Below are positions 1 through 64,000 of a DNA stretch of 64,000 bases, one piece after another. The translations under genes and the position numbers were made by a program. Below the pieces are notes generated by a model. That model saw only the letters and a program-made list of their open reading frames with translations, was not told where the DNA came from and ran no database searches. Where the stretch lies: the NCBI GenBank assembly GCA_943333125.1, contig CALQSB010000002.1, forward strand, positions 44,295 to 108,294. The letters are read 5' to 3'. Numbering within the stretch: position 1 is the first letter of the stretch; each line of letters opens with the position of its first letter. The DNA comes from Chitinophaga pinensis. GTDB lineage: Bacteria > Bacteroidota > Bacteroidia > Chitinophagales > Chitinophagaceae.

Positions 1-2
1 CG

Positions 3-3000
3 GTAAGGTCTTGTTCAGATTTTCCGACAATTTCTGCAGCAGTTAGTTATTTAAATACTAACGGTATCGCAAACACATCAGGAAACTGGATATTTAAAGT
101 GGATTCAAATTATATAGAAACCCTCACTTCAACATTAGCATTGGGTAATTCAACATTGAATAGTGGTATTAATGGAGTAAGCGCAACAAAGCATATTGTT
201 TTCCAGAAAAATGGAGTTGGGAATAATCCAAAAGTTATTGCTTACCCAGGAACACAAGCTTCATTCAACGTAGCCATTCCGGATGGGATATGGAGCTTAC
301 GTGGCGTGGATTATGTAACTATTGATGGAATTGATTTGCAGGATAATATTGCATCAGGTAATGCAATGATGGAATATGGATATGGTTTATTTAAAACAGG
401 AGTTGCTGATGGAGCACAAAATGATACCATCAGAAATTGCGTCATCAGTTTAAATAGAAACAATGTTGCAACAGGTGCTACTATGAATTTTGACGGATCT
501 GTAGGTATCGCAGTTTTAAATACATTGGCAACAACAGCCAATACAGCTGTAGTGCCTAATGCTGTAAGTGGAGCCAATTCAAATAACAAGTTCTTTAAAA
601 ACACAATTCAGAATTGTAATATAGGAATTGGAATAAATGGATTTGGTGCTGCTTCTATTGCAGCTTTTGCAGATGGAGGAAACAGTATTGGAGACAGTCT
701 TTCTGCAACTTCAGGAAATCAGATGATCAATTTTGGAGGTGGCACAAGTGCTGCGGTTACTTCATATGGTATTTATATTAAAAATCAGATTGATGCCGTT
801 GTTGCTTACAATACAGTAAACAATCATGTTGATATTAATGGAGCAGATCATCCTGCTGCTCAAACAGGTATTGAAGCTACAGGTTTCGCCGCTACAACCG
901 GAATAGGCATAAAAGGAAATAATATTACCATTAATGGAGGAGGAGATAAAAACTATATTGGTATTAATAATACAACCGGTGGAGGTGGTACGGTTAACAT
1001 TACAGAAAATTTTGTTTCTGTAAAAATTCCTAACACAATAACCACAACTGCTGCAGGATCTGTAACGGGGATTAAAAATGCTAATAATTCAGCAGTTGCA
1101 ACGTTAAGTATTTCTGGGAATTCCTTTAAAAGAAGTACGATAAGTGGAGTGGGAAACTGGACAGCTATTTATAATACTGGTACATCTACTTCAGTAGGAA
1201 CAATAAATATGAACAGCAATATTATTGATTCTAACGAAATCAAATCTACGGGAGCTCTCATTGCTTTACAAAATGATGGTTCTCCTTATCTTACTTTGAA
1301 TATGAACGGAAATTCAGTTACTAGAAATTCTAAGGCAGTTTCTTCGGCATCAGCTCCGGATTATAGCTGGATTAAAAATAGTGCAACTTCTGCTAACATT
1401 AACATCCAAAATAATCTTATTGAAAAAGATACTGCGATAGTGCTTAGTACAAATGGTTCGACGTCAACGATAACAGGTGTCCGTATTTCTGGTGCTAATT
1501 TGAGTAATACGATAACCGTTTCCAATAACACAATCCGAAGTTTATCTATTCTTGGGATAAATTCAACTTTTGCTGCCAACATCAGAGGTTATTATAACCA
1601 ATTGAATGGGGTTGCTATGAATGAAAATATTATTAGCAATAAAATAAGTAATTTATATATTTCGCCTGCAATAGGATCTTCGGGTACTCATACTATAAAT
1701 GGTATTCAATCTGTAGGTCCACTAGTTGGTGGCACTCCTTGCATAAAGTATATAAATTTAAATGCTGTGGATACATTTTATGTGCGTAATAATGGAGAAG
1801 CACTTCCACAATATAATTCAACTTTTGCTGGAATATGCAATAGCAACAATGCTTCCAATGGAAGCAATCTATACATCTATAGGAATAAGATATCGCATCT
1901 TATTCCATTTGGAACAGGCGTCACAACCATTTCAAGAGGTATTTGGTTAGGCTCTTTGCAAGCTGCAGGTAATGCATATATTTATAATAATATGATTAAT
2001 CTGGATCTGTCTGAAGCATTTGACGGAGCATCTACAGGATCTTCTCTAACAGCAACTGATGCTATCAGAGGAATTGATATTTCTCAAACATCTACAAGCA
2101 ATGCATTACTGTATTTCAACACAATTAGAATTGCTGGTGCAGGAAATGCAACTTCTGGATTTGGCAGTAGTGCATTAAGTTTATCAAGTGCTTCTGGTAC
2201 ACCAAATGTTACCTTGAGGAATAATATCCTTGTAAACAAAGCAACAGCGGGTGCCACGGGATATGCTGTTGCATTAAGAAAATCTCTTGCAGGAATTGTT
2301 TACAACAATACTTCAAGTAATAACTTGTTTTATGTGGATACTACCGGAAGACGTTATATGTATTATGAATTGTCAACAGGATTTAATAGTTTGACCGGAG
2401 CATGGAATGCATCATCCAGAGAATTGGCATCAGTTACTACCGCAGAACCTTCATTTATTAAGGCTACTGATGGAACGGATTCGCTCCATTTGAACATAGT
2501 TACCAATTGTGCGATGAGTGGTACAGGTATTACAATTGCTATACCAAGCATCACAAATGACATTGATAATGATACCAGAAACAACCCTCCAGCTATGGGT
2601 GCTGATGAATTTACTTCAACTGGTCAGGGCATTGGTAATTGGTCTGGAGTAAATTCCAACTGGAATGATCCTATCAATTGGTGTGGATTAGTACCTAATT
2701 CTCTAACAGATGTTGTGATTCCAATAAGCAGAACAAATTATCCAATCATTAACGCAACTACAACACCAATTCCTTTATGTAGAAATATAACTGTTAATAA
2801 TGGAGGAACGGTGAATGTTTTGACTGGAGGAAAGATTTCTATTTATGGCAATACATCAACTCTTGCCGGTGGAATATTTAATACAAAACTAGGTACTGTT
2901 GAGTTTGATGGTTCTGTTGCTCAAACAGTTGGCGCTTCTACATTCCAGAACAATAATGTGAGAAATATTATCATTAATAATTCAAGCGCTACTGGTGTTA

Positions 3001-4934
3001 CATTAGGTGGGCCATTGAATTTATTAGGTAAACTTTCTTTTGCAGGCAGCAATCGTATTTTTGCAACTGCAGGAAATTTAACAATGAAATCATCAGATAC
3101 ATTAACTGCTAATCTTGGGGATATTACTAAAGATGCACTTAATGGAACGGTAGTAAGCGGCAATCAGGTTACAGGAGATGTAATGGTAGAGAGATTTGTT
3201 TCAGGCTGGAGAGCTTGGAGACTTTTATCGATGCCAACAACTCATAATTTACAAACGATAAAAGAAGCGTGGCAGGAAAATCAGGCAGCTAATTCGACTA
3301 CTCCAGCTGGATATGGCATTCAGATTACCAAGGATAGTGCAAATTGGAACACTACAGGTTTTGATTTGCAAACCACTCCTGGTCCTTCAGTTAAATATTT
3401 CGTAACAGCACCAAGTGATGGAGGAAATTGGAAAGGCATAACGTCTACAATTGATGTGCCTGGAGTGTCCAACGGAAAATTTGAAGCTGGAAAAGCGTAT
3501 ATGACTTTCTATAGAGGAGACAGAACAGTTAATACATATATTGCTTCTCAGGTAACAACAACGAGTATACTAAGAGAAAAAGGTCAATTGTTTACAGGCA
3601 ACTATCCTACTGTTTCGGTTCCGGCTCATCAGTTTATAGCTATCGGAAATCCTTATGCTTCTGCTATTGATTTTACGAAGTTTGATAATGTAAATATTGA
3701 TGGATTCATTTGGTTATGGGATCCTAAAATAAATAACCTTGGGGCATACCAGACAATTAACCCAACCAATGGACAAATGACTCCAGGTGGAGGTAGCTAT
3801 AGCCCAACACCATTGGATCCAACTACACACCCGGTTATCGAATCTGGCCAGGGCTTCTTTGTTCACAATGGAACTAGTTCAGCAGGACAAATAACTTTGA
3901 AAGAATCAAGTAAGGCTGATGGAAGTAATTTGGTTACCAGGAATTCAAGTGTTAGTCAACAATTAAGAACTAATTTCTATAAGCTGGTAAGCAACAACTA
4001 CAAAATTTATGATGGGGTATTAAATGTTTTTGATGAAAATAATTCAAATGAAGTGGATCGTAATGATGCTATTAAATTCACTTACTTAGGAGAAAATTTA
4101 AGCTTAGGCAGATCTGATAAATTACTTGCAATTGAAAACAGATCATCATTGCAGGAATCGGATACCCTATTCTATAAATTGGGTCAGGTTAAAGTATCAA
4201 CCTATCAAATTGAGTTTATTCCTGAAAACCTTGATCAAACAGGTCTCAGGGCTTATTTAGAGGATAGATATTTGAATACAAGCACTCCTGTAAGTTTAAC
4301 AGATACAACCAGAGTGGATTTTTCAATTTCAAGTGTATCGGGGTCTTATGATTCAGATCGATTTAGGATGGTGTTTAAAAAATTGGCGCCGGTACCAGTA
4401 ACTTTTGTTGATATTAAAGCAGAAAAGCAAAAAGATGCAGTGAAGGTTAGCTGGAAAGTGGAAAATGAAATCAATGTCAGAAATTACACTGTGGAAAGGT
4501 CTGCAAATGGAAGGAATTTTACAGAACTGGGTACTGTTCCTGCTACTGGATCTTCTTTGTATTCTTTGCTGGATAATAATCCATTAAATGGGGACAATTT
4601 CTATCGTGTTAAAAGTATAGGTGCTTCCGGAGAAATCAAGTACAGCAAAATCGTAAAAATTTCTTTCCAATTGGTTTCGTCAATAACAATATATCCTAAT
4701 CCAATTTTGAGCGATAAGGTGGCGCATGTTTCCTTCAGGAATTTACCACAAGGGGAATATTTTGTTAATGTAATGAATGAATTAGGGCAGATTGTATGGA
4801 GAAAAACAATCAGTCATACAGGTGGAATTGCTGAATATGCAATAATATTGGACAAAAATTTGGCACATGGAAATTATCAAATGGAAATATCAAATCAGGA
4901 AAGCCTAAAAACAATCCTTAAATTTCTATATTAA
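3..4934 (+). CDS. Large T9SS-secreted (type A CTD) Asn/Thr/Gly-rich parallel beta-helix surface protein, 5'-truncated by the window edge
   Basis: The frame is open from base 3 (VRSCSDFPTISAAVSYLNTNG...), so the GTG at 99 is probably not the true start. Beta-helix-like repeats (I-x-N-N-x-I), DIDNDTR...MGADEF motif, WSG..NWNDPINW segment, PVPVTFVDIKA...VSWKVENE...YTVERS domain and C-terminal IYPNP...G.Y...I CTD. Confidence 0.88.
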   Translation, partial: VRSCSDFPTISAAVSYLNTNGIANTSGNWIFKVDSNYIETLTSTLALGNSTLNSGINGVSATKHIVFQKNGVGNNPKVIAYPGTQASFNVAIPDGIWSLRGVDYVTIDGIDLQDNIASGNAMMEYGYGLFKTGVADGAQNDTIRNCVISLNRNNVATGATMNFDGSVGIAVLNTLATTANTAVVPNAVSGANSNNKFFKNTIQNCNIGIGINGFGAASIAAFADGGNSIGDSLSATSGNQMINFGGGTSAAVTSYGIYIKNQIDAVVAYNTVNNHVDINGADHPAAQTGIEATGFAATTGIGIKGNNITINGGGDKNYIGINNTTGGGGTVNITENFVSVKIPNTITTTAAGSVTGIKNANNSAVATLSISGNSFKRSTISGVGNWTAIYNTGTSTSVGTINMNSNIIDSNEIKSTGALIALQNDGSPYLTLNMNGNSVTRNSKAVSSASAPDYSWIKNSATSANINIQNNLIEKDTAIVLSTNGSTSTITGVRISGANLSNTITVSNNTIRSLSILGINSTFAANIRGYYNQLNGVAMNENIISNKISNLYISPAIGSSGTHTINGIQSVGPLVGGTPCIKYINLNAVDTFYVRNNGEALPQYNSTFAGICNSNNASNGSNLYIYRNKISHLIPFGTGVTTISRGIWLGSLQAAGNAYIYNNMINLDLSEAFDGASTGSSLTATDAIRGIDISQTSTSNALLYFNTIRIAGAGNATSGFGSSALSLSSASGTPNVTLRNNILVNKATAGATGYAVALRKSLAGIVYNNTSSNNLFYVDTTGRRYMYYELSTGFNSLTGAWNASSRELASVTTAEPSFIKATDGTDSLHLNIVTNCAMSGTGITIAIPSITNDIDNDTRNNPPAMGADEFTSTGQGIGNWSGVNSNWNDPINWCGLVPNSLTDVVIPISRTNYPIINATTTPIPLCRNITVNNGGTVNVLTGGKISIYGNTSTLAGGIFNTKLGTVEFDGSVAQTVGASTFQNNNVRNIIINNSSATGVTLGGPLNLLGKLSFAGSNRIFATAGNLTMKSSDTLTANLGDITKDALNGTVVSGNQVTGDVMVERFVSGWRAWRLLSMPTTHNLQTIKEAWQENQAANSTTPAGYGIQITKDSANWNTTGFDLQTTPGPSVKYFVTAPSDGGNWKGITSTIDVPGVSNGKFEAGKAYMTFYRGDRTVNTYIASQVTTTSILREKGQLFTGNYPTVSVPAHQFIAIGNPYASAIDFTKFDNVNIDGFIWLWDPKINNLGAYQTINPTNGQMTPGGGSYSPTPLDPTTHPVIESGQGFFVHNGTSSAGQITLKESSKADGSNLVTRNSSVSQQLRTNFYKLVSNNYKIYDGVLNVFDENNSNEVDRNDAIKFTYLGENLSLGRSDKLLAIENRSSLQESDTLFYKLGQVKVSTYQIEFIPENLDQTGLRAYLEDRYLNTSTPVSLTDTTRVDFSISSVSGSYDSDRFRMVFKKLAPVPVTFVDIKAEKQKDAVKVSWKVENEINVRNYTVERSANGRNFTELGTVPATGSSLYSLLDNNPLNGDNFYRVKSIGASGEIKYSKIVKISFQLVSSITIYPNPILSDKVAHVSFRNLPQGEYFVNVMNELGQIVWRKTISHTGGIAEYAIILDKNLAHGNYQMEISNQESLKTILKFLY

Positions 4935-4980
4935 TTGAAAAGAAGGTATTAATTTTACATCTACAGAAAAGATTGAAAAA

Positions 4981-5193
4981 ATGAGCAGACTAAGAAAAAC
5001 AATAATGTTGCTATCAATTACGGCGTTTATTGTATTTTTTTCACCAACTAAAACATTCTCTCAGGGACCTCCTGATCCTAACTGTGATCCATTGGATCCT
5101 CTTTGTCCTATAGATGGGGGGTTGACTCTTTTATTAGCAGTAGGAGTTGGGTTAGGTGCAAAAAAAGCCTTTAAAAAATCAGATAGCAACTGA
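4981..5193 (+). CDS. PID-CTERM protein-sorting domain protein (70 aa; putative exosortase substrate)
   Basis: N-terminal signal peptide (likely TFS|Q28), short Pro/Asp/Cys core, PIDGG motif, hydrophobic helix LTLLLAVGVGLGA and basic tail KKAFKK: the tripartite CTERM architecture. Confidence 0.85.
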   Translation: MSRLRKTIMLLSITAFIVFFSPTKTFSQGPPDPNCDPLDPLCPIDGGLTLLLAVGVGLGAKKAFKKSDSN

Positions 5194-5211
5194 TCCCCAA
5201 AAAAAAATCAT

Positions 5212-5240
5212 AAAGATGCCTATTGGCATCTTTTTTATTT
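5212..5240 (+). terminator. Intrinsic terminator after the PID-CTERM gene
   Basis: AAAGATGCC-TATT-GGCATCTTT perfect stem-loop followed by TTTATTT. Confidence 0.85.
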
Positions 5241-5378
5241 TATCAAGTTTAAGCCCCTTTAAATTATTATTAAAATTGCTTAAGGCATTGATTTAAAGTT
5301 GGTCATCTAAGTTTTTTTAACGAATTTTGTTAGCCTGAATATATTGAAGAGTATAGTATTTGGGGCAATGATTTCGAT

Positions 5379-6194
5379 ATGCAAAAACTCAAAATTTCTT
5401 CTCAAATTGATTTATTAGCGCCTATAAAATGGGGGGTATTTTTAGTATTGTCTGTTTTGTTTTTTTCATGTTCCTATCCTAAGAGCTTTACCTATTTTAA
5501 GACTTTACCCAAGGATACCACTATTACCGCATTTGTTTCACCTGAATTTGAGTCAAAAATACAGAAGAAGGATGTTTTAGGAATTTCAGTGAGCAGTTTG
5601 AACTCGGAACTGGATGTCCAATTTAATAATTTACCCAAAATGAATGCTGATGCAATGAATAATAATCAGAATATTTTTGGCTTTAAGATTAACGATAACG
5701 GTCAAATTGATTTCCATTTTATTGGAAAAGTGAAAGTGGAAGGGATGACAAAGAAACAACTTAAAGAAAAGCTGGAAAGAGAGCTTATGCCTTTTATGAA
5801 AGAGCCTATTGTCTCAGTTCAGTATATGAATAAAAAAGTAACTGTAATTGGGGATGTAGCTACACCGAAAATTTTTTATTTGAGCGAAGAGCAGCTCCCC
5901 TTATTGGATGTTATTGTTAACTGCGGCGATCTTCAAGAGAGTGCTTTAGCAAGCGACATTTTAGTGATAAGAGATTCTTCCTCAATGAAGATTGTTAAGC
6001 ATATTAATCTGGAAGATCATTCTATTTTTTCTTCCCCATGGTATTACGTAAAAGCTGATGATATAATCTATGTGAAAAAAGATGTGATTAAATATGATAA
6101 AGATGAAAGAAGAAGCAGAACACAAATCACAGTTTCTTTAATTGCATCTGTAGTTTCACTATTAGTGGTATTGTTAAATACCCTTTTAAAATAA
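5379..6194 (+). CDS. wza: Polysaccharide export outer-membrane lipoprotein (Wza/OPX, Poly_export + SLBB)
   Basis: Lipobox-like FFSC; I.D.GQIDFHFIGKVKVEGMT and VTVIGDV motifs; directly upstream of wzc. Confidence 0.9.
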   Translation: MQKLKISSQIDLLAPIKWGVFLVLSVLFFSCSYPKSFTYFKTLPKDTTITAFVSPEFESKIQKKDVLGISVSSLNSELDVQFNNLPKMNADAMNNNQNIFGFKINDNGQIDFHFIGKVKVEGMTKKQLKEKLERELMPFMKEPIVSVQYMNKKVTVIGDVATPKIFYLSEEQLPLLDVIVNCGDLQESALASDILVIRDSSSMKIVKHINLEDHSIFSSPWYYVKADDIIYVKKDVIKYDKDERRSRTQITVSLIASVVSLLVVLLNTLLK

Positions 6195-6213
6195 AAAATT
6201 TGCAACTGGTAAT

Positions 6214-8646
6214 ATGAACGAAGAACAAGTAGAACAGGAAAAGCCTAGTGATAATATTATAGCTCAAATCATTCATAGGTATTTGCCTTTCTGGCCTATA
6301 CTATTGATATGCTCGGCAGCTTCATTGTTAATTGCCTTTCTGGACCTTCGTTCTCAAACTAAAATATATGTTGCTGCTGCCAAGGTTCTCCTTAAAGATC
6401 CAGAGAAAGGCAATGGAGATACAAAGGTTCTGGATGCCTTAAATATATTTAGTGAAAAGAAGACTGTTGAAAATGAAATCATAGTATTAAGATCTTCCTC
6501 GATAATGCAAGAAGTGGTTAAAGAATTAGATTTATACTCCACTGTTAATAATGAAGGGAAGGTTCGTAAAGAAGAGCTATACGCAGACAATTCACCTTTG
6601 AAATTTATTGCACTCGATAAAGATAGTATTGAGTCAGGCGGCACACTTTTTTTTGAAATCGACTGGAAAAATGAGTTAGTTAAAATTGCCGGTCAGTTGA
6701 TTCCTTTCAATGGCACCTTGAAGTTAAATAATACTATCTATCTCTTACAAATAAATAAAACGTATAACAGGAATATTGTTGGTAAAAATTATTTTGTAAC
6801 CTTTAATTCGGTAGAGACGGCTGCAAGTTCAATAATTGGTACAATAAAAGCATCACCTCTTTCTTACAACTCAACAGTTATTGATGTAAAATTGGAAACT
6901 CCGGTTCCTAATAAAGGGGTGGACATTTTGAATAAATTATTTCAGGTGTATAATAATGCAGGGATCGATGATAAGAATCAAAGAGCAATTAAAACACTTA
7001 GGTTTATAGAGGGTAGGCTAAATGCCGTAATTTATCAGTTAGACAGTGTTGAGCGTAATATTCAAATTTATAAAACTAAAAATGATGTTTTAAATCTGGG
7101 AGATCAGGCGAAGGCTTATTTTGATAACATTAAAGAACTTGACAAAGCAAATAGCTTACTTGATTTACAACTTCAATTGTTGGACGATGTATTAAGTTAC
7201 ATTAATGCCAAGGGTAAAAAAACAGGAACAGTGCCATCATTGGTTTTGTTGAATGATGAAACATTAACAGGTTTATTAAACCAATTGTATGCATCAGAAT
7301 TTGAACTAGATAAAGTAAAATCTAATTCTGGATCAAAAAGTGATGCTGTTTTACTGGCGGTTAGTAAAGTGGAACGGATAAAAAATGACATCAGGGAAAG
7401 CATAAATAATATCAGAAATAATTTTCAAACACAAAAGAGAAGTAATGAGGTAAACATTGGAATGAGCAAAAGTCTCTATGCTTCTGTTCCAGAAAAAGAG
7501 CGTGGATTAATAGACATTAGCAGGCAACAAGGTATAAAAAATAATATTTATTCTTATCTATTACAAAAAAGAGAAGAAACGGCATTGTCTTCAGCCTCCA
7601 CCAGTGCCGATTTGCGGGTATTGGAAAAGGGATATTCATACGGACCTATAAGTCCAATAGAAAACAATTTCTACTTAGCAGGATTAGTAATTGGGTTGTT
7701 CGTTTTTTTATTGTATGTACAATTCTCAGAACATATCAATAACAGAGTAATGTTTCGTGGTGAAATAGAAAAGAAGTCATCGGTTCCTGTTATTGGCGAA
7801 ATTGTACAGGCCAAATTAAACGAAACCATAGCTATCTCAGAAGGAAAAAGGACCGTTATCGCAGAGCAATTCAGAGCACTTAGGACGAATCTTAGTTTCA
7901 TGGGCTTTGATGAAAAAAACAAAGTACTTTTAGTTACATCCAGTATTTCAGGAGAAGGGAAGAGTTTCGTTGCTGTAAATTTGGCCATTAGTCTTACCTT
8001 AAATGGGAAAAAGGTAGCCTTATTAGAAATGGATTTAAGAAAGCCCAAACTGAGTAAATTACTGGGAGTTAAAAAAGATCCTGGTATTTCTAGTTTTTTG
8101 GTGAACAAATCTACTTTGGATGAAATTATTAAGCCGACACAGTTTAATGAATTATTTTTGGTAACAGCAGGTCCCATTCCTCCCAACCCAACTGAACTCA
8201 TTGGGAAAATTGAATTTGAGGAAATGATTATTGAATTGAAAAGTAGATTTGATTATATAATTATTGATACCGCTCCGATTGGGCCTGTTGCTGATGCCCA
8301 ATTACTGGCCAAATTTGTTGACATTACCATTTTCATGGTTAGACACAATCACACCCCAACAGTATTTTTGAGAATGATTGATACTTTTTATAAAGAAAAG
8401 AAATTTAAGAACATGTGTATTGTTTTTAATGGAATAAAGCCAAGGGGGGTATCTATTTTTAATTATGGTTTTGGGGGTTATGGAAATGGCTACGGTTATG
8501 GCTACGGCTATGGTTATGGCTATGGTTATGGATATGCTTATGGCAAAACATATAGCAGTTACTATGTACAGGACTCAACTCAGCCCGGGTTTAAAAATCT
8601 ATGGAGTATAAAGGATTTAGTGTTGAATTTGTTCAAGAAAAAATAA
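6214..8646 (+). CDS. wzc: Polysaccharide co-polymerase / BY-kinase (Wzc, GumC family)
   Basis: Two TM helices flanking a coiled-coil periplasmic region; EQFRALRTNL, Walker A SSISGEGKS, DLRKP, Walker B IIIDTAP; C-terminal Tyr cluster. Confidence 0.95.
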   Translation: MNEEQVEQEKPSDNIIAQIIHRYLPFWPILLICSAASLLIAFLDLRSQTKIYVAAAKVLLKDPEKGNGDTKVLDALNIFSEKKTVENEIIVLRSSSIMQEVVKELDLYSTVNNEGKVRKEELYADNSPLKFIALDKDSIESGGTLFFEIDWKNELVKIAGQLIPFNGTLKLNNTIYLLQINKTYNRNIVGKNYFVTFNSVETAASSIIGTIKASPLSYNSTVIDVKLETPVPNKGVDILNKLFQVYNNAGIDDKNQRAIKTLRFIEGRLNAVIYQLDSVERNIQIYKTKNDVLNLGDQAKAYFDNIKELDKANSLLDLQLQLLDDVLSYINAKGKKTGTVPSLVLLNDETLTGLLNQLYASEFELDKVKSNSGSKSDAVLLAVSKVERIKNDIRESINNIRNNFQTQKRSNEVNIGMSKSLYASVPEKERGLIDISRQQGIKNNIYSYLLQKREETALSSASTSADLRVLEKGYSYGPISPIENNFYLAGLVIGLFVFLLYVQFSEHINNRVMFRGEIEKKSSVPVIGEIVQAKLNETIAISEGKRTVIAEQFRALRTNLSFMGFDEKNKVLLVTSSISGEGKSFVAVNLAISLTLNGKKVALLEMDLRKPKLSKLLGVKKDPGISSFLVNKSTLDEIIKPTQFNELFLVTAGPIPPNPTELIGKIEFEEMIIELKSRFDYIIIDTAPIGPVADAQLLAKFVDITIFMVRHNHTPTVFLRMIDTFYKEKKFKNMCIVFNGIKPRGVSIFNYGFGGYGNGYGYGYGYGYGYGYGYAYGKTYSSYYVQDSTQPGFKNLWSIKDLVLNLFKKK
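8488..8541 (+). repeat. Coding hexamer repeat (GGN-TAY)x8 plus GCTTAT, encoding the (GY)8-AY phosphotyrosine cluster of Wzc
   Basis: ggctac ggttat ggctac ggctat ggttat ggctat ggttat ggatat gcttat read directly. Confidence 0.9.
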
Positions 8647-8677
8647 TGGCTTCAGATAGTTTGAATTGACAATTGAT

Positions 8678-8710
8678 CTTCAGTAATGTGACTGAGGAAC
8701 AGCGAAGCTT
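8678..8710 (+). promoter_or_regulatory. Candidate pause hairpin and ops-like loading site for UpxY
   Basis: CTTCAG-TAATGTGA-CTGAGG hairpin followed by AACAGCGAAGC, 12 nt upstream of the upxY start. Function is inferred from position only. Confidence 0.35.
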
Positions 8711-8722
8711 TGTGTAAGTCGA

Positions 8723-9223
8723 ATGATAAAAGAAAGTACTTTTTGGTATGTTATTTATACCCGACCAAGATGGGAAAAAAAAATAGCCAAACTTTTAGAG
8801 GATAAAGGGATTGTTCATTATTGTCCTTTAAATAGAGTAGAAAAACAGTGGAGTGATCGAAAAAAAGTCGTTTTTGAGCCCTTGTTTAAAGGGTATATTT
8901 TCATTAAAATTGAAGAGACTCAAAAATGGGATATAAAAATGATTAATGGGATTATCAATTATTTATATTGGCTCGGAAAACCTGCGAAAGTTAAAGACGA
9001 GGAAATTGATAAGATAAAAATGTTTCTTCAGGAGTTTGATGATGTAGAAGTGATTGATAATAAGCTCGATGTAAACTCTACAGTGATTATTAATCAAGGT
9101 GTACTTATGAGTTATAGAGGAATCGTTGTTGACGTTTTGGGAAATAAAGCCAGAGTCCAAATTGACAGTATGGGAATAAGACTCAGTGCAATTTTTAAAA
9201 AAGCCAACTTGACACCTCTTTGA
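8723..9223 (+). CDS. upxY: UpxY-family (NusG/RfaH paralogue) transcription antiterminator
   Basis: WYVIYTRPRWEKK, QWSDRKKVVFEPLFKGYIF NGN domain plus KOW-like C-terminus; heads a polysaccharide operon. Confidence 0.93.
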   Translation: MIKESTFWYVIYTRPRWEKKIAKLLEDKGIVHYCPLNRVEKQWSDRKKVVFEPLFKGYIFIKIEETQKWDIKMINGIINYLYWLGKPAKVKDEEIDKIKMFLQEFDDVEVIDNKLDVNSTVIINQGVLMSYRGIVVDVLGNKARVQIDSMGIRLSAIFKKANLTPL

Positions 9224-9300
9224 TTTTTTAATATTATTGGCCAAAATACTTTTTTTATCTAAATAAAATTACTAATTTACTCTTCCAAAAAAAATCAAAA

Positions 9301-10278
9301 ATGAAGCTTACCGACAAAATTTATATAGCCGGTCATAATGGCTTAGTGGGAAGTGCCATCTTTAGATTACTAAAGAAAAAGGGTTACACTAATATTATTA
9401 CAAGGTCTTCTGCTCAATTGGATCTCAGGGATCAAAAAACAGTAAATGACTTTTTTGAAGCCGAACAACCCGCATATGTATTTATGGCGGCAGCAAAAGT
9501 TGGTGGAATTATGGCCAATCAAACCTATCCTGCTGATTTTATTTATGATAATATTTCGATTCAAAACAATGTCATTCATTCATCATATAAATGGGGAGTA
9601 GAAAAATTGCTTTTTTTGGGAAGTAGTTGTATCTATCCAAAAAATGCGCCTCAACCTATCATTGAAGATTATCTCATGACAGGTTGTTTGGAGCCAACAA
9701 ACGAACCTTATGCGATTGCTAAAATTGCAGGTATTAATATGTGCCAATCTTATATGAGACAATATGGGTGCAATTTTATAAGTGTAATGCCCCCCAATTT
9801 ATTTGGGCCTGGAGATAATTATGATTTACAAAACGCTCATGTTTTACCCGCATTGTTAAGAAAGTTTCACGAAGCTAAAGTTAATAATTATGAATCAGTA
9901 GTTGTTTGGGGTACAGGAAAGCCAAGAAGAGAATTTCTGCACGTTGATGATGCGGCAATGGCTTGTTATTTTTTGATGCAGAAATATGAAAGTCCTGAAA
10001 TTATTAATATTGGAACAGGCCTTGATTATTCTATAAAAGAAATGGCCAACATTGTTAATAAAATCACTGGCTTCAATGGTCAAATCGTTTTTGATGAAAC
10101 CAAGCCCGATGGTACACCTCGCAAATTATTAAATGTAGACAAAATAAATAAACTGGGTTGGCAGGCAACTATAGATTTTGAAGCTGGATTGCAATCTACA
10201 TATACCAATTTTGAAGAAAATTATTTAAGCTATATAAACCAGAAAGGGAACAAAATTCTCCAGTATCTAAATGTGTAG
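9301..10278 (+). CDS. fcl: GDP-L-fucose synthase
   Basis: IYIAGHNGLVGSA, AAAKVGGIMAN, LGSSCIYPK, YAIAK, WGTGKPRREFLHVDD, KPDGTPRKLL. Confidence 0.96.
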   Translation: MKLTDKIYIAGHNGLVGSAIFRLLKKKGYTNIITRSSAQLDLRDQKTVNDFFEAEQPAYVFMAAAKVGGIMANQTYPADFIYDNISIQNNVIHSSYKWGVEKLLFLGSSCIYPKNAPQPIIEDYLMTGCLEPTNEPYAIAKIAGINMCQSYMRQYGCNFISVMPPNLFGPGDNYDLQNAHVLPALLRKFHEAKVNNYESVVVWGTGKPRREFLHVDDAAMACYFLMQKYESPEIINIGTGLDYSIKEMANIVNKITGFNGQIVFDETKPDGTPRKLLNVDKINKLGWQATIDFEAGLQSTYTNFEENYLSYINQKGNKILQYLNV

Positions 10279-12064
10279 GATTTCTGGTATTGTAAATTTC
10301 GTTATTTCGGCTGAGCAGAAATTGCTAATGGTTGAAAAAATGTGCGAAATCCAAAGAAATGGGGGACCAGATGATGGCGGTGTTTTTATTTCCAAAGATT
10401 CAAATGTTGTTTTAGGTAATAGGAGATTAGCTCTTGTTGACTTATCAGATGGTGGTCACCAGCCTATGCATTATAAGGAAAGATATACGATTACTTATAA
10501 TGGTGAGTTATATAACTTTCTTTCCCTAAAAAATGAATTAAAATCCCTGGGTCATTTTTTTATAAATCATACAGATACAGAAGTTATTCTAGCTGCTTTT
10601 GATGAGTGGAACACTTCCTCTTTTTCCAGACTTGAGGGCATGTTCGCCTTTTCACTTTATGATAATCTAGATAATCAAGTTTATTTGGTTAGAGATCAGG
10701 CAGGAATTAAACCCCTTTATTATTCAACAAAAAATGATTCGCTGACTTTTGCATCCGAGGTTCGCGCTTTTAACGCAGTCAATTTTTCCTGGACTAACAA
10801 TGAATACTGGCCTATTTTTTTGATGGCTTACGGTCATATCCCTGAACCTTACACCCACAAGAAAGAAATCATTAGTTTACACAAAGGATCCTTTTTAAAA
10901 TATAATATCGACGAAAGAAAATATCATGTTGAATCTTATCATCACTATAGTTTCAACATTCATCATTCTGTTGAGAATGATTTAAAAACTCAGATAAGAA
11001 AATCCATTGAAAATTCAGTTCGTAAACATTTAATTGCAGATGCTCAGGTTGGTGTTTTTCTGAGTGGGGGTATAGATTCGAGTATTCTGGCTTTAGCAGC
11101 TTCTGAGGTGCAAAATGAAAAATTGAATTGTCTTTCTCTCTATTTTAAGGAGTCGGGCTTTTCCGAAAAAAAATATCAGGACCTTGTTCTGCAAAAAGTT
11201 TCTGGTTCAAATCATCAATTTCTTCTGACTAAAGACATATTCACCAATTCATTTCCGGATGTGTTAAGTGACATGGATTTGCCCAGTTGTGATGGAATTA
11301 ATACCTGGTTTATTAGCAAACAAGCAAAAGAGTTAGGATTAAAAGCAGTATTATCTGGCATTGGAGCGGATGAATTATTTGGAGGTTATCCTTCATTCAA
11401 AAGAATGGGTTGGGCAGAACGCATCAGAAATATACCTGATGTTTTTTTGAATTCTTTCAGTAAATCAAAACAAAAAAAACTAAACAGAATATCTTATCTC
11501 ACATTGGATGGAATAAATGGGTTGTATCTTTTTCTAAGAGGTCAATTTACCATTTCAGAAATAGCAAAATATTTAAATGCCGAAGAAAGTCAGATTCGGA
11601 ATATTCTCAACGAAATGCCCGCATTGGGCAATATTGAACTGAAAGATAACCGAAACGTGGCAAGCTGGATGGAATTCAATATGTACATGCAAAATCAATT
11701 ATTAAGGGATGCAGATGTAATGAGCATGTCACAAAGTATTGAAATCAGAGTGCCTTTTCTGGATCATCAATTGGTTCAGCTTGTTATGGGCATAGATGCT
11801 AATATTAAATACTCAGGACAGAGACCCAAACAACTTTTAATCGATGCTTTTATAGATAAACTGCCTGAGCCCGTTTGGAATCGGCCTAAGATGGGGTTCA
11901 GTTTTCCATTTTCAGAATGGATGAAGAACAACGGTTTTATTAGTGATATCATGATGCAGGGCAATGACAAAAGCCAGGAGTATTATAAACGGTTCAACAA
12001 TGGAAACCTTCATTGGTCTCAGATGATGTCTTTGGCAATAATGAGGTATCGGAATCATGAGTAA
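10271..12064 (+). CDS. asnB: AsnB-like glutamine amidotransferase (polysaccharide uronamide-forming type), copy 1
   Basis: N-terminal Cys2 (MCRISG), RGPDD-like GGPDD, NGELYN, DTEV, LSGGIDSS, SGIGADELFGGY, E.RVPFLD. Confidence 0.92.
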   Translation: MCRISGIVNFVISAEQKLLMVEKMCEIQRNGGPDDGGVFISKDSNVVLGNRRLALVDLSDGGHQPMHYKERYTITYNGELYNFLSLKNELKSLGHFFINHTDTEVILAAFDEWNTSSFSRLEGMFAFSLYDNLDNQVYLVRDQAGIKPLYYSTKNDSLTFASEVRAFNAVNFSWTNNEYWPIFLMAYGHIPEPYTHKKEIISLHKGSFLKYNIDERKYHVESYHHYSFNIHHSVENDLKTQIRKSIENSVRKHLIADAQVGVFLSGGIDSSILALAASEVQNEKLNCLSLYFKESGFSEKKYQDLVLQKVSGSNHQFLLTKDIFTNSFPDVLSDMDLPSCDGINTWFISKQAKELGLKAVLSGIGADELFGGYPSFKRMGWAERIRNIPDVFLNSFSKSKQKKLNRISYLTLDGINGLYLFLRGQFTISEIAKYLNAEESQIRNILNEMPALGNIELKDNRNVASWMEFNMYMQNQLLRDADVMSMSQSIEIRVPFLDHQLVQLVMGIDANIKYSGQRPKQLLIDAFIDKLPEPVWNRPKMGFSFPFSEWMKNNGFISDIMMQGNDKSQEYYKRFNNGNLHWSQMMSLAIMRYRNHE

Positions 12065-13169
12065 CAAAATACTTTTTCTAACCTTGAGGGTTTTTTCTGC
12101 AACTGGAGGAATTGAAAAAGTTTGCAGAATTTTAGGCAAGGCATTTTATGAAATGTCATTTTTGGGAAGTTCGTGTTTTGAAGTAATTTCCTCGCATGAT
12201 AAAACTAAGGATGGATTCAATAACAAATATTTTCCGGATGAAAGGTTTACTGGACATGGCAATAGTAGATTGGGTTTTGTAAAACAAGCTTTTAAAAAAG
12301 GAATTCATTCTGATACAGTTATTCTAAGTCATATTAATTTGTTGCCTGTTGGCTGGTTGATAAAAAAAGTGTCTCCAAAAACAAGATTGATCTTGATGGC
12401 TCATGGTATTGAAATATGGTCAATGCCTCTTGGAATAAAAAAGAAATTGCTGAATGCATGCGACGAAATATTATGCGTAAGTCAATATACAAAAGATCAA
12501 ATAGCCAGCTTTCCTGAATTGAAAAAAGTAAAATTAACGGTATTGAATAATTGCCTGGATCCATACTTGAGTATTCATTCAAAACAAAAATATGAAAATT
12601 CAATTCGTGCTAAACTTGGCATCTTAAATACAGATAAGGTTGCTTTTACATTAACGAGAATGGATGCCTCAGAAAGATACAAAGGATATGACAGAGTTAT
12701 AGAAGCTATTGCTGCAATTAGAGAAGAAGTTCCAGAACTTAAATATGTAATTGGAGGCAGCTACGATTCTATTGAAAAAGAATATATACTTACTTTAGCA
12801 GACAAACTAAAAGTGAGCGGCAATATAATTTTAACCGGATATATTCCTGATGAAGCTTTGGAAGATTATTTTCAAATGTCAGATTTTTATGTAATGCCAA
12901 GCTATAATGAAGGATTCGGAATTGTTTTCATTGAAGCTATGTACTATGGGCTTCCTGTAATAGCCGGAAATAAAGATGGATCTGTAGATGCATTGTTGAA
13001 TGGGAAATTGGGGACACTAATTGATCCAATGAATATAAATGACTTGAAGCATGCAATTTTAGCAATTGTGAAAAATAAAGAAAATTATAAACCGGATAAA
13101 AAAATATTGATAGATAATTTCGGTTATGAAAATTATACACACAATTTAAAATCAATATTTTTAAATTGA
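12057..13169 (+). CDS. GT4-family glycosyltransferase
   Basis: YKGYDRVI, YVMPSYNEGFGIVFIEAM..G.PVIAG (EX7E motif). Confidence 0.92.
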   Translation: MSNKILFLTLRVFSATGGIEKVCRILGKAFYEMSFLGSSCFEVISSHDKTKDGFNNKYFPDERFTGHGNSRLGFVKQAFKKGIHSDTVILSHINLLPVGWLIKKVSPKTRLILMAHGIEIWSMPLGIKKKLLNACDEILCVSQYTKDQIASFPELKKVKLTVLNNCLDPYLSIHSKQKYENSIRAKLGILNTDKVAFTLTRMDASERYKGYDRVIEAIAAIREEVPELKYVIGGSYDSIEKEYILTLADKLKVSGNIILTGYIPDEALEDYFQMSDFYVMPSYNEGFGIVFIEAMYYGLPVIAGNKDGSVDALLNGKLGTLIDPMNINDLKHAILAIVKNKENYKPDKKILIDNFGYENYTHNLKSIFLN

Positions 13170-13178
13170 TAATCACAA

Positions 13179-14033
13179 ATGAGTAATTTAAGTAGTCACG
13201 AAAATATCGAAACACAAAATTGGGATCTGGTCCTAAAGCCTGGCAGAGCTGAAAAAAACTATTGGAAAGATATCTGGCGTTATCGCGAGTTATTTTACAT
13301 ATTAAGCTGGAGGGATATAAAAGTAAGATACAAGCAAACGGTATTGGGTGCTGCTTGGAGTATCATCAGGCCTTTATTGACTACTGTAATATTTACGGTT
13401 GTGTTTAGTAAAATTGCCAAGCTGAATAATCCTGGCAATGCGCCATACGCATTGATGGTTTTTGCAGGAATGTTGCCTTGGCAGTTTTTTAGTAATGCAC
13501 TAAGTGAGTCAAGCAATAGTTTAATAGGTAATTCAAATCTGATTACAAAGGTTTATTTCCCTAGGATGATTATACCAGCAAGCTCGGTTATTACAAGCCT
13601 GGTTGATTTCGCTATTTCATTTTTGATATTAATAGCAATGATGTTCTGGTATCATTATGTTCCTTCATGGCATATTGTTTTTTTGCCAATATTCATTTTA
13701 ATTGCATTTTTTTGTGCTTTTGGTGTCGGATTATATCTTACTGCTGTTAATGTAAAATATCGTGATTTCAGATATATCATTCCTTTTATCATTCAGTTTG
13801 GATTGTATATAACACCGGTTGGATTCAGTAGTTCAATAATCAGTGAAAAATGGAAATTATTGTATTCAATAAATCCTATGGTTGGTGTTATAGACGGATT
13901 TAGGTGGTGCATATTAGGCGATCCAATGAAATTCAGTTCATTTTTAATTTCAATGGCCATTACTCTTTTATTCCTGCTATTGGGGATATTTTATTTCAGA
14001 AGAATGGAAAAAACATTTGCAGATAATATATAA
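13179..14033 (+). CDS. wzm: ABC-2 polysaccharide exporter permease (Wzm)
   Basis: RDIKVRYKQTVLGAAW, LITKVYFPR, NV.YRD, NPMVGVIDGFRW. Confidence 0.96.
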   Translation: MSNLSSHENIETQNWDLVLKPGRAEKNYWKDIWRYRELFYILSWRDIKVRYKQTVLGAAWSIIRPLLTTVIFTVVFSKIAKLNNPGNAPYALMVFAGMLPWQFFSNALSESSNSLIGNSNLITKVYFPRMIIPASSVITSLVDFAISFLILIAMMFWYHYVPSWHIVFLPIFILIAFFCAFGVGLYLTAVNVKYRDFRYIIPFIIQFGLYITPVGFSSSIISEKWKLLYSINPMVGVIDGFRWCILGDPMKFSSFLISMAITLLFLLLGIFYFRRMEKTFADNI

Positions 14034-14043
14034 ATAGTATTCT

Positions 14044-15288
14044 GTGTCAAAAATTATAGAAGTCAGAGGTCTTTCTAAATCCTACATAATAAATCATGAG
14101 GGCAAAGAACAGTATACGGCACTTAGAGATGTAATAGCTAGAAAAGCAAAAAAGATATTTTCTTTCCCAGGATGGAAACCTTCATCTTCAATTACAAAAG
14201 AAGAATTTTGGGCATTAAAGGATATTGATTTTGATATTGAACAAGGGGATCGTGTGGGTATTATCGGTCGTAATGGTGCTGGTAAAAGCACCTTGTTGAA
14301 AATATTGTCAAGAATTACCGATCCCACTACTGGGACCATCAGCATAAAAGGCAGAATTGCTTCATTGCTTGAAGTTGGAACAGGCTTTCACCCTGAACTA
14401 ACTGGGCGTGAAAATGTTTTTTTGAATGGAGCCATTTTAGGGATGAGTCGTTCAGAAATAAAAAAACAGTTTGATGCTATTGTTGATTTTGCGGAAGTAG
14501 AAAGATTTCTGGATACTCCGGTAAAAAGATACAGTAGTGGTATGTACGTTCGTTTAGCCTTTGCAGTTGCAGCACATTTGGAACCGGAGATATTAATTGT
14601 TGATGAGGTGCTTGCAGTTGGAGATGCTCAGTTTCAAAAGAAATGTTTAGGCAAGATGGAAGATGTGAGTAAGAACGAGGGGAGAACGGTATTATTTGTG
14701 AGTCATAATATCACTGCATTAAAATCTATTTGTACAAGTTGTATAATACTACAGAAAGGAGAAAAAAAGTTTCAGGGTAATGTAAATGAATCCCTTGAGA
14801 AATATCTTAATTTTGATAATGAATTATCTAGTGCAAGTAGGAAGTATATAAGAGAAGAAACGCCATCTAAAAACGTATTTTTAAAAGAAGCGGAATTGAT
14901 CGATGTCACTCATGAGGAATATTTTTTTATTAATCTGAGATTAAAAATTTATTCAAGCGATTCGACAAGGCTAAGTGTTAATCTCAGACTTAAAGATGAA
15001 CTAGGATTTCCTGCGGCATATGGGTGCTCTCATATTTTCAAGCCTGAATTACATTCTATGCAGCCAGGAGAGAACATAGTGCATCTTAAAACTGAAAAAT
15101 TAAATCTAGCGGTGGGGAAATTTAGATTAGGGATTGAAATGGTATTACCCGGCATTGAAAGTTTGGACTTTGTAGATGATTGTATTCAATTTGAAGTTTC
15201 AAATGATACTACTGCAACTTATAAATTTGGAGTGATGCAAAGCTGGGGATTCAGTGCAACAGAAATAAAATTTAAAGAAATAATTTAA
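14044..15288 (+). CDS. wzt: ABC exporter ATPase (Wzt) with C-terminal carbohydrate-binding-type extension
   Basis: GTG start; GRNGAGKST, GFHPELTGREN, YSSGMYVRLAF, DEVLAVGD; about 160-aa C-terminal Wzt_C-like region. Confidence 0.95.
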   Translation: MSKIIEVRGLSKSYIINHEGKEQYTALRDVIARKAKKIFSFPGWKPSSSITKEEFWALKDIDFDIEQGDRVGIIGRNGAGKSTLLKILSRITDPTTGTISIKGRIASLLEVGTGFHPELTGRENVFLNGAILGMSRSEIKKQFDAIVDFAEVERFLDTPVKRYSSGMYVRLAFAVAAHLEPEILIVDEVLAVGDAQFQKKCLGKMEDVSKNEGRTVLFVSHNITALKSICTSCIILQKGEKKFQGNVNESLEKYLNFDNELSSASRKYIREETPSKNVFLKEAELIDVTHEEYFFINLRLKIYSSDSTRLSVNLRLKDELGFPAAYGCSHIFKPELHSMQPGENIVHLKTEKLNLAVGKFRLGIEMVLPGIESLDFVDDCIQFEVSNDTTATYKFGVMQSWGFSATEIKFKEII

Positions 15289-15291
15289 ATA

Positions 15292-15891
15292 ATGAAGTTA
15301 TATTATAAAATAAAAAGAAAGATTTTTTCTTATTTCATTAAGAATAAAGAATCTGTTGAGTATAGTTTTAAAAGAAGTGAAATTGATAGAATCGCTTCAA
15401 TTTATGGGACTCAAATATTTGTTGAAACGGGAACATTTCTTGGAGATACCGTGGATTATTTTAAAGACAAATTTAAACAAGTGATTTCTATAGAACTTTC
15501 TGAGGAACTGGCATTAAAAGCAAAAAATAGATTTATTAATCAACCCAATGTTCGTATCATTTCAGGGGATAGTGGAACTTTGCTTAAAGAACTTATTAAT
15601 ACTTTCAATACACCAGCAATCTTCTGGTTAGATGGTCATTATTCATCCGAATTTATGATAGGAGATGAATTTATTAGAACTGCAAAGGGGGAAACCAATA
15701 CGCCTGTTGAAAATGAATTAACAACTATTTTGAAAAGCCAGGGCAATCATATTGTTATGATTGATGATGCCAGGTTGTTTACTGGTTTAGATGATTATCC
15801 ATCAATTGGTATGATAAAAAGATTAGTGAGAAAGCATGGTAATGGATATCAAGTAAAAGTTGAAAATGACATCATTTATATTTTAAAATAA
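15292..15891 (+). CDS. Putative SAM-dependent methyltransferase (ETGT...FWLDGH family), copy 1
   Basis: FVETGTFLGDT, ISIELS, GDS, FWLDGHYS, IDDAR; Rossmann methyltransferase-like. Confidence 0.7.
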   Translation: MKLYYKIKRKIFSYFIKNKESVEYSFKRSEIDRIASIYGTQIFVETGTFLGDTVDYFKDKFKQVISIELSEELALKAKNRFINQPNVRIISGDSGTLLKELINTFNTPAIFWLDGHYSSEFMIGDEFIRTAKGETNTPVENELTTILKSQGNHIVMIDDARLFTGLDDYPSIGMIKRLVRKHGNGYQVKVENDIIYILK

Positions 15892-15904
15892 TTGTCCCAA
15901 ACTG

Positions 15905-16624
15905 ATGAATTTACTAAAAAAGGTTTTTCTTAAACTCAATTCCGAATTTCGCTTTCTAACACAGCAGAAATGGGGGTTAATAAAACCTGACGACAGATTT
16001 GTAATAAGTAAATCAGTATTGAAAAAAATATTGCCAGCTGATCCTATTATTATTGATTGTGGAGCTCATGTAGGCGCAGATTCGGTTGAATTGGCAAGAG
16101 TATTTCCGAAAGGAAGAATACATTCTTTTGAACCCGTTCCTGATATTTACAAATCTTTATTTTCAAACACTAAAAAATTCGGTAATATTTCAACATATCC
16201 TGTTGCTCTGGGAACCATCAATGGAGATTCAGAAATGTTTGTAAGCAGTGGAAGTTCTGATGCAAGCAGTTCGCTTCTTGAGCCAACAGGCCATAAAGAT
16301 TCTCATCCTGATGTTTACTTTAATGATAAAATTACAGTTGAAGTTAAAACACTAAAAGAATGGACTTCTATTTATAAAATAGATCACATTGATTTTATGT
16401 GGTTGGATATGCAGGGATTTGAATTACAAATGTTGAAAGCTTCTGAAGAAATACTTGCAAAAGTTAAATGTATTCATACCGAAGTAAGCTTAAAAGAAAC
16501 CTATCATAATGCTGTTCATTATTCAGAGTATAGAAAATGGCTTGAGCAAAAAGGGTTTAGAGTGTTAATTGAAGCATGGCCCTTAGGCGCCGATATGGGC
16601 AATGTGCTTTTTGTAAGAAAATAG
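15905..16624 (+). CDS. FkbM-family methyltransferase
   Basis: IIDCGAHVG, HSFEP, IDFMWLDMQGFELQML. Confidence 0.9.
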   Translation: MNLLKKVFLKLNSEFRFLTQQKWGLIKPDDRFVISKSVLKKILPADPIIIDCGAHVGADSVELARVFPKGRIHSFEPVPDIYKSLFSNTKKFGNISTYPVALGTINGDSEMFVSSGSSDASSSLLEPTGHKDSHPDVYFNDKITVEVKTLKEWTSIYKIDHIDFMWLDMQGFELQMLKASEEILAKVKCIHTEVSLKETYHNAVHYSEYRKWLEQKGFRVLIEAWPLGADMGNVLFVRK

Positions 16625-16625
16625 T

Positions 16626-17573
16626 ATGAAGGAACTAAAAATAGATTTTTCTGATTTTTGGCCTGGATTTATAAAGGATAATAATTATTTTTTCAATTTA
16701 TTGTCTTTAAAGTATAATGTAACTATTGACAATAATCCTGACGTTTTGTTTTTTTCCAGCTATGGTGATTCCTACCTTAATTATAAATGTTCAAGAATTT
16801 TTTATTCGGCTGAAAATGAAAGAGCTGATTTTTCAGCTTGTGATCTTGCGCTGACGTTTGATCATGTTTATAATAATCGCCATTTTCGACTGCCGCTTTA
16901 TGTTTTACATATCGACAGAGCCAACAATTTGTCTGAGTTAACATCAGAATTATCTAAAGAGAAAGCCCTTGAGGTATGGAATTCCAAAAAGAAATTTTGT
17001 TGCATGGTTGTTTCTAATGGTAATGCTAAAGAGCGCATTCATTTCTTTAATGATATTTCTTCATTTCGTCAAGTAGACTCTGGTGGTAGGTTTATGAATA
17101 ATGTGGGAGGACCTGTAAAAGACAAACTCGAATTTATCAAAGATTATAAGTTTGTAATATCGTATGAAAATTCGGTCTATTCAGGGTATACTACTGAAAA
17201 AATATTGGAACCTTATTTTGTGAACAGTATTCCTATTTATTGGGGCAATCCCGAAATTAATAAGGATTTCAATCCATCAACTTTTATAAATGCCTCCCAG
17301 TTTAATACTAATGCAGAAGTGCTTGATTTGATGACTCAAATTGAGAATGATTGCGAACTAGCTATTAGTTATCTCTGTCCTCCAAAAATTGAAGATGTTT
17401 CTGAAAAGAATTATTTTCAGAAGGATAAGGTATTAAGTTTCATTGAAAAGGGGATTGGACTAAAACACCCGGTTGCATCATCTGTCTTCCTTTCATTTAA
17501 GCACCAAGCTAAAAGAAAATGTAGGAGTATTGAATTTTATTTTATTAAATATACAGTTGGTCATTTCAGATAA
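16626..17573 (+). CDS. GT10-like (alpha-1,3/4-fucosyltransferase-like) glycosyltransferase
   Basis: KKFCCMVVSN, VDSGGRFMNNVGG, YKFVISYENS..GYTTEKI, IPIYWG (GT10 signature). Confidence 0.88.
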   Translation: MKELKIDFSDFWPGFIKDNNYFFNLLSLKYNVTIDNNPDVLFFSSYGDSYLNYKCSRIFYSAENERADFSACDLALTFDHVYNNRHFRLPLYVLHIDRANNLSELTSELSKEKALEVWNSKKKFCCMVVSNGNAKERIHFFNDISSFRQVDSGGRFMNNVGGPVKDKLEFIKDYKFVISYENSVYSGYTTEKILEPYFVNSIPIYWGNPEINKDFNPSTFINASQFNTNAEVLDLMTQIENDCELAISYLCPPKIEDVSEKNYFQKDKVLSFIEKGIGLKHPVASSVFLSFKHQAKRKCRSIEFYFIKYTVGHFR

Positions 17574-17619
17574 CTATCAATTTTAATTGATAAGAATTTG
17601 CATTTCAAAAAAACACAAA

Positions 17620-18219
17620 ATGATTAAAAAGATTATTTTAAAATTGTTTCCTTTTTTGAGAAGTAAATCCTCTGTTGAAAAATATACTGAAAATGGCAAT
17701 TTGATTTTTGGAGCAAATTCGGAAATAAAAGGACTGAGTATTTTTATTCAAAATCCAATTTCAAATAAGGTTAATATTAGAATTGGTGATAATTGTATGT
17801 TAAGTGGCTCCATTTTAATTTATAATAACAATGCCGAAATTATTATTGGCAATGGAGTTTTTATTGGAACTGAGTCTAAATTGTTTTGTTATAGTGGGAT
17901 AGAAATCGGAGATGATACTATGGTGTCATGGGGTGTTACACTAATTGATACCAATGCTCATTCTGTTCATTCGGAAGATAGAAAAAAGGATGTTTCAGAT
18001 TGGAAAAAAGGACCATCAAATAAAGATTGGTCAAAAGTAAAGCATGCAAAAATAAAAGTTGAAGAAAAAAGCTGGATTGGATTCAATTCAATAATAACAA
18101 AAGGAGTTGTACTTAAAGAAGGCACTATTGTTGGATGTGGGAGCGTGGTTACGGAATCTACTGAGCCGTTTGGGGTGTATGCAGGCAACCCTGCAATTTT
18201 TATAAAAAAATCAGACTGA
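17620..18219 (+). CDS. Left-handed beta-helix acyl/acetyltransferase
   Basis: Hexapeptide repeats (IGDNCML, IGNGVFIG, SWIGFNSII..GV..GTIVGCGSVV), AGNPA. ATG 17620 preferred over TTG 17587. Confidence 0.9.
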   Translation: MIKKIILKLFPFLRSKSSVEKYTENGNLIFGANSEIKGLSIFIQNPISNKVNIRIGDNCMLSGSILIYNNNAEIIIGNGVFIGTESKLFCYSGIEIGDDTMVSWGVTLIDTNAHSVHSEDRKKDVSDWKKGPSNKDWSKVKHAKIKVEEKSWIGFNSIITKGVVLKEGTIVGCGSVVTESTEPFGVYAGNPAIFIKKSD

Positions 18220-18232
18220 AAATTAGTTTATT

Positions 18233-19012
18233 ATGGGATTCATAAACAGGCAGTTTAGTAGAGTAAAATGGATAATGAATAATTATAGATTTCTTGGTGG
18301 CAATTCCAAATTGTTGTCAGGTCATTTTTTAGGGCCTATTACTTATGATACCGATTCATTATGTACAAGTAATAATTGTGATTTTATTAATGAATCTAAA
18401 TTTAATCAGGCTTATTTAAAAGCAGCAGCAACTAATCCTTGGAGTGGATTTACCTTGCAATGGAGGGTTTATGTGGTTTGCTGGTTTGCAAATCATGTAA
18501 AACATCTTGAAGGAGATTTTGTGGAATGCGGAGTAAATACCGGGGCTTATTCAAGAGCAGTGATTGATTATATCGATTTTCAAAAATTAGACAAGAAGTT
18601 TTATTTGCTTGATACGTTTTCTGGTTTGGTTGCTGATCAAATTACAGAAAGTGAAAGAAAAAATGGGATAGACAGTTACTTAGGAAAATATCAGGATGTT
18701 TATCAGGATGTAATTGAAACGTTTAAAAATTTTAATGTAAAAGTGATTAAGGGAATGGTGCCAGATACCTTAGATCAATGTGATACTTCAAAACTGGCTT
18801 ATCTTTCAATTGATATGAACTGTGTTGAGCCTGAAATAAAAGCGATGGAATATTTCTGGGATAAAGTAGTGTCTGGCGGTGTAATAATTTTAGATGATTA
18901 TGGTTTTTATAAACATATAGATCAGAAACTTGCTTTTGATGCTTTCGCAAAAGAGAAGAAAGTTGAAATTCTATGTTTGCCTACTGGTCAGGGAATTATT
19001 CTAAAACCATAA
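18233..19012 (+). CDS. TylF/MycF/NovP-family sugar O-methyltransferase
   Basis: GDFVECGV, LDTFSG, KG.VPDTL, LSIDMN, GG.IILDDYG. Confidence 0.9.
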   Translation: MGFINRQFSRVKWIMNNYRFLGGNSKLLSGHFLGPITYDTDSLCTSNNCDFINESKFNQAYLKAAATNPWSGFTLQWRVYVVCWFANHVKHLEGDFVECGVNTGAYSRAVIDYIDFQKLDKKFYLLDTFSGLVADQITESERKNGIDSYLGKYQDVYQDVIETFKNFNVKVIKGMVPDTLDQCDTSKLAYLSIDMNCVEPEIKAMEYFWDKVVSGGVIILDDYGFYKHIDQKLAFDAFAKEKKVEILCLPTGQGIILKP

Positions 19013-19101
19013 ATTAAATTATGTCTATTGCAATGGTTCTATCCTAAATGTAATTTAAAGGCAATACCCATTAGCAAAACTTTGCTAACTAATATAAGCG
19101 A

Positions 19102-20001
19102 ATGAAAATATTGATTTTAGGTTCTCAGGGATTTATTGGAAGTCATTTGGTTAATTATTACCACTCCATTGATTTTATGGTATGGGGTTGTGATCTTTCT
19201 TTAAATCCTCATCAAAATAATTACTATCAAATAAAAAAGGAAGGCCCTCAATGGAATGAAATATTTACTGATCAGCAATTCGATTATTGTATCAACGCTG
19301 CAGGTAGTGGCAATATTAATAATTCTGTACTAGCTCCTGTTCCTGATTTCTCCTCTAATACTTTTGATACCATACAAATTCTCGAGGCCATCAGAACCAG
19401 TAACAAACAATGTAAATACATCCATATTTCCAGTGCTGCAGTTTATGGTAATCCTTTAAGTCTTCCAATAACTGAGTCTTCCGATTGTAATCCCATTTCT
19501 CCTTATGGATGGCATAAATTAATGTCTGAATTCTTATGTAAAGAATATCATCAGATTTATGGATTGTCTGTTGCAATTGTAAGGCCATTTTCCGTATATG
19601 GGCCTGGTTTGAAAAAACAATTGCTTTGGGATATTTATCAAAAAACTTTATTAAGTGATGAAATGCTAGAGTTGTCTGGTACAGGTAACGAGGCGAGAGA
19701 TTTTATTTATATAGATGATTTGCTGCAGGCAATTGATACGATTTTGAAACATGCACCAATGAAAGCAGAACTCTACAATATTGCCAGCGGAGAAATGACA
19801 ACAATTGGTGATATCGCAAAATTGCTTCTTTTCAAAATTAACTATACCGGAACATTAATTTTTAATGGTAAACAAAGGGTAGGGAATCCTGAAAAATGGA
19901 AGGCAGATATTACAAGAATAAAAGAGCTAGGATTTAAATCTGGGGTTACTCTTGAAAATGGAATCAACAAATTGGCAGATTGGCTTCAACAAAAAGTATA
20001 A
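19102..20001 (+). CDS. NAD-dependent nucleotide-sugar epimerase/dehydratase
   Basis: LGSQGFIG, SSAAVYG, YGWHK (YxxxK), RPFSVYGPG, RDFIYIDD. Confidence 0.92.
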   Translation: MKILILGSQGFIGSHLVNYYHSIDFMVWGCDLSLNPHQNNYYQIKKEGPQWNEIFTDQQFDYCINAAGSGNINNSVLAPVPDFSSNTFDTIQILEAIRTSNKQCKYIHISSAAVYGNPLSLPITESSDCNPISPYGWHKLMSEFLCKEYHQIYGLSVAIVRPFSVYGPGLKKQLLWDIYQKTLLSDEMLELSGTGNEARDFIYIDDLLQAIDTILKHAPMKAELYNIASGEMTTIGDIAKLLLFKINYTGTLIFNGKQRVGNPEKWKADITRIKELGFKSGVTLENGINKLADWLQQKV

Positions 20002-20004
20002 TAA

Positions 20005-21156
20005 ATGCCTGAGATTATTTATTTTATTGATGATAAATTGGGAGGCGTTTCTTCTTTGAATTATAATTTAATTAAAAATGCACCTCAGGGTATCACTCAA
20101 ACAGTAATTCTTATTGATGAAAAAGAATCGGTGATGTCCAGATCGGGTATTGATTATCCCGTTAAAAAACAGATGTTATTTAAATATTCTGCTATTGAAA
20201 ATCTTTACTGTATTTTAAAAAGACTCAGAAAGAAATTGCCAGCACACGAAGCTGCTTTAATTTTAAATTACGGAACAGAAATGGCGATGCTTGATTATTT
20301 CCCGGTTAGACAAACAACCTATCAGCTCGTTCATGATCATTACAATGTTAAATTAGCTGAAAAATATGGACATATTGTCGATGTTTTTATTTGTCACAAT
20401 AGGCATGTAGAGTCTGACTTGCAAAAATTATTTCCACTTAGAAAAAAAGATATTTTTTATTTGCCCCATGGCGTCAATATTCCAGAGAAATATAGGAAAT
20501 CAGAAAAAGTGTCTGCAGCTCCTTTGAAATTATTGTTTCTTGGAAGAATGTCTCAATCAAAAGGTGTTTATGATCTTCCCATAATTGCAGAAATGCTGAG
20601 AAGCAAAAATATTGATGTGGAATGGACATGCATTGGTTCTGGTCCTGAGCTGGAGAATTTTAAAAAAAAGTGGAACTCAGAAGATAAAGTTTTATTCATT
20701 TCTCCTTCAACTTATGAAGAAGTTATTGATATAGCTGCTTCTCATGATGTTTTTGTGTTACCCACAAAATTCGAAGGATCACCTGTTTCGCTGCTGGAAA
20801 CGATGAGTGTAGGTTTGGTTCCTGTGATAACTTCCTTGCCTGGGGGGATTGAAGAAATTGTAAATAAAGAAATCGGTTTTTCGCTTCCAATAGATGATAA
20901 CATGTCATTTGCAAACGCTATTATTGATTTACACTTTGATCGTACAAAATTAAATCGGCTAAGTGAAAATTGCAGAAACAAAATTATTTCAGAATTCAAT
21001 GTCATTGATACTTCAAAAAAATATTTTAATCTTTTCTTAGATTTCAAATTATATAAAAAGGTGAAAGTTTTAAAAAGGCAGAAAACAGGTTCAAGGTTAG
21101 ATTATCCATTTATACCTAATTTGCTGACACGCATAATAAGGTCGATTGCTCATTAA
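20005..21156 (+). CDS. GT4-family glycosyltransferase
   Basis: LLFLGRM...KG, VFVLPTKFEGSPVSLLETM..G.VPV. Confidence 0.92.
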   Translation: MPEIIYFIDDKLGGVSSLNYNLIKNAPQGITQTVILIDEKESVMSRSGIDYPVKKQMLFKYSAIENLYCILKRLRKKLPAHEAALILNYGTEMAMLDYFPVRQTTYQLVHDHYNVKLAEKYGHIVDVFICHNRHVESDLQKLFPLRKKDIFYLPHGVNIPEKYRKSEKVSAAPLKLLFLGRMSQSKGVYDLPIIAEMLRSKNIDVEWTCIGSGPELENFKKKWNSEDKVLFISPSTYEEVIDIAASHDVFVLPTKFEGSPVSLLETMSVGLVPVITSLPGGIEEIVNKEIGFSLPIDDNMSFANAIIDLHFDRTKLNRLSENCRNKIISEFNVIDTSKKYFNLFLDFKLYKKVKVLKRQKTGSRLDYPFIPNLLTRIIRSIAH

Positions 21157-21179
21157 TAAAATTTCATTCTAAAAATCAA

Positions 21180-22070
21180 ATGCATTCTGACAATCATCCT
21201 CTAATCAGCATTTTGATGACTGCCTTTAATCGCGAAGATTTTATATCAGACGCCATTGAAAGTGTATTGAATTCAACATACAAAAATTTTGAATTAATTA
21301 TTGTTGATGATTGTTCCAAAGACAATACTTTACAGATTGCTAAAGATTATGCTAACAAGGATCATAGAATCAGCGTATACCTGAATGAGAAAAATCTTGG
21401 AGATTATCCCAATAGAAATAAAGCGGCCAGTTATGCAAAAGGGAAATACATAAAATATCTGGATGCAGATGACACTATTTATCCTTGGGGAATAGAAGTG
21501 GTAGTTAATTATATGGAGCAATTTCCTGAGGCGGGATATGGACTGGACTCAATTGAGCCCGACCCCGAAAAGCCATTTCCCATTTTACTAAATCCTCTCG
21601 AAACCTATCACAGAAACTATTTTAAATCTCCTGTTTTTGATAAAGCGCCATCTTCTTGTATTATCAGAAATGAGCTATTCAAACAATATGGAGGATTCAA
21701 CATTAATAGAAACATCAGCGATTTTGAATTCTGGCATAAATTATCGCGGAAACAAAATGTGTTGTTGATGCCTCATGGAATTATATGGTGTAGGATACAT
21801 GCTGGTCAGGAATCTCAATTATATCGGGATAATAGTGTTATTATTTTTAAATATTCAATTGTAGAATTAGAAAGTTTAAAAGATAAAGATTGTCCGCTTC
21901 CACAACATGAAAGAGAATTGCTGATCAGGAAAATCAAAAGATCACAAGCGAGAGGGATATTGAGATCATTATTGGTAGAAAGAAATATAAATAATACAAA
22001 AGAAAAACTCAGTTTGTCGGGAATGAATGTGTTGAAAGCTCTTGTTTACTCATTCAGAAAGTATGAATAA
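21180..22070 (+). CDS. GT2-family glycosyltransferase, paralogue A
   Basis: ISILMTAFNRE, ELIIVDDCSKD, YLDADD (DXD). Confidence 0.93.
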   Translation: MHSDNHPLISILMTAFNREDFISDAIESVLNSTYKNFELIIVDDCSKDNTLQIAKDYANKDHRISVYLNEKNLGDYPNRNKAASYAKGKYIKYLDADDTIYPWGIEVVVNYMEQFPEAGYGLDSIEPDPEKPFPILLNPLETYHRNYFKSPVFDKAPSSCIIRNELFKQYGGFNINRNISDFEFWHKLSRKQNVLLMPHGIIWCRIHAGQESQLYRDNSVIIFKYSIVELESLKDKDCPLPQHERELLIRKIKRSQARGILRSLLVERNINNTKEKLSLSGMNVLKALVYSFRKYE

Positions 22071-22725
22071 AATGCTGTCAATTATATTTGAACCTTATCG
22101 TTTGTTGAGGAAGCTTAGGTTGTTCATGGAAAGATTGCTTTCGTTTTTTCCTGCGTTCCGTTTTTTCAAAGCAACAAAAAATGATGAATATCCAATATCA
22201 CTTTCTATTTGGTTTAAACAAAAAGTTCTTGGCAATAATTCAGCAGCCTATTGGCCGATGCATCCATCTAGTTTGGTTAGTTATGCAAATAAAATTGTCA
22301 TAGGTAAAGGAGTGGTTCCTGGTTATAATCCCGGTTGTTATTTACATGGCGTGAATGGAATTTTTATAGGAGATTATACTTTCATTGCCCCCAATGTTGG
22401 AATCATGAGTGGCAATCATGATTTATATGATTTGCGAAACCAAACAACAACATCGCCGGTCAAAATTGGCAAGTACTGTTGGTTGGGAATGAATGCGGTA
22501 ATTTTACCAGGAGTGGTGCTGGGTGATTTTACCATTGTTGGAGCAGGAGCAATTGTTACCCATTCTTTTGAAGAAGGGTATTGTGTAATTGGCGGAAACC
22601 CTGCAAGAGTATTACGAAAGCTTGAAAAAGAAAATTGTGTCAGATATGAAATGGGATATAGTTATATTGGTTATGTTCCAGCCGAAAAATTTGATCATTT
22701 TAGAAAATTAAAAATAAATATTTGA
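22063..22725 (+). CDS. Left-handed beta-helix acetyltransferase
   Basis: IGDYTFIAPNVGIMSGNH, IGKYCWLGMNAVILPGV.LG...IVGAGAIV, GNPAR. ATG 22063 overlaps the upstream stop (ATGAATAA), so it is preferred over TTG 22042. Confidence 0.9.
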   Translation: MNKMLSIIFEPYRLLRKLRLFMERLLSFFPAFRFFKATKNDEYPISLSIWFKQKVLGNNSAAYWPMHPSSLVSYANKIVIGKGVVPGYNPGCYLHGVNGIFIGDYTFIAPNVGIMSGNHDLYDLRNQTTTSPVKIGKYCWLGMNAVILPGVVLGDFTIVGAGAIVTHSFEEGYCVIGGNPARVLRKLEKENCVRYEMGYSYIGYVPAEKFDHFRKLKINI

Positions 22726-22729
22726 CAAC

Positions 22730-24463
22730 ATGTGTGGAATAGCGGGTTCCTATAGCCCAGATAAAAAAGATAGTTTTGAGCAATTGAAAACAATGGCGGA
22801 TAAGCTTGTACACAGAGGACCAGATGGAGAAGGATTCTGGATACATGAAAATGAAGGAGTGGGTTTTGCTCATAGGCGTCTTTCTATCATTGATTTAAGT
22901 GAAAGAGCCAAACAACCTATGCATTATCAAAATCGGTTCACCATCACTTTTAATGGGGAGATCTATAATTATATTGAATTAAAAAAAGAATTAGAACAAA
23001 AAGGGTATTCATTTTCTTCACAGTCGGATACTGAAGTATTAATGGCCTTATATGCGGATGAAGGGTATGAATGTTTGAAGAAGTTAGATGGAATGTTTGC
23101 TTTTGCAATCTGGGATGATGTAAAAAAAGAGCTTTTTATCGCAAGAGATCGGTTTGGTGAAAAACCTTTGTATTATACATTCTTTGAAAATACTTTCTAT
23201 TTTGCATCAGAGATGAAAGCCCTTTTTTCTTTAGGGATTTCAAAACTGGCAACACCCGATAGAATTTTTAAATATCTTGATTCCAATATTCTTATCGATG
23301 AAGAAGATACAGAAAGTACTTTTTATAAAAATATCCGTCAACTAGATGCTGCTCATTATCTTATCCTCAGGAAAGCAAAAATCGAAAAGAGATGCAAGTA
23401 TTGGGGGTTAGAAAATGTAAAAATAAACTATGATATAAAATTTCATGAGGCAATTATAGAATTCAAAAGGTTGTTGACTGATTCGATAGATAAAAGAATG
23501 AGAACCGATACTACAATTGGCTCCTGTCTTTCTGGAGGTATTGATTCTAGTGCGATTACATTGATTGCAAAAAGCCTTAGTAGTGGAGACCGGCTAGAGA
23601 ATATTTTTTCTGCAAGGTTTAAAGATTTCCATAAAGATGAAGGTGAATATATAAAAATGGTTACCGAAAAAATAAATGGATCAAATTTTTATTCGGTTTA
23701 TCCAACTGCCGAACAGCTTATGGAGGATATCAATCTGTTTGCTTACACACAGGAGGAGCCTATTTATTCTGCAAGTACATACAATCAATTTTGTGTGATG
23801 CGACTTGCCAAAGAAAACAATACTATTGTTTTACTTGAAGGTCAGGGTGCTGATGAACAATTGGGCGGGTATAATCATTATTACAGACATTATCTGAGTT
23901 ATCTGGTAACCCAAAATCCTAAGTCTTTTCTTCATGAAAGAAAAGGGTATAAGAATATTCACGGATTAAACCATCCTTATCATATTCCCAGGAAAATGCC
24001 TTTGTGGTATCTAGGCAAATTGATGTTGGGAACGAAATATAAATTTGATCTTGACATAAGATCTTTATTGATTAAAGATTCAACTCAAACCAATTTGAAA
24101 TCATTATTGAGATATGGAGATAGAAATTCAATGGCTTTCTCCCGAGAAATCAGAGTTCCCTTTCTTAATCATCATCTTTCAGAATTTATTTTTTCATTGC
24201 CAATCGATTTTATTTTCAATGAGGGTTGGACTAAGTACATCTTGAGGAAATCTATAGAAGGAATTGTGCCAGATGACATCACCTGGCGTAAAGATAAAGT
24301 AGGTTATGAGCCTCCACAAGGAAAGTGGCTAGAGAAATTACTTCCTTTTTATGAAGGCTTTAAAAAGAAATCCAATTATCTCGATTTTACAGGGGGTAAA
24401 AAAGTGAAAGAAGCTGACCTTACCAACTGGAAATGGCTGATGCTTAAATTGTATATGGAATAG
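22730..24463 (+). CDS. asnB: AsnB-like glutamine amidotransferase, copy 2
   Basis: MCGIAG, HRGPDGEG, HRRLSIIDLS, NGEIYNY, ARDRFGEKPLYY, LSGGIDSS, GQGADE, E.RVPFL. Confidence 0.93.
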   Translation: MCGIAGSYSPDKKDSFEQLKTMADKLVHRGPDGEGFWIHENEGVGFAHRRLSIIDLSERAKQPMHYQNRFTITFNGEIYNYIELKKELEQKGYSFSSQSDTEVLMALYADEGYECLKKLDGMFAFAIWDDVKKELFIARDRFGEKPLYYTFFENTFYFASEMKALFSLGISKLATPDRIFKYLDSNILIDEEDTESTFYKNIRQLDAAHYLILRKAKIEKRCKYWGLENVKINYDIKFHEAIIEFKRLLTDSIDKRMRTDTTIGSCLSGGIDSSAITLIAKSLSSGDRLENIFSARFKDFHKDEGEYIKMVTEKINGSNFYSVYPTAEQLMEDINLFAYTQEEPIYSASTYNQFCVMRLAKENNTIVLLEGQGADEQLGGYNHYYRHYLSYLVTQNPKSFLHERKGYKNIHGLNHPYHIPRKMPLWYLGKLMLGTKYKFDLDIRSLLIKDSTQTNLKSLLRYGDRNSMAFSREIRVPFLNHHLSEFIFSLPIDFIFNEGWTKYILRKSIEGIVPDDITWRKDKVGYEPPQGKWLEKLLPFYEGFKKKSNYLDFTGGKKVKEADLTNWKWLMLKLYME

Positions 24464-24573
24464 TAGGATGAACTTTTTACACAGATATCAGCTTGGGCTT
24501 TACATCCTTTTTTTAATTTGATATTTGTAAATTAACTTTTTTTAGATCTGAAATAAAACATTAAAACTTTAAA

Positions 24574-25317
24574 ATGAATTTTTTAAAAAAACTAAAGATG
24601 TTCAATCGCGTACTGAATAATCACAGTACTCAATTGAGACATGTAGAAGATGTTTATAGTTTGGAGTTATTAAATAAAATGACTGGATCAGAGAATTATA
24701 TTCCTTTTACTTCTATGTCTTTAAGGCCTTATGCATTGGCGTTTCTTTTAAATGAGATGTTGATTAATCAAAGGAAATCAGTTATTGAATTTGGGGCAGG
24801 AATTTCAACAATTATGATGGCCAGGCTGGCCAAAAAAAATAAACTTCCGGCAAAAATTATATCTGTTGAAGAAAATCAAGATTGGGTAAATGTGGTTAAA
24901 AATATTTTAGTTGATGAAGGGATTGATGGTTATGTAGAGATTATTTATGCACCTGTTGTTAGACGGAACTTTAAAGGAATTGAGAATCATTGGTATGAAG
25001 ATAAAAAACTGAAAGAAATACTAAAAAATAGTGCTCCTTTTGATTTGGTAATGATTGATGGGCCAACAGCTTTTAATGAGAAGCTTGCCTTAAGTAGATA
25101 TTATGCAATGCCTTTCTTATTTGAAAGTCTTGCAAATGAGCATGTGATATTTTTGGATGATGTGAACAGGAATGGAGAAAAAATGGCAATGACACACTGG
25201 GGAAAAGACTACGGGAAAAAATTCTCTGTTTATGCAGGTACTTTGGGTGTTTGTTATGTAGGCAATCATTATGAAAGTAATCCTATAAAATTCATCGATG
25301 TTGACTATTTTAACTAA
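24574..25317 (+). CDS. Class I SAM-dependent methyltransferase
   Basis: VIEFGAGIST, ISVEEN, DLVMIDGP, IFLDDVNR. Confidence 0.82.
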   Translation: MNFLKKLKMFNRVLNNHSTQLRHVEDVYSLELLNKMTGSENYIPFTSMSLRPYALAFLLNEMLINQRKSVIEFGAGISTIMMARLAKKNKLPAKIISVEENQDWVNVVKNILVDEGIDGYVEIIYAPVVRRNFKGIENHWYEDKKLKEILKNSAPFDLVMIDGPTAFNEKLALSRYYAMPFLFESLANEHVIFLDDVNRNGEKMAMTHWGKDYGKKFSVYAGTLGVCYVGNHYESNPIKFIDVDYFN

Positions 25318-25330
25318 TCAGAATTATTAA

Positions 25331-26182
25331 ATGGCAATGAATTTAAATCCTTTAGTTAGTGTGTTAATGACCTCATTTAATCGAGAAAAGTATATTGCAA
25401 TTTCAATAAAAAGTGTTCTTGATTCTAGTTTTAAAGATTTTGAACTTATTATTCTTGATGATGGGTCAACTGATAATACCCTTAAAATCGCAAATTCATT
25501 TGCAGAATTAGATAATAGAATAAGAGTTTATCGTAACGAAAAAAATCTTGGTGATTACCCTAATAGAAACAAAGTCGCTTCATACGCAGTCGGGAAATAT
25601 CTTAAGTACATTGATTCTGATGATTTGATTTATCCATGGGGTTTGGAACTTATGGTTAAAATGATGGAAGATCATCCAAGTGCGGGTTGGGGATTATGTT
25701 CTATGGAAGCAAACAAAGAATTTATTTTCCCGATTGAACTAACTCCTGATAAGACTTATGAATATAATTATTTAGGTCCAGGATTATTTAAACGATCTCC
25801 TTTATCTTCAATAATAAATCGTGAAGTATTTAATGCAGTAGGAGGTTTTATGCCAATAAGAATGGCGGGGGATTTTGAAATGTGGCATAGATTAGCTTTG
25901 CAATATAATGTGTTATTAATGCCTCAGGGATTTGTATGGTATCGTGTACATAATGCACAGGAGATAAATAATTTTCATGAATATGCTCAAGTTTATGAAG
26001 CGTTGAAAATGAAATATCTGAAAGAAGCTGAATCGTTTTTAGGGAAGATCAAAATAAATGTCATCAAAAAAAAAGAAATAAAAAGATTGCTGAAAGAAAT
26101 GTTATTCAGTGTTTTGAAATTTCGGGTTAAAAATTTATTGATTCAGGTTAAAAGTTTATTTTTCATTTACAGAAATTATTGA
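25331..26182 (+). CDS. GT2-family glycosyltransferase, paralogue B
   Basis: VSVLMTSFNRE, DDGSTD, YIDSDD; shares NEKNLGDYPNRNK and IYPWG with 21180..22070. Confidence 0.93.
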   Translation: MAMNLNPLVSVLMTSFNREKYIAISIKSVLDSSFKDFELIILDDGSTDNTLKIANSFAELDNRIRVYRNEKNLGDYPNRNKVASYAVGKYLKYIDSDDLIYPWGLELMVKMMEDHPSAGWGLCSMEANKEFIFPIELTPDKTYEYNYLGPGLFKRSPLSSIINREVFNAVGGFMPIRMAGDFEMWHRLALQYNVLLMPQGFVWYRVHNAQEINNFHEYAQVYEALKMKYLKEAESFLGKIKINVIKKKEIKRLLKEMLFSVLKFRVKNLLIQVKSLFFIYRNY

Positions 26183-26249
26183 ATTGAATTAATAGATTTC
26201 GAAGTCTGCTCACGTTTTACTTTCTAACATAATAGGGTTTAAAAATGGA

Positions 26250-27401
26250 ATGAAATTTACAAAAAAAAATATTCTCATTATTTCCCAACAAAGCTGGAGC
26301 AAGTTATTTGTTTCGAAACATCATTATGCTTTGGAACTGGCAAAGATGGGGAACAATGTATTTTTTCTAAATCCTCCTGATGAAAAAGCGGGTTCTTTAA
26401 ATGAGCGGATAGAAATTATTCAAAGTAAAGAACATCCATCTCTTCATATTATTTATAACAAACTGTGGTTTCCTTATTTTCTGAAATTCCATTTTATAAA
26501 ATCGTTTCATTTTTTGATGAATTTTCACATAAAAAAAGTCATCAGAAAAATTGGTAAAGACATTGATTTGGTTTGGTCTTTTGATTTGGCGAATGTGTAC
26601 CCGTTGATTTATTTTCCAAAATCAGCAGTTAAGATTTTTCATCCAGTTGATCCGCCTTCAGATGTACAATCTATAAAAGCTGCAATTGGTGCAAATTTTA
26701 TTTTCTCGACAGCTAGCGAAATTCTTGATTTGTATAAAGATTTTAATTGTCCCAAAAGTATAATCAATCACGGGCTTTCAGAAGTATTCCTCAACAGGAA
26801 AGACAACTCGGTGTCAAACCCAATGCCCAGAATTGGAATTTCAGGAAATCTTTTACGTCATGATATTGACCATAATGTGATGACATTAATTTTTAAACAG
26901 CATCCGGAATGTATGTTTGAATGTTGGGGAACTAAAAGTATACAGCATTCAAATGTTCAAACAGAAGTGACATCAATTGAACTTGATTTTATTAAAGAAA
27001 TTAGTAGTCTGCCCAATGTGATTATGCATGGGGTTGTGCCTACTCAAAAACTTGCAGAAGAGTATCAGCGAATGAATGCTTTTTTGATTTGCTATAACCT
27101 GAATGCCAAAAACAAGCTGGGGCCAAACTATCATAAAGTACTTGAATTTATGAGTACTGGAAAAGTAATTGTTTCAAACTATATGAGTCCTTATTCCGAA
27201 AAAAAAGACCTTATCTGTATGTCCGGCAATCCTCAAGACAATGCAGAATTGCCCTGGTTATTTAAAGAGGTTATTGCTAATCTTGCTTTTTTTAATTCGG
27301 AAGATAAACAGCAAAATAGAAAAAGATTTGCTGAAGACAATATATATCCACTTCAGATTTCGAGAATTGAATCTGTGATAAATCAATATTTACTTAATTA
27401 G
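26250..27401 (+). CDS. Probable GT-B glycosyltransferase
   Basis: SKHHYALELAKMGN.VFFLNP N-terminus; C-terminal ...KVLEFMSTGKVIVS resembling the GT-B nucleotide-binding motif. Confidence 0.7.
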   Translation: MKFTKKNILIISQQSWSKLFVSKHHYALELAKMGNNVFFLNPPDEKAGSLNERIEIIQSKEHPSLHIIYNKLWFPYFLKFHFIKSFHFLMNFHIKKVIRKIGKDIDLVWSFDLANVYPLIYFPKSAVKIFHPVDPPSDVQSIKAAIGANFIFSTASEILDLYKDFNCPKSIINHGLSEVFLNRKDNSVSNPMPRIGISGNLLRHDIDHNVMTLIFKQHPECMFECWGTKSIQHSNVQTEVTSIELDFIKEISSLPNVIMHGVVPTQKLAEEYQRMNAFLICYNLNAKNKLGPNYHKVLEFMSTGKVIVSNYMSPYSEKKDLICMSGNPQDNAELPWLFKEVIANLAFFNSEDKQQNRKRFAEDNIYPLQISRIESVINQYLLN

Positions 27402-27423
27402 TGAAATACAATTTTGTTTTATA

Positions 27424-28608
27424 ATGTCCGCAAAACCTAAAATATCTTATTTTCTAAGCCATCCAATACAATATTTTTCTCCGTTACTGGCAGAGATGGC
27501 TAAGGAATTTGATTTGCATGTTTATTATTTTTCTGATGCCAGCATTAAAGGAGGCATGGATAAAGGATTTGGTCGCGAAATAAAATGGGATGTTCCCTTA
27601 TTAAATGGGTATAATTATACTTTTTTAAAAAACTATTCAAAAAGTGATTCACTTTCAAATAAAACATTTGATGCGGTGAATTTTGGTGTGATAAAAAAAA
27701 TAGTTCAAGATAAATCTGATGTTTTAATTATTAATGGATGGTCTTATTTTTCAAATATTCTTGTAATTATAACAGGAAGAATGCTGGGTAAATCGGTATG
27801 GTTGAGATCTGAAAATCCGTTGCGATCTGAATTGAAAAAATCGAAGAAAAATCTATTTCTAAAAAAGTTTTTTCTTAAAAATATTGTTTTCAAATTAGTT
27901 AGTAAATTTCTATACATAGGAGAGGAGAGCAAAGACTTTTTTGAATACTACGGTGTTCCAGCTAAAAAATTAATTTACACACCTTATGCTGTAAATAATT
28001 CTTTTTTTCAAACTAATTACGAAGCATATAACAATAAAAGAGAATCAATTTTGACAGAGCTGAATTTACCGGTTAATCATAAAGTGATTTTGTATTCGGC
28101 TAAATATATTCCGGTAAAAAGGCCACTTGATTTGATAATGGCTTTTGAAAAACTGAATGTACCGGATATATCATTAGTTATGGTAGGTGAAGGGGAACTT
28201 CGAAATGAAATGGAATATTATATTAAAAAAAATAATCTGAAAAATGTTTATTTGACTGGATTCGTAAATCAGAGTTTGATTTCCAAATATTATAGCATTG
28301 CCAATGTATTTGTAATGTGCTCAGAGTTTGAACCTTGGGGGCTTTCAATCAACGAGGCCATTAATTTTAATATACCACTTGTAGTATCTGACATTGTAGG
28401 AAGTGTTCCAAATCTGGTTTTTACTGGTCAAAATGGATATGTTTTTGAAATGGGCAATATTGTTGATTTGAGTAACTGTATTTTGAAAATATTAAATGGT
28501 TCTATAGAATCTGAAAAACAAACAAAACTCAATAGTCGAATTCTGGAAATTCATGATAATAAAGAAATAGTCAAGAATCTTTCTCTAGGTATTTTAAAGG
28601 CTAAATGA
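27424..28608 (+). CDS. GT4-family glycosyltransferase
   Basis: SHPIQYFSP, ILYSAKYIPVKRP, VFVMCSEFEPWGLSINEA. Confidence 0.92.
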   Translation: MSAKPKISYFLSHPIQYFSPLLAEMAKEFDLHVYYFSDASIKGGMDKGFGREIKWDVPLLNGYNYTFLKNYSKSDSLSNKTFDAVNFGVIKKIVQDKSDVLIINGWSYFSNILVIITGRMLGKSVWLRSENPLRSELKKSKKNLFLKKFFLKNIVFKLVSKFLYIGEESKDFFEYYGVPAKKLIYTPYAVNNSFFQTNYEAYNNKRESILTELNLPVNHKVILYSAKYIPVKRPLDLIMAFEKLNVPDISLVMVGEGELRNEMEYYIKKNNLKNVYLTGFVNQSLISKYYSIANVFVMCSEFEPWGLSINEAINFNIPLVVSDIVGSVPNLVFTGQNGYVFEMGNIVDLSNCILKILNGSIESEKQTKLNSRILEIHDNKEIVKNLSLGILKAK

Positions 28609-28621
28609 AATAATTTAATAC

Positions 28622-29656
28622 ATGCAAAAAAAGATAGAAAAAATATTAATTGTTGGCGTGACTTATGATTTTGCTCTTGAGCAATCCTATGCAAGGGCTG
28701 CTCAACATTTGGGAATGAAAGTGAAAATGTTTGATCCAATAATTGTTTCAGAAAAGTATTCTAAGTTTGGTTTTTTTGGAAAGCAACTTCAGCGTTTTCT
28801 TCCAGTAGAAGCATGGGATAGAAAAGTTAACCGTGAATTAATTGTTACCGTAAAGGAATATGAACCTGATCTCATAATGGTTTTTACAAGCACCCGTGTG
28901 TTGTATGGATCCTTAATTACTATTAAAACAATTAGTAAAGCTAAAATTGTATGGATTTGGCCTGATTCTCCATTGAACTTAAATGAAAATAATTATTTCA
29001 GCAGAAAATTGTTTGATCTTTCGGCAACATATAGTATCGGAAGCTTGCCATATCTAGAGCATGTAGGGTTTAATAATGTACATTGGGTTCCTCTTGCCGG
29101 AGATTCTATGTTGCATTCCATTAAAAAAGAAAAAACAGCGTTAATCAGAGATGTTTCATTTGTAGGCATGTGGCGTCCGGAAAGAGAAAAGTATATGAAA
29201 TCAATAATTGAAAACTTAGGGCATCTGAACATTGAGATTTACGGAAGTGTTTGGAAACGAGATTGTAAAGATAAGGCAGTATTAAAAAAGTGGAAAGGGA
29301 ATGGAATTACGGGAAAAGAAATGGCCCGATATTTTTCATCATCACGAGTGAATATCAATGTTATAGATGATACCAATTTCCCGGCAGCCAACATGCGTTT
29401 TTTTGAAATTTGTATGGCAGGAGGATTGCAGGTAACCACATTAGCTCCTGAAATGGAAAGTAAATTTGTTCATAAAAAACATCTGCTCTATTCAAAAAAT
29501 GAAAGCGAAATGTTAGAAAATATTCAATGGGTATTGAAAAATCCAGATCAGGCAGATCAAATCAGAAAAGACGGGCAAGAACTTGTTGAGAATTCAGAAC
29601 TTTATATTCATCGATTTAATTACATAATTTCTGAACTAAGTAAGATTAATGATTAA
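28622..29656 (+). CDS. CgeB/YkvP-like (Glyco_trans_1_2) glycosyltransferase
   Basis: DVSFVG...R, IYG..W, S.VNIN, NMRFFEICMAGG, ...HIYIHR-like end. Confidence 0.82.
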   Translation: MQKKIEKILIVGVTYDFALEQSYARAAQHLGMKVKMFDPIIVSEKYSKFGFFGKQLQRFLPVEAWDRKVNRELIVTVKEYEPDLIMVFTSTRVLYGSLITIKTISKAKIVWIWPDSPLNLNENNYFSRKLFDLSATYSIGSLPYLEHVGFNNVHWVPLAGDSMLHSIKKEKTALIRDVSFVGMWRPEREKYMKSIIENLGHLNIEIYGSVWKRDCKDKAVLKKWKGNGITGKEMARYFSSSRVNINVIDDTNFPAANMRFFEICMAGGLQVTTLAPEMESKFVHKKHLLYSKNESEMLENIQWVLKNPDQADQIRKDGQELVENSELYIHRFNYIISELSKIND

Positions 29657-30779
29657 ATCAGATTTAAATAATCTGAAAAAATACCTAATGAAGTTATCTG
29701 TTTTACATTTTAATCCTCCTGAGAAATATCCGCCACTGATGAATCTGCTTAATTTTATAGCAGACCAAAATGGAGTTCCAACGGAAGTTTTTACCACACA
29801 TCAAAATACAGGGAATAATAAATACGCTAATAATTCTATTCTGATTCACCATTATGGAAAGAATTCTTTTAATCCTATAAAGAGGTATTTCGCTTATCTG
29901 ATTTTTAATATCAGAACATTTTTTCGACTGATCATAAAGAAACCAGATTTGGTTTTGGTATATGAAACCATATCAGTGCTGCCTGCTTTTTATTATTTAA
30001 AGTTTTTTAAGCATAAAAAACTGATGATTCATTATCATGAATATACTAGTCCATCAGAAATTGAAATGGGTTCAAGGTATTATAAATTCCTTCATAATCT
30101 TGAAAAAAAAATGTTCCAAAAAGCTCAGTGGATTTCTCATACCAATCAAGAGAGACTTGATTTGTTTAGAAATGATAATGCTTCAGTTTCATTCAGCAGC
30201 TTAAATGTTTTACCTAATTATCCGCCGTTAAGTTTTTATGATGTTGTTCCTCATACTATTTCAACTCCGGTAAAATTTGTTTATTGTGGTGTTTTAAGTA
30301 CAGATAATATGTTTTTAAAAGAATTTTCGGATTACATTATTTCTCAAAAAGGGAATGCGATTTGTGATTTTTATGTTCTGAATTGTTCTGATCAAATTAA
30401 ATCATATTTTGCTTCAATAGATGAATGTTTACGCTTGCATGAAGAAATCTATTATTTTGATTTGCCAAAGGTGTTGACTAAATATGATATTGGGGTAGTC
30501 TTGCACAAAGGAACAAGTCCGAATTATCAATTTAATTTGCCAAATAAAGTACTTGAATATCTTTCTTCTGGGTTGGAAGTATGGTGCAGTAGTGAGCTTT
30601 CAACAACAGTTCACTTTAAAAACAATAATAATTTAGAACAATTGAAAATTGTTGATTTTTCATATTTACCTCAATTGGAAATTGGGAAGCACCTGAATAA
30701 ACTGCCCGATCAATTTATTTCAAAATATAATTCACAATCTGTGTACACGAATTTTTTAAATCAGGTATCTAAAAAATAG
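29649..30779 (+). CDS. Probable GT-B glycosyltransferase
   Basis: E.YPP.MN N-terminus, IHYHE, FVYCGVL, YDIGVV...PNKVLEYL..GL. Confidence 0.68.
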   Translation: MIKSDLNNLKKYLMKLSVLHFNPPEKYPPLMNLLNFIADQNGVPTEVFTTHQNTGNNKYANNSILIHHYGKNSFNPIKRYFAYLIFNIRTFFRLIIKKPDLVLVYETISVLPAFYYLKFFKHKKLMIHYHEYTSPSEIEMGSRYYKFLHNLEKKMFQKAQWISHTNQERLDLFRNDNASVSFSSLNVLPNYPPLSFYDVVPHTISTPVKFVYCGVLSTDNMFLKEFSDYIISQKGNAICDFYVLNCSDQIKSYFASIDECLRLHEEIYYFDLPKVLTKYDIGVVLHKGTSPNYQFNLPNKVLEYLSSGLEVWCSSELSTTVHFKNNNNLEQLKIVDFSYLPQLEIGKHLNKLPDQFISKYNSQSVYTNFLNQVSKK

Positions 30780-30804
30780 ATCAGGGTTTTATAAATGTAT
30801 TTTT

Positions 30805-31650
30805 ATGATAGAGAAATTATTTAGACTATTAGGTAAATTTAAAGGGAAGCAAAGCCTCGCAAGATTTGTTTTTAAAAATAAAATAGAAAAATTAAGAGAT
30901 GTAGAAGTCAATGGAAAATATGATTGTACGTATATTTTGCCGAACATCAAAGAGAGTATAGGTTTTGAAATATTTATTGATGGAATTTATGAAACAGAAA
31001 ATCTTCAATTAATTTTGAAAAACTTACCTCAGCATTCAATTATGTTAGACATTGGTGCCAATATCGGATCAATATGTATACCTATTTGTAAATTAAGGCC
31101 GGATATTAAGGCCGTTTGTATAGAAGCATCCTCGCGAATGTATTCCTATTTAGAAAATAACTGTAAATTAAATAATCTGAATAATATTTCCTTAATCAAC
31201 AAAGCGGTTTCGGAAATTGATAACGCTAAGGTTAATTTTTATAGTCCTGATGATAAGTATGGTAAAGGATCTATGAATAATGTGTTTACTGATAAGGCCG
31301 AAATAGTAAATACAATAACACTAGATAAATTAGTAGCTGATTTAGATTATCGAAATATAGGTATCATTAAAATAGATGTGGAGGGATTTGAATGCTCAGT
31401 TTTTAATGGAGGCAAAGGGTTATTGAGCAAAGATGATGCTCCTGATATTTTATTTGAATTTCTCGATTGGGCTGAGGAATCTACAGGAATTTACAAAGCT
31501 GGCAATGCTCAGGAAATCCTATTTTCTATGGGTTATGATCTTTATAGTACTAACAATGGCAAGTATTTGAAAATTAATAAACCTATTACAACAGGTTATA
31601 AAATGATTTTTGCCACAAAGAAGAAAATAATTAATGCTACCAGAGTATAA
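30805..31650 (+). CDS. FkbM-family methyltransferase, copy 2
   Basis: LDIGANIG, CIEAS, IIKIDVEGFECSV. Confidence 0.9.
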   Translation: MIEKLFRLLGKFKGKQSLARFVFKNKIEKLRDVEVNGKYDCTYILPNIKESIGFEIFIDGIYETENLQLILKNLPQHSIMLDIGANIGSICIPICKLRPDIKAVCIEASSRMYSYLENNCKLNNLNNISLINKAVSEIDNAKVNFYSPDDKYGKGSMNNVFTDKAEIVNTITLDKLVADLDYRNIGIIKIDVEGFECSVFNGGKGLLSKDDAPDILFEFLDWAEESTGIYKAGNAQEILFSMGYDLYSTNNGKYLKINKPITTGYKMIFATKKKIINATRV

Positions 31651-31660
31651 TTTTCAATAA

Positions 31661-32569
31661 ATGAGTCATGTAGTTTGTAGGCTTCCAAAAGCAGGGTTAG
31701 GGAATCAATTGTTTCCCTTAATGCATGCTGCAGTTTTTTCTGAATTAAATAATATTCCCTTAACTGTAATTGGTTATCATCAGATAAAAATTGGCCCATA
31801 TCTTAGAAAAGAAAAATCTAAGCGGCATTATCTTGGATTTTTCAAATTTGAAAAAAATGTTATCGCTGCTTTTCTTGATGAATTAAAAGTTAGGAAATGG
31901 TTGCGTCAATCTGAAGTGGTTTTTGAACCTGAACTTATTAAACTAAAAGAAGAACAAAATTCCAATAAAGTATATCTATTTGAACAAATCCCTGCCTATC
32001 AGGATTATTTCTATCATTTGAGGCCATATCGTTCATTAGTGCTTAATTTATTAATGAATTTAATTTCAGAAAAACATTTAAAAAATATAGCCACATTACC
32101 TGTTCCCGAAATAGGCGTACATATTAGAATGGGAGATTTCAGAAAACTTGCCCCAGGTGAAATTTTCAAAGGTGGCCACGTGAGAACTCCCGAAAGTTAT
32201 TTTATAAATATCATTAATGGTATAACTGAAATTTCTGGGAAAAAAATGTCGGTTAGCGTTTTTACTGATGGGTATAAAGAAGAATTTGAAGAATTGTTAA
32301 TTCCTGAAAATATCAACATTGTAGAGGGAAATACAGATATAGAAGATATGTTATTATTAAGTAAAAGCAGGCTTATTGTAATTTCTACTAGCAGCACATT
32401 TTCTTATTGGTCAGGTTTTTTGTCGGATGCTCCCATTATAATGCATCCAGAACATATCCATGCGAGAATAAGAGAAAAAAATAAGGAGGATTCTTTATTT
32501 GAAGGCGGATTCGATATTGCTATTCCTTTTTTAAATAAATATTTTAAAAAACAGGGGTTAAAAAAATAG
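31661..32569 (+). CDS. GT11-like (alpha-1,2-fucosyltransferase-like) glycosyltransferase
   Basis: GLGNQLF, GVHIRMGDF, VFTD, DM.LLS, SSTFSYW (GT11 motifs). Confidence 0.85.
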   Translation: MSHVVCRLPKAGLGNQLFPLMHAAVFSELNNIPLTVIGYHQIKIGPYLRKEKSKRHYLGFFKFEKNVIAAFLDELKVRKWLRQSEVVFEPELIKLKEEQNSNKVYLFEQIPAYQDYFYHLRPYRSLVLNLLMNLISEKHLKNIATLPVPEIGVHIRMGDFRKLAPGEIFKGGHVRTPESYFINIINGITEISGKKMSVSVFTDGYKEEFEELLIPENINIVEGNTDIEDMLLLSKSRLIVISTSSTFSYWSGFLSDAPIIMHPEHIHARIREKNKEDSLFEGGFDIAIPFLNKYFKKQGLKK

Positions 32570-32629
32570 CCAATTTTCTAAATTTAATAAATGATGCAAT
32601 GAACCTGATAAACATCAAGAATTAAAATC

Positions 32630-34003
32630 ATGAACAAACCAGCACAAGTTAATAAACAATATTTCTTCTTATTTGCTGTGCTACTGTATCTTCTATTTTC
32701 TGATTTAAGTTGGTATTCTTATTTCGCGTTATTAATTTCAGTGTATCAATTTTGTTTGGTTTTTGTAAGTGTTAATAGTTTTATTCCTATCAGATATCTT
32801 GCAGGGTTATTGATGTGTCTTCAGATGCTTGTTGGGCCGGCTCTTGCCTATAATGGACTGGATCAATATCAAGAAGGTTTTTCCAAAATGCAGATTTCTG
32901 AATCTGAATATTTCAGTTATGTTATTCCTGCGGTTCTATTTTTCATTGCAGGTCTGAATATCTTCACAAAGAACCACCCCGGGGAAAAACCGGATATAGA
33001 TCGAATTAAAACGTATTTAAATCAGAATCCAAAAATTCCCTACATTTTTATAGTAATTGGTTTTTTTACCGGTACATTTTATATGTTTTTTAGTGCTGAT
33101 ATAGCGTTTGTTTTTCTGATATTGAGTGGATTTAAATTTGTTGGCGTCTTCATTATAATTTTAGGAAATAAATATATAAAACCATTGACAATAGTTTTGG
33201 TATATGGTTCAATTATCGTTTCTTCTATTTCGCAAGGAATGTTTTTCGATCTTCTTTCGTGGGTAACATTTTTAGGTTCAATCTATGCTTTAAAATTAAA
33301 ACCTAAAGCTATTTTTAAAGCGATATTTGTGGTCATATTTGCAATTCTTGCTATTGTAATACAACAGCTTAAAGGAGATTACAGAGAGGCAACCTGGCAA
33401 CAAGGACAGGTTGCTAATCTTGAGACAATGAAAAAAACACTTAAAAAAAAGGATGATAAATCAGGTATTTTTAGTGCAGAAAATATGGGTAATAGTAATC
33501 TTAGAATTAATCAGGGATATATCATTACCAATATCATGAAAACGGTTCCTGATAAAGTCTCTTTTGAGAATGGAAATGAATTATTACAAATTCTTGAAGC
33601 GGCATTTCTGCCAAGAATAATTGCACCCAATAAACTTAATGCAGGGGATCGGTTTATTTTTACTAAGTACTCTGGAATTCCCGTAATATCAGGAACTTCA
33701 ATGGGATTAAGTTCGATAGGGGATGCTTATATTAATTTTGGAGTCAGGGGAGGATGTATTTTTATGTTCTGTTATGGATTGGTGTTCAGCTATTTTCTTA
33801 AATTGTTTTATAAAAAAAGTAAAGAATTCCCCATAGTTATTTTGTTTGCAACTGTAGCTTTTTATTATCCAATAAGACCTGATTGTGAGTTGCAAACGAT
33901 TTTAGGTCATTTGTTTAAAGCAACGTTGATTATTTTTGTTATTGTCAATGTGTGGAAATATAATTTCAGAGTTGCAAAAATTAAGAATTTAAATATCTCA
34001 TAG
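32630..34003 (+). CDS. Polytopic membrane protein, Wzy polymerase / WaaL ligase-like
   Basis: About 10-12 hydrophobic segments with a large late periplasmic loop (~aa 245-355, R.NQG..., PR...P.K, GDAY.NFG..GG). Wzy versus ligase cannot be resolved by eye. Confidence 0.72.
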   Translation: MNKPAQVNKQYFFLFAVLLYLLFSDLSWYSYFALLISVYQFCLVFVSVNSFIPIRYLAGLLMCLQMLVGPALAYNGLDQYQEGFSKMQISESEYFSYVIPAVLFFIAGLNIFTKNHPGEKPDIDRIKTYLNQNPKIPYIFIVIGFFTGTFYMFFSADIAFVFLILSGFKFVGVFIIILGNKYIKPLTIVLVYGSIIVSSISQGMFFDLLSWVTFLGSIYALKLKPKAIFKAIFVVIFAILAIVIQQLKGDYREATWQQGQVANLETMKKTLKKKDDKSGIFSAENMGNSNLRINQGYIITNIMKTVPDKVSFENGNELLQILEAAFLPRIIAPNKLNAGDRFIFTKYSGIPVISGTSMGLSSIGDAYINFGVRGGCIFMFCYGLVFSYFLKLFYKKSKEFPIVILFATVAFYYPIRPDCELQTILGHLFKATLIIFVIVNVWKYNFRVAKIKNLNIS

Positions 34004-34079
34004 TGTCGCATTTCTAACATACCTAAAAACTTGAACTTAACTCTTTAAAAAACAAAAAACATAAATTAAAAAAAATACG

Positions 34080-34718
34080 ATGAGCCAATCCATAGAATTT
34101 CTAAAATCATTAATCCCTTATCCTCTATACTCTAAATTAAAAAATATAAGAGGCAAAGCGCAATTAAAAATATGGGAAAAAGAAGGTAAGCCTATTCCTC
34201 CTCCTCATGCAGTAAAGCAGTCTATTATTAGGGAGTATAGAAAAAAATCGGGGAATGATATTCTGATAGAAACAGGGACTTTTCTTGGTGATATGGTAGA
34301 AGCACAGAAGTCTTATTTTAGAAAAATCATTTCCATTGAATTAAGCATGGAACTTTATGAAAAGGCAAAAAAAAGATTCAAGAAAAATAAACACGTTGAA
34401 ATTATTCAGGGAGATAGTGGCAAAGTACTTAAAAATATTGTGAGCCAATTAAATAAGCCAGCTATATTCTGGCTGGATGGTCATTATTCTTCAGGTAAAA
34501 CAGCCAGAGGGGATAAAGATTGTCCCATTTTTGAAGAATTGTCAACAATTTTTTCTTTTGAAGACTTAAGTCATGTGATATTGATTGATGATGCTCGACA
34601 TTTTAATGGTGAAGGAGATTATCCTACAATTCAAGAGTTAGTCAACTTTGTAAAAAGTAAAAATAGTAATTACCATTCAGCTGTTGCTGATGATGTTATT
34701 AGATTTGAAAGAAATTAA
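34080..34718 (+). CDS. Putative SAM-dependent methyltransferase (ETGT...FWLDGH family), copy 2
   Basis: LIETGTFLGD, ISIELS, GDSG, FWLDGHYS, IDDAR; paralogue of 15292..15891. Confidence 0.7.
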   Translation: MSQSIEFLKSLIPYPLYSKLKNIRGKAQLKIWEKEGKPIPPPHAVKQSIIREYRKKSGNDILIETGTFLGDMVEAQKSYFRKIISIELSMELYEKAKKRFKKNKHVEIIQGDSGKVLKNIVSQLNKPAIFWLDGHYSSGKTARGDKDCPIFEELSTIFSFEDLSHVILIDDARHFNGEGDYPTIQELVNFVKSKNSNYHSAVADDVIRFERN

Positions 34719-34850
34719 AATTTAATGCTTTATTTTAATGACATAATTTTTGTACGTCCTAAGTATGTAAATTTTTTATTTAGCCTATTTTTTTGTCTTC
34801 TCTAATTTTATTTTAAAACCATTATTCAATATTTATTCTGATGCATTTAA

Positions 34851-35927
34851 ATGAGAATTAAAATAATAGACGGATATAGAACAATTGCCGTGCTTGGTGT
34901 ATTATGGGCTCATTGCTGGATGTTTTTTGGTAATCCAAAGATTTTGGTAGCAAAAATTGACATTGCTTCTTTTCTCTCGTTTTTTGGCACAGGTGTAGAT
35001 TTGTTTTTTGTAATCAGCGGTTTTTGCATGTATCTTATGTATATTTCAAAACAAGATCGGTTTAGTTTAAACACTTATTTAGTGTATCTTAAAAAAAGAT
35101 TTTTAAGAATTGCTCCCGCTTTTTATGCCGCAATTATTGTTTATGCTTTTTGTGCAGCCAATTTCACTTTTAAAAATATAGACTGGAAATATTCACTAAT
35201 CAGTGCCGGATTTATAAGGACATTTTTTCCAATTGACACCATTTTTGCTCCACATTTCTGGTCTTTGGCAACCGAATGGCATTTTTATATTTTATTACCG
35301 CTTATTGTTTGGTTAAGTAAATTCTCTGGTTTCAGAAATATGGTTATCATAACAGTTTTATTTTCATTAATATTTAGATTTTATTTTTTGTGGGCAAACA
35401 TAGATCCATTCAATATTATCAACTATTCAATTCCTAACAGAATTATTGAATTTTTATCAGGGATTGTAATGGCAAAACTTTATTTGGATAAATCTAATCA
35501 TTGGTTTTGTAATTCAAATTTTATGATTATTGTTGGATTCTTTATCGCATTAGCCGGAAGGCTTTTAATGACTGCTTATTTTCAAGATCGAACTGATTTG
35601 TTGGGTGTCTTTTCAAGAGTTTTGAATTTGCCTTTTTTGTCTTTAGGATATGCCATAATTATTATTAATTCCCTTAACACCAGTTCTTATTTTTCTAATT
35701 TTATGGGATCCCCAATTATGACTTTTATTGGAAAATATTCTTATAGTATGTATTTGTGGCACTGGGTAATTGCTGGTTTGTTTTGTACAACACTCTCTTC
35801 GTATTTTAAAGATAATCAAGTGTTGGGTTTGTTCATATCCTTTGCCGCTTCTGTATTAGCACTGATTCCACTTTCTATGATTTCTTTTCATTTGTTTGAA
35901 TCTTTTTATTTTAAAATTAAAAAGTAG
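34851..35927 (+). CDS. Acyltransferase-3 (OafA-like) membrane-bound O-acyltransferase
   Basis: IDGYRTIA, GVDLFFVISGF, RFLRIAP, HFWSLATEWHFY, G.YSYSMYLWH. Confidence 0.93.
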   Translation: MRIKIIDGYRTIAVLGVLWAHCWMFFGNPKILVAKIDIASFLSFFGTGVDLFFVISGFCMYLMYISKQDRFSLNTYLVYLKKRFLRIAPAFYAAIIVYAFCAANFTFKNIDWKYSLISAGFIRTFFPIDTIFAPHFWSLATEWHFYILLPLIVWLSKFSGFRNMVIITVLFSLIFRFYFLWANIDPFNIINYSIPNRIIEFLSGIVMAKLYLDKSNHWFCNSNFMIIVGFFIALAGRLLMTAYFQDRTDLLGVFSRVLNLPFLSLGYAIIIINSLNTSSYFSNFMGSPIMTFIGKYSYSMYLWHWVIAGLFCTTLSSYFKDNQVLGLFISFAASVLALIPLSMISFHLFESFYFKIKK

Positions 35928-35956
35928 TTTACGATTTTATTGCCGGAACTTTTAAA

Positions 35957-37075
35957 ATGAAATCAATTTTAATCTCCATACCCTGGTTTACTCCTGCATA
36001 CAAAGCCGGCGGTCCTGTACAGTCTGTATTGAATATGGTGAATCAGTGTAATGAAGAGTTGAACTTCAGTGTGGTTACTGCAGATACTGATATTGATGAC
36101 ATACAACTTCCCATTACTCATTCCAATAAGTGGCTTTATTTTAATGATCACACAAAAGTGATTTATATATCTGCTCAAAATAGATACAGGAAATTAATTG
36201 CAGCTTTTAAATCTGAAAAATATGAAGTTGCTTTTTTAACAGGTATATATTCATTCTCATTTACTTTATTGCCGCTCTTTTTTAATCGTGCTTCTAGATA
36301 TATTATTTCAGTAAGGGGAATGTTGCACCCTTCAGCGTTAAGTCAAAAGAAATTTAAAAAGAAAATATATCTCTCTATTCTGAAGCCTATTCTGATGCTT
36401 AAAAAAGTGGAGTTTCACGCAACAGATGAAAATGAAAAAGAGTATATATTATCGTACATGGGTGAACATGCTAAAGTTTGGGTTGCTCAGAATATTCCAA
36501 AAATTTTGGAGTCTAATGTGTCACCAAAACAACGTGGAAAATTGCGGTTGCTCACAGTAGCTCTAATTGGTCCAATGAAAAATTATCTCGAAGTGTTAAA
36601 GGCGTTATCAGAAATTACTGCAGAAATTGAATATGATATTTGTGGCCCGATCTACTGGCCCGAATATTGGGTCGCATGTCAGAAAATAATAGCTATACTT
36701 CCATCTAATATAAAAGTAAATTATCACGGAGCTATTCCACCTGAAAAACTTTCTCCACTTTATGGAAAGGCACATGTTTTTATATGCCCCAGTCAAAGTG
36801 AAAATTTTGGTCATGCTATTTATGAGGCATTTAGTGCTGGAAAGCCTGTAATAACTAGTTTTAACACACCTTGGAACGATTTAAAAAAAATGGAAACCGG
36901 TTTGAATATTCAACCACAAAAAGAAGAGATTATTGCTGCCGTTGATTTCTTTTGTAAAATGGACAATACAGAATATGCTTTATGGAGCAAGAATGCCGCT
37001 TCGTATGCCCGAAAGTCTGTGGTCATTGAAGAGACTAAACAGAACTATAAAAAAATGTTTAATTCATCTTATTAA
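35957..37075 (+). CDS. GT4-family glycosyltransferase adjacent to the exosortase
   Basis: PAYKAGGP, RGML.P, FICPSQSENFGHAIYEA..GKPVITS. Confidence 0.9.
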   Translation: MKSILISIPWFTPAYKAGGPVQSVLNMVNQCNEELNFSVVTADTDIDDIQLPITHSNKWLYFNDHTKVIYISAQNRYRKLIAAFKSEKYEVAFLTGIYSFSFTLLPLFFNRASRYIISVRGMLHPSALSQKKFKKKIYLSILKPILMLKKVEFHATDENEKEYILSYMGEHAKVWVAQNIPKILESNVSPKQRGKLRLLTVALIGPMKNYLEVLKALSEITAEIEYDICGPIYWPEYWVACQKIIAILPSNIKVNYHGAIPPEKLSPLYGKAHVFICPSQSENFGHAIYEAFSAGKPVITSFNTPWNDLKKMETGLNIQPQKEEIIAAVDFFCKMDNTEYALWSKNAASYARKSVVIEETKQNYKKMFNSSY

Positions 37076-37086
37076 CTTATTAATGA

Positions 37087-37650
37087 ATGGTTAGTACATC
37101 ATCAAGATTAAAAGAGTTTTTTATTTTTCTGACAAAATTTATTCTGCTCTTTTTGATTTGTTATTATGGAACAGAAATAATCATAGGGCTTAGTTCACCT
37201 GGTGGTCATTATTCTGCTTTTGTTGCAAATCATCTTGATTATGTGAGCTGGATTAAAAAATCACTTATTAGCACTACACAATGGTTGCTTTCATTTTATA
37301 ATATTGAAACGTATCAGGCGGGTAATGATATTGTGAGGATAAAATATGGAATGGGAGTAAAGATTGCCTATGGTTGTGTTGGTTATGGAGTGTTTAGTTT
37401 TTGGATTGCGTATGTAATTTCAAACCGTGGATTATTTGGACAAAAATTATTTTTAATTGTTTTTGGATTACTGATATTATGGATCATTAATGTAATTCGG
37501 ATCAGTTTATTTTTAGTGGCAATTAACAAGCAATGGCCTATGCCTTTAGGATTAGATCATCATACCTGGTTTACCATTGTTTCATATATTGCTATATTTG
37601 TGATGATTTATTTTTTTGAAAAGAAGTCAATTGAGAAATCAGAATATTGA
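37087..37650 (+). CDS. xrtY: Exosortase/archaeosortase-family transpeptidase, XrtY type
   Basis: Short polytopic membrane protein with the family catalytic residues: Cys97 (IAYGCVG), Arg138 (IINVIRI), His158/159 (DHHTWF). The subtype is inferred from the PID-CTERM gene and the EPS context. Confidence 0.82.
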   Translation: MVSTSSRLKEFFIFLTKFILLFLICYYGTEIIIGLSSPGGHYSAFVANHLDYVSWIKKSLISTTQWLLSFYNIETYQAGNDIVRIKYGMGVKIAYGCVGYGVFSFWIAYVISNRGLFGQKLFLIVFGLLILWIINVIRISLFLVAINKQWPMPLGLDHHTWFTIVSYIAIFVMIYFFEKKSIEKSEY

Positions 37651-37685
37651 TTTATAAATTGATTAATGTTACCCCTTAAACTAGA

Positions 37686-39431
37686 ATGGAAAAGAAAATA
37701 GTTATACTCGGTATTAACGCCTACCATGCAGATGCTTCCGCTGCAATTTTTGTAAATGGCATCATGATTGCCGCTATTGAGGAAGAGCGCTTCACCAGAG
37801 TAAAACACTGGTCTGGATTTCCGTTAAAAGCAATTGAATTTTGTTTGAAGGAAGCTAATGTTTCCATTGAACAAGTTAGTTATATAGCCATTGGCCGAGA
37901 TCCTAAAGCTAAATTTTTTAAGAAAATTTTATTTCTTGCCGCTCACCCTTTTGTGAGTTTTTCGGCAATCAAAGAAAGGTTTTCAAACAGAAAAAAAGTA
38001 AGCAGTATTGATTTCGTTCTTGCCTCGCATTTTGGGGTGAGTCAGCATTTATTTAATGGAAAAATAAAAAATATCGAACATCACCTAAGTCATATTTCAT
38101 CAGCATTTTTTGCTTCTCCATTTGATGAGTCTGCTTGTTTATCTGTTGATGGCTCCGGAGATTTTACTACTACCATGACGGCAATAGGCAAGGGCAATGA
38201 TATTAAAGTTTTAGATTCTGTAGATTTTCCTCATTCTTTAGGTTTGTTTTACACTGCATTCACTCAATTACTTGGATTCCCTCATTATGGTGACGAGTAC
38301 AAAGTAATGGGTATGGCGCCATACGGCAATCCTAAATATGTTGACAAGATTTTTGAAGTCATAGAACATACCAAAGATGGTTTGTTCAAAATCAATCAAA
38401 GTTATTTCCGAAGTGCTACTTCAGGTATTATTAATTATGGGGATGACAATATTCCAGTTGTTGCGTCAATGTATAATGAAAAGATGATTGAGTTGTTTGG
38501 ACAGCCCCGTCAAAAGGATGAAGCATTAACTCAATATCATAAAGACATGGCAGCATCTGTTCAGAGAATGACAGAATTAACCATATTTCATTTACTGAAT
38601 CATCTGCATAAAAAAACAGGTTCAGAAAATGTATGTATAGCAGGTGGTGTGGCTCAAAATAGTGTAGCAAATGGGAAAATAACCAGAAACACACCATTTA
38701 AAAATGTATATATTCCTTCTGCAGGTCATGATGCTGGAATATCTATGGGTGCTGCATTATATGTTCAACATCAGCAGGAAAATTTAAATCGACATCATAT
38801 TAAATCGGCATATACAGGAAGTAAATTCAGTAATGCAGAAATTGAAAACTGGTTAACATCTAAAGGCATTCAATACGAGTTGTTAGCAGATGAAAAATTA
38901 TATGATATCGTTACAGATTGTTTAATCAACGGAGGTGTGGTGGGTTGGATGCAAGGCAGGGCAGAATTTGGTCCACGTGCTTTGGGTGGAAGATCAATTA
39001 TTGCAGACCCAAGAAGAAATGATGCAAAGGAAATCCTTAATGCTAAAATTAAAAGAAGAGAAAGCTTCAGACCATTTGCTCCTTCAATTCTAAAAGAATA
39101 TGTGGGCGAATATTTTGAACTGGATGAACCGGTGCCCTTTATGGAAAAAGTTTTTCCAATTAGACTAGAAAAACGAGCATTAATTCCTGCAGTTACCCAT
39201 GTTGATGGAACCGGAAGATTGCAATCTGTAGAAAAAGAAATATCTCCACGGTACTATGCCTTGATTGAAGCATTCAGAAAAAAAACCGGGATCCCTATTT
39301 TATTAAATACTTCTTTTAATGAAAATGAACCTATTGTAAATTCGCCTGAAGAGGCCTGGAATTGCTATTCTAGAACCCAAATGGATATGCTGGTTCTGGA
39401 AAATGTGTTGATTTCCAGAAATCTAAAATAG
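37686..39431 (+). CDS. NodU/CmcH-family carbamoyltransferase
   Basis: HADASAA, EEERFTRVKH, EHHLSH, DGSGD, EYKVMGMAPYG, AGGVAQN, EFGPRALG.RS, KRRESFRPFAP, THVDGTGR.Q, LNTSFN. Confidence 0.95.
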   Translation: MEKKIVILGINAYHADASAAIFVNGIMIAAIEEERFTRVKHWSGFPLKAIEFCLKEANVSIEQVSYIAIGRDPKAKFFKKILFLAAHPFVSFSAIKERFSNRKKVSSIDFVLASHFGVSQHLFNGKIKNIEHHLSHISSAFFASPFDESACLSVDGSGDFTTTMTAIGKGNDIKVLDSVDFPHSLGLFYTAFTQLLGFPHYGDEYKVMGMAPYGNPKYVDKIFEVIEHTKDGLFKINQSYFRSATSGIINYGDDNIPVVASMYNEKMIELFGQPRQKDEALTQYHKDMAASVQRMTELTIFHLLNHLHKKTGSENVCIAGGVAQNSVANGKITRNTPFKNVYIPSAGHDAGISMGAALYVQHQQENLNRHHIKSAYTGSKFSNAEIENWLTSKGIQYELLADEKLYDIVTDCLINGGVVGWMQGRAEFGPRALGGRSIIADPRRNDAKEILNAKIKRRESFRPFAPSILKEYVGEYFELDEPVPFMEKVFPIRLEKRALIPAVTHVDGTGRLQSVEKEISPRYYALIEAFRKKTGIPILLNTSFNENEPIVNSPEEAWNCYSRTQMDMLVLENVLISRNLK

Positions 39432-39580
39432 CGCAAATGATTATTTCTTTAAATAAATAATGTATTTTTCCAAAAATTAAAATCAGGAAACTTTACTAAA
39501 GAAGGTCTTTAATACTTTCTGAATGTAAAATAAAGAATTGACTCTCGTTAATAACTATCGAAAAAGCAATAAAACAGCAC

Positions 39581-40330
39581 GTGAAAATTTCTATCATTAC
39601 TGTAACACTTAATTCCGAAAAGCATTTAGCACAGTGTATTCAATCGGTGCTTGATCAAACTTATCAAAACATAGAATATATCATTGTTGACGGCAAATCA
39701 ACAGATGGAACAATAGACATCATTAAAAAAAATGAGTCTAAAATTTCTAAATGGATTTCAGAGTCAGACAATGGAATGTTTGATGCACTGAATAAAGGAA
39801 TGGAAATGGCTACCGGAGATATAATTGGGGTATTGCACAGTGATGATGTTTTTGCTTCTACAGACGTTCTTGAAAAAGTGGCTAATGCATTTATCGAAAA
39901 GAATGTGGATACGCTGTATGGGGATTTAAAATATGTTTATTCAGAAGACATCAGCAAGCTCTACAGAATATGGAAAGGGAAATTGTTCAAAAGAAGCAGA
40001 TTTAAATCAGGCTGGATGCCAGCTCATCCAGCGTTCTACTTTAAAAGAGAGCTTATTAAAAAATACGGGAATTATGAAACCCATTATTATTCTGCTGCAG
40101 ATTATGAACTAATGGCGAGGTATTTATATAAATTCAAATTGAGCTCTTATTATTTACCAAAGTTGTTGGTGTTGATGAGAAGAGGAGGGTTGAGTAATAA
40201 TAATATTGTAAAAAGACTCAGAGCTAACAGAAGAGATTACCTGGCTATGAAAGCAAATGGCATTCCTTTTTCATTTTTAGTTTCCATTTTAAAGCCTTTA
40301 AGTAAATTACATCAGTACTATAAAAAATAG
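39581..40330 (+). CDS. GT2-family glycosyltransferase (WcaE/PGL-like)
   Basis: GTG start; KISIITV, EYIIVDG.STDGT, SE.D.GMFDALNKG, LHSDD, HPAF, ADYE. Confidence 0.92.
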   Translation: MKISIITVTLNSEKHLAQCIQSVLDQTYQNIEYIIVDGKSTDGTIDIIKKNESKISKWISESDNGMFDALNKGMEMATGDIIGVLHSDDVFASTDVLEKVANAFIEKNVDTLYGDLKYVYSEDISKLYRIWKGKLFKRSRFKSGWMPAHPAFYFKRELIKKYGNYETHYYSAADYELMARYLYKFKLSSYYLPKLLVLMRRGGLSNNNIVKRLRANRRDYLAMKANGIPFSFLVSILKPLSKLHQYYKK

Positions 40331-40399
40331 TTATCAGGTTAATTGATTCCCGAACTTTTAATTTTAATGGTAACTTTATTTTTTAAATAATATTTTAGA

Positions 40400-41140
40400 A
40401 TGTTTTCAATTTTTAAAAAAAATAAGGAGAGTGAAACTGTAAACTATTTTCCGTTTACAACAGATATTCATTCGCACATTCTCCCTGGCATTGACGATGG
40501 CTCTCCTGATGTGGCAACCTCTATTATGCTGATTAAAGGACTGATGTCTCTCGGAGTAAAAAATTCTATTGCTACACCTCATATCATCGGCGATCTGTAT
40601 AGGAATAATCCCGAGACTATAAATAATGCATTACAAATTTTAAAACAAGAATTAAAAATTCAGCAAATTGATTTTGAAGTAAGAGCGGCTGCTGAATATA
40701 TGCTGGACAGTTATTTTTTTGAATTAATAAATAGTGATCAAAAATTATTGACGCTGAAAGACAATATCATACTCACTGAATTTTCTTATGCTTCAATGCC
40801 TGATGATCCTGGTAAATTTTCATTCGCCATACAAATGGCTGGGTATTCACCAATACTTGCTCATCCTGAAAGATATCCATACTACTATGATAATTATAAA
40901 ATGTATCACCGCCTTGCAGATTTGGGCTTCATGCTTCAATTGAATCTTCTTTCTCTTACGGGTTACTATGGAAAAGAAGCCGCCAAAGCCGCAGATTATA
41001 TGCTAAAAAACGAATTAGTCTCTTTTGTAGGTTCGGATATGCATCACGAAAGACATCTGGCAATGCTGTCTGAATCCAGATCTAAAGCAAGCTTTAATAA
41101 ATTCCTTTCTCACCGCAACTGGAATGATTTTCTGGAGTAG
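40400..41140 (+). CDS. PHP-family protein-tyrosine phosphatase (CpsB/CapC/YwqE type), partner of Wzc
   Basis: DIHSHILPGIDDGS, ATPH, AEY, AHPERY, SDMHH. Confidence 0.92.
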   Translation: MFSIFKKNKESETVNYFPFTTDIHSHILPGIDDGSPDVATSIMLIKGLMSLGVKNSIATPHIIGDLYRNNPETINNALQILKQELKIQQIDFEVRAAAEYMLDSYFFELINSDQKLLTLKDNIILTEFSYASMPDDPGKFSFAIQMAGYSPILAHPERYPYYYDNYKMYHRLADLGFMLQLNLLSLTGYYGKEAAKAADYMLKNELVSFVGSDMHHERHLAMLSESRSKASFNKFLSHRNWNDFLE

Positions 41141-41179
41141 CTAAAAAAGTTCCCAAGGTTTAAGTTGTTGAAAAGGGAA

Positions 41180-42448
41180 TCATATGCTCCAGTCGATAAT
41201 CTTATTTTCCCACTCCTTATTAAAAACGGCGGCAATTTTTATATAATTGTCTGTATAGCCTTCCATCATTCCGTTTTTATTTTCTCCTTCAAATAAAACT
41301 TTTCTTGTCTGACCAATATGCTTATTGGTAAATTCCTGTGTTTTGCGATAGCTGATATTTCTTAGAATTTTATTTCTTTCATTCCTGATAGGAATCGGAA
41401 CAACGGGTTTAATTTCCAAAGCCTGCGTATGATCTCTTTCTGAATAAGTAAAAACATGTAAATAAGAAATGTCAAGAGATTCAATAAACATCGCCGATTC
41501 ATTAAAGTCGTCTTCTGTTTCTCCGGGAAATCCCACGATTACATCTGCGCCTATACAGGCATGAGGCATCAATAATTTAATTAACTCCACTCGCTCTTTG
41601 TATAGTTCTCTTTTATAACGCCTGCGCATATTGGCCAGTGTTTTATTAGAACCGCTTTGCAATGGGATATGAAAATGAGGCATGAATTTATTACTGTTGC
41701 TTACGAGTTCAATCATCTCATTGGTTAGGAGATTAGGCTCTATAGATGAAATTCTGATTCGTTCTATCGGAGATTCCATTTCCATGACTTTCATTAAATC
41801 AAGAAAATTCTCTTCATGTTTTTTCCCGCCGGTATTTCCCTTTCCAAAATCTCCAAGATTAATTCCAGTAAGTACAATTTCTTTAGCTCCGCCTGTAACA
41901 ATTTCTTCGATATTTTTCAACACATTGTTTACGCTATCACTTCTGCTTTTTCCTCTCGCCATAGGAATAGTACAAAAACTGCAATTATAATCGCAACCGT
42001 CCTGAACTTTTAAAAATATTCTTGTTCTTTCTTTTACCGAATATGTTGGGGTGAAAATATTCACCTCTTCAATATCGCAACTGCATATTTTCCCTGAATC
42101 ATTTTTCGTCAGGTCTTTGAGGTGTGTGGTAATATTAAATTTTTCAGCAGCACCCAGCACCAGATTTACGCCCGGAATAGAGGCGATTTCTTTTGGTTTT
42201 AATTGAGCATAACAACCCGTAATTACCACCATAGCCTCTGGTGCTTTTTTCTGAATTCTTCTTACCAGCTGACGGCATTCCTTATCCGCATTTTCTGTAA
42301 CGGAGCAGGTATTGATAACATATAAATCGGCCACTTCATCAAATTCTTTTTTGATAAAACCATCATTCTCCAGCATTCTGGAAATGGCAGTAGTTTCGCT
42401 GAAGTTTAGCTTGCATCCAAGTGTATGTAAGGCAACGGTCTTACTCAT
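41180..42448 (-). CDS. mtaB: tRNA t6A37 methylthiotransferase
   Basis: TLGCKLNFSET, INTCSVT, TGCYAQ, radical-SAM CDYNCSFC, LVRRIQK, C-terminal TRAM remnant GYTDNY. Confidence 0.95.
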   Translation of the reverse strand: MSKTVALHTLGCKLNFSETTAISRMLENDGFIKKEFDEVADLYVINTCSVTENADKECRQLVRRIQKKAPEAMVVITGCYAQLKPKEIASIPGVNLVLGAAEKFNITTHLKDLTKNDSGKICSCDIEEVNIFTPTYSVKERTRIFLKVQDGCDYNCSFCTIPMARGKSRSDSVNNVLKNIEEIVTGGAKEIVLTGINLGDFGKGNTGGKKHEENFLDLMKVMEMESPIERIRISSIEPNLLTNEMIELVSNSNKFMPHFHIPLQSGSNKTLANMRRRYKRELYKERVELIKLLMPHACIGADVIVGFPGETEDDFNESAMFIESLDISYLHVFTYSERDHTQALEIKPVVPIPIRNERNKILRNISYRKTQEFTNKHIGQTRKVLFEGENKNGMMEGYTDNYIKIAAVFNKEWENKIIDWSI

Positions 42449-42452
42449 GCGG

Positions 42453-42460
42453 CAAAATTA
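42453..42460 (-). promoter_or_regulatory. Bacteroidota sigma-A -7 box (TAATTTTG) for mtaB
   Basis: Exact TAnnTTTG, 4 nt upstream of the ATG. Confidence 0.75.
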
Positions 42461-42543
42461 CATTTTTTTAACCGGTTCTTTTTTAAATTTACCTAAGAAA
42501 AATGGGTTTAAATAATTAATTTCGAAGATTAAATCAGCCTAGT

Positions 42544-43167
42544 ATGAAAAGAATAGTTCTGGTGTGTTTGTTTTTTATTTCGTTCATTAATATATCATTG
42601 TCGCAGAAAAGTTTTATTGGCGTGGCTAAATACAAAATGAAAGTAGAAGGCGCTCTTAATAATAATACAGACAGTATGAAAGTTGTTTTTGGTAAGGATA
42701 AAATCATGACTATATTCTATCTCCCTGCTGCGGAAAATTCAGACAAGCCAAAAGAAAGTATTTATATAGATGATTTCGCATCAAATACAACTACTGAGAT
42801 TAATAAAGAGACAATGACTTATTCTGTTACCCCTTTAAATAATAAAGAGGAATATCAGTTTATGAAAACCAATAAATTCAACGCCGTTCAGAATAATATT
42901 TGTATTACTTATTTGGTAGATTCCACGAAAATGGACAGAGAAAAATACAAGAAGATTTATTGTCTGGCAAGTGTTGATTACAGTTACTACGAAAAAACTA
43001 ATTACTTTTTTTATGGGGTACAGCCTATAATTATTGATAACCGAATAGTATTTGATTATACCATCGAACAAAAAGACGGGCAAAAGCCTAAAGTGTTTCT
43101 TTACGATATTCAAAAAATGGATGATGTGGAATCTTATTTCAGTTTGTGGGGTTACAAATTAAAATAG
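42544..43167 (+). CDS. Secreted hypothetical protein
   Basis: Signal peptide ending SLS|Q; 207-aa ORF; no family confidently recognised. Confidence 0.7.
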   Translation: MKRIVLVCLFFISFINISLSQKSFIGVAKYKMKVEGALNNNTDSMKVVFGKDKIMTIFYLPAAENSDKPKESIYIDDFASNTTTEINKETMTYSVTPLNNKEEYQFMKTNKFNAVQNNICITYLVDSTKMDREKYKKIYCLASVDYSYYEKTNYFFYGVQPIIIDNRIVFDYTIEQKDGQKPKVFLYDIQKMDDVESYFSLWGYKLK

Positions 43168-43299
43168 AAATAATTTTAGAGCCATTCTTATTTTTCCCTA
43201 TCGATTACAAGATCTGAATATAATTATTTATTTAAAACTGATTAAATTCAGGGAATAGAATATTCGTTCAAAACCATTATTTTTATTAAAATTTATAAA

Positions 43300-44007
43300 A
43301 TGAAAGTTGCTTCACTGTTTCTCTTATTGATTACTTGTTTTTCTTGTCATTCACAAAATGCAAAATATCAACTGGATCCAAAATCTTTTCAGGAAAAAAT
43401 TTCTTCTATTCCAGGTGCGGTTGTTCTTGATGTAAGAACTCCTGATGAATTTTTTTCAGGTTCGATTGCGAATGCTCAAAACATTGATTTCAGAGACAAT
43501 TATTTTGACAAAAAAATAATCAATTTGGACACCTTAAAAACTTATTTTGTTTATTGTTTGTCTGGTGGAAGAAGCGGATCTGCCGCTGATTTTATGAGAA
43601 AGAATGGTTTCAAAAATGTGTACGAACTAAGTGGCGGAATGCTTGCCTGGAATAAAGTAAATCTTCCAGTTTCTAATAATGTCGGTCAGACCGAAATTTC
43701 GGATAAGATTTCTCCCGAACAGTTTCAGTTGATGATTAAATCAGACAAAGTGGTGCTTATTGATTTTTATGCACCCTGGTGTGGCCCCTGTAAACAGATG
43801 CTTCCATTATTAGAAGCGATTGCCAAAGAGTACCAAGGAAAGGCTACAATCATTCGCGTAAACATTGATGAAAATAAAAAACTAACACAACAGTTGAATA
43901 TTGATGAAATTCCTTTTTTCAAATTATATAATGATGGGAATGAAAAAGGAAATTATATCGGACAGCTGGATCGTGCTACTTTGGAAAGAATTTTAGGAAG
44001 TAAATAA
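43300..44007 (+). CDS. Exported rhodanese-thioredoxin fusion protein
   Basis: Signal/lipobox-like FSC; VLDVRTPDEF...YCLSGGRS rhodanese domain; DFYAPWCGPCK thioredoxin domain. Confidence 0.9.
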   Translation: MKVASLFLLLITCFSCHSQNAKYQLDPKSFQEKISSIPGAVVLDVRTPDEFFSGSIANAQNIDFRDNYFDKKIINLDTLKTYFVYCLSGGRSGSAADFMRKNGFKNVYELSGGMLAWNKVNLPVSNNVGQTEISDKISPEQFQLMIKSDKVVLIDFYAPWCGPCKQMLPLLEAIAKEYQGKATIIRVNIDENKKLTQQLNIDEIPFFKLYNDGNEKGNYIGQLDRATLERILGSK

Positions 44008-44065
44008 TTGCATTTACTTTACTATTAATTTCAGAACCTCATTTAAAATCAATAAACTAAAAAAA

Positions 44066-44608
44066 ATGGATCAACTTAATCTCGGTGTAGGCACAAGATT
44101 ACAACACACTCAGCATGGGCCTGGTGTTATTGTCGGTGTAAGATATGCAACGTATATCATTTCATTTATTAACGTGGGTATTAAAGAAATTGAAAAGACC
44201 GACATTGGACTTGATGAGATCATTCCTGAAAACATAACGGTGGAGCTGGAAACGGTTTCCGATGTTGAAAAATCATTGTTGAAAATATTGCGTATGTGGT
44301 CGGAAGTGAGCGAGATTGTGCCATTAGGCGACCGATGGAAAGGGGGCGTTATGTTATTACAACCAGCTGATAAATCACAAAAACCAAAAGAAATTCCTAT
44401 TGATATTTTCTTTCATAAAATTGTTATGCTGCGCGACAGATTAAGAGTTATGGAACAGCAAATAAATGCGCATAAGCTTCTTAGTGACGAAGATAAAGTT
44501 AATCTGCAACAATACGTAACACGTATTTACGGAACGCTTACTACCTTTAATGTGCTGTTTAAAAACAAAGAACAATGGTTTATTGGGGAAAAGGGTGGGG
44601 GAGATTAA
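44066..44608 (+). CDS. Conserved hypothetical protein
   Basis: 180-aa ORF: N-terminal SH3-like strand pattern, C-terminal IPIDIFFHKIVMLRDRLRV helix; no function recognised. Confidence 0.75.
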   Translation: MDQLNLGVGTRLQHTQHGPGVIVGVRYATYIISFINVGIKEIEKTDIGLDEIIPENITVELETVSDVEKSLLKILRMWSEVSEIVPLGDRWKGGVMLLQPADKSQKPKEIPIDIFFHKIVMLRDRLRVMEQQINAHKLLSDEDKVNLQQYVTRIYGTLTTFNVLFKNKEQWFIGEKGGGD

Positions 44609-45388
44609 TTAATTTATTTTTCTGAAAATTAATCGGGTGTCATTATTTAAATACAATACAAGTTTATTGTCGCTGAAATAATAATCAACCAGCTGCCCAT
44701 TGATATAATCATTCATAATTATAGCAGCCGTATTTTCTTTACAGGAGATGTTTAAAGAAGAGAACGGATAACATTGAATCCGGTTTCCTCTGACTTCAAT
44801 ATTGCAATCAAAAGTGCCGCATCCATTAAATCCATGCAATTTATTTTTTGTAAGATTGAAAATTAAAGAAGGAATACCATTCGGATAATTCAAGGCGAAT
44901 TGTTGCTCATTGTTTATGAAATCGAGAATCCAAAAGTCATTTAATTTATTGTTGTATAAAAAACTTCCGCATCCCTTATAAATCTTCTGTCCAATTTTAA
45001 TCTCAACTTTTTTATTGAAATTGTTTTTATTATTATTTAATTCGCATTTCTCTTCAAATAAATAAATATCCATCTGTTGCTTTCCTGATACCGCATGATA
45101 AGTTTCAATGCCTGTGTTTTTAATAGGAGGAACAGGCTTTGCGCTGACCTTCTCATTGTCTTTAGCAGTAAATTCAAAAGATTGATCAAAATCCATTTCC
45201 AGTTTCCAGCTTACCGGATTATCTCCATATGCTATAAAGTCAATGCCTTTTTTTTGTGAATCGGATGTTGATGAATCGGAGTAAGCTAATTTTTGCTGCG
45301 ACTTTATTATTTTTGATGAATTGCTTTTTGAAGAATTACAGGCATTCATTGAAAACAAAATCAATATGGGGAAGAATGAAAATCTCAA
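44609..45388 (-). CDS. META/HslJ-domain lipoprotein
   Basis: TTG start, lipobox-like NAC; C-terminal W.L...PSL.F......GFNGC META pattern. Confidence 0.72.
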   Translation of the reverse strand: MRFSFFPILILFSMNACNSSKSNSSKIIKSQQKLAYSDSSTSDSQKKGIDFIAYGDNPVSWKLEMDFDQSFEFTAKDNEKVSAKPVPPIKNTGIETYHAVSGKQQMDIYLFEEKCELNNNKNNFNKKVEIKIGQKIYKGCGSFLYNNKLNDFWILDFINNEQQFALNYPNGIPSLIFNLTKNKLHGFNGCGTFDCNIEVRGNRIQCYPFSSLNISCKENTAAIIMNDYINGQLVDYYFSDNKLVLYLNNDTRLIFRKIN

Positions 45389-45417
45389 TTTTTTAAAGAT
45401 TGTTTTTATATCGAAAT

Positions 45418-45444
45418 CAAAATCCGGGTTAAACCCAGATTTTG
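45418..45444. repeat. 27-bp near-perfect palindrome with a second half-copy at 45596-45612
   Basis: CAAAATCCGGGTT-A-AACCCAGATTTTG; CAAAATCAGGGTTAAAC at 45596 matches 45418-45434 at 16/17 positions. Confidence 0.7.
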
Positions 45445-45719
45445 CAATTGAAATCTATTACAAGAAAAAAATGCTGCAAAGACAAGCGTTTGCTTGATAT
45501 TTTGATCTCCACATAATTCATTATGCTTTCGTCCAAAATATCGGCTCAAACACCCGTCTTTATTGCCTTTTTACCTTTCATCACGATTCCAACTGCAAAA
45601 TCAGGGTTAAACAAATATAGTTTAACCACAACGGCATAATAATAGAGGATAAAAATAATTTAGGTTAAAATCAATATTTGCAACGAATAAACAGTGTTCT
45701 AAAATATGAAAAATCATCT

Positions 45720-47036
45720 TTAAACAACTCTGTTCAAATCAAAGTTTTCGAGTTCTTTGCTGACTGCATTTAGAAATGTAGATCCCATTGCGCCATCAAT
45801 TATTCGATGATCATAACTTAATGAAATGTACATCATGTGGCGAATGCCAATGGTATCTCCCTGAGGAGTCTCAATAACCATAGGCCTTTTTTTAATTGCA
45901 CCTACAGCCATGATAGCTACTTGAGGCTGATTGATGATTGGGGTTCCCATGATGCTTCCAAAAGTTCCTACATTGGTTAAAGTGAACGTTCCACCGGAAG
46001 TATCGTCTGGTTTTAATTTATTATTCCTTGCTGCATTGGCGAGTCCGTTTACTTGTTTTGTTAAGCCAACAAGATTCAACTGATCGGCATTTTTAATAAC
46101 CGGAACAATTAAATTTCCAGAAGGCAGTGCTGTTGCCATTCCAATATTCAAGTCTTTTTTTATAATAATCCTATCGCCATCAACAGAGCTGCTGAGCATT
46201 GGATATTTTTTTAAGCTTTTCACAATGGCTTCAATAAAAAGGGGAGTGAAGGTAATTTTCTCGCCTTCTCTTTTTTCGAATTCCTTTTTTATGCGCTCTC
46301 TCCATAATACAAGGTTGGTTACGTCGCACTCACAGAAACTAGTTACATGCGGACTGGTGTGTTTGCTGTCGACCATGTGTTTAGCAATCAGTTTACGCAA
46401 GCGATCCATTTCAATAATTTCAACATTTCCGCCACCCTGATAAGCAACAGGGCTTTCAGTTCTTGGCGCTGAAGTATTAATCACTGATACTTGTTGAATA
46501 TTTACAGGTGCAGGAGCAGGCGTCTTTCCTCTGTTGGATACATAAGCAAGAATATCTTTCTTACTTACTCTTCCATCTTGTCCGCTTCCAGGAATATTTT
46601 CAAGTTCGGCCATGCTGATACCTTCACTTTGTGCAATATTTAAAACAAGGGGAGAATAAAATCTCATACCATTACCGGAACCCGTATTTGGAACATTTGT
46701 GGTTAAAGGCTGGTAAGGAATTTCTTCTACAACTTTTGCTTCTTCAAATTCTTTCTTAGGAGATGGAGTTGATGCGGGAGTAACAGAAGCAACAGAAGTA
46801 GTTTTTATTTTAGCGATAACTGTTCCAATTGGAACCACATCGTTTTCTTTGTATAACAGGGCTTCAATAATACCTTCTGCTGTTGAAGGGACCTCGCTGT
46901 CCACTTTATCTGTAGCGATGTCGAGCAAGGTTTCATCCATTGCAACTTTATCACCGGGTTGTTTGTGCCATTTTAAAATAGTGGCTTCCATGATGCTTTC
47001 TCCCAGCTTTGGCATTATTAAGTCAACTAAACTCAT
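45720..47036 (-). CDS. 2-oxo-acid dehydrogenase E2 (dihydrolipoamide acyltransferase; probably the branched-chain complex)
   Basis: Lipoyl domain MPKLGESI...ATDKVDSEVP, E3-binding YSPLV...GSGQDGRVSKKD, catalytic SYDHRIIDG. Confidence 0.93.
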   Translation of the reverse strand: MSLVDLIMPKLGESIMEATILKWHKQPGDKVAMDETLLDIATDKVDSEVPSTAEGIIEALLYKENDVVPIGTVIAKIKTTSVASVTPASTPSPKKEFEEAKVVEEIPYQPLTTNVPNTGSGNGMRFYSPLVLNIAQSEGISMAELENIPGSGQDGRVSKKDILAYVSNRGKTPAPAPVNIQQVSVINTSAPRTESPVAYQGGGNVEIIEMDRLRKLIAKHMVDSKHTSPHVTSFCECDVTNLVLWRERIKKEFEKREGEKITFTPLFIEAIVKSLKKYPMLSSSVDGDRIIIKKDLNIGMATALPSGNLIVPVIKNADQLNLVGLTKQVNGLANAARNNKLKPDDTSGGTFTLTNVGTFGSIMGTPIINQPQVAIMAVGAIKKRPMVIETPQGDTIGIRHMMYISLSYDHRIIDGAMGSTFLNAVSKELENFDLNRVV

Positions 47037-47067
47037 ATTTCAGAAACTAATGGTGATTGAATAAAGG

Positions 47068-47075
47068 CAAATGTA
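47068..47075 (-). promoter_or_regulatory. Sigma-A -7 box (TACATTTG) for the E2 gene
   Basis: Exact TAnnTTTG 31 nt upstream of the ATG. Confidence 0.65.
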
Positions 47076-47232
47076 AGTAAAAAGGATTAGTTGAAAGGCT
47101 GTAGCAATCAATTTTAAGTGGCATATTTGATTTTTTCAATAAAGCATCAAAATCAGGAGCTTACTATTTTTTCAGTAGCAGTTTCATTGGTTAAAATGTA
47201 ACAATTGTATTTTTTTCTTTGAATATTTCAAA

Positions 47233-48486
47233 TTATTTCTTTTGCTGCAGAATGAATGACCTAAGCAGGTTCAACGCATTCATTGCCGTAAGCTGAATAT
47301 TTTTTTGTCTGTCGAATCTGAAATGAAATGGTTTAGTGATGATGTTTTCGTTATTGCCAACAGCTACCCAGACAGTACCTACCGGTTTGTCAACAGTTCC
47401 GCCATCAGGCCCCATAATGCCAGAAACGGCAATAGCGTAATTTGCTTTTAAATGATTCAATAAGCCTTTGGCCATTTCGGTAACCACTTCCTTACTTACG
47501 GCGCCGTAAGTGATTAATGTTTCATTTTTAACCTGCAGCATTTGTTCTTTTGCAGTGTACGAATAAGTGACCATGCTGCCTTCAAAATATGCAGACGATC
47601 CAGGAATGTTAGTGATTAAATGAGATATATAGCCGCCAGTACAACTTTCTGCTGTGGCTAAAGTTTCTTTACGGCTTAATAAAAGCTTGCCAACCACTTT
47701 TTCCAAAGGTTCATCTTCATTGGTAACGATATGATCTTTTACCAACTCCTGTAACTGGATAAAAAGATCATCAATTTCCTGATCGATTTTTATTTTGTCG
47801 ATACCCGAAGAGGTAAGCCTTAATCTTACAATGCCATAATTTGGCAAATACGCTAATTTGATATGAGCAGGTAAAGCTTCTTCAAAAGATTTTATCATAT
47901 CTGCAATCATAGATTCCCCAATTCCAAATGTAACTAATGTACGATGGGCGATATGTGCACATTCAAATATTTTCGTTAATGATGGAATAATATACTCATC
48001 CATCAGACCTTTCATTTCGTGAGGTACTCCAGGCATACTCACGAATATTTTCTTGTCTTTTTCAAACCACATGCAGGGCGCTGTTCCTCTTTTATTGATG
48101 ATGACCTTACAGGTATCGGGGACTTCTGCTTGTTTGCGGTTTCTTTCTGTCATCGGGCGTTTGAATACTTTTTCGAAAAGGTAAACAACATTATCAAGCG
48201 CTTCCTGACTGGTTACCATTGTTCCTTTGAAATATTCACAGAGTAAAGGTTTGGTAATATCATCGGCGGTAGGACCTAACCCACCTGTTATTAAAATGAT
48301 TTGGGAGTAGGTGGATTCTTCATCAAGTGCGCGCCAAATTTCATTCCAGTCGTCGCCTACAGCCACTCTTCTTTTTACTCTTATTCCGGCTTTGTTTAAT
48401 TGCTGGGCCATCCAGGCGCTATTGGTGTCTACAACCTGGCCTATGAGTAATTCATCGCCGATAGTAATTATGGAAACAGTTATCAT
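47233..48486 (-). CDS. cinA: CinA (MoCF/ADPR pyrophosphatase domain + NMN deamidase PncC)
   Basis: IGDELL.GQVVDTN, TGGLGPT.DD.T, LPGVP-like, TAESCTGG, GSS.YF, SGI.GP.GG. Confidence 0.95.
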   Translation of the reverse strand: MITVSIITIGDELLIGQVVDTNSAWMAQQLNKAGIRVKRRVAVGDDWNEIWRALDEESTYSQIILITGGLGPTADDITKPLLCEYFKGTMVTSQEALDNVVYLFEKVFKRPMTERNRKQAEVPDTCKVIINKRGTAPCMWFEKDKKIFVSMPGVPHEMKGLMDEYIIPSLTKIFECAHIAHRTLVTFGIGESMIADMIKSFEEALPAHIKLAYLPNYGIVRLRLTSSGIDKIKIDQEIDDLFIQLQELVKDHIVTNEDEPLEKVVGKLLLSRKETLATAESCTGGYISHLITNIPGSSAYFEGSMVTYSYTAKEQMLQVKNETLITYGAVSKEVVTEMAKGLLNHLKANYAIAVSGIMGPDGGTVDKPVGTVWVAVGNNENIITKPFHFRFDRQKNIQLTAMNALNLLRSFILQQKK

Positions 48487-48490
48487 TTTT

Positions 48491-48498
48491 CAAAAGTA
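48491..48498 (-). promoter_or_regulatory. Sigma-A -7 box (TACTTTTG) for cinA
   Basis: Exact TAnnTTTG, 4 nt upstream of the ATG. Confidence 0.75.
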
Positions 48499-48636
48499 AA
48501 TCTTTGTTGGATAGAATAAATGACAATATTGAACATGACAGATTTATTAATGTTTAAAAAAAGAAAACATTTTCATACGAGCAAATGATTTCTCAGCAAA
48601 GTCTCCTGCAAGGGACGTTGCGTAATTAATTAAAGT

Positions 48637-48667
48637 GCTGGATAAGCTGGATAAGCTGGATACTGGA
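48637..48667. repeat. 9-bp tandem repeat (GCTGGATAA)x~3.4
   Basis: gctggataa gctggataa gctggata ctgga in the cinA/DUF6526 divergent gap. Confidence 0.75.
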
Positions 48668-48716
48668 ATTACTAATTTATTTTCATTTAATTTGCATACT
48701 CATAAAACAAACAACA

Positions 48717-49160
48717 ATGAAAAAAGAAATAGTGCAGAATTTCAAGAATCACTCAAAAATGGCACCCAGAATTTATTACATTTCTATCCTCCTGGCATTG
48801 GTTGGATTTATTATGGCAATGTCTTATTGCAAAAATTTGATTACTGGCGGAAGTGGAATGTTATTACCAGCAGTTATCAGCGCTTTATGTTTTAGTGTCG
48901 TTTTTATTGGCTGGTTTTCCCGTGCCTTCGCATTAAAAGCTCAGGATCGCGCGATTAGAGCAGAAGAAAATCTTCGTCATTTTGCATTTGCAGGAAAATT
49001 ACTGGATAGTCGGTTGTCTATATCTCAAGTCATTGCATTGCGTTTTGCCTCTGATGAAGAATTTATTGAACTGGCAAAAAAAGCAGCGAACGAAAAGTTA
49101 TCCAATAAACAAATTAAAGAACTAATAAAAAATTGGAGAGGTGATCATTATAGAGTGTAA
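48717..49160 (+). CDS. DUF6526-like membrane protein
   Basis: QN..NH, two TM helices, QDRAIRAEENLRH, IALRFASDEE, IKNWRGDHYRV. Confidence 0.8.
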   Translation: MKKEIVQNFKNHSKMAPRIYYISILLALVGFIMAMSYCKNLITGGSGMLLPAVISALCFSVVFIGWFSRAFALKAQDRAIRAEENLRHFAFAGKLLDSRLSISQVIALRFASDEEFIELAKKAANEKLSNKQIKELIKNWRGDHYRV

Positions 49161-49173
49161 ACTTTATGTTAGT

Positions 49174-49230
49174 TGTTTATTGTTTGTTGTTTATGGTTGA
49201 ACAAACGAACTAAACAACAAACCATAAACA
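49174..49230. repeat. Imperfect palindrome built from ~7-bp units (TGTTTRT / ACAAACN)
   Basis: tgtttat tgtttgt tgtttat ggtt facing acaaacg aactaaac aacaaac cataaac. Confidence 0.65.
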
Positions 49231-49236
49231 TTAATT

Positions 49237-49644
49237 ATGTACACATCCCAAACTCAAATACGAATTCATTATGCCCTTACCGATCAGATGGGGGTGGTTT
49301 ATCATGGTCATTACGCACAGTTTTATGAGGTAGGGAGAACCGAATCTATTCGCGAACTGGGATTTACTTATAAGGATATCGAGGCTATGGGAATCATTAT
49401 GCCTGTAGTAGACATTCATTTGAAATTTCTGCATCCTGCAAAATATGATGATTTGATTACCGTGAAAACTACTTTAAAAGAAATGCCTGTGCATCACAAA
49501 ATTGTTTTTCATGGTGAAATATACAATGAAGATAATCAGTTACTGAGCTTGGGAGATATTACACTGTATTTCATGGAAGCAAAAAGCATGAAGCGTTGCC
49601 CCATGCCTAATGTATTAATTGAAAAATTGTCGGAATATTATTGA
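49237..49644 (+). CDS. YbgC/FadM-family acyl-CoA thioesterase (hotdog fold)
   Basis: TDQMGVVYHGHYAQFYEVGR, PAKYDD.I.V.T. Confidence 0.92.
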   Translation: MYTSQTQIRIHYALTDQMGVVYHGHYAQFYEVGRTESIRELGFTYKDIEAMGIIMPVVDIHLKFLHPAKYDDLITVKTTLKEMPVHHKIVFHGEIYNEDNQLLSLGDITLYFMEAKSMKRCPMPNVLIEKLSEYY

Positions 49645-49646
49645 TG

Positions 49647-50054
49647 TTATTTACCTGCAATGCCATCGACACTGGCTTTACCCGGGCCTAACAGTAAAAT
49701 CGAAATAAATCCACACAGAAACAAAGCTGCGCTGCTGCCATTTCCAAAGAAGTCCCAGTTATGCGCTTTCCCTAATGCAACGGCCATACAAATAATCAAG
49801 GGTACTGTTGCCAGTCTGGTAAACAATCCAAGCACCACAAACATAGCACAAAAAAATTCGGCAAAAACCACCAACAATAGAGAAGCAGTACTGCCGATGC
49901 CCATAAAATTGATAAAATGTGATTTCATTTCGGCAAACTTAACCAGCTTATCGTAGCCATGATGCATCATCAAAATTCCAAATCCAATTCGTAATAAAAA
50001 AGCAGCAGAATTAAATGCCGAATCTGGACAATTGATAGAAAGTAGTTTTTTCAT
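49647..50054 (-). CDS. DoxX-family membrane protein
   Basis: LLRIGFG.LMMHHG..KL, AE..C...LGLFTR, GPGKASVD. Confidence 0.92.
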   Translation of the reverse strand: MKKLLSINCPDSAFNSAAFLLRIGFGILMMHHGYDKLVKFAEMKSHFINFMGIGSTASLLLVVFAEFFCAMFVVLGLFTRLATVPLIICMAVALGKAHNWDFFGNGSSAALFLCGFISILLLGPGKASVDGIAGK

Positions 50055-50229
50055 TGTGTTTATTTGAGGTTTGTGGAAATACTTTTTTTATGTTTCGATT
50101 TTAAAATTAAGGGTTTTTCTTTTATCATACTGTTAACAGCAAAATATCGATAGATTTCCTTTCTTACATCCCAATTTAAAATCAACTTTTTTAGTTGTAA
50201 AAATAAAGCATAACATAAACCTATTCCTA

Positions 50230-50237
50230 TAACTTTG
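50230..50237 (+). promoter_or_regulatory. Sigma-A -7 box (TAACTTTG) for the TPR operon
   Basis: Exact TAnnTTTG 26 nt upstream of the ATG at 50264. Confidence 0.7.
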
Positions 50238-50263
50238 TACCACTAATTGAAATCAATTCAAAA

Positions 50264-53200
50264 ATGAGTAATCAAAAACTACTGCTTGGTTTTTTCTCTG
50301 TTCTTTTTTCATCTTTAATTTTCGCTCAGCCCACACATATTGTAATTGACAAAGAAAAGAAATTCAAACAGGCTCAGGATTTTTTTATAAATGACCAGAT
50401 CTCTTTGGCCTATCCCTTGTTTAAAGAATTGAAATCCGAATATCCGGAGGTTACTCAAAGCAATCATACTTACCTCAATGACGATATCAGTTTTTATTAC
50501 ATCATCTGCGAATTGAGTTTGTTGCAGCCTATTGGTGCAGATGATGCAACAAATTATATTGATGAGATTAATAATGAACCCCGAAAAAGACAGATGTGTT
50601 TTTATCTCGGACATTATTATTATCTGCAACAGGACTTTCCTAAGGCTGTTGAATATTATGAACAAACTCGTTATGTAAATCTTACCAACGATCAGATAGG
50701 AGATGCAAAATTCGAAATGGCATATTCTTTATTTAATGAAAAGAAATTCCAGAAATCACTGCCGCTATTTAATGAAATCCATCAGATAAAAACAAGTAAG
50801 TATTTTATTCCGGCTAATTATTATTACGGGTTTATTTCTTATTACCACAATGACTATCCTGAGGCGTTATCGGCTTTTAGAATAGTAGAAACTCATCCCG
50901 ATTACAATGCGGTGGTTCCTTATTATGTGGCTGAAATACTTTATGCCCAAGGGAAAAAACTGGAAGCCCTAAAATATGGCGACAGTGTAATTATCGCCGG
51001 AGGAGGTTCGTTTTACAAAAAAAATCTGGAGTTGCTTACCGGACAATTATATTTCGAAAAACAAGATTATAAAAAAGCATTGACCTGCTTCGAAGCTTTT
51101 GTAAATAACAACCAAAAAGTAAGCAAAGAGATTATGTATGAATTGAGTTATTGTTATTACAAAAACAACAACAGTTCAAAAGCCATTGAAGGATTTAAGC
51201 AATTGAGTAATGAAAAGGATTCCATGGGGCAGAACAGCATGTATCTACTTGGAGAATTGTATTTAAAAATAAAAGATAAAGCCAATGCAAGAACGGCATT
51301 TCAATACAGTGCTTATAACAGCAGCAATCCTACTCAACAAAAAGTGTCCCGGTTTAATTATGCAAAGTTGTCTTATGAACTCGATTATCAGGATATCGCT
51401 TTGAATGAACTAAAAAAGTTTCTGATTGATTATCCTAATTCTGAATTTGATAGCGAAGCAAAAGAAATGATGATTAGTCTTCTGGCCAATACCAATAATT
51501 TCAATGACGGGCTAGAACTTTACAAAACATTAAATCAGGCATCTCCTGAAGCTCAAAGAGTTTATGCCAGATTACTTTATGGAAAGTCTGTCCAACTCAT
51601 CAATGATCAACAACCTGCAGAGGCCGATGAATTACTTTCGAAAATTCTTACTAACAGTAATGCAGGTATCATCACAGCTTATGCTAATTTCTGGAAGGGA
51701 GAAATCGCTTATCGTCAACAGCGTTATGATGAAGCGATTCGTTATCTGACTTTATACACTGACAGTAAAGCACCCTGGCAGGGAGAAGCCAATGTGAAAA
51801 ATGCTTATTATACGATAGGTTATAGCTGGTTTCAAAAAGAACAGTATAAAAATGCATTGACTTTCTTTGAAAAAATTGCTACAGGAATAAAATCAGGAGC
51901 TACCGCTATGGAACAGGATGCCTACACTAGAGCGGCAGATTGTTATTATATGCAAAGAGATTTCACTAAAGCAAATGAATGGTACAATAATATCGTTAGC
52001 AATAATTTTCCTCAGGCTGATTATGCATTATATCAAAAGGCGATGATTGCCGGTGTGAAATCGGGTGCAGAAAAAATTAAACTGATGAATGCATTGGTTA
52101 AAACGTATCCACAAAGTCCATTGGCATTAGAGTCTCAAATGGAAATTGGATTGACCTATATCTCTGATGAGAAATTTCCTGAAGCCGTTCCATTTTTGAA
52201 TACCATTATCAATTCCAGTGAGGCAGCAGGGCTGAAACCTAAAGCGTATTTGAAATTAGGATTGGCTTATTATAATAATAATGATAATAAAAATGCACTA
52301 TCAGCATACAAACAATTAATAAAACTATATCCTCAATCGGAGGAATCTGCGGAAGCAATGGCCATTATAAAAGATATTTTCATTGAAGATGGGAAGCCTG
52401 ACGAATACATATCGTTGATGAAGGAAAATGGAATAATCATTAATGTAAATGAGGCCGACTCTTTAAGTTATATTTCTGCTTATATGAAATACGAAGCCGG
52501 TGATTGTGCAACGGCCATCAGTGGTTTTGGAAATTATATTTCTGGTCATGGTAATGGCGCTTATCTTATTGAGGCCAATTATTATAAAGCACTTTGCCAT
52601 CAGAAGCAGAAAGAATTTAATCCTGCAATTACAGGGTTTGAATATGTAAACAGTAGAGGCGTGAGCCGCTTTTTTGAAAATGCAACATTGCAATTAGCAC
52701 GCATTTATTATTTCGAAGTAAAAGACTATATCAATGCAAAGAAATACTTTGAGTCTTTGAATGGGAATGCCACAAATCCTGAGAATCAGTTGGAGGCATT
52801 GCGTGGATTAGTGCGCAGTTATTATCAGCTCAAAGATTATGTAACAGCTAATGATGCATCAAAAGCTTTGTTAAGTAAAAAAGGCATTAGTACAGATGAT
52901 AAATCGATTGCAGGTTTAGTGTTAGGAAAATCTCAGCAGGCCGCAAACGATACTATAGCCGCAATTGAATCATTTAAGTCAGTGGTGCCTATTAATAAAT
53001 CGGCATGGGGAGCGGAAGCCCGCTATGAATTGGCGGCTACTTATTTTGGATTAAATAATTATAACGTTGCCGAAAAGTATGCGATGTCGGTAATAAAAGA
53101 AACGGGGTCTTATGATCTTTGGGTTACCAAGTCCTATCTTTTGTTAGGCGATATTTTTATGAAACAAAAAGATTATTTCAATGCAAAAGCAACGTATGAA

Positions 53201-53305
53201 AGTGTAGCCAAAAATGCTTCCATTACAGAGTTGCAATTAGAAGCACAACAAAAATTAGCCATTGTACTGGAAGAAGAAAAAAAATCATCCAGAATCGGTA
53301 ATTGA
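50264..53305 (+). CDS. Large periplasmic tetratricopeptide-repeat protein
   Basis: Signal peptide IFA|Q; about 20 helical TPR-like repeats (A.Y..G..YF....Y..A); 1013 aa. Confidence 0.9.
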   Translation: MSNQKLLLGFFSVLFSSLIFAQPTHIVIDKEKKFKQAQDFFINDQISLAYPLFKELKSEYPEVTQSNHTYLNDDISFYYIICELSLLQPIGADDATNYIDEINNEPRKRQMCFYLGHYYYLQQDFPKAVEYYEQTRYVNLTNDQIGDAKFEMAYSLFNEKKFQKSLPLFNEIHQIKTSKYFIPANYYYGFISYYHNDYPEALSAFRIVETHPDYNAVVPYYVAEILYAQGKKLEALKYGDSVIIAGGGSFYKKNLELLTGQLYFEKQDYKKALTCFEAFVNNNQKVSKEIMYELSYCYYKNNNSSKAIEGFKQLSNEKDSMGQNSMYLLGELYLKIKDKANARTAFQYSAYNSSNPTQQKVSRFNYAKLSYELDYQDIALNELKKFLIDYPNSEFDSEAKEMMISLLANTNNFNDGLELYKTLNQASPEAQRVYARLLYGKSVQLINDQQPAEADELLSKILTNSNAGIITAYANFWKGEIAYRQQRYDEAIRYLTLYTDSKAPWQGEANVKNAYYTIGYSWFQKEQYKNALTFFEKIATGIKSGATAMEQDAYTRAADCYYMQRDFTKANEWYNNIVSNNFPQADYALYQKAMIAGVKSGAEKIKLMNALVKTYPQSPLALESQMEIGLTYISDEKFPEAVPFLNTIINSSEAAGLKPKAYLKLGLAYYNNNDNKNALSAYKQLIKLYPQSEESAEAMAIIKDIFIEDGKPDEYISLMKENGIIINVNEADSLSYISAYMKYEAGDCATAISGFGNYISGHGNGAYLIEANYYKALCHQKQKEFNPAITGFEYVNSRGVSRFFENATLQLARIYYFEVKDYINAKKYFESLNGNATNPENQLEALRGLVRSYYQLKDYVTANDASKALLSKKGISTDDKSIAGLVLGKSQQAANDTIAAIESFKSVVPINKSAWGAEARYELAATYFGLNNYNVAEKYAMSVIKETGSYDLWVTKSYLLLGDIFMKQKDYFNAKATYESVAKNASITELQLEAQQKLAIVLEEEKKSSRIGN

Positions 53306-53313
53306 TATTCAAT

Positions 53314-55005
53314 ATGAAAATGCTCACTAAAAATAATGCTATGCGTTTCCCGTTTAAAAAGATTTTTTTAATCTGGGGATTTGTCATTTTGTGTGTAACT
53401 GCAGTAAATGCTCAAAAAGACACATCCAAACCTCAGAGTGTTACAATAATTTCGGCGTATAAGCCGGTATTAAGAAATGCAGCAAAAATGAATTTTTCGG
53501 GATCTAATCTTCTGGCTGATTCCTCGAAACATTTGATGCCTTATATAGTACCGGTTCAGAATCTGGTTTATGCTTACCAGCCAATAAACTTAAAGCCGTT
53601 GTCTGTTCAGAATGATACCCTTATCAGATTAGGAACTCGTTATTATGTAAAAGCGGGATTTGGCAACTATACAACACCTTATTTAAACGCGGCAGCTAGT
53701 TTTGGCGACGGAGAAACTACCCTCATCAATATTTACGGGAACTATATTTCTTCTAAAGGAAAAATCGCCAATCAGGATTATTCGGATCTTTCTATAAAAG
53801 GAAAAGGAAGTTATTTTCTGTCTGATCATGAAATTTATGCTTCTGCAGGGTTGAGCCGAAAGGATTACTTTTTGTATGGGTACAATCATGATTTATATAA
53901 TTACGATAAAGACCAGGTGCGTCAGCAGTTTCAAAATTTTGAAATATCTGCAGGCATCCGCAATACGGTAAAAAGAGATTTCGGAATTAATTATAACCCG
54001 AATTTCAAATTTAGCTTATTCTCCAACAAAGATTATCTGACAGAAGCAACCGTGCAAATTCAACTTCCTACAGATAAAAAAATCAATGAATGGTTTACGG
54101 TTAAAGCAAATGCTTCTTTTGATTTTACACATACGAAAACTCAAAATTTTATTCCCGTTAACTTTAACAATAATAACAATGTCATTAAGTTAAGTCCTTC
54201 GTTGTTTTACAAAACAGACTTATTGAAAATAAACGGTGGGTTTAAATTGATTTCAAATAATGGCAAATTATTATTCTTACCCGAAGTATATGGTGAGCTT
54301 GCTTTTTTAAAGGAGAAGTTTTTATTACAAGGAGGCTGGGTTGGGGACGTACAAAAAAACAATTATTTAAACCTTACCAATATCAATCCTTATATAAGTC
54401 CTTTTATTGGATCATCATTTGAGCAGTACAATACTGTTCAAACCGAATTGTACGGAGGAATCAAATCTTCAATAGGTAAACATGTTTTATTTAGTGCAAA
54501 AGCCAGTTTCATTAAATACAAGAATTTTGCATTGTTTATAAATGACACCAATTATCTGAGTGATGGAAAAAGATTCTTGGTGTCGTATGAAAAAAATATG
54601 GACAATTTTAGTTTACACGGAGACATCAGTTATATCATCAGAGATGTATTTAAATTAACGGGCGGCATCGTATTTAATGGCTATACCGGAATGAGCGATA
54701 ATGGAAGGGCTTGGAATACCGTTCCTGTAGAATGTACAGCTGCAATGCGTTGGACCCCTTACAAAAAGGTTACACTGAAGGGTGATTTTTATTTTTTTGG
54801 TGGCGGACATTATCTTGATAAAGGCAATATCTCAAGGGATTTTAATGGCGCGGCAGATTTGAGCGCAGGAATAGATTATAAGATAAATAAACAGTTTGGC
54901 GCTTTTATCAATCTAAATAATATCTTTGGAAAAAATTACGAACGCTGGCATGGTTATCCTGTATACGGATTCAATGTATTAGGAGGGCTATCCCTACAGT
55001 TCTAA
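53314..55005 (+). CDS. Outer-membrane beta-barrel protein (TonB-receptor-like barrel, no obvious large plug)
   Basis: Signal peptide VNA|Q; amphipathic strands; ends N...YE.W.GYP..GFN.LGG.S.QF with terminal Phe. Start uncertain (53302/53314/53341). Confidence 0.75.
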   Translation: MKMLTKNNAMRFPFKKIFLIWGFVILCVTAVNAQKDTSKPQSVTIISAYKPVLRNAAKMNFSGSNLLADSSKHLMPYIVPVQNLVYAYQPINLKPLSVQNDTLIRLGTRYYVKAGFGNYTTPYLNAAASFGDGETTLINIYGNYISSKGKIANQDYSDLSIKGKGSYFLSDHEIYASAGLSRKDYFLYGYNHDLYNYDKDQVRQQFQNFEISAGIRNTVKRDFGINYNPNFKFSLFSNKDYLTEATVQIQLPTDKKINEWFTVKANASFDFTHTKTQNFIPVNFNNNNNVIKLSPSLFYKTDLLKINGGFKLISNNGKLLFLPEVYGELAFLKEKFLLQGGWVGDVQKNNYLNLTNINPYISPFIGSSFEQYNTVQTELYGGIKSSIGKHVLFSAKASFIKYKNFALFINDTNYLSDGKRFLVSYEKNMDNFSLHGDISYIIRDVFKLTGGIVFNGYTGMSDNGRAWNTVPVECTAAMRWTPYKKVTLKGDFYFFGGGHYLDKGNISRDFNGAADLSAGIDYKINKQFGAFINLNNIFGKNYERWHGYPVYGFNVLGGLSLQF

Positions 55006-55020
55006 AACCAATTCACATCA

Positions 55021-55665
55021 ATGGAAACTTTGATTGAAAATTACCTGCTTAAGAACCACTATTGTCCTTTACCCAGCTTGGGAGCACTTGAGCTGAAAGA
55101 GATTAGTGCATCTGTAAGATTTGGAGAAAATATTTTGCTGCCCCCTTATCAGAAGATCAGTTTTAATACCAAAGAAAAAATTGCAGATGAGTTCATCAGT
55201 TATATCGCCTTTAAAAAAGGAATTGATGAACAGACCGCATCTCAAAAATTGATGGCGTATTGCAAAAATATTTCCACCCTCGATCATCGCAAGGAAAAAA
55301 AGATTAATCATACTGGTACATTTTATATTGATAATGACGGGAGTCTTAGTTTTAAACAACAAGAACTTCCCGAGGAATTTTTACCTACAGTGTCTTTACA
55401 AAGAGTAATTCATCCTAACAGTATTCATCGCATAAGAGTAGGAGATAGAGAACGTACTTCAGTTTTCATGAAGAGTTATTTTCAGGGGATTAAAAAAATA
55501 AAAAGAAGTACCTGGTGGATTTGGGCAGTTCTGTTAACCGCTACTGCAATTGCTTCCTGTTTTTATTATTATAAAATAAATCCACTGAACAGTTCATTGT
55601 TTGGAAATGGAACACCAGTTACGCCTTCGGCACCTCAGGTTAAAACCTATAAAGCCGTAAATTAA
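55021..55665 (+). CDS. HU/CCDC81-like domain protein with C-terminal membrane anchor
   Basis: LL....C.LP.LG....LPP...F and GTF....G...F tandem HU-like pattern; TM helix WWIWAVLLTATAIASCFYYY. Confidence 0.68.
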   Translation: METLIENYLLKNHYCPLPSLGALELKEISASVRFGENILLPPYQKISFNTKEKIADEFISYIAFKKGIDEQTASQKLMAYCKNISTLDHRKEKKINHTGTFYIDNDGSLSFKQQELPEEFLPTVSLQRVIHPNSIHRIRVGDRERTSVFMKSYFQGIKKIKRSTWWIWAVLLTATAIASCFYYYKINPLNSSLFGNGTPVTPSAPQVKTYKAVN

Positions 55666-55680
55666 ACATCACTATTTTTC

Positions 55681-56574
55681 ATGATTAATTATTCTTCCTG
55701 TCCTGTTTGCAATAGTAAAAAAATTAGTAGTGTTTTTTCGGCGATAGACTATACAGTTAGCAAGAGTAATTTTTCGATTTGGGAATGTGAAATCTGCAGT
55801 TTTAGATTTACTCAGGATGTTCCTTCTCAACATGAAATCGGACCTTATTATCAATCTGACGCTTATATTTCTCATACAGATACCAAAGAAGGTCTGGTAA
55901 ACAGATTATACCATTCCGTCAGAAATTTTACATTAAAATCAAAAAGAAAACTGGTAGAAATACAAACACAAAAATCAAGTGGTAATATGCTGGATGTCGG
56001 TTGTGGTACAGGCGCTTTTTTGAATGAAATGAAATCATCAGGCTGGACAATCACCGGATTAGAGCCAGATGAACAGGCGTCTAAAAATGCACATGAGCTT
56101 TATAACATTACTACAAAAAAACCAGATCAGCTTTTCCATCTTCCCAAAAATAATTTCGATGCAATTACCATGTGGCATGTATTAGAACACGTTCATCAGT
56201 TGCCGGAATATTTAGAAAAGCTTAAAGAGTTGCTTACCGATAATGGCGTATTATTTATTGCTGTTCCTAATTATACCTCATATGATGCATCTCATTACAA
56301 ACAATGCTGGGCTGCTTATGATGTGCCCAGGCATCTTTATCATTTTTCACCTAAAAGTATGGAGTTGTTATTGAGTACATTTGGATTGAAATTGATAACA
56401 ATAAAACCCATGTGGTTCGACAGCTTTTATGTAAGCATGCTCAGCGAACAAATTAAAAATAACAAAGGAAATATCATCAAAGCTTTTTTTATTGGAGCCC
56501 TTTCAAATCTTAATGCATTTTTCAATAGAAAGAAATGCAGCTCGGTGATTTATGTGGTGAAAAAAAAGGTTTAA
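55681..56574 (+). CDS. Class I SAM methyltransferase with N-terminal CxxC/CxxC zinc ribbon
   Basis: CPVC...CEIC; LDVGCGTG.FL; DAITMWHVLEH; AVPN..S.DA; W...DVPRHL.HF. Confidence 0.9.
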   Translation: MINYSSCPVCNSKKISSVFSAIDYTVSKSNFSIWECEICSFRFTQDVPSQHEIGPYYQSDAYISHTDTKEGLVNRLYHSVRNFTLKSKRKLVEIQTQKSSGNMLDVGCGTGAFLNEMKSSGWTITGLEPDEQASKNAHELYNITTKKPDQLFHLPKNNFDAITMWHVLEHVHQLPEYLEKLKELLTDNGVLFIAVPNYTSYDASHYKQCWAAYDVPRHLYHFSPKSMELLLSTFGLKLITIKPMWFDSFYVSMLSEQIKNNKGNIIKAFFIGALSNLNAFFNRKKCSSVIYVVKKKV

Positions 56575-56693
56575 AAGTTCAATAGGTTCAAAAGGTTTCA
56601 TTAACCTACAAATAAACTCTTTTTGAAATGCTAACTTAGGAACGACAATGTTCCAACTCATTGAACGTTTTGAACCTATTGAACCTTTTAAAC
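56569..56693. repeat. 125-bp element with ~31-bp inverted arms made of 9-bp units (GAACCTNTT); MITE/REP-like
   Basis: gtttaaaagttcaataggttcaaaaggtttca (56569-56600) is the near reverse complement of tgaacgttttgaacctattgaaccttttaaac (56662-56693). A lone arm recurs at 62822-62853. Confidence 0.75.
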
Positions 56694-56702
56694 AAATTCC
56701 AT

Positions 56703-57125
56703 ATGACCAAAACTGAACTTCTATCAGAACTTTCTCATCACACCTTCCTAACCCTACGTCCGTCTTCAATTGCTGGCATTGGCGTATTTGCGCTGATAGA
56801 TATTCCAAAAGGGCAGCGTGGATTGTTTTCAAAAGATACATCAGAATGGATTAAAATTTCCAAAGGAGAGATTGCCGCATTGCCCGAGCACAGTCGTTTT
56901 TTGGTCGAGAATTTTTGTTTGTTTGATGAAGAAAATTATTTCGTACCGGAATACGGATTTAAGATGATGGATTTGGTGGTGTATTTGAATCATGCTGATG
57001 AACCCAATATTATGTCCATCAATGAAGGCGAAGATTTTGAAACACTGAGGGAAATAAAAGCGGGAGAGGAGTTGTTTGTGGATTATGGGGAGATAGCCCC
57101 CTCGGTCCCCCAAGGGGGAAGTTGA
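56703..57125 (+). CDS. SET-domain protein (putative lysine methyltransferase)
   Basis: PS.I.GIGVFA...I.KG, YLNHADEPN (NHxxxPN), REI.AGEEL.VDY. ATG 56703 preferred because the upstream extension is repeat-derived. Confidence 0.9.
   Translation: MTKTELLSELSHHTFLTLRPSSIAGIGVFALIDIPKGQRGLFSKDTSEWIKISKGEIAALPEHSRFLVENFCLFDEENYFVPEYGFKMMDLVVYLNHADEPNIMSINEGEDFETLREIKAGEELFVDYGEIAPSVPQGGS
57096..57122 (+). repeat. REP-like family A copy overlapping the SET 3' end
   Basis: GCCCCCTCGGTCCCCCAAGGGGGAAGT; homologous to the copies at 62424-62475 and 62911-62940. Confidence 0.8.
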
Positions 57126-57140
57126 TTATGTTTTTGTTTA

Positions 57141-57228
57141 GTTTGGTGTTTGGTCGCTTCGCTTGTTTGGCGTTTTTTGTTAGATGACCTAACGCCAAAC
57201 ACCAAACACCAAACGCCAAACGCCAAAC
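57141..57228. repeat. Inverted arrays of the heptamer RCCAAAC between convergent SET and purC (possible bidirectional terminator)
   Basis: Five tandem RCCAAAC at 57194-57228; inverted GTTTGGY at 57141, 57148 and 57165. Confidence 0.8.
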
Positions 57229-57235
57229 AAAAAAG

Positions 57236-58156
57236 CTAAAACTCCAACGCTTCAACAATTCTGTCAAAAGTTTCCTCATCCGATAATCTTTCCGGAACAA
57301 ATTTTTCGCCGATTACTTTTTCATAAAGCTCGATATAACGACTGCTGATTTCATTAATCCAGGCATCGCTCATTTCCGGAACGGTTTGTCCTTCTTTGCC
57401 CATGAAATTATTTTGAATCAGCCATTCTCTTACAAATTCTTTGCTTAATTGTTTTTGTCTTTCGCCATTGGCTTGTCTTTCATCAAAACCTTCTTTAATA
57501 AAATATCTGGAAGAATCAGGAGTGTGAATTTCATCCATCAGATAAATTTCATTGCCAATTTTTCCAAATTCATATTTAGTATCCGCAAGAATTAAACCTT
57601 GTTTATCTGCGATGGCTTTTCCTCTTTCAAAAAGCTGAAGTGCATAACTGCATAAAATTTCCCATTCTGCTTTTGTGGCTATTCCATTGGCAATAATCTC
57701 TGCTTCTGAAATGTCTTCATCATGCCCTTCAGCAGCTTTTGTAGATGGAGTAATTATTGGTATTGGAAAAAAATCATTTTCTTTCATTCCATCAGGCATA
57801 GCGGCGCCGCACAAACTTCTTTTTCCTGAATGGTAGGTTCTCCACGCATGACCAGTAAGCGTTCCTCTAACCACCATTTCAATTTTAAATGGCTCGCATT
57901 TATGTCCGATGCTCACATTAGGAGCAGGTGATGTGAGCAACCAATTCGGACAAATATCGCTACAGGCATTCAGCATGTATGCGGCAATTTGATTCAATAC
58001 TTGCCCTTTGAATGGAATCAGACGTGGGAGTATTACATCAAATGCAGATATCCGGTCACTGGCAATCATCACCATCCATTTGTCTCGAATGGTATAAACA
58101 TCTCTGACCTTTCCTTGATAATAATGAGTTTGATTGGGAAAATTAAACTGATGCAT
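57236..58156 (-). CDS. purC: SAICAR synthetase
   Basis: [64 protein letters not shown]. Confidence 0.97.
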
Positions 58157-58160
58157 AACG

Positions 58161-58168
58161 TAAAGTTA
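58161..58168 (-). promoter_or_regulatory. Variant -7 box (TAACTTTA) for purC
   Basis: One mismatch to TAnnTTTG, 4 nt upstream of the ATG (same spacing as mtaB and cinA). Confidence 0.55.
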
Positions 58169-58294
58169 TAGTACTGATTTAGTTATGTGCTTATTTATTT
58201 ATGATAAGATTTCAACAACTGTTAAAAATAAAATTTCGGTAACAAGACTACAATCCTTATTTTGCCTGATATTAAAAAACCAAAAAAATCATTT

Positions 58295-61036
58295 ATGAGA
58301 AAAGTAAAAGGCTTTTTGGTTGCATTTTTGTTTTCCAATATTTTATTTATAGGAGCAAAAGCACAAAATGTAACTATTAACGGTAATGTAAAGCATGTAC
58401 AATCAAGTGAAAATGTATCTGCAGTTTCAGTAACAATAAAAGGAGAAGATGCTGGTACTTACACAAGTGATAAAGGCACATTTTCTATTGTTGCCAAATC
58501 TTTACCGGTAACATTAGTATTTTCATCCATTGGATTTGAATCTATGGAATTAGTTGTTTCGGATGCTTCTTCAAAAGTATCTGTAAAGCTAAAACCTGCC
58601 AGTACTTTAGGCCAGGAAGTAGTCGTTTCTGCTTCCCGTGTTGCTGAAAAAATATTGGAATCACCAGTTTCCATTGAAAGAGTTAGCTCAGCTACCATCA
58701 GGAATTCTGCTTCAGCTAATTATTACGACATCCTGAAATCTTTAAAAGGGGTAGATATTACTACATCTTCATTGACTTTTGTTACGCCTACAACACGTGG
58801 TTTCAACGGTAGTGGAAATACAAGATTTAATCAATTGGTAGATGGAATGGATAATCAGGCACCGGGTTTGAATTTTCCTGTTTCTTCGATTATTGGTTTA
58901 AGTGAGTTGGATATCGATAACATGGAATTATTGTCAGGTGCTTCTTCTGCGTTATATGGCTCTGGTGGTATGAATGGAACGTTATTAATGACCAGTAAAA
59001 ATCCATTTAAATATCAAGGACTTTCTATCATTGCAAAAGAAGGCGTAATGCATATTGGTGATGATCAACAAAATGCTTCTCCTTATCATAATTTCAGTTT
59101 AAGATGGGCAAAAAAAATCAATGATAAATTTGCTTTTAAAATAAATGCAGAGTATATCGAAGCTAAAGATTGGTTAGCATCTGATTACAGAAACTATGGA
59201 AGACTGGCTACAGGTGGTAATGTGAAAGGTGGAACAAGAGCAACCGATCCTAACTACGATGGTATAAATGTGTATGGTGATGAAACTACTATTGATATCA
59301 GATCAAATGTGTTTCCAGCAATCTCTGGATCTTTACCTTTTCTTCAGAACTTTTTAGATACGTTAAATGGTGGCCGTACTATTAATGTATCTCGTACCGG
59401 TTATCAAGAAAATCAAGTGATAAACCCAACAACCATCAACTTTAAATTGGGTGGTTCTTTGCATTATAAATTGTCTTCTAAAACTGAAGCTATCCTTGCC
59501 GGTTATTGGGGAACAGGTAACACTACTTATACCGGAAGCGAAAGATATTCTTTGGAGAATTTTAAAATGGGACAATACAAACTAGAATTAAATAATAAAG
59601 ACTGGAATTTCAGAGTATTCACCACCCAAGAAAATTCAGGAAATTCTTACAACACAACTGTAGCCACTAGATTGTTCAATGAAAGCTGGAAGGCGAGTGG
59701 CGGCTCAAATGGATGGTATGCACAATATACACAGGCTTATGTGAATGCAAGATTAGCGGGTTATACCGATGATGTGGCTCAGTCTCAAGCAAGAGCAGCA
59801 GCTGATCAGGGTAGACCAGATTATAACAGCGCTCAATTCAAAAATTCATTTGACTCTATCAGAGCTTTAACATTGGCTGAAGGCGGTGCCAAGCTGGTTG
59901 ATCATTCTAAATTGTATAGTGCTGATGGAAGTTATAATCTTACTAAGTTTACACACAAGTATGCAGACGTGATTGTTGGTGGTGTAATTAAAAACTATCA
60001 GTTAAATTCTGAAGGTAACTTATTCGCAGATGCACCTGGTTCTCCATTAAGTGTTACAGAGTTTGGCGGATATGTTCAAGCGACTAGAAAATTAGGAGAG
60101 AAAATCAAACTAGCGGTTTCTGGTCGTTATGATAAAAATCAAAACTTCAAAGGACGATTTACTCCAAGAGCAACCGCTACTTATAAATTGGCTCCTTTCA
60201 ATCACTTGAGAATGTCTTATCAAACTGCTTATCGTTTCCCATCCAATCAACAACAGTTTATTGATTTGAATGTGGGTAGTAGCGTAAGATTACTAGGAGG
60301 AAATGAATTGTTTAAAACCAGATATAATTTCAGCAACCAACTTTATGATTTGAACAGTTTCAGTGTAGGTCAAGTAGTAAAATATGATTGGACACAATTA
60401 AAGCCTGAATCACTTTCTTCTTTTGAGGTGGGTTACAAAGGATTGTTGATGGGTGGAAAATTATTGATTGATGTTTATGGATATTGGGGACAATACCAGG
60501 ATTTCTTGGGAAGAAAGTTAGTAGCTCAGTTTAAAGACGGAGTTATTCCAGCTACTGGATTGTCTGATACTACCAACAGATATTATTCATTGCCTGTAAA
60601 CACATCGGATAAAGTTAAAACTCATGGTTTTGGCTTAAGTCTGGATTACAGATTACCTAAAAACTTTAATGTAGGGATGAACTTAGCTTCTGACGTACTC
60701 CAGGATGTGCCAGAAGATTTTGTTGCTTATTTTAATGCACCAAAATATAAAGCAAACGCATACTTTGGGAATACAGGTTTTGGCCCGGCCAACAGAATGG
60801 GTTTCAATGTAAATTACAGATGGCAGCAAGCTTTATTGTATGAAGGCGATTTTGCAACAGGCAATTTACCTGCAGTTAATAACGTAGATGCACAGGTTAG
60901 TTACAAATTCCCAAAAACAAAATCTATTATTAAATTAGGCGCGAATAATTTGTTCAACTCTTATTACTACGATGCTATTGGTAATTCACACATCGGCGGA
61001 TTGTACTACGTAAGCTTTGGATTTAACGTGTATTAA
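58295..61036 (+). CDS. TonB-dependent receptor with N-terminal carboxypeptidase-regulatory-like domain
   Basis: Signal AKA|Q; G.V..V...V.IKG...GT.T; EVVVSASR; plug RGFN...LVDGMDN...ELL.GASSALYG; barrel ending GGLYYVSFGFNVY. ATG 58295 preferred over TTG 58262. Confidence 0.92.
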   Translation: MRKVKGFLVAFLFSNILFIGAKAQNVTINGNVKHVQSSENVSAVSVTIKGEDAGTYTSDKGTFSIVAKSLPVTLVFSSIGFESMELVVSDASSKVSVKLKPASTLGQEVVVSASRVAEKILESPVSIERVSSATIRNSASANYYDILKSLKGVDITTSSLTFVTPTTRGFNGSGNTRFNQLVDGMDNQAPGLNFPVSSIIGLSELDIDNMELLSGASSALYGSGGMNGTLLMTSKNPFKYQGLSIIAKEGVMHIGDDQQNASPYHNFSLRWAKKINDKFAFKINAEYIEAKDWLASDYRNYGRLATGGNVKGGTRATDPNYDGINVYGDETTIDIRSNVFPAISGSLPFLQNFLDTLNGGRTINVSRTGYQENQVINPTTINFKLGGSLHYKLSSKTEAILAGYWGTGNTTYTGSERYSLENFKMGQYKLELNNKDWNFRVFTTQENSGNSYNTTVATRLFNESWKASGGSNGWYAQYTQAYVNARLAGYTDDVAQSQARAAADQGRPDYNSAQFKNSFDSIRALTLAEGGAKLVDHSKLYSADGSYNLTKFTHKYADVIVGGVIKNYQLNSEGNLFADAPGSPLSVTEFGGYVQATRKLGEKIKLAVSGRYDKNQNFKGRFTPRATATYKLAPFNHLRMSYQTAYRFPSNQQQFIDLNVGSSVRLLGGNELFKTRYNFSNQLYDLNSFSVGQVVKYDWTQLKPESLSSFEVGYKGLLMGGKLLIDVYGYWGQYQDFLGRKLVAQFKDGVIPATGLSDTTNRYYSLPVNTSDKVKTHGFGLSLDYRLPKNFNVGMNLASDVLQDVPEDFVAYFNAPKYKANAYFGNTGFGPANRMGFNVNYRWQQALLYEGDFATGNLPAVNNVDAQVSYKFPKTKSIIKLGANNLFNSYYYDAIGNSHIGGLYYVSFGFNVY

Positions 61037-61058
61037 TAATTAGAAATTTAAAAAGCCT

Positions 61059-61076
61059 GCCCCGAAAGCTCGGGGT
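61059..61076 (+). other. Intercistronic GC-rich hairpin without a U-tract
   Basis: GCCCCGA-AAGC-TCGGGGT followed by an A-run; possibly an mRNA stabiliser or processing site. Confidence 0.5.
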
Positions 61077-61119
61077 AAAAATTTAAAAAAGACCGTTTAA
61101 AATTAAAAAATAAATCAAC

Positions 61120-62370
61120 ATGAAAAATATAAAATTAAGTTTACTAGGAGTAGTATCAGCATTACTGTTGTTAACTGCTTCTTGTAATAAAGAACTGGAG
61201 CAATTTCCGGATAATAATTTGGTCACTCCAGGTACTGGTCCAAAATTAGACCAGGCTTTACAAACTAACCCTAACTACAGCTTATATTATGCTTTGGTAG
61301 TTAGAGGAGGTCAGTTAAGTATGATTAGTGACAGTACTAAATCATTTACCATGTTTGTTCCGGGGAATGATGGGGTTAAGCAATTAATCAGCGCTTTGTC
61401 AGGTGGATTTATTCCTGTGAATGCGCCTGATGCTGTTTTTTTAGGATTTATCAATTCACAAATTCCTGTAGAGCAGGCAGCAGTTTTAGTGCAATATAAT
61501 ACGATTCCACAGTTGATCAAATCAACTAGTATTGCTCCCATGTTTCCTAATTTCTTTTATCCTTCTGCATTTAATCCTTTGCCAACCGCAAGTTCATTAT
61601 TAAGATTGGGTGTTTGTCCTTCTGTGATCAATGGTGCCTGGTTTAATAATGTGCCAATTGTTCACCCGGATGAATTGGCTTCTAATGGAGTTATTCATCA
61701 AACACTTACATTATCAATTCCTGGTCAGCGCACGCTATGGGACAGAATTAGTTCAGATACTAACCTTACTTATTTGAAAGCGGCTGTGGATAGAGCGGAT
61801 AGTGGTGCAGCACCTGGAACTACTTTGAAAAGTTATTTAAACAATGAGCCACCTAATCTTACGGTATTTTCTCCATTGACCGTATTTGCTCCGGTTGATT
61901 CTGCATTTAAGAAAATATTGACTGGTTTAATCGCACAAGGTCTTATTGCTGCAGGTTTACCTCCACAACAAGCCATTCAAATAGCTACTCAATTAGCATC
62001 AACACCGGATGTTTTCACCAATCCAGCATTGGCAACTACATTAACGCCAACAACGGTCAAAGGAATTCTTGCTTTTCATGTGTTGGGAACTAAAGCTTAC
62101 ACTAATAATTTCCCCACTACTACTACAGATGTTCCATCTCTGTTAAGTGCTTTTACTCCACACCCAGGGTTAAAAATAACATCAACATTTACACCTCCTT
62201 ATCCATTTGTTTCAGGGTTAACAGTAAAAGATACATCAACCAATCCTAATTCAAGAGCGGCAAATGTTATCATCAACACAATGCCATTGACACCAGATCC
62301 TTCAGGTACAAGTGATCAGGATTGTGTAAATGGAGTGTTACATTATATAGATAAAGTGTTGTTGCCTTAA
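61120..62370 (+). CDS. Lipoprotein with two fasciclin (FAS1) domains
   Basis: Lipobox TASC; H1 motifs FTMFVPGND and LTVFAPVDSAF; H2 motifs ASNGVIHQ and VNGVLHYIDKVLLP. Confidence 0.9.
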   Translation: MKNIKLSLLGVVSALLLLTASCNKELEQFPDNNLVTPGTGPKLDQALQTNPNYSLYYALVVRGGQLSMISDSTKSFTMFVPGNDGVKQLISALSGGFIPVNAPDAVFLGFINSQIPVEQAAVLVQYNTIPQLIKSTSIAPMFPNFFYPSAFNPLPTASSLLRLGVCPSVINGAWFNNVPIVHPDELASNGVIHQTLTLSIPGQRTLWDRISSDTNLTYLKAAVDRADSGAAPGTTLKSYLNNEPPNLTVFSPLTVFAPVDSAFKKILTGLIAQGLIAAGLPPQQAIQIATQLASTPDVFTNPALATTLTPTTVKGILAFHVLGTKAYTNNFPTTTTDVPSLLSAFTPHPGLKITSTFTPPYPFVSGLTVKDTSTNPNSRAANVIINTMPLTPDPSGTSDQDCVNGVLHYIDKVLLP

Positions 62371-62394
62371 GCGAATAAAAAACATACTATAGAA

Positions 62395-62423
62395 AGGCTC
62401 GTGGAAACACGGGCTTTTTTTTT
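62395..62423 (+). terminator. Intrinsic terminator after the fasciclin gene
   Basis: AGGCTCGTG-GAAA-CACGGGCTT stem followed by a T-run. Confidence 0.85.
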
Positions 62424-62475
62424 GGCCCCCTAATCCCCCAAAGTAGCCCCCTCAATCCCCCGAAGGGGGACTTTT
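62424..62475 (+). repeat. REP-like family A, one partial and one full tandem copy
   Basis: GGCCCCCTAATCCCCCAAAG then TAGCCCCCTCAATCCCCCGAAGGGGGACTTTT. Confidence 0.8.
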
Positions 62476-62546
62476 CGATATAGGTAAAAAAGAAAAATTA
62501 TTGACTGAAATTGAATTATTAATGTTGTTGGAGCATTGTTTTAATT

Positions 62547-62718
62547 GCCCACGGTTTCAACCGGAGAAGAAGAAAAAAAAAGTAAGTTCAGCAGGTTAGA
62601 GCACCTCACCCCCGACCCCTCTCCTGAAGGCAAAGGGGAGCAAAAAGAATTATTTTCTGAATTAAGATCCGAAGAATATGATTAATTAATTTCTCCACCC
62701 ACCGTTGAAACGGTGGGC
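62547..62718. repeat. Inverted pair of REP-like family B palindromes enclosing a family C palindrome
   Basis: GCCCACGGTTTCAACCGG (62547-62564) and the inverted CCCACCGTTGAAACGGTGGGC (62698-62718); CCTCACCCCCGACCCCTCTCCTGAAGGCAAAGGGGA at 62604-62639. Confidence 0.75.
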
Positions 62719-62910
62719 TAAATATAAATACTGATCGAGAAAAACAAACAGAAAAATAGTTCTAAATGGATGATAATTTCTATTAATTACAAAAGTCTGA
62801 TTCAGCGTATAATGCAACATCTTGAACCTATTGAACCTCTGAAACCTTTTCAACAATCTACAAACAAAAAACAATTCGTCAATCCCTGATTAACCCAACA
62901 AAACACAATC

Positions 62911-62940
62911 AAAGTCCCCCTTTGGGGGATTTAGGGGGCA
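62911..62940 (-). repeat. REP-like family A copy supplying the stop codon of glutaminyl cyclase
   Basis: Minus strand TGCCCCCTAAATCCCCCAAAGGGGGACTTT; GCC CCC TAA are the last codons of the ORF. Confidence 0.82.
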
Positions 62941-63740
62941 ACCCTCACCTCAAACATCTTCGGCCACCTTTTACCGGTAATCAAAAAGTTTTTGGTAGTG
63001 CTGTCATAAGCAATGCCATTTAATACATCTGTTCTATTGGGAACAACATCTGATTGTTGTAATAGTCCATTCATGGTTATCTTTCCAATAACATGACCGC
63101 TTTCGGCATCGATTTTTACAATGAAATTGGTTTGATATACATTGGCATAAATAAATCCATTTACATATTCCAGTTCGTTAAGCATATTTACAGGTCCCTG
63201 ATCATCTTTAACTGAAATGGTGCTTTTAACTTTAAATGTTTCGGGGTCTACAAAGTAAATGTTTGAGGTGCCATCGCTGATAATTAAACTTGTTGTATCA
63301 TGAGTTAATCCCCATCCTTCATAAGGCCAGTTAAATGTTTTTATTGGCTTTTCAATATTATTGATGTCGTATACATAAACAACATTGCTTTCCCAAGTCA
63401 ACTGATATATTTTATTGTTGAAAATAGTTATGCCCTCGCCGAATATTTTATCAGATCCCATGACATGCTTTTTTTCAATATTTCCTGTACGCCAGTCGGT
63501 GATGCGTAAAGATGAATTTTCGAAATCACCGGTACCTTCATACAATTTACCATTATAAATTTCAAGTCCTTGTGTATAGGCGCTGGTATCATGTGCAAAC
63601 TGGCTTAACACCTGATAATTAATCGTCTGTGGCGCATCAATCCCGATATGCGGAGTTACAATTTCTGGGTCATGATCGGGCGTGCTGCTATTATTACAGG
63701 AAAATAAAAATGCAGCTCCAATTAGGTATAAGTACTTCAT
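62931..63740 (-). CDS. Glutaminyl-peptide cyclotransferase (type I QC), lipoprotein
   Basis: Lipobox LFSC; HDT.AYTQGL, FGEGIT, QLTWE, EGWGLT, SDG, LNELE, NGIAYD, TGKRWP. Confidence 0.94.
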   Translation of the reverse strand: MKYLYLIGAAFLFSCNNSSTPDHDPEIVTPHIGIDAPQTINYQVLSQFAHDTSAYTQGLEIYNGKLYEGTGDFENSSLRITDWRTGNIEKKHVMGSDKIFGEGITIFNNKIYQLTWESNVVYVYDINNIEKPIKTFNWPYEGWGLTHDTTSLIISDGTSNIYFVDPETFKVKSTISVKDDQGPVNMLNELEYVNGFIYANVYQTNFIVKIDAESGHVIGKITMNGLLQQSDVVPNRTDVLNGIAYDSTTKNFLITGKRWPKMFEVRVAP

Positions 63741-63757
63741 GATGAGTGATTAGGCAG

Positions 63758-63765
63758 CAAAAATA
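63758..63765 (-). promoter_or_regulatory. Sigma-A -7 box (TATTTTTG) for the QC gene
   Basis: Exact TAnnTTTG 17 nt upstream of the ATG. Confidence 0.6.
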
Positions 63766-64000
63766 GGCATTGAACAACAGCAGCCGAGAAAAAAAACAAA
63801 ATAATTACTTAAAATCTTGCATTTTGAATTTTAAGTTTCTACTTTTATATCACCTCTGAGACAATATTTATCTTTCTCGCAAAACTTAAATGTTGCTCCA
63901 ATTCCAATCCTCTAAGATTTTAACCAGATCACCCAAAGAATTCAAATCCTCTCCAAAAGCTGTACAATATCGTATTGAAAAATGATTTTCATTTAATCAT

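Follow-up and report, generated by a model that had tools for sequence, protein, structure and literature searches.

A 70-residue open reading frame of the window (the whole stretch of 64,000 nt that was analysed) was confirmed by sequence comparison as a real gene of the PID-CTERM family, and it is a new member of a database-catalogued, uncharacterised system. Its product is probably a mini-precursor acting as the single dedicated substrate of an XrtY-like mini-exosortase whose gene lies 32 kb downstream. Direct observation covers the gene, its family membership and conservation, a pairing rule for the Cys residues of its core, and both its linkage to and co-occurrence with the enzyme. The coordinates of all the features considered are collected in Table 1.

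Table 1. Features of the window, with positions counted from its first letter.
Feature	Positions	Strand	Remarks
3′ part of giant surface-protein gene	3..4934	+	ends in T9SS type-A sorting domain
Possible Bacteroidetes -7 promoter box, TAATTTTA	4950..4957	+	in the 46-nt gap; last base off consensus
PID-CTERM mini-precursor ORF	4981..5193	+	70 aa; stop TGA 5191-5193
Sec signal peptide, residues 1-27 (predicted)	4981..5061	+	n-region MSRLRK, h-region, c-region TFS
Core peptide Q28-C42, QGPPDPNCDPLDPLC	5062..5106	+	C35 and C42, predicted disulphide pair
PID-CTERM sorting domain, residues 43-62	5107..5166	+	PIDGG, TM helix LTLLLAVGVGLGA, first KK; NF046080 match
PIDGG motif, residues 43-47	5107-5121	+	
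Basic cytoplasmic tail (AFKKSDSN) with stop codon	5167..5193	+	
Intrinsic-terminator-like hairpin	5212..5241	+	9 bp, loop of 4, then T-run; 19 nt past the stop
Wza-like polysaccharide export protein	5379..6194	+	start of adjoining polysaccharide locus
Wzc-like tyrosine autokinase	6214..8646	+	TIGR01007 158.5 bits, over cut-off
Polysaccharide biosynthesis cluster	8723..37075	+	same strand; profile matches
XrtY-like mini-exosortase	37087..37650	+	187 aa; predicted processing enzyme; TIGR04178 over cut-off
Glutaminyl cyclase gene	62931..63740	-	PF05096 290 bits at window 62940-63638 (G000:C2:107234-107932)

The ATG at 4981 was the sole start codon within the open frame, which is translated as MSRLRKTIMLLSITAFIVFFSPTKTFS-QGPPDPNCDPLDPLC-PIDGG-LTLLLAVGVGLGA-KKAFKKSDSN. 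The first-pass annotation had numbered the residues correctly (Q28, C35, C42 and PIDGG at 43-47), and it was right that only some 15 residues of the precursor remain, the core being the segment Q28-C42 between the predicted signal peptide (1-27) and PIDGG. Of the 15 residues of this core, 5 are Pro, 3 are Asp and 2 are Cys with six residues between them, while Ser and Thr are missing. The putative cleavage site between TFS and Q28 obeys the -3/-1 rule and aligns with the sites of the homologues, in which A-x-A precedes Q. The C-terminal layout was tripartite, with PIDGG (43-47), the short helix LTLLLAVGVGLGA (48-60) and KKAFKK (61-66), the last residue being number 70; a Lys/Arg cluster after the TM helix was also present in the homologues listed. 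The mini-protein matched the PID_CTERM model NF046080 at residues 43-62 with 33.9 bits (E 1.9e-8, cut-off 26), and when the genome was scanned with this model the mini-gene (34.5 bits) was its only match above the cut-off. A Pfam-A search of the 70-aa protein gave no match in a copy of the database that did not include PF28310, a family that is precomputed for the identical database protein (P0001) and found on all the database homologues. Moreover, the non-synonymous differences (pN) within the close clade varied by segment, falling from 0.51 over the signal peptide to 0.15 over the core and 0.13 over the sorting domain, with a saturated pS of 0.86 in the core. The signal peptide thus evolves freely, as signal peptides do, and the core in this clade is conserved to the same degree as the sorting tail; such purifying selection at the codon level on core and tail supports a coding gene.

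To place the core within its family, two sets of homologues were used, 55 genomic and 120 from the database, and a representative search yielded 1,755 clusters of PID-CTERM homologues. One match of that search (P0030, 2,071 aa) was discarded as a repetitive, unrelated sequence. The median core length was 13 aa in the genomic set (n=55) and 14 aa in the database set (n=120), and the cores contained about 30% Pro and mostly began with Gln, while most of the 55 genomic ones had no Lys. The cores were therefore short and alike in composition rather than random, and one of them (QPGLPSAPSQA) recurred almost unchanged in different genera of one family. The features described in the first-pass annotation are not special to this ORF but characterise the curated PID-CTERM family as a whole. 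The lack of the O-glycosylation sequon D-(S/T)-(A/I/L/V/M/T) was verified here and extends to the homologues, as the sequon appeared in none of the 55 genomic cores and in 4 of the 120 database cores. Furthermore, no passenger domain was found in the family, the open frames of all the NF046080 matches listed (401 genomes) ranging from 31 to 168 aa.

Cys residues were present in about half of the 120 database homologues, and their number was even in 61 of the 62 Cys-bearing cores (binomial p 3e-17). The last Cys occupied position -1 of PIDGG in 49 out of 54 two-Cys cores, and the spacing between the two ranged from 3 to 14 residues, C-x6-C being the most frequent arrangement and C-D-P-x-D-P-x-C being invariant among close homologues. 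A fixed 6-residue loop was therefore rejected as the defining trait, the constant feature being the last Cys at position -1. The two-Cys loop proposed earlier stands in part: the alignment of homologues revealed a Cys pair conserved in a large subfamily, and the residues do behave as a pair, but the loop is a trait of that subfamily, and it cannot be essential to the mechanism because half of the family members do without Cys.

The predicted processing enzyme scored above the cut-off for the exosortase/archaeosortase signature TIGR04178 (33.8 bits, cut-off 23). Its scores were below the cut-offs of the models NF046083 for XrtY (114.6 bits, cut-off 160, the homologues in the genus also falling under it), NF046081 for XrtX (58.3 bits, cut-off 170) and XrtF (29 bits, cut-off 90). 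Its assignment to XrtY, XrtX or XrtF proper was consequently rejected, and the enzyme was filed just as an exosortase-family protein, XrtY-like. Among 21 homologues, C97, N135 and R138 were invariant and His158/159 was conserved, the residues Cys97/Arg138/His158 being intact in this enzyme. Its AF2 model had a pLDDT of 90.6; a fold search of the model against the PDB gave nothing at E<=0.001, so there was no solved relative from which to borrow a mechanism.

The genome carrying the window had exactly one PID-CTERM gene and one exosortase-family gene of such type. Among its relatives, PID-CTERM and mini-exosortase genes were both present in 19 genomes and both missing in 16, with 1 and 5 discordant genomes (p 3e-6). 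Across 401 genomes of the phylum, both appeared in 82, PID-CTERM only in 2, the mini-exosortase only in 34 and neither in 283 (p 8e-55). Hence, 82 of the 84 PID-positive genomes harboured a mini-exosortase; against the pairing, 34 genomes had this enzyme with no detectable PID-CTERM. Moreover, PID-CTERM was not detected in five of the six genomes of the phylum sample whose XrtY passes the cut-off, so for this subtype the pairing with the signal is drawn from co-occurrence only. Regarding linkage, two loci (L005 and L007) presented adjacent genes for the PID protein, XrtX and the XrtX-associated protein, in that order, and PID and exosortase genes were also neighbours in genome coordinates in G122, G146, G194 and G293. 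In G000, G007, G017, G305 and G385 they shared a contig at a distance of 24-42 kb, and the 32 kb between the two genes at this locus represent a weaker linkage than the adjacent cassettes found elsewhere. In addition, up to 20 PID genes were seen alongside one exosortase, which points to a substrate rather than a subunit. A C-terminal transpeptidation route, as suggested by the first-pass annotation, is plausible given this intact exosortase-family enzyme, which is linked to and co-occurs with the family. A literature search found no paper naming 'PID-CTERM' or 'XrtY'.

The mini-gene and the enzyme gene stood at opposite ends of a polysaccharide locus of about 32 kb. The order of mini-gene, wza-like and wzc-like genes was also found on the metagenome contig L056 and on L057. 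The biosynthesis cluster that follows encoded UpxY, a GDP-fucose synthase, two AsnB-like amidotransferases and Wzm/Wzt, together with GT2/GT4/GT10/GT11 transferases, methyl-, acetyl- and acyltransferases, a Wzy-like protein and an XYAG1-like GT4. The latter gene (35957..37075) directly precedes the enzyme gene, which is flanked on its other side by a carbamoyltransferase gene, and its best match was the XYAG1 model NF046085 (67.7 bits, cut-off 400). The XrtY-associated Wzy model NF046084 had no match in the genome at E<=1. One AsnB paralogue (22730..24463) was considered for a lasso-peptide role, which was ruled out by its scores, as the lasso-cyclase model gave 304 bits (cut-off 525) and the asparagine synthase model 432 (cut-off 267), in line with an ordinary asparagine synthase.

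Compared with catalogued systems, the closest likeness was to PID-CTERM/exosortase X (NF046080, NF046081, NF046082; PF28310), in the same phylum. The C-terminal signal is the same, scoring over the cut-off here, as are the build (a predicted signal peptide, then a core of some 13 residues, PIDGG, TM helix and Lys cluster) and the presumed Cys/Arg/His enzyme family. However, the partner here is XrtY-like, no XrtX-associated protein adjoins it in the flanks examined, and the genes flank a polysaccharide locus 32 kb apart instead of forming a three-gene cassette. With exosortase Y and its Wzy/XYAG1 partners (NF046083, NF046084, NF046085), the enzyme shares its best-scoring model and its location inside a polysaccharide locus, right after a GT4 that best matches XYAG1, but none of the three models reaches its cut-off here (114.6 of 160 bits, no match and 67.7 of 400, respectively). 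The PEP-CTERM/XrtA (EpsH) system of Proteobacteria (PMC1569441) likewise combines a motif-TM-basic signal with an exosortase, linkage to an exopolysaccharide locus, AsnB-like amidotransferases and Wza/Wzc-type export. In contrast, PEP-CTERM proteins have real passenger domains as a rule and number tens per genome, with PEP as the motif and an enzyme of 280-500 aa, compared to a single substrate with no passenger, PIDGG and an enzyme of about 190 aa in this case. Archaeosortase A, which acts on PGF-CTERM proteins, is of a homologous enzyme family sharing these catalytic residues, and it is the only family member with an experimental outcome, namely loss of the tail and attachment of a lipid anchor to the new C-terminus (PMC7157517); it is archaeal, however, and its substrates are large S-layer glycoproteins with a motif other than PIDGG. 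Finally, XrtF of Flavobacterium johnsoniae is a mini-exosortase of Bacteroidota with a partner membrane protein, and xrtF mutants lose biofilm formation and surface colonisation (PMC10936215), but the enzyme studied here reached just 29 of the 90 bits required by the XrtF model.

From these observations we infer the biochemical steps, the cleavage position and the acceptor as follows. The precursor would be exported by Sec and cut by signal peptidase I between TFS and Q28, exposing the N-terminal Gln already pointed out in the first-pass annotation; the Bacteroidetes Q-rule (PMC5837995, PMC10653852) applies here, with Gln at position +1 in 49 of the 55 genomic cores. Gln28 would then probably become pyroglutamate, a conversion that the glutaminyl cyclase of the genome could perform. 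A disulphide between C35 and C42 would lock the Pro/Asp loop CDPLDPLC right against PIDGG. The tail formed by PIDGG, the TM helix and KK would retain the peptide at the inner membrane while offering the motif to the exosortase, the Cys97/Arg138/His158 of which would be located close to the periplasmic side. If it works like sortases and archaeosortase A, this enzyme would cut at the motif and, via a thioester, transfer the peptide (about 15-18 residues) to an amine in the envelope, for instance on a lipid head group or on a sugar from the polysaccharide made by the locus. Lipid anchoring of archaeosortase substrates provides an experimental precedent for such transfer chemistry (PMC7157517). 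The processed form would read pGlu-GPPDPNCDPLDPLC, ending in P, PI or PID, and given that there is no passenger domain, the product would be the short capped, looped peptide itself. The earlier description of a capped, cyclised, anchored peptide seems a reasonable reading, while the glycan link, like the acceptor as a whole, is purely conjectural.

Directly upstream of the mini-gene, a giant surface-protein gene had an open frame of 6,078 aa in the genome; the first-pass annotation had left this neighbour out of its account of the mini-gene. Its product matched the T9SS type-A model TIGR04183 (cut-off 23) with 26.9 bits in the last 90 aa and 25.9 bits in the genome scan, a match that was missed when a 743-aa piece of the protein was scanned whole. 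This protein was 38% identical over 1,692 aa to a 2,941-aa protein preceding the PID_CTERM gene on L056, where the order of giant protein, PID gene and wza was kept. A T9SS type-A gene lay <=250 nt upstream on the same strand in 35 of 54 PID-CTERM loci, including this one; all 35 cargo genes matched TIGR04183, and the loci came from several families and classes. As this domain occurred in about 3% of the genes of this genome (72 matches), the binomial p of the adjacency was 5e-40. The sequence of the upstream adhesin had no match in the PDB or in Pfam. A passenger domain common to upstream cargos of different classes was also sought, but the one weak match (E 0.002) was not reproduced by a second BLAST and was rejected.

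Such adjacency suggests that the processed mini-peptide might be an envelope anchor or acceptor for the upstream T9SS cargo, either as a nucleophile for the T9SS sortase PorU or as a non-covalent docking site. This alternative, which refines the main explanation, has a real though clearly minor chance of being right. It agrees with the 46-nt gap between the two genes, which contained no hairpin, with the order shared with L056 and with the locus L032, in which a pair of cargo and PID genes is followed closely by the start of a second similar large gene and two more PID genes lie about 2.6 kb to either side in genome coordinates. Furthermore, PorU joins T9SS cargo to the amine of a linking sugar (PMC7468200). 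However, 19 of the 54 loci had no T9SS neighbour, among them the compact XrtX cassettes of L005 and L007; Gln28, if cyclised, would offer no free amine, and most cores lack Lys; cargos of different classes were not demonstrably homologous outside the sorting domain; and adjacency alone is no proof of a physical link. T9SS/PorU anchoring to A-LPS, the second sortase-like system of the phylum (PMC7468200), also differs from PID-CTERM in its signal (a folded domain of 70-100 aa), its membrane (the outer one) and its enzyme. In an extended form, which we regard as unlikely, the exosortase would join the PID peptide to a lipid or glycan and PorU would then ligate the upstream giant adhesin onto that product. 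If such a relay were true, each pair of T9SS cargo and PID mini-gene would supply a surface protein and its own anchor in matching amounts, two Bacteroidota sorting systems treated as separate would be joined, and exosortases would gain their first defined product. To our knowledge, no functional link between the T9SS and PID-CTERM/exosortase systems has been described, and the strong pairing of the genes suggests that these two routes of envelope sorting in the phylum may be connected.

Another explanation is that the mini-protein stays unprocessed, as a 43-residue single-pass protein of the inner membrane that serves the Wza/Wzc export machine, or the exosortase itself, as a small subunit or regulator. 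Its position directly upstream of the wza-like and wzc-like genes, which recurs on L056 and L057, would fit, as would the TM and KK part being its most conserved portion. We consider it quite improbable, though, since the family tracks exosortase genes (82/84 genomes) and not wza/wzc, as many as 20 copies accompany one enzyme, many loci (e.g. L032) have no adjoining polysaccharide genes, and a motif-TM-basic tail is the form removed by sortase-like systems. Even less credence is given to a released RiPP-type signal or antimicrobial, that is, a diffusible capped and cyclised peptide. The leader-core-follower layout, the short, conserved, disulphide-capable core and an own terminator, as with many precursor genes, would accord with it. 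Nevertheless, the search for RiPP maturase families (radical SAM, YcaO, lanthionine synthetase, lasso cyclase, etc.) gave none over the cut-off among about 40 neighbouring ORFs (5379-41140), which also had no peptidase-ABC exporter or immunity gene, and the AsnB paralogue was under the lasso-cyclase cut-off. In addition, low-complexity Pro/Gly/Asp cores that are near-identical across genera are unlike diversifying bioactive peptides, and the term 'RiPP-like' used in the first-pass annotation can be kept loosely at best. Lastly, a chance ORF in the spacer separating two operons, for which its short length and the empty Pfam-A search could be invoked, has a negligible probability and was already refuted by the NF046080 score over the cut-off, the 1,755 homologous clusters, the purifying selection on core and tail and the kept synteny.

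The prediction of exosortases dates from 2006 and thousands of bacterial genomes encode them, yet our literature search found no report of the molecule to which any exosortase attaches its substrate, the xrtF mutants being the only functional data on Bacteroidota mini-exosortases. If the mini-precursor is indeed processed by the XrtY-like enzyme, its 15-residue exported part would make a very simple probe, with one predicted disulphide, no sequon and a single gene copy per genome; being so small, it could help to reveal the attachment targets of exosortases. A C-terminal adduct on such a peptide could be read directly by mass spectrometry, which makes the question of the acceptor testable. Moreover, three family-wide rules narrow down recognition by the enzyme: Cys residues come in even numbers, the final one sits at position -1, and the core is conserved like the tail.

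With respect to transcription, the Bacteroidetes -7 promoter box has the consensus TAnnTTTG. The candidate box upstream of the mini-gene deviated from it in the last base, and its relatives had TATTTTTG or TAACTTTG at this position in the alignment (A1). An own promoter is possible judging from the sequence, and read-through from the upstream gene into the mini-gene may also take place. The terminator-like hairpin downstream had a folding energy of -14.2 kcal/mol (z -4.0), with 0 of 200 shuffles folding equally well, and hairpins of other sequence followed by T-runs were found at the matching position in the relatives.

A PID-CTERM precursor leaving only a tiny Pro/Asp/Cys peptide had been proposed in the first-pass annotation, and the observation was confirmed, with all its residue numbers correct on translation of the 70-aa frame. 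The precursor reads MSRLRKTIMLLSITAFIVFFSPTKTFS, QGPPDPNCDPLDPLC, PIDGG, LTLLLAVGVGLGA and KKAFKKSDSN in succession, and its core, between the predicted signal-peptide cut and PIDGG (Q28-C42), is 15 residues long, with five Pro, three Asp and two Cys separated by six residues; Ser and Thr are absent. The PID_CTERM model NF046080 matched residues 43-62 (33.9 bits, E 1.9e-8, cut-off 26), the sole match over the cut-off in a six-frame scan of the genome. No match was found in the local copy of Pfam-A, and PF28310 (PID_CTERM) is precomputed on the database protein identical to the precursor and on its homologues. Moreover, in a codon alignment of eight complete same-subtype genes of the genus, the non-synonymous proportion was low in the core (0.15) and in PIDGG with the TM segment (0.13) and higher in the signal peptide (0.51) and the tail (0.45), with synonymous sites saturated (0.70-0.86); therefore, the 15-residue core is constrained as tightly as the sorting signal. 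On these sequence grounds the mini-gene is a real gene, and the reading as a chance ORF can practically be dismissed. Relatives carry hairpins of differing sequence at the same 3' site, and TATTTTTG or TAACTTTG at the site equivalent to the upstream box; these boxes fit the Bacteroidetes -7 consensus, TAnnTTTG, and the mini-gene may have a promoter of its own or be transcribed by read-through from the gene upstream.

Features of the mini-gene, the polysaccharide locus and the associated enzymes (window coordinates)
Feature	Position	Strand	Details
Giant surface-protein gene	3..4934	+	extends upstream in G000:C2 (this genome); open frame of 6078 codons in the genome
Candidate -7 box	4950-4957		TAATTTTA; in the 46-nt gap upstream of the mini-gene
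PID-CTERM mini-gene	4981..5193	+	ATG 4981 the sole possible start; 70 residues
Hairpin, then T-run	5212..5241		9 bp; 19 nt 3' of the mini-gene stop; -14.2 kcal/mol, z -4.0
Polysaccharide cluster	between mini-gene and exosortase	+	comprises Wza-like, Wzc-like, UpxY, GDP-fucose synthase; two AsnB-like amidotransferases, GT2/GT4/GT10/GT11 transferases, Wzm/Wzt; FkbM/TylF-type methyltransferases, acetyl- and acyltransferases, Wzy-like protein, XYAG1-like GT4
XrtY-like mini-exosortase	37087..37650	+	187 aa; passes TIGR04178 (33.8 bits, cut-off 23)
Genes following the exosortase	3' of 37650		carbamoyltransferase, GT2, CpsB-like phosphatase
Glutaminyl cyclase gene	62931..63740	-	PF05096 (Glu_cyclase_2), 290 bits

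The PID_CTERM model was run on 41 related genomes and on 401 genomes sampled across the phylum, matching in 20 and 84 of them, respectively, and the open frames around the matches listed spanned 31-168 codons in every case. Among 55 genomic precursors, the core had a median length of 13 (interquartile range 11-16) and consisted of 30% Pro, 13% Gly, 12% Asp and 11% Gln, with Gln at the first position in 49 and the O-glycosylation sequon in none. Similarly, when 1.84 billion representative proteins were searched with a profile, 1755 clusters emerged, and the 120 parseable cores from the 150 best had a median length of 14 (interquartile range 13-17, range 8-45), 101 of them starting with Gln. Judged from these cores, a tiny core length is a hallmark of the PID-CTERM family and not peculiar to this gene, which is a typical member of a curated, experimentally untouched family and not a new kind of element. 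Rare long cores were also seen at loci L045 (genome G122) and L055 (G293), one built of Asp/Gly repeats over about 74 residues and the other of mixed composition and about 56 residues long, so a few members carry more than a minimal peptide. In family f45, from another class of the phylum (loci L026-L055, e.g. L032:3-1608), cores were near-identical across genera (QPGLPSAPSQA).

Two subtypes occur in the genus, C-D-P-x-D-P-x-C-PIDGG...GLGAKKAY versus the Cys-free DPGGxPDx-PIDGG...YGxKKYRD; the mini-gene is of the Cys-pair subtype, and its counterpart here, on the far side of the polysaccharide locus, is an XrtY-like enzyme. Of the 120 parsed cores, 58 had no Cys, one had one, 54 had two, five had four and two had six, an even number in 61 of 62 Cys-bearing cores (binomial p 3e-17), and the second Cys immediately preceded the Pro of PIDGG in 49 of the 54 two-Cys cores. 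There is good support for pairing, and with it for a disulphide, in Cys-bearing cores. The earlier suggestion of two Cys able to close a six-residue loop stands as to pairing, while an exact six-residue loop is not the conserved feature: the spacing varied from 3 to 14 (most commonly six, 25 cases), and half of the family lacks any Cys. Roughly 17% of the top database homologues (P0024, P0033, P0060, P0063 and others) have PIDSG, PIDNG, PIDDG or PFDGG in place of PIDGG; they retain Cys at -1 and a paired upstream Cys, and the first three variants follow the same Cys rule.

The Gln at the start of the core fits the Bacteroidetes Q-rule, by which signal peptidase I exposes a Gln for cyclisation to pyroglutamate by a glutaminyl cyclase of the inner membrane (PMC5837995, PMC10653852). 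A gene for this enzyme class lies inside the window.

PID-CTERM and exosortase genes were strongly associated, co-occurring in 19 of the 41 relatives (PID-CTERM only 1, exosortase only 5, neither 16; Fisher p 3e-6) and in 82 of the 401 phylum genomes (2, 34 and 283, respectively; p 8e-55). Loci L007 and L005, from other families, have the order PID-CTERM, XrtX (190 and 167 bits) and XrtX-associated membrane protein, and the two genes also adjoin in G122, G146, G194 and G293, while in this genus (G000, G007, G017, G305, G385) they occupy opposite ends of a polysaccharide locus, separated by 24-42 kb of a single contig. The enzyme in the window scored 114.6 bits for exosortase Y (cut-off 160), 58 for exosortase X and 29 for XrtF. 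Five of the six phylum-sample genomes with an exosortase passing the XrtY cut-off had no PID-CTERM match (G217, G297, G341, G421 and G437, family f20; XrtY 226-240 bits), and therefore the window enzyme is better described as XrtY-like than as XrtY; XrtY proper may rely on another substrate signal, or on one that has diverged beyond what the model detects. Across 21 aligned homologues, which comprised XrtY-like enzymes, XrtY over the cut-off, XrtX and a type belonging to a different class, C97, N135 and R138 were invariant and a His at 158/159 was kept. The AlphaFold2 model was confident (pLDDT 90.6), and no solved structures resembling it were found. From this model and the positive-inside rule, we infer four TM helices, with Cys97, Arg138 and His158 close to the periplasmic side of the membrane, where PIDGG of the substrate would lie.

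The best supported reading, which we consider rather probable, draws on these sequence-level facts, its chemistry and acceptor being what we infer. The precursor would be exported by Sec and cut at S27|Q28, pyroglutamate would form, and C35 and C42 would join in a disulphide; the XrtY-like enzyme would then recognise PIDGG-TM-KK, form a thioester on Cys97 and pass the peptide to an envelope amine. Such a transfer has precedents in archaeosortase A, which anchors its substrates to lipid (PMC7157517), and in the general proposal for PEP-CTERM proteins and exosortases (PMC1569441). The value of the mini-gene lies in giving very simple access to the question of which molecules exosortases join their substrates to, and to a possible connection with type IX secretion.

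The main refinement, held only tentatively, has the processed peptide acting together with the co-encoded T9SS adhesin; PorU, the T9SS sortase, joins cargo to the amine of a linking sugar (PMC7468200). A same-strand gene ended within 250 nt upstream of the PID gene in 35 of 54 loci, from several families and classes, and all 35 matched TIGR04183, a domain type found 72 times in the ~2.85 Mb of this genome (~3% of genes; p 5e-40 for the pairing). Here, the giant upstream gene encodes a weak C-terminal T9SS type-A sorting domain (26.9 and 25.9 bits against a cut-off of 23); its 1643 window-visible residues gave no Pfam or PDB sequence match, and it shares 38% identity over 1692 aa with a protein of 2941 aa whose gene precedes the PID gene on metagenome contig L056. 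At L032, a T9SS cargo gene ends 13 nt ahead of the mini-gene, which is closely followed by another large gene similar to the first, and two more PID genes lie ~2.6 kb to either side. In f45, mini-genes often directly follow T9SS cargo genes, some ~2.6 kb apart.

That the product serves as an unprocessed membrane subunit is unlikely: as many as 20 PID genes accompany a single exosortase in the phylum sample (genomes of f45), which argues that their products are substrates, not subunits. Less likely still is a released RiPP-type peptide, as no RiPP maturase was found among about 40 neighbouring ORFs (5379 to 41140). Overall, the earlier interpretation is supported in part. The second AsnB-like amidotransferase (22730..24463, +) passed the asparagine synthase model (432 bits) and stayed below the cut-off of the lasso-peptide cyclase model (304 bits, cut-off 525); a role as sugar amidotransferase, like that known from XrtA loci, is probable.

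Metagenome contigs L056 and L057 preserve the order PID_CTERM, Poly_export, Wzc-like, NusG, AsnB and GT4, and L056 additionally has a large surface-protein gene upstream and ABC transporter genes further along. The Wzm/Wzt ABC-transporter pair and Wzy-like polymerase (13179..15288 and 32630..34003, +) stand alongside Wza/Wzc, and thus either the cluster combines parts of two export routes or it makes two glycans. Finally, the Wzc-like tyrosine autokinase (6214..8646) ends at 8465..8646 in a strikingly regular (Gly-Tyr)n tail, GYGNGYGYGYGYGYGYGYGYAYGKTYSSYY, in the position of the usual irregular Tyr cluster.
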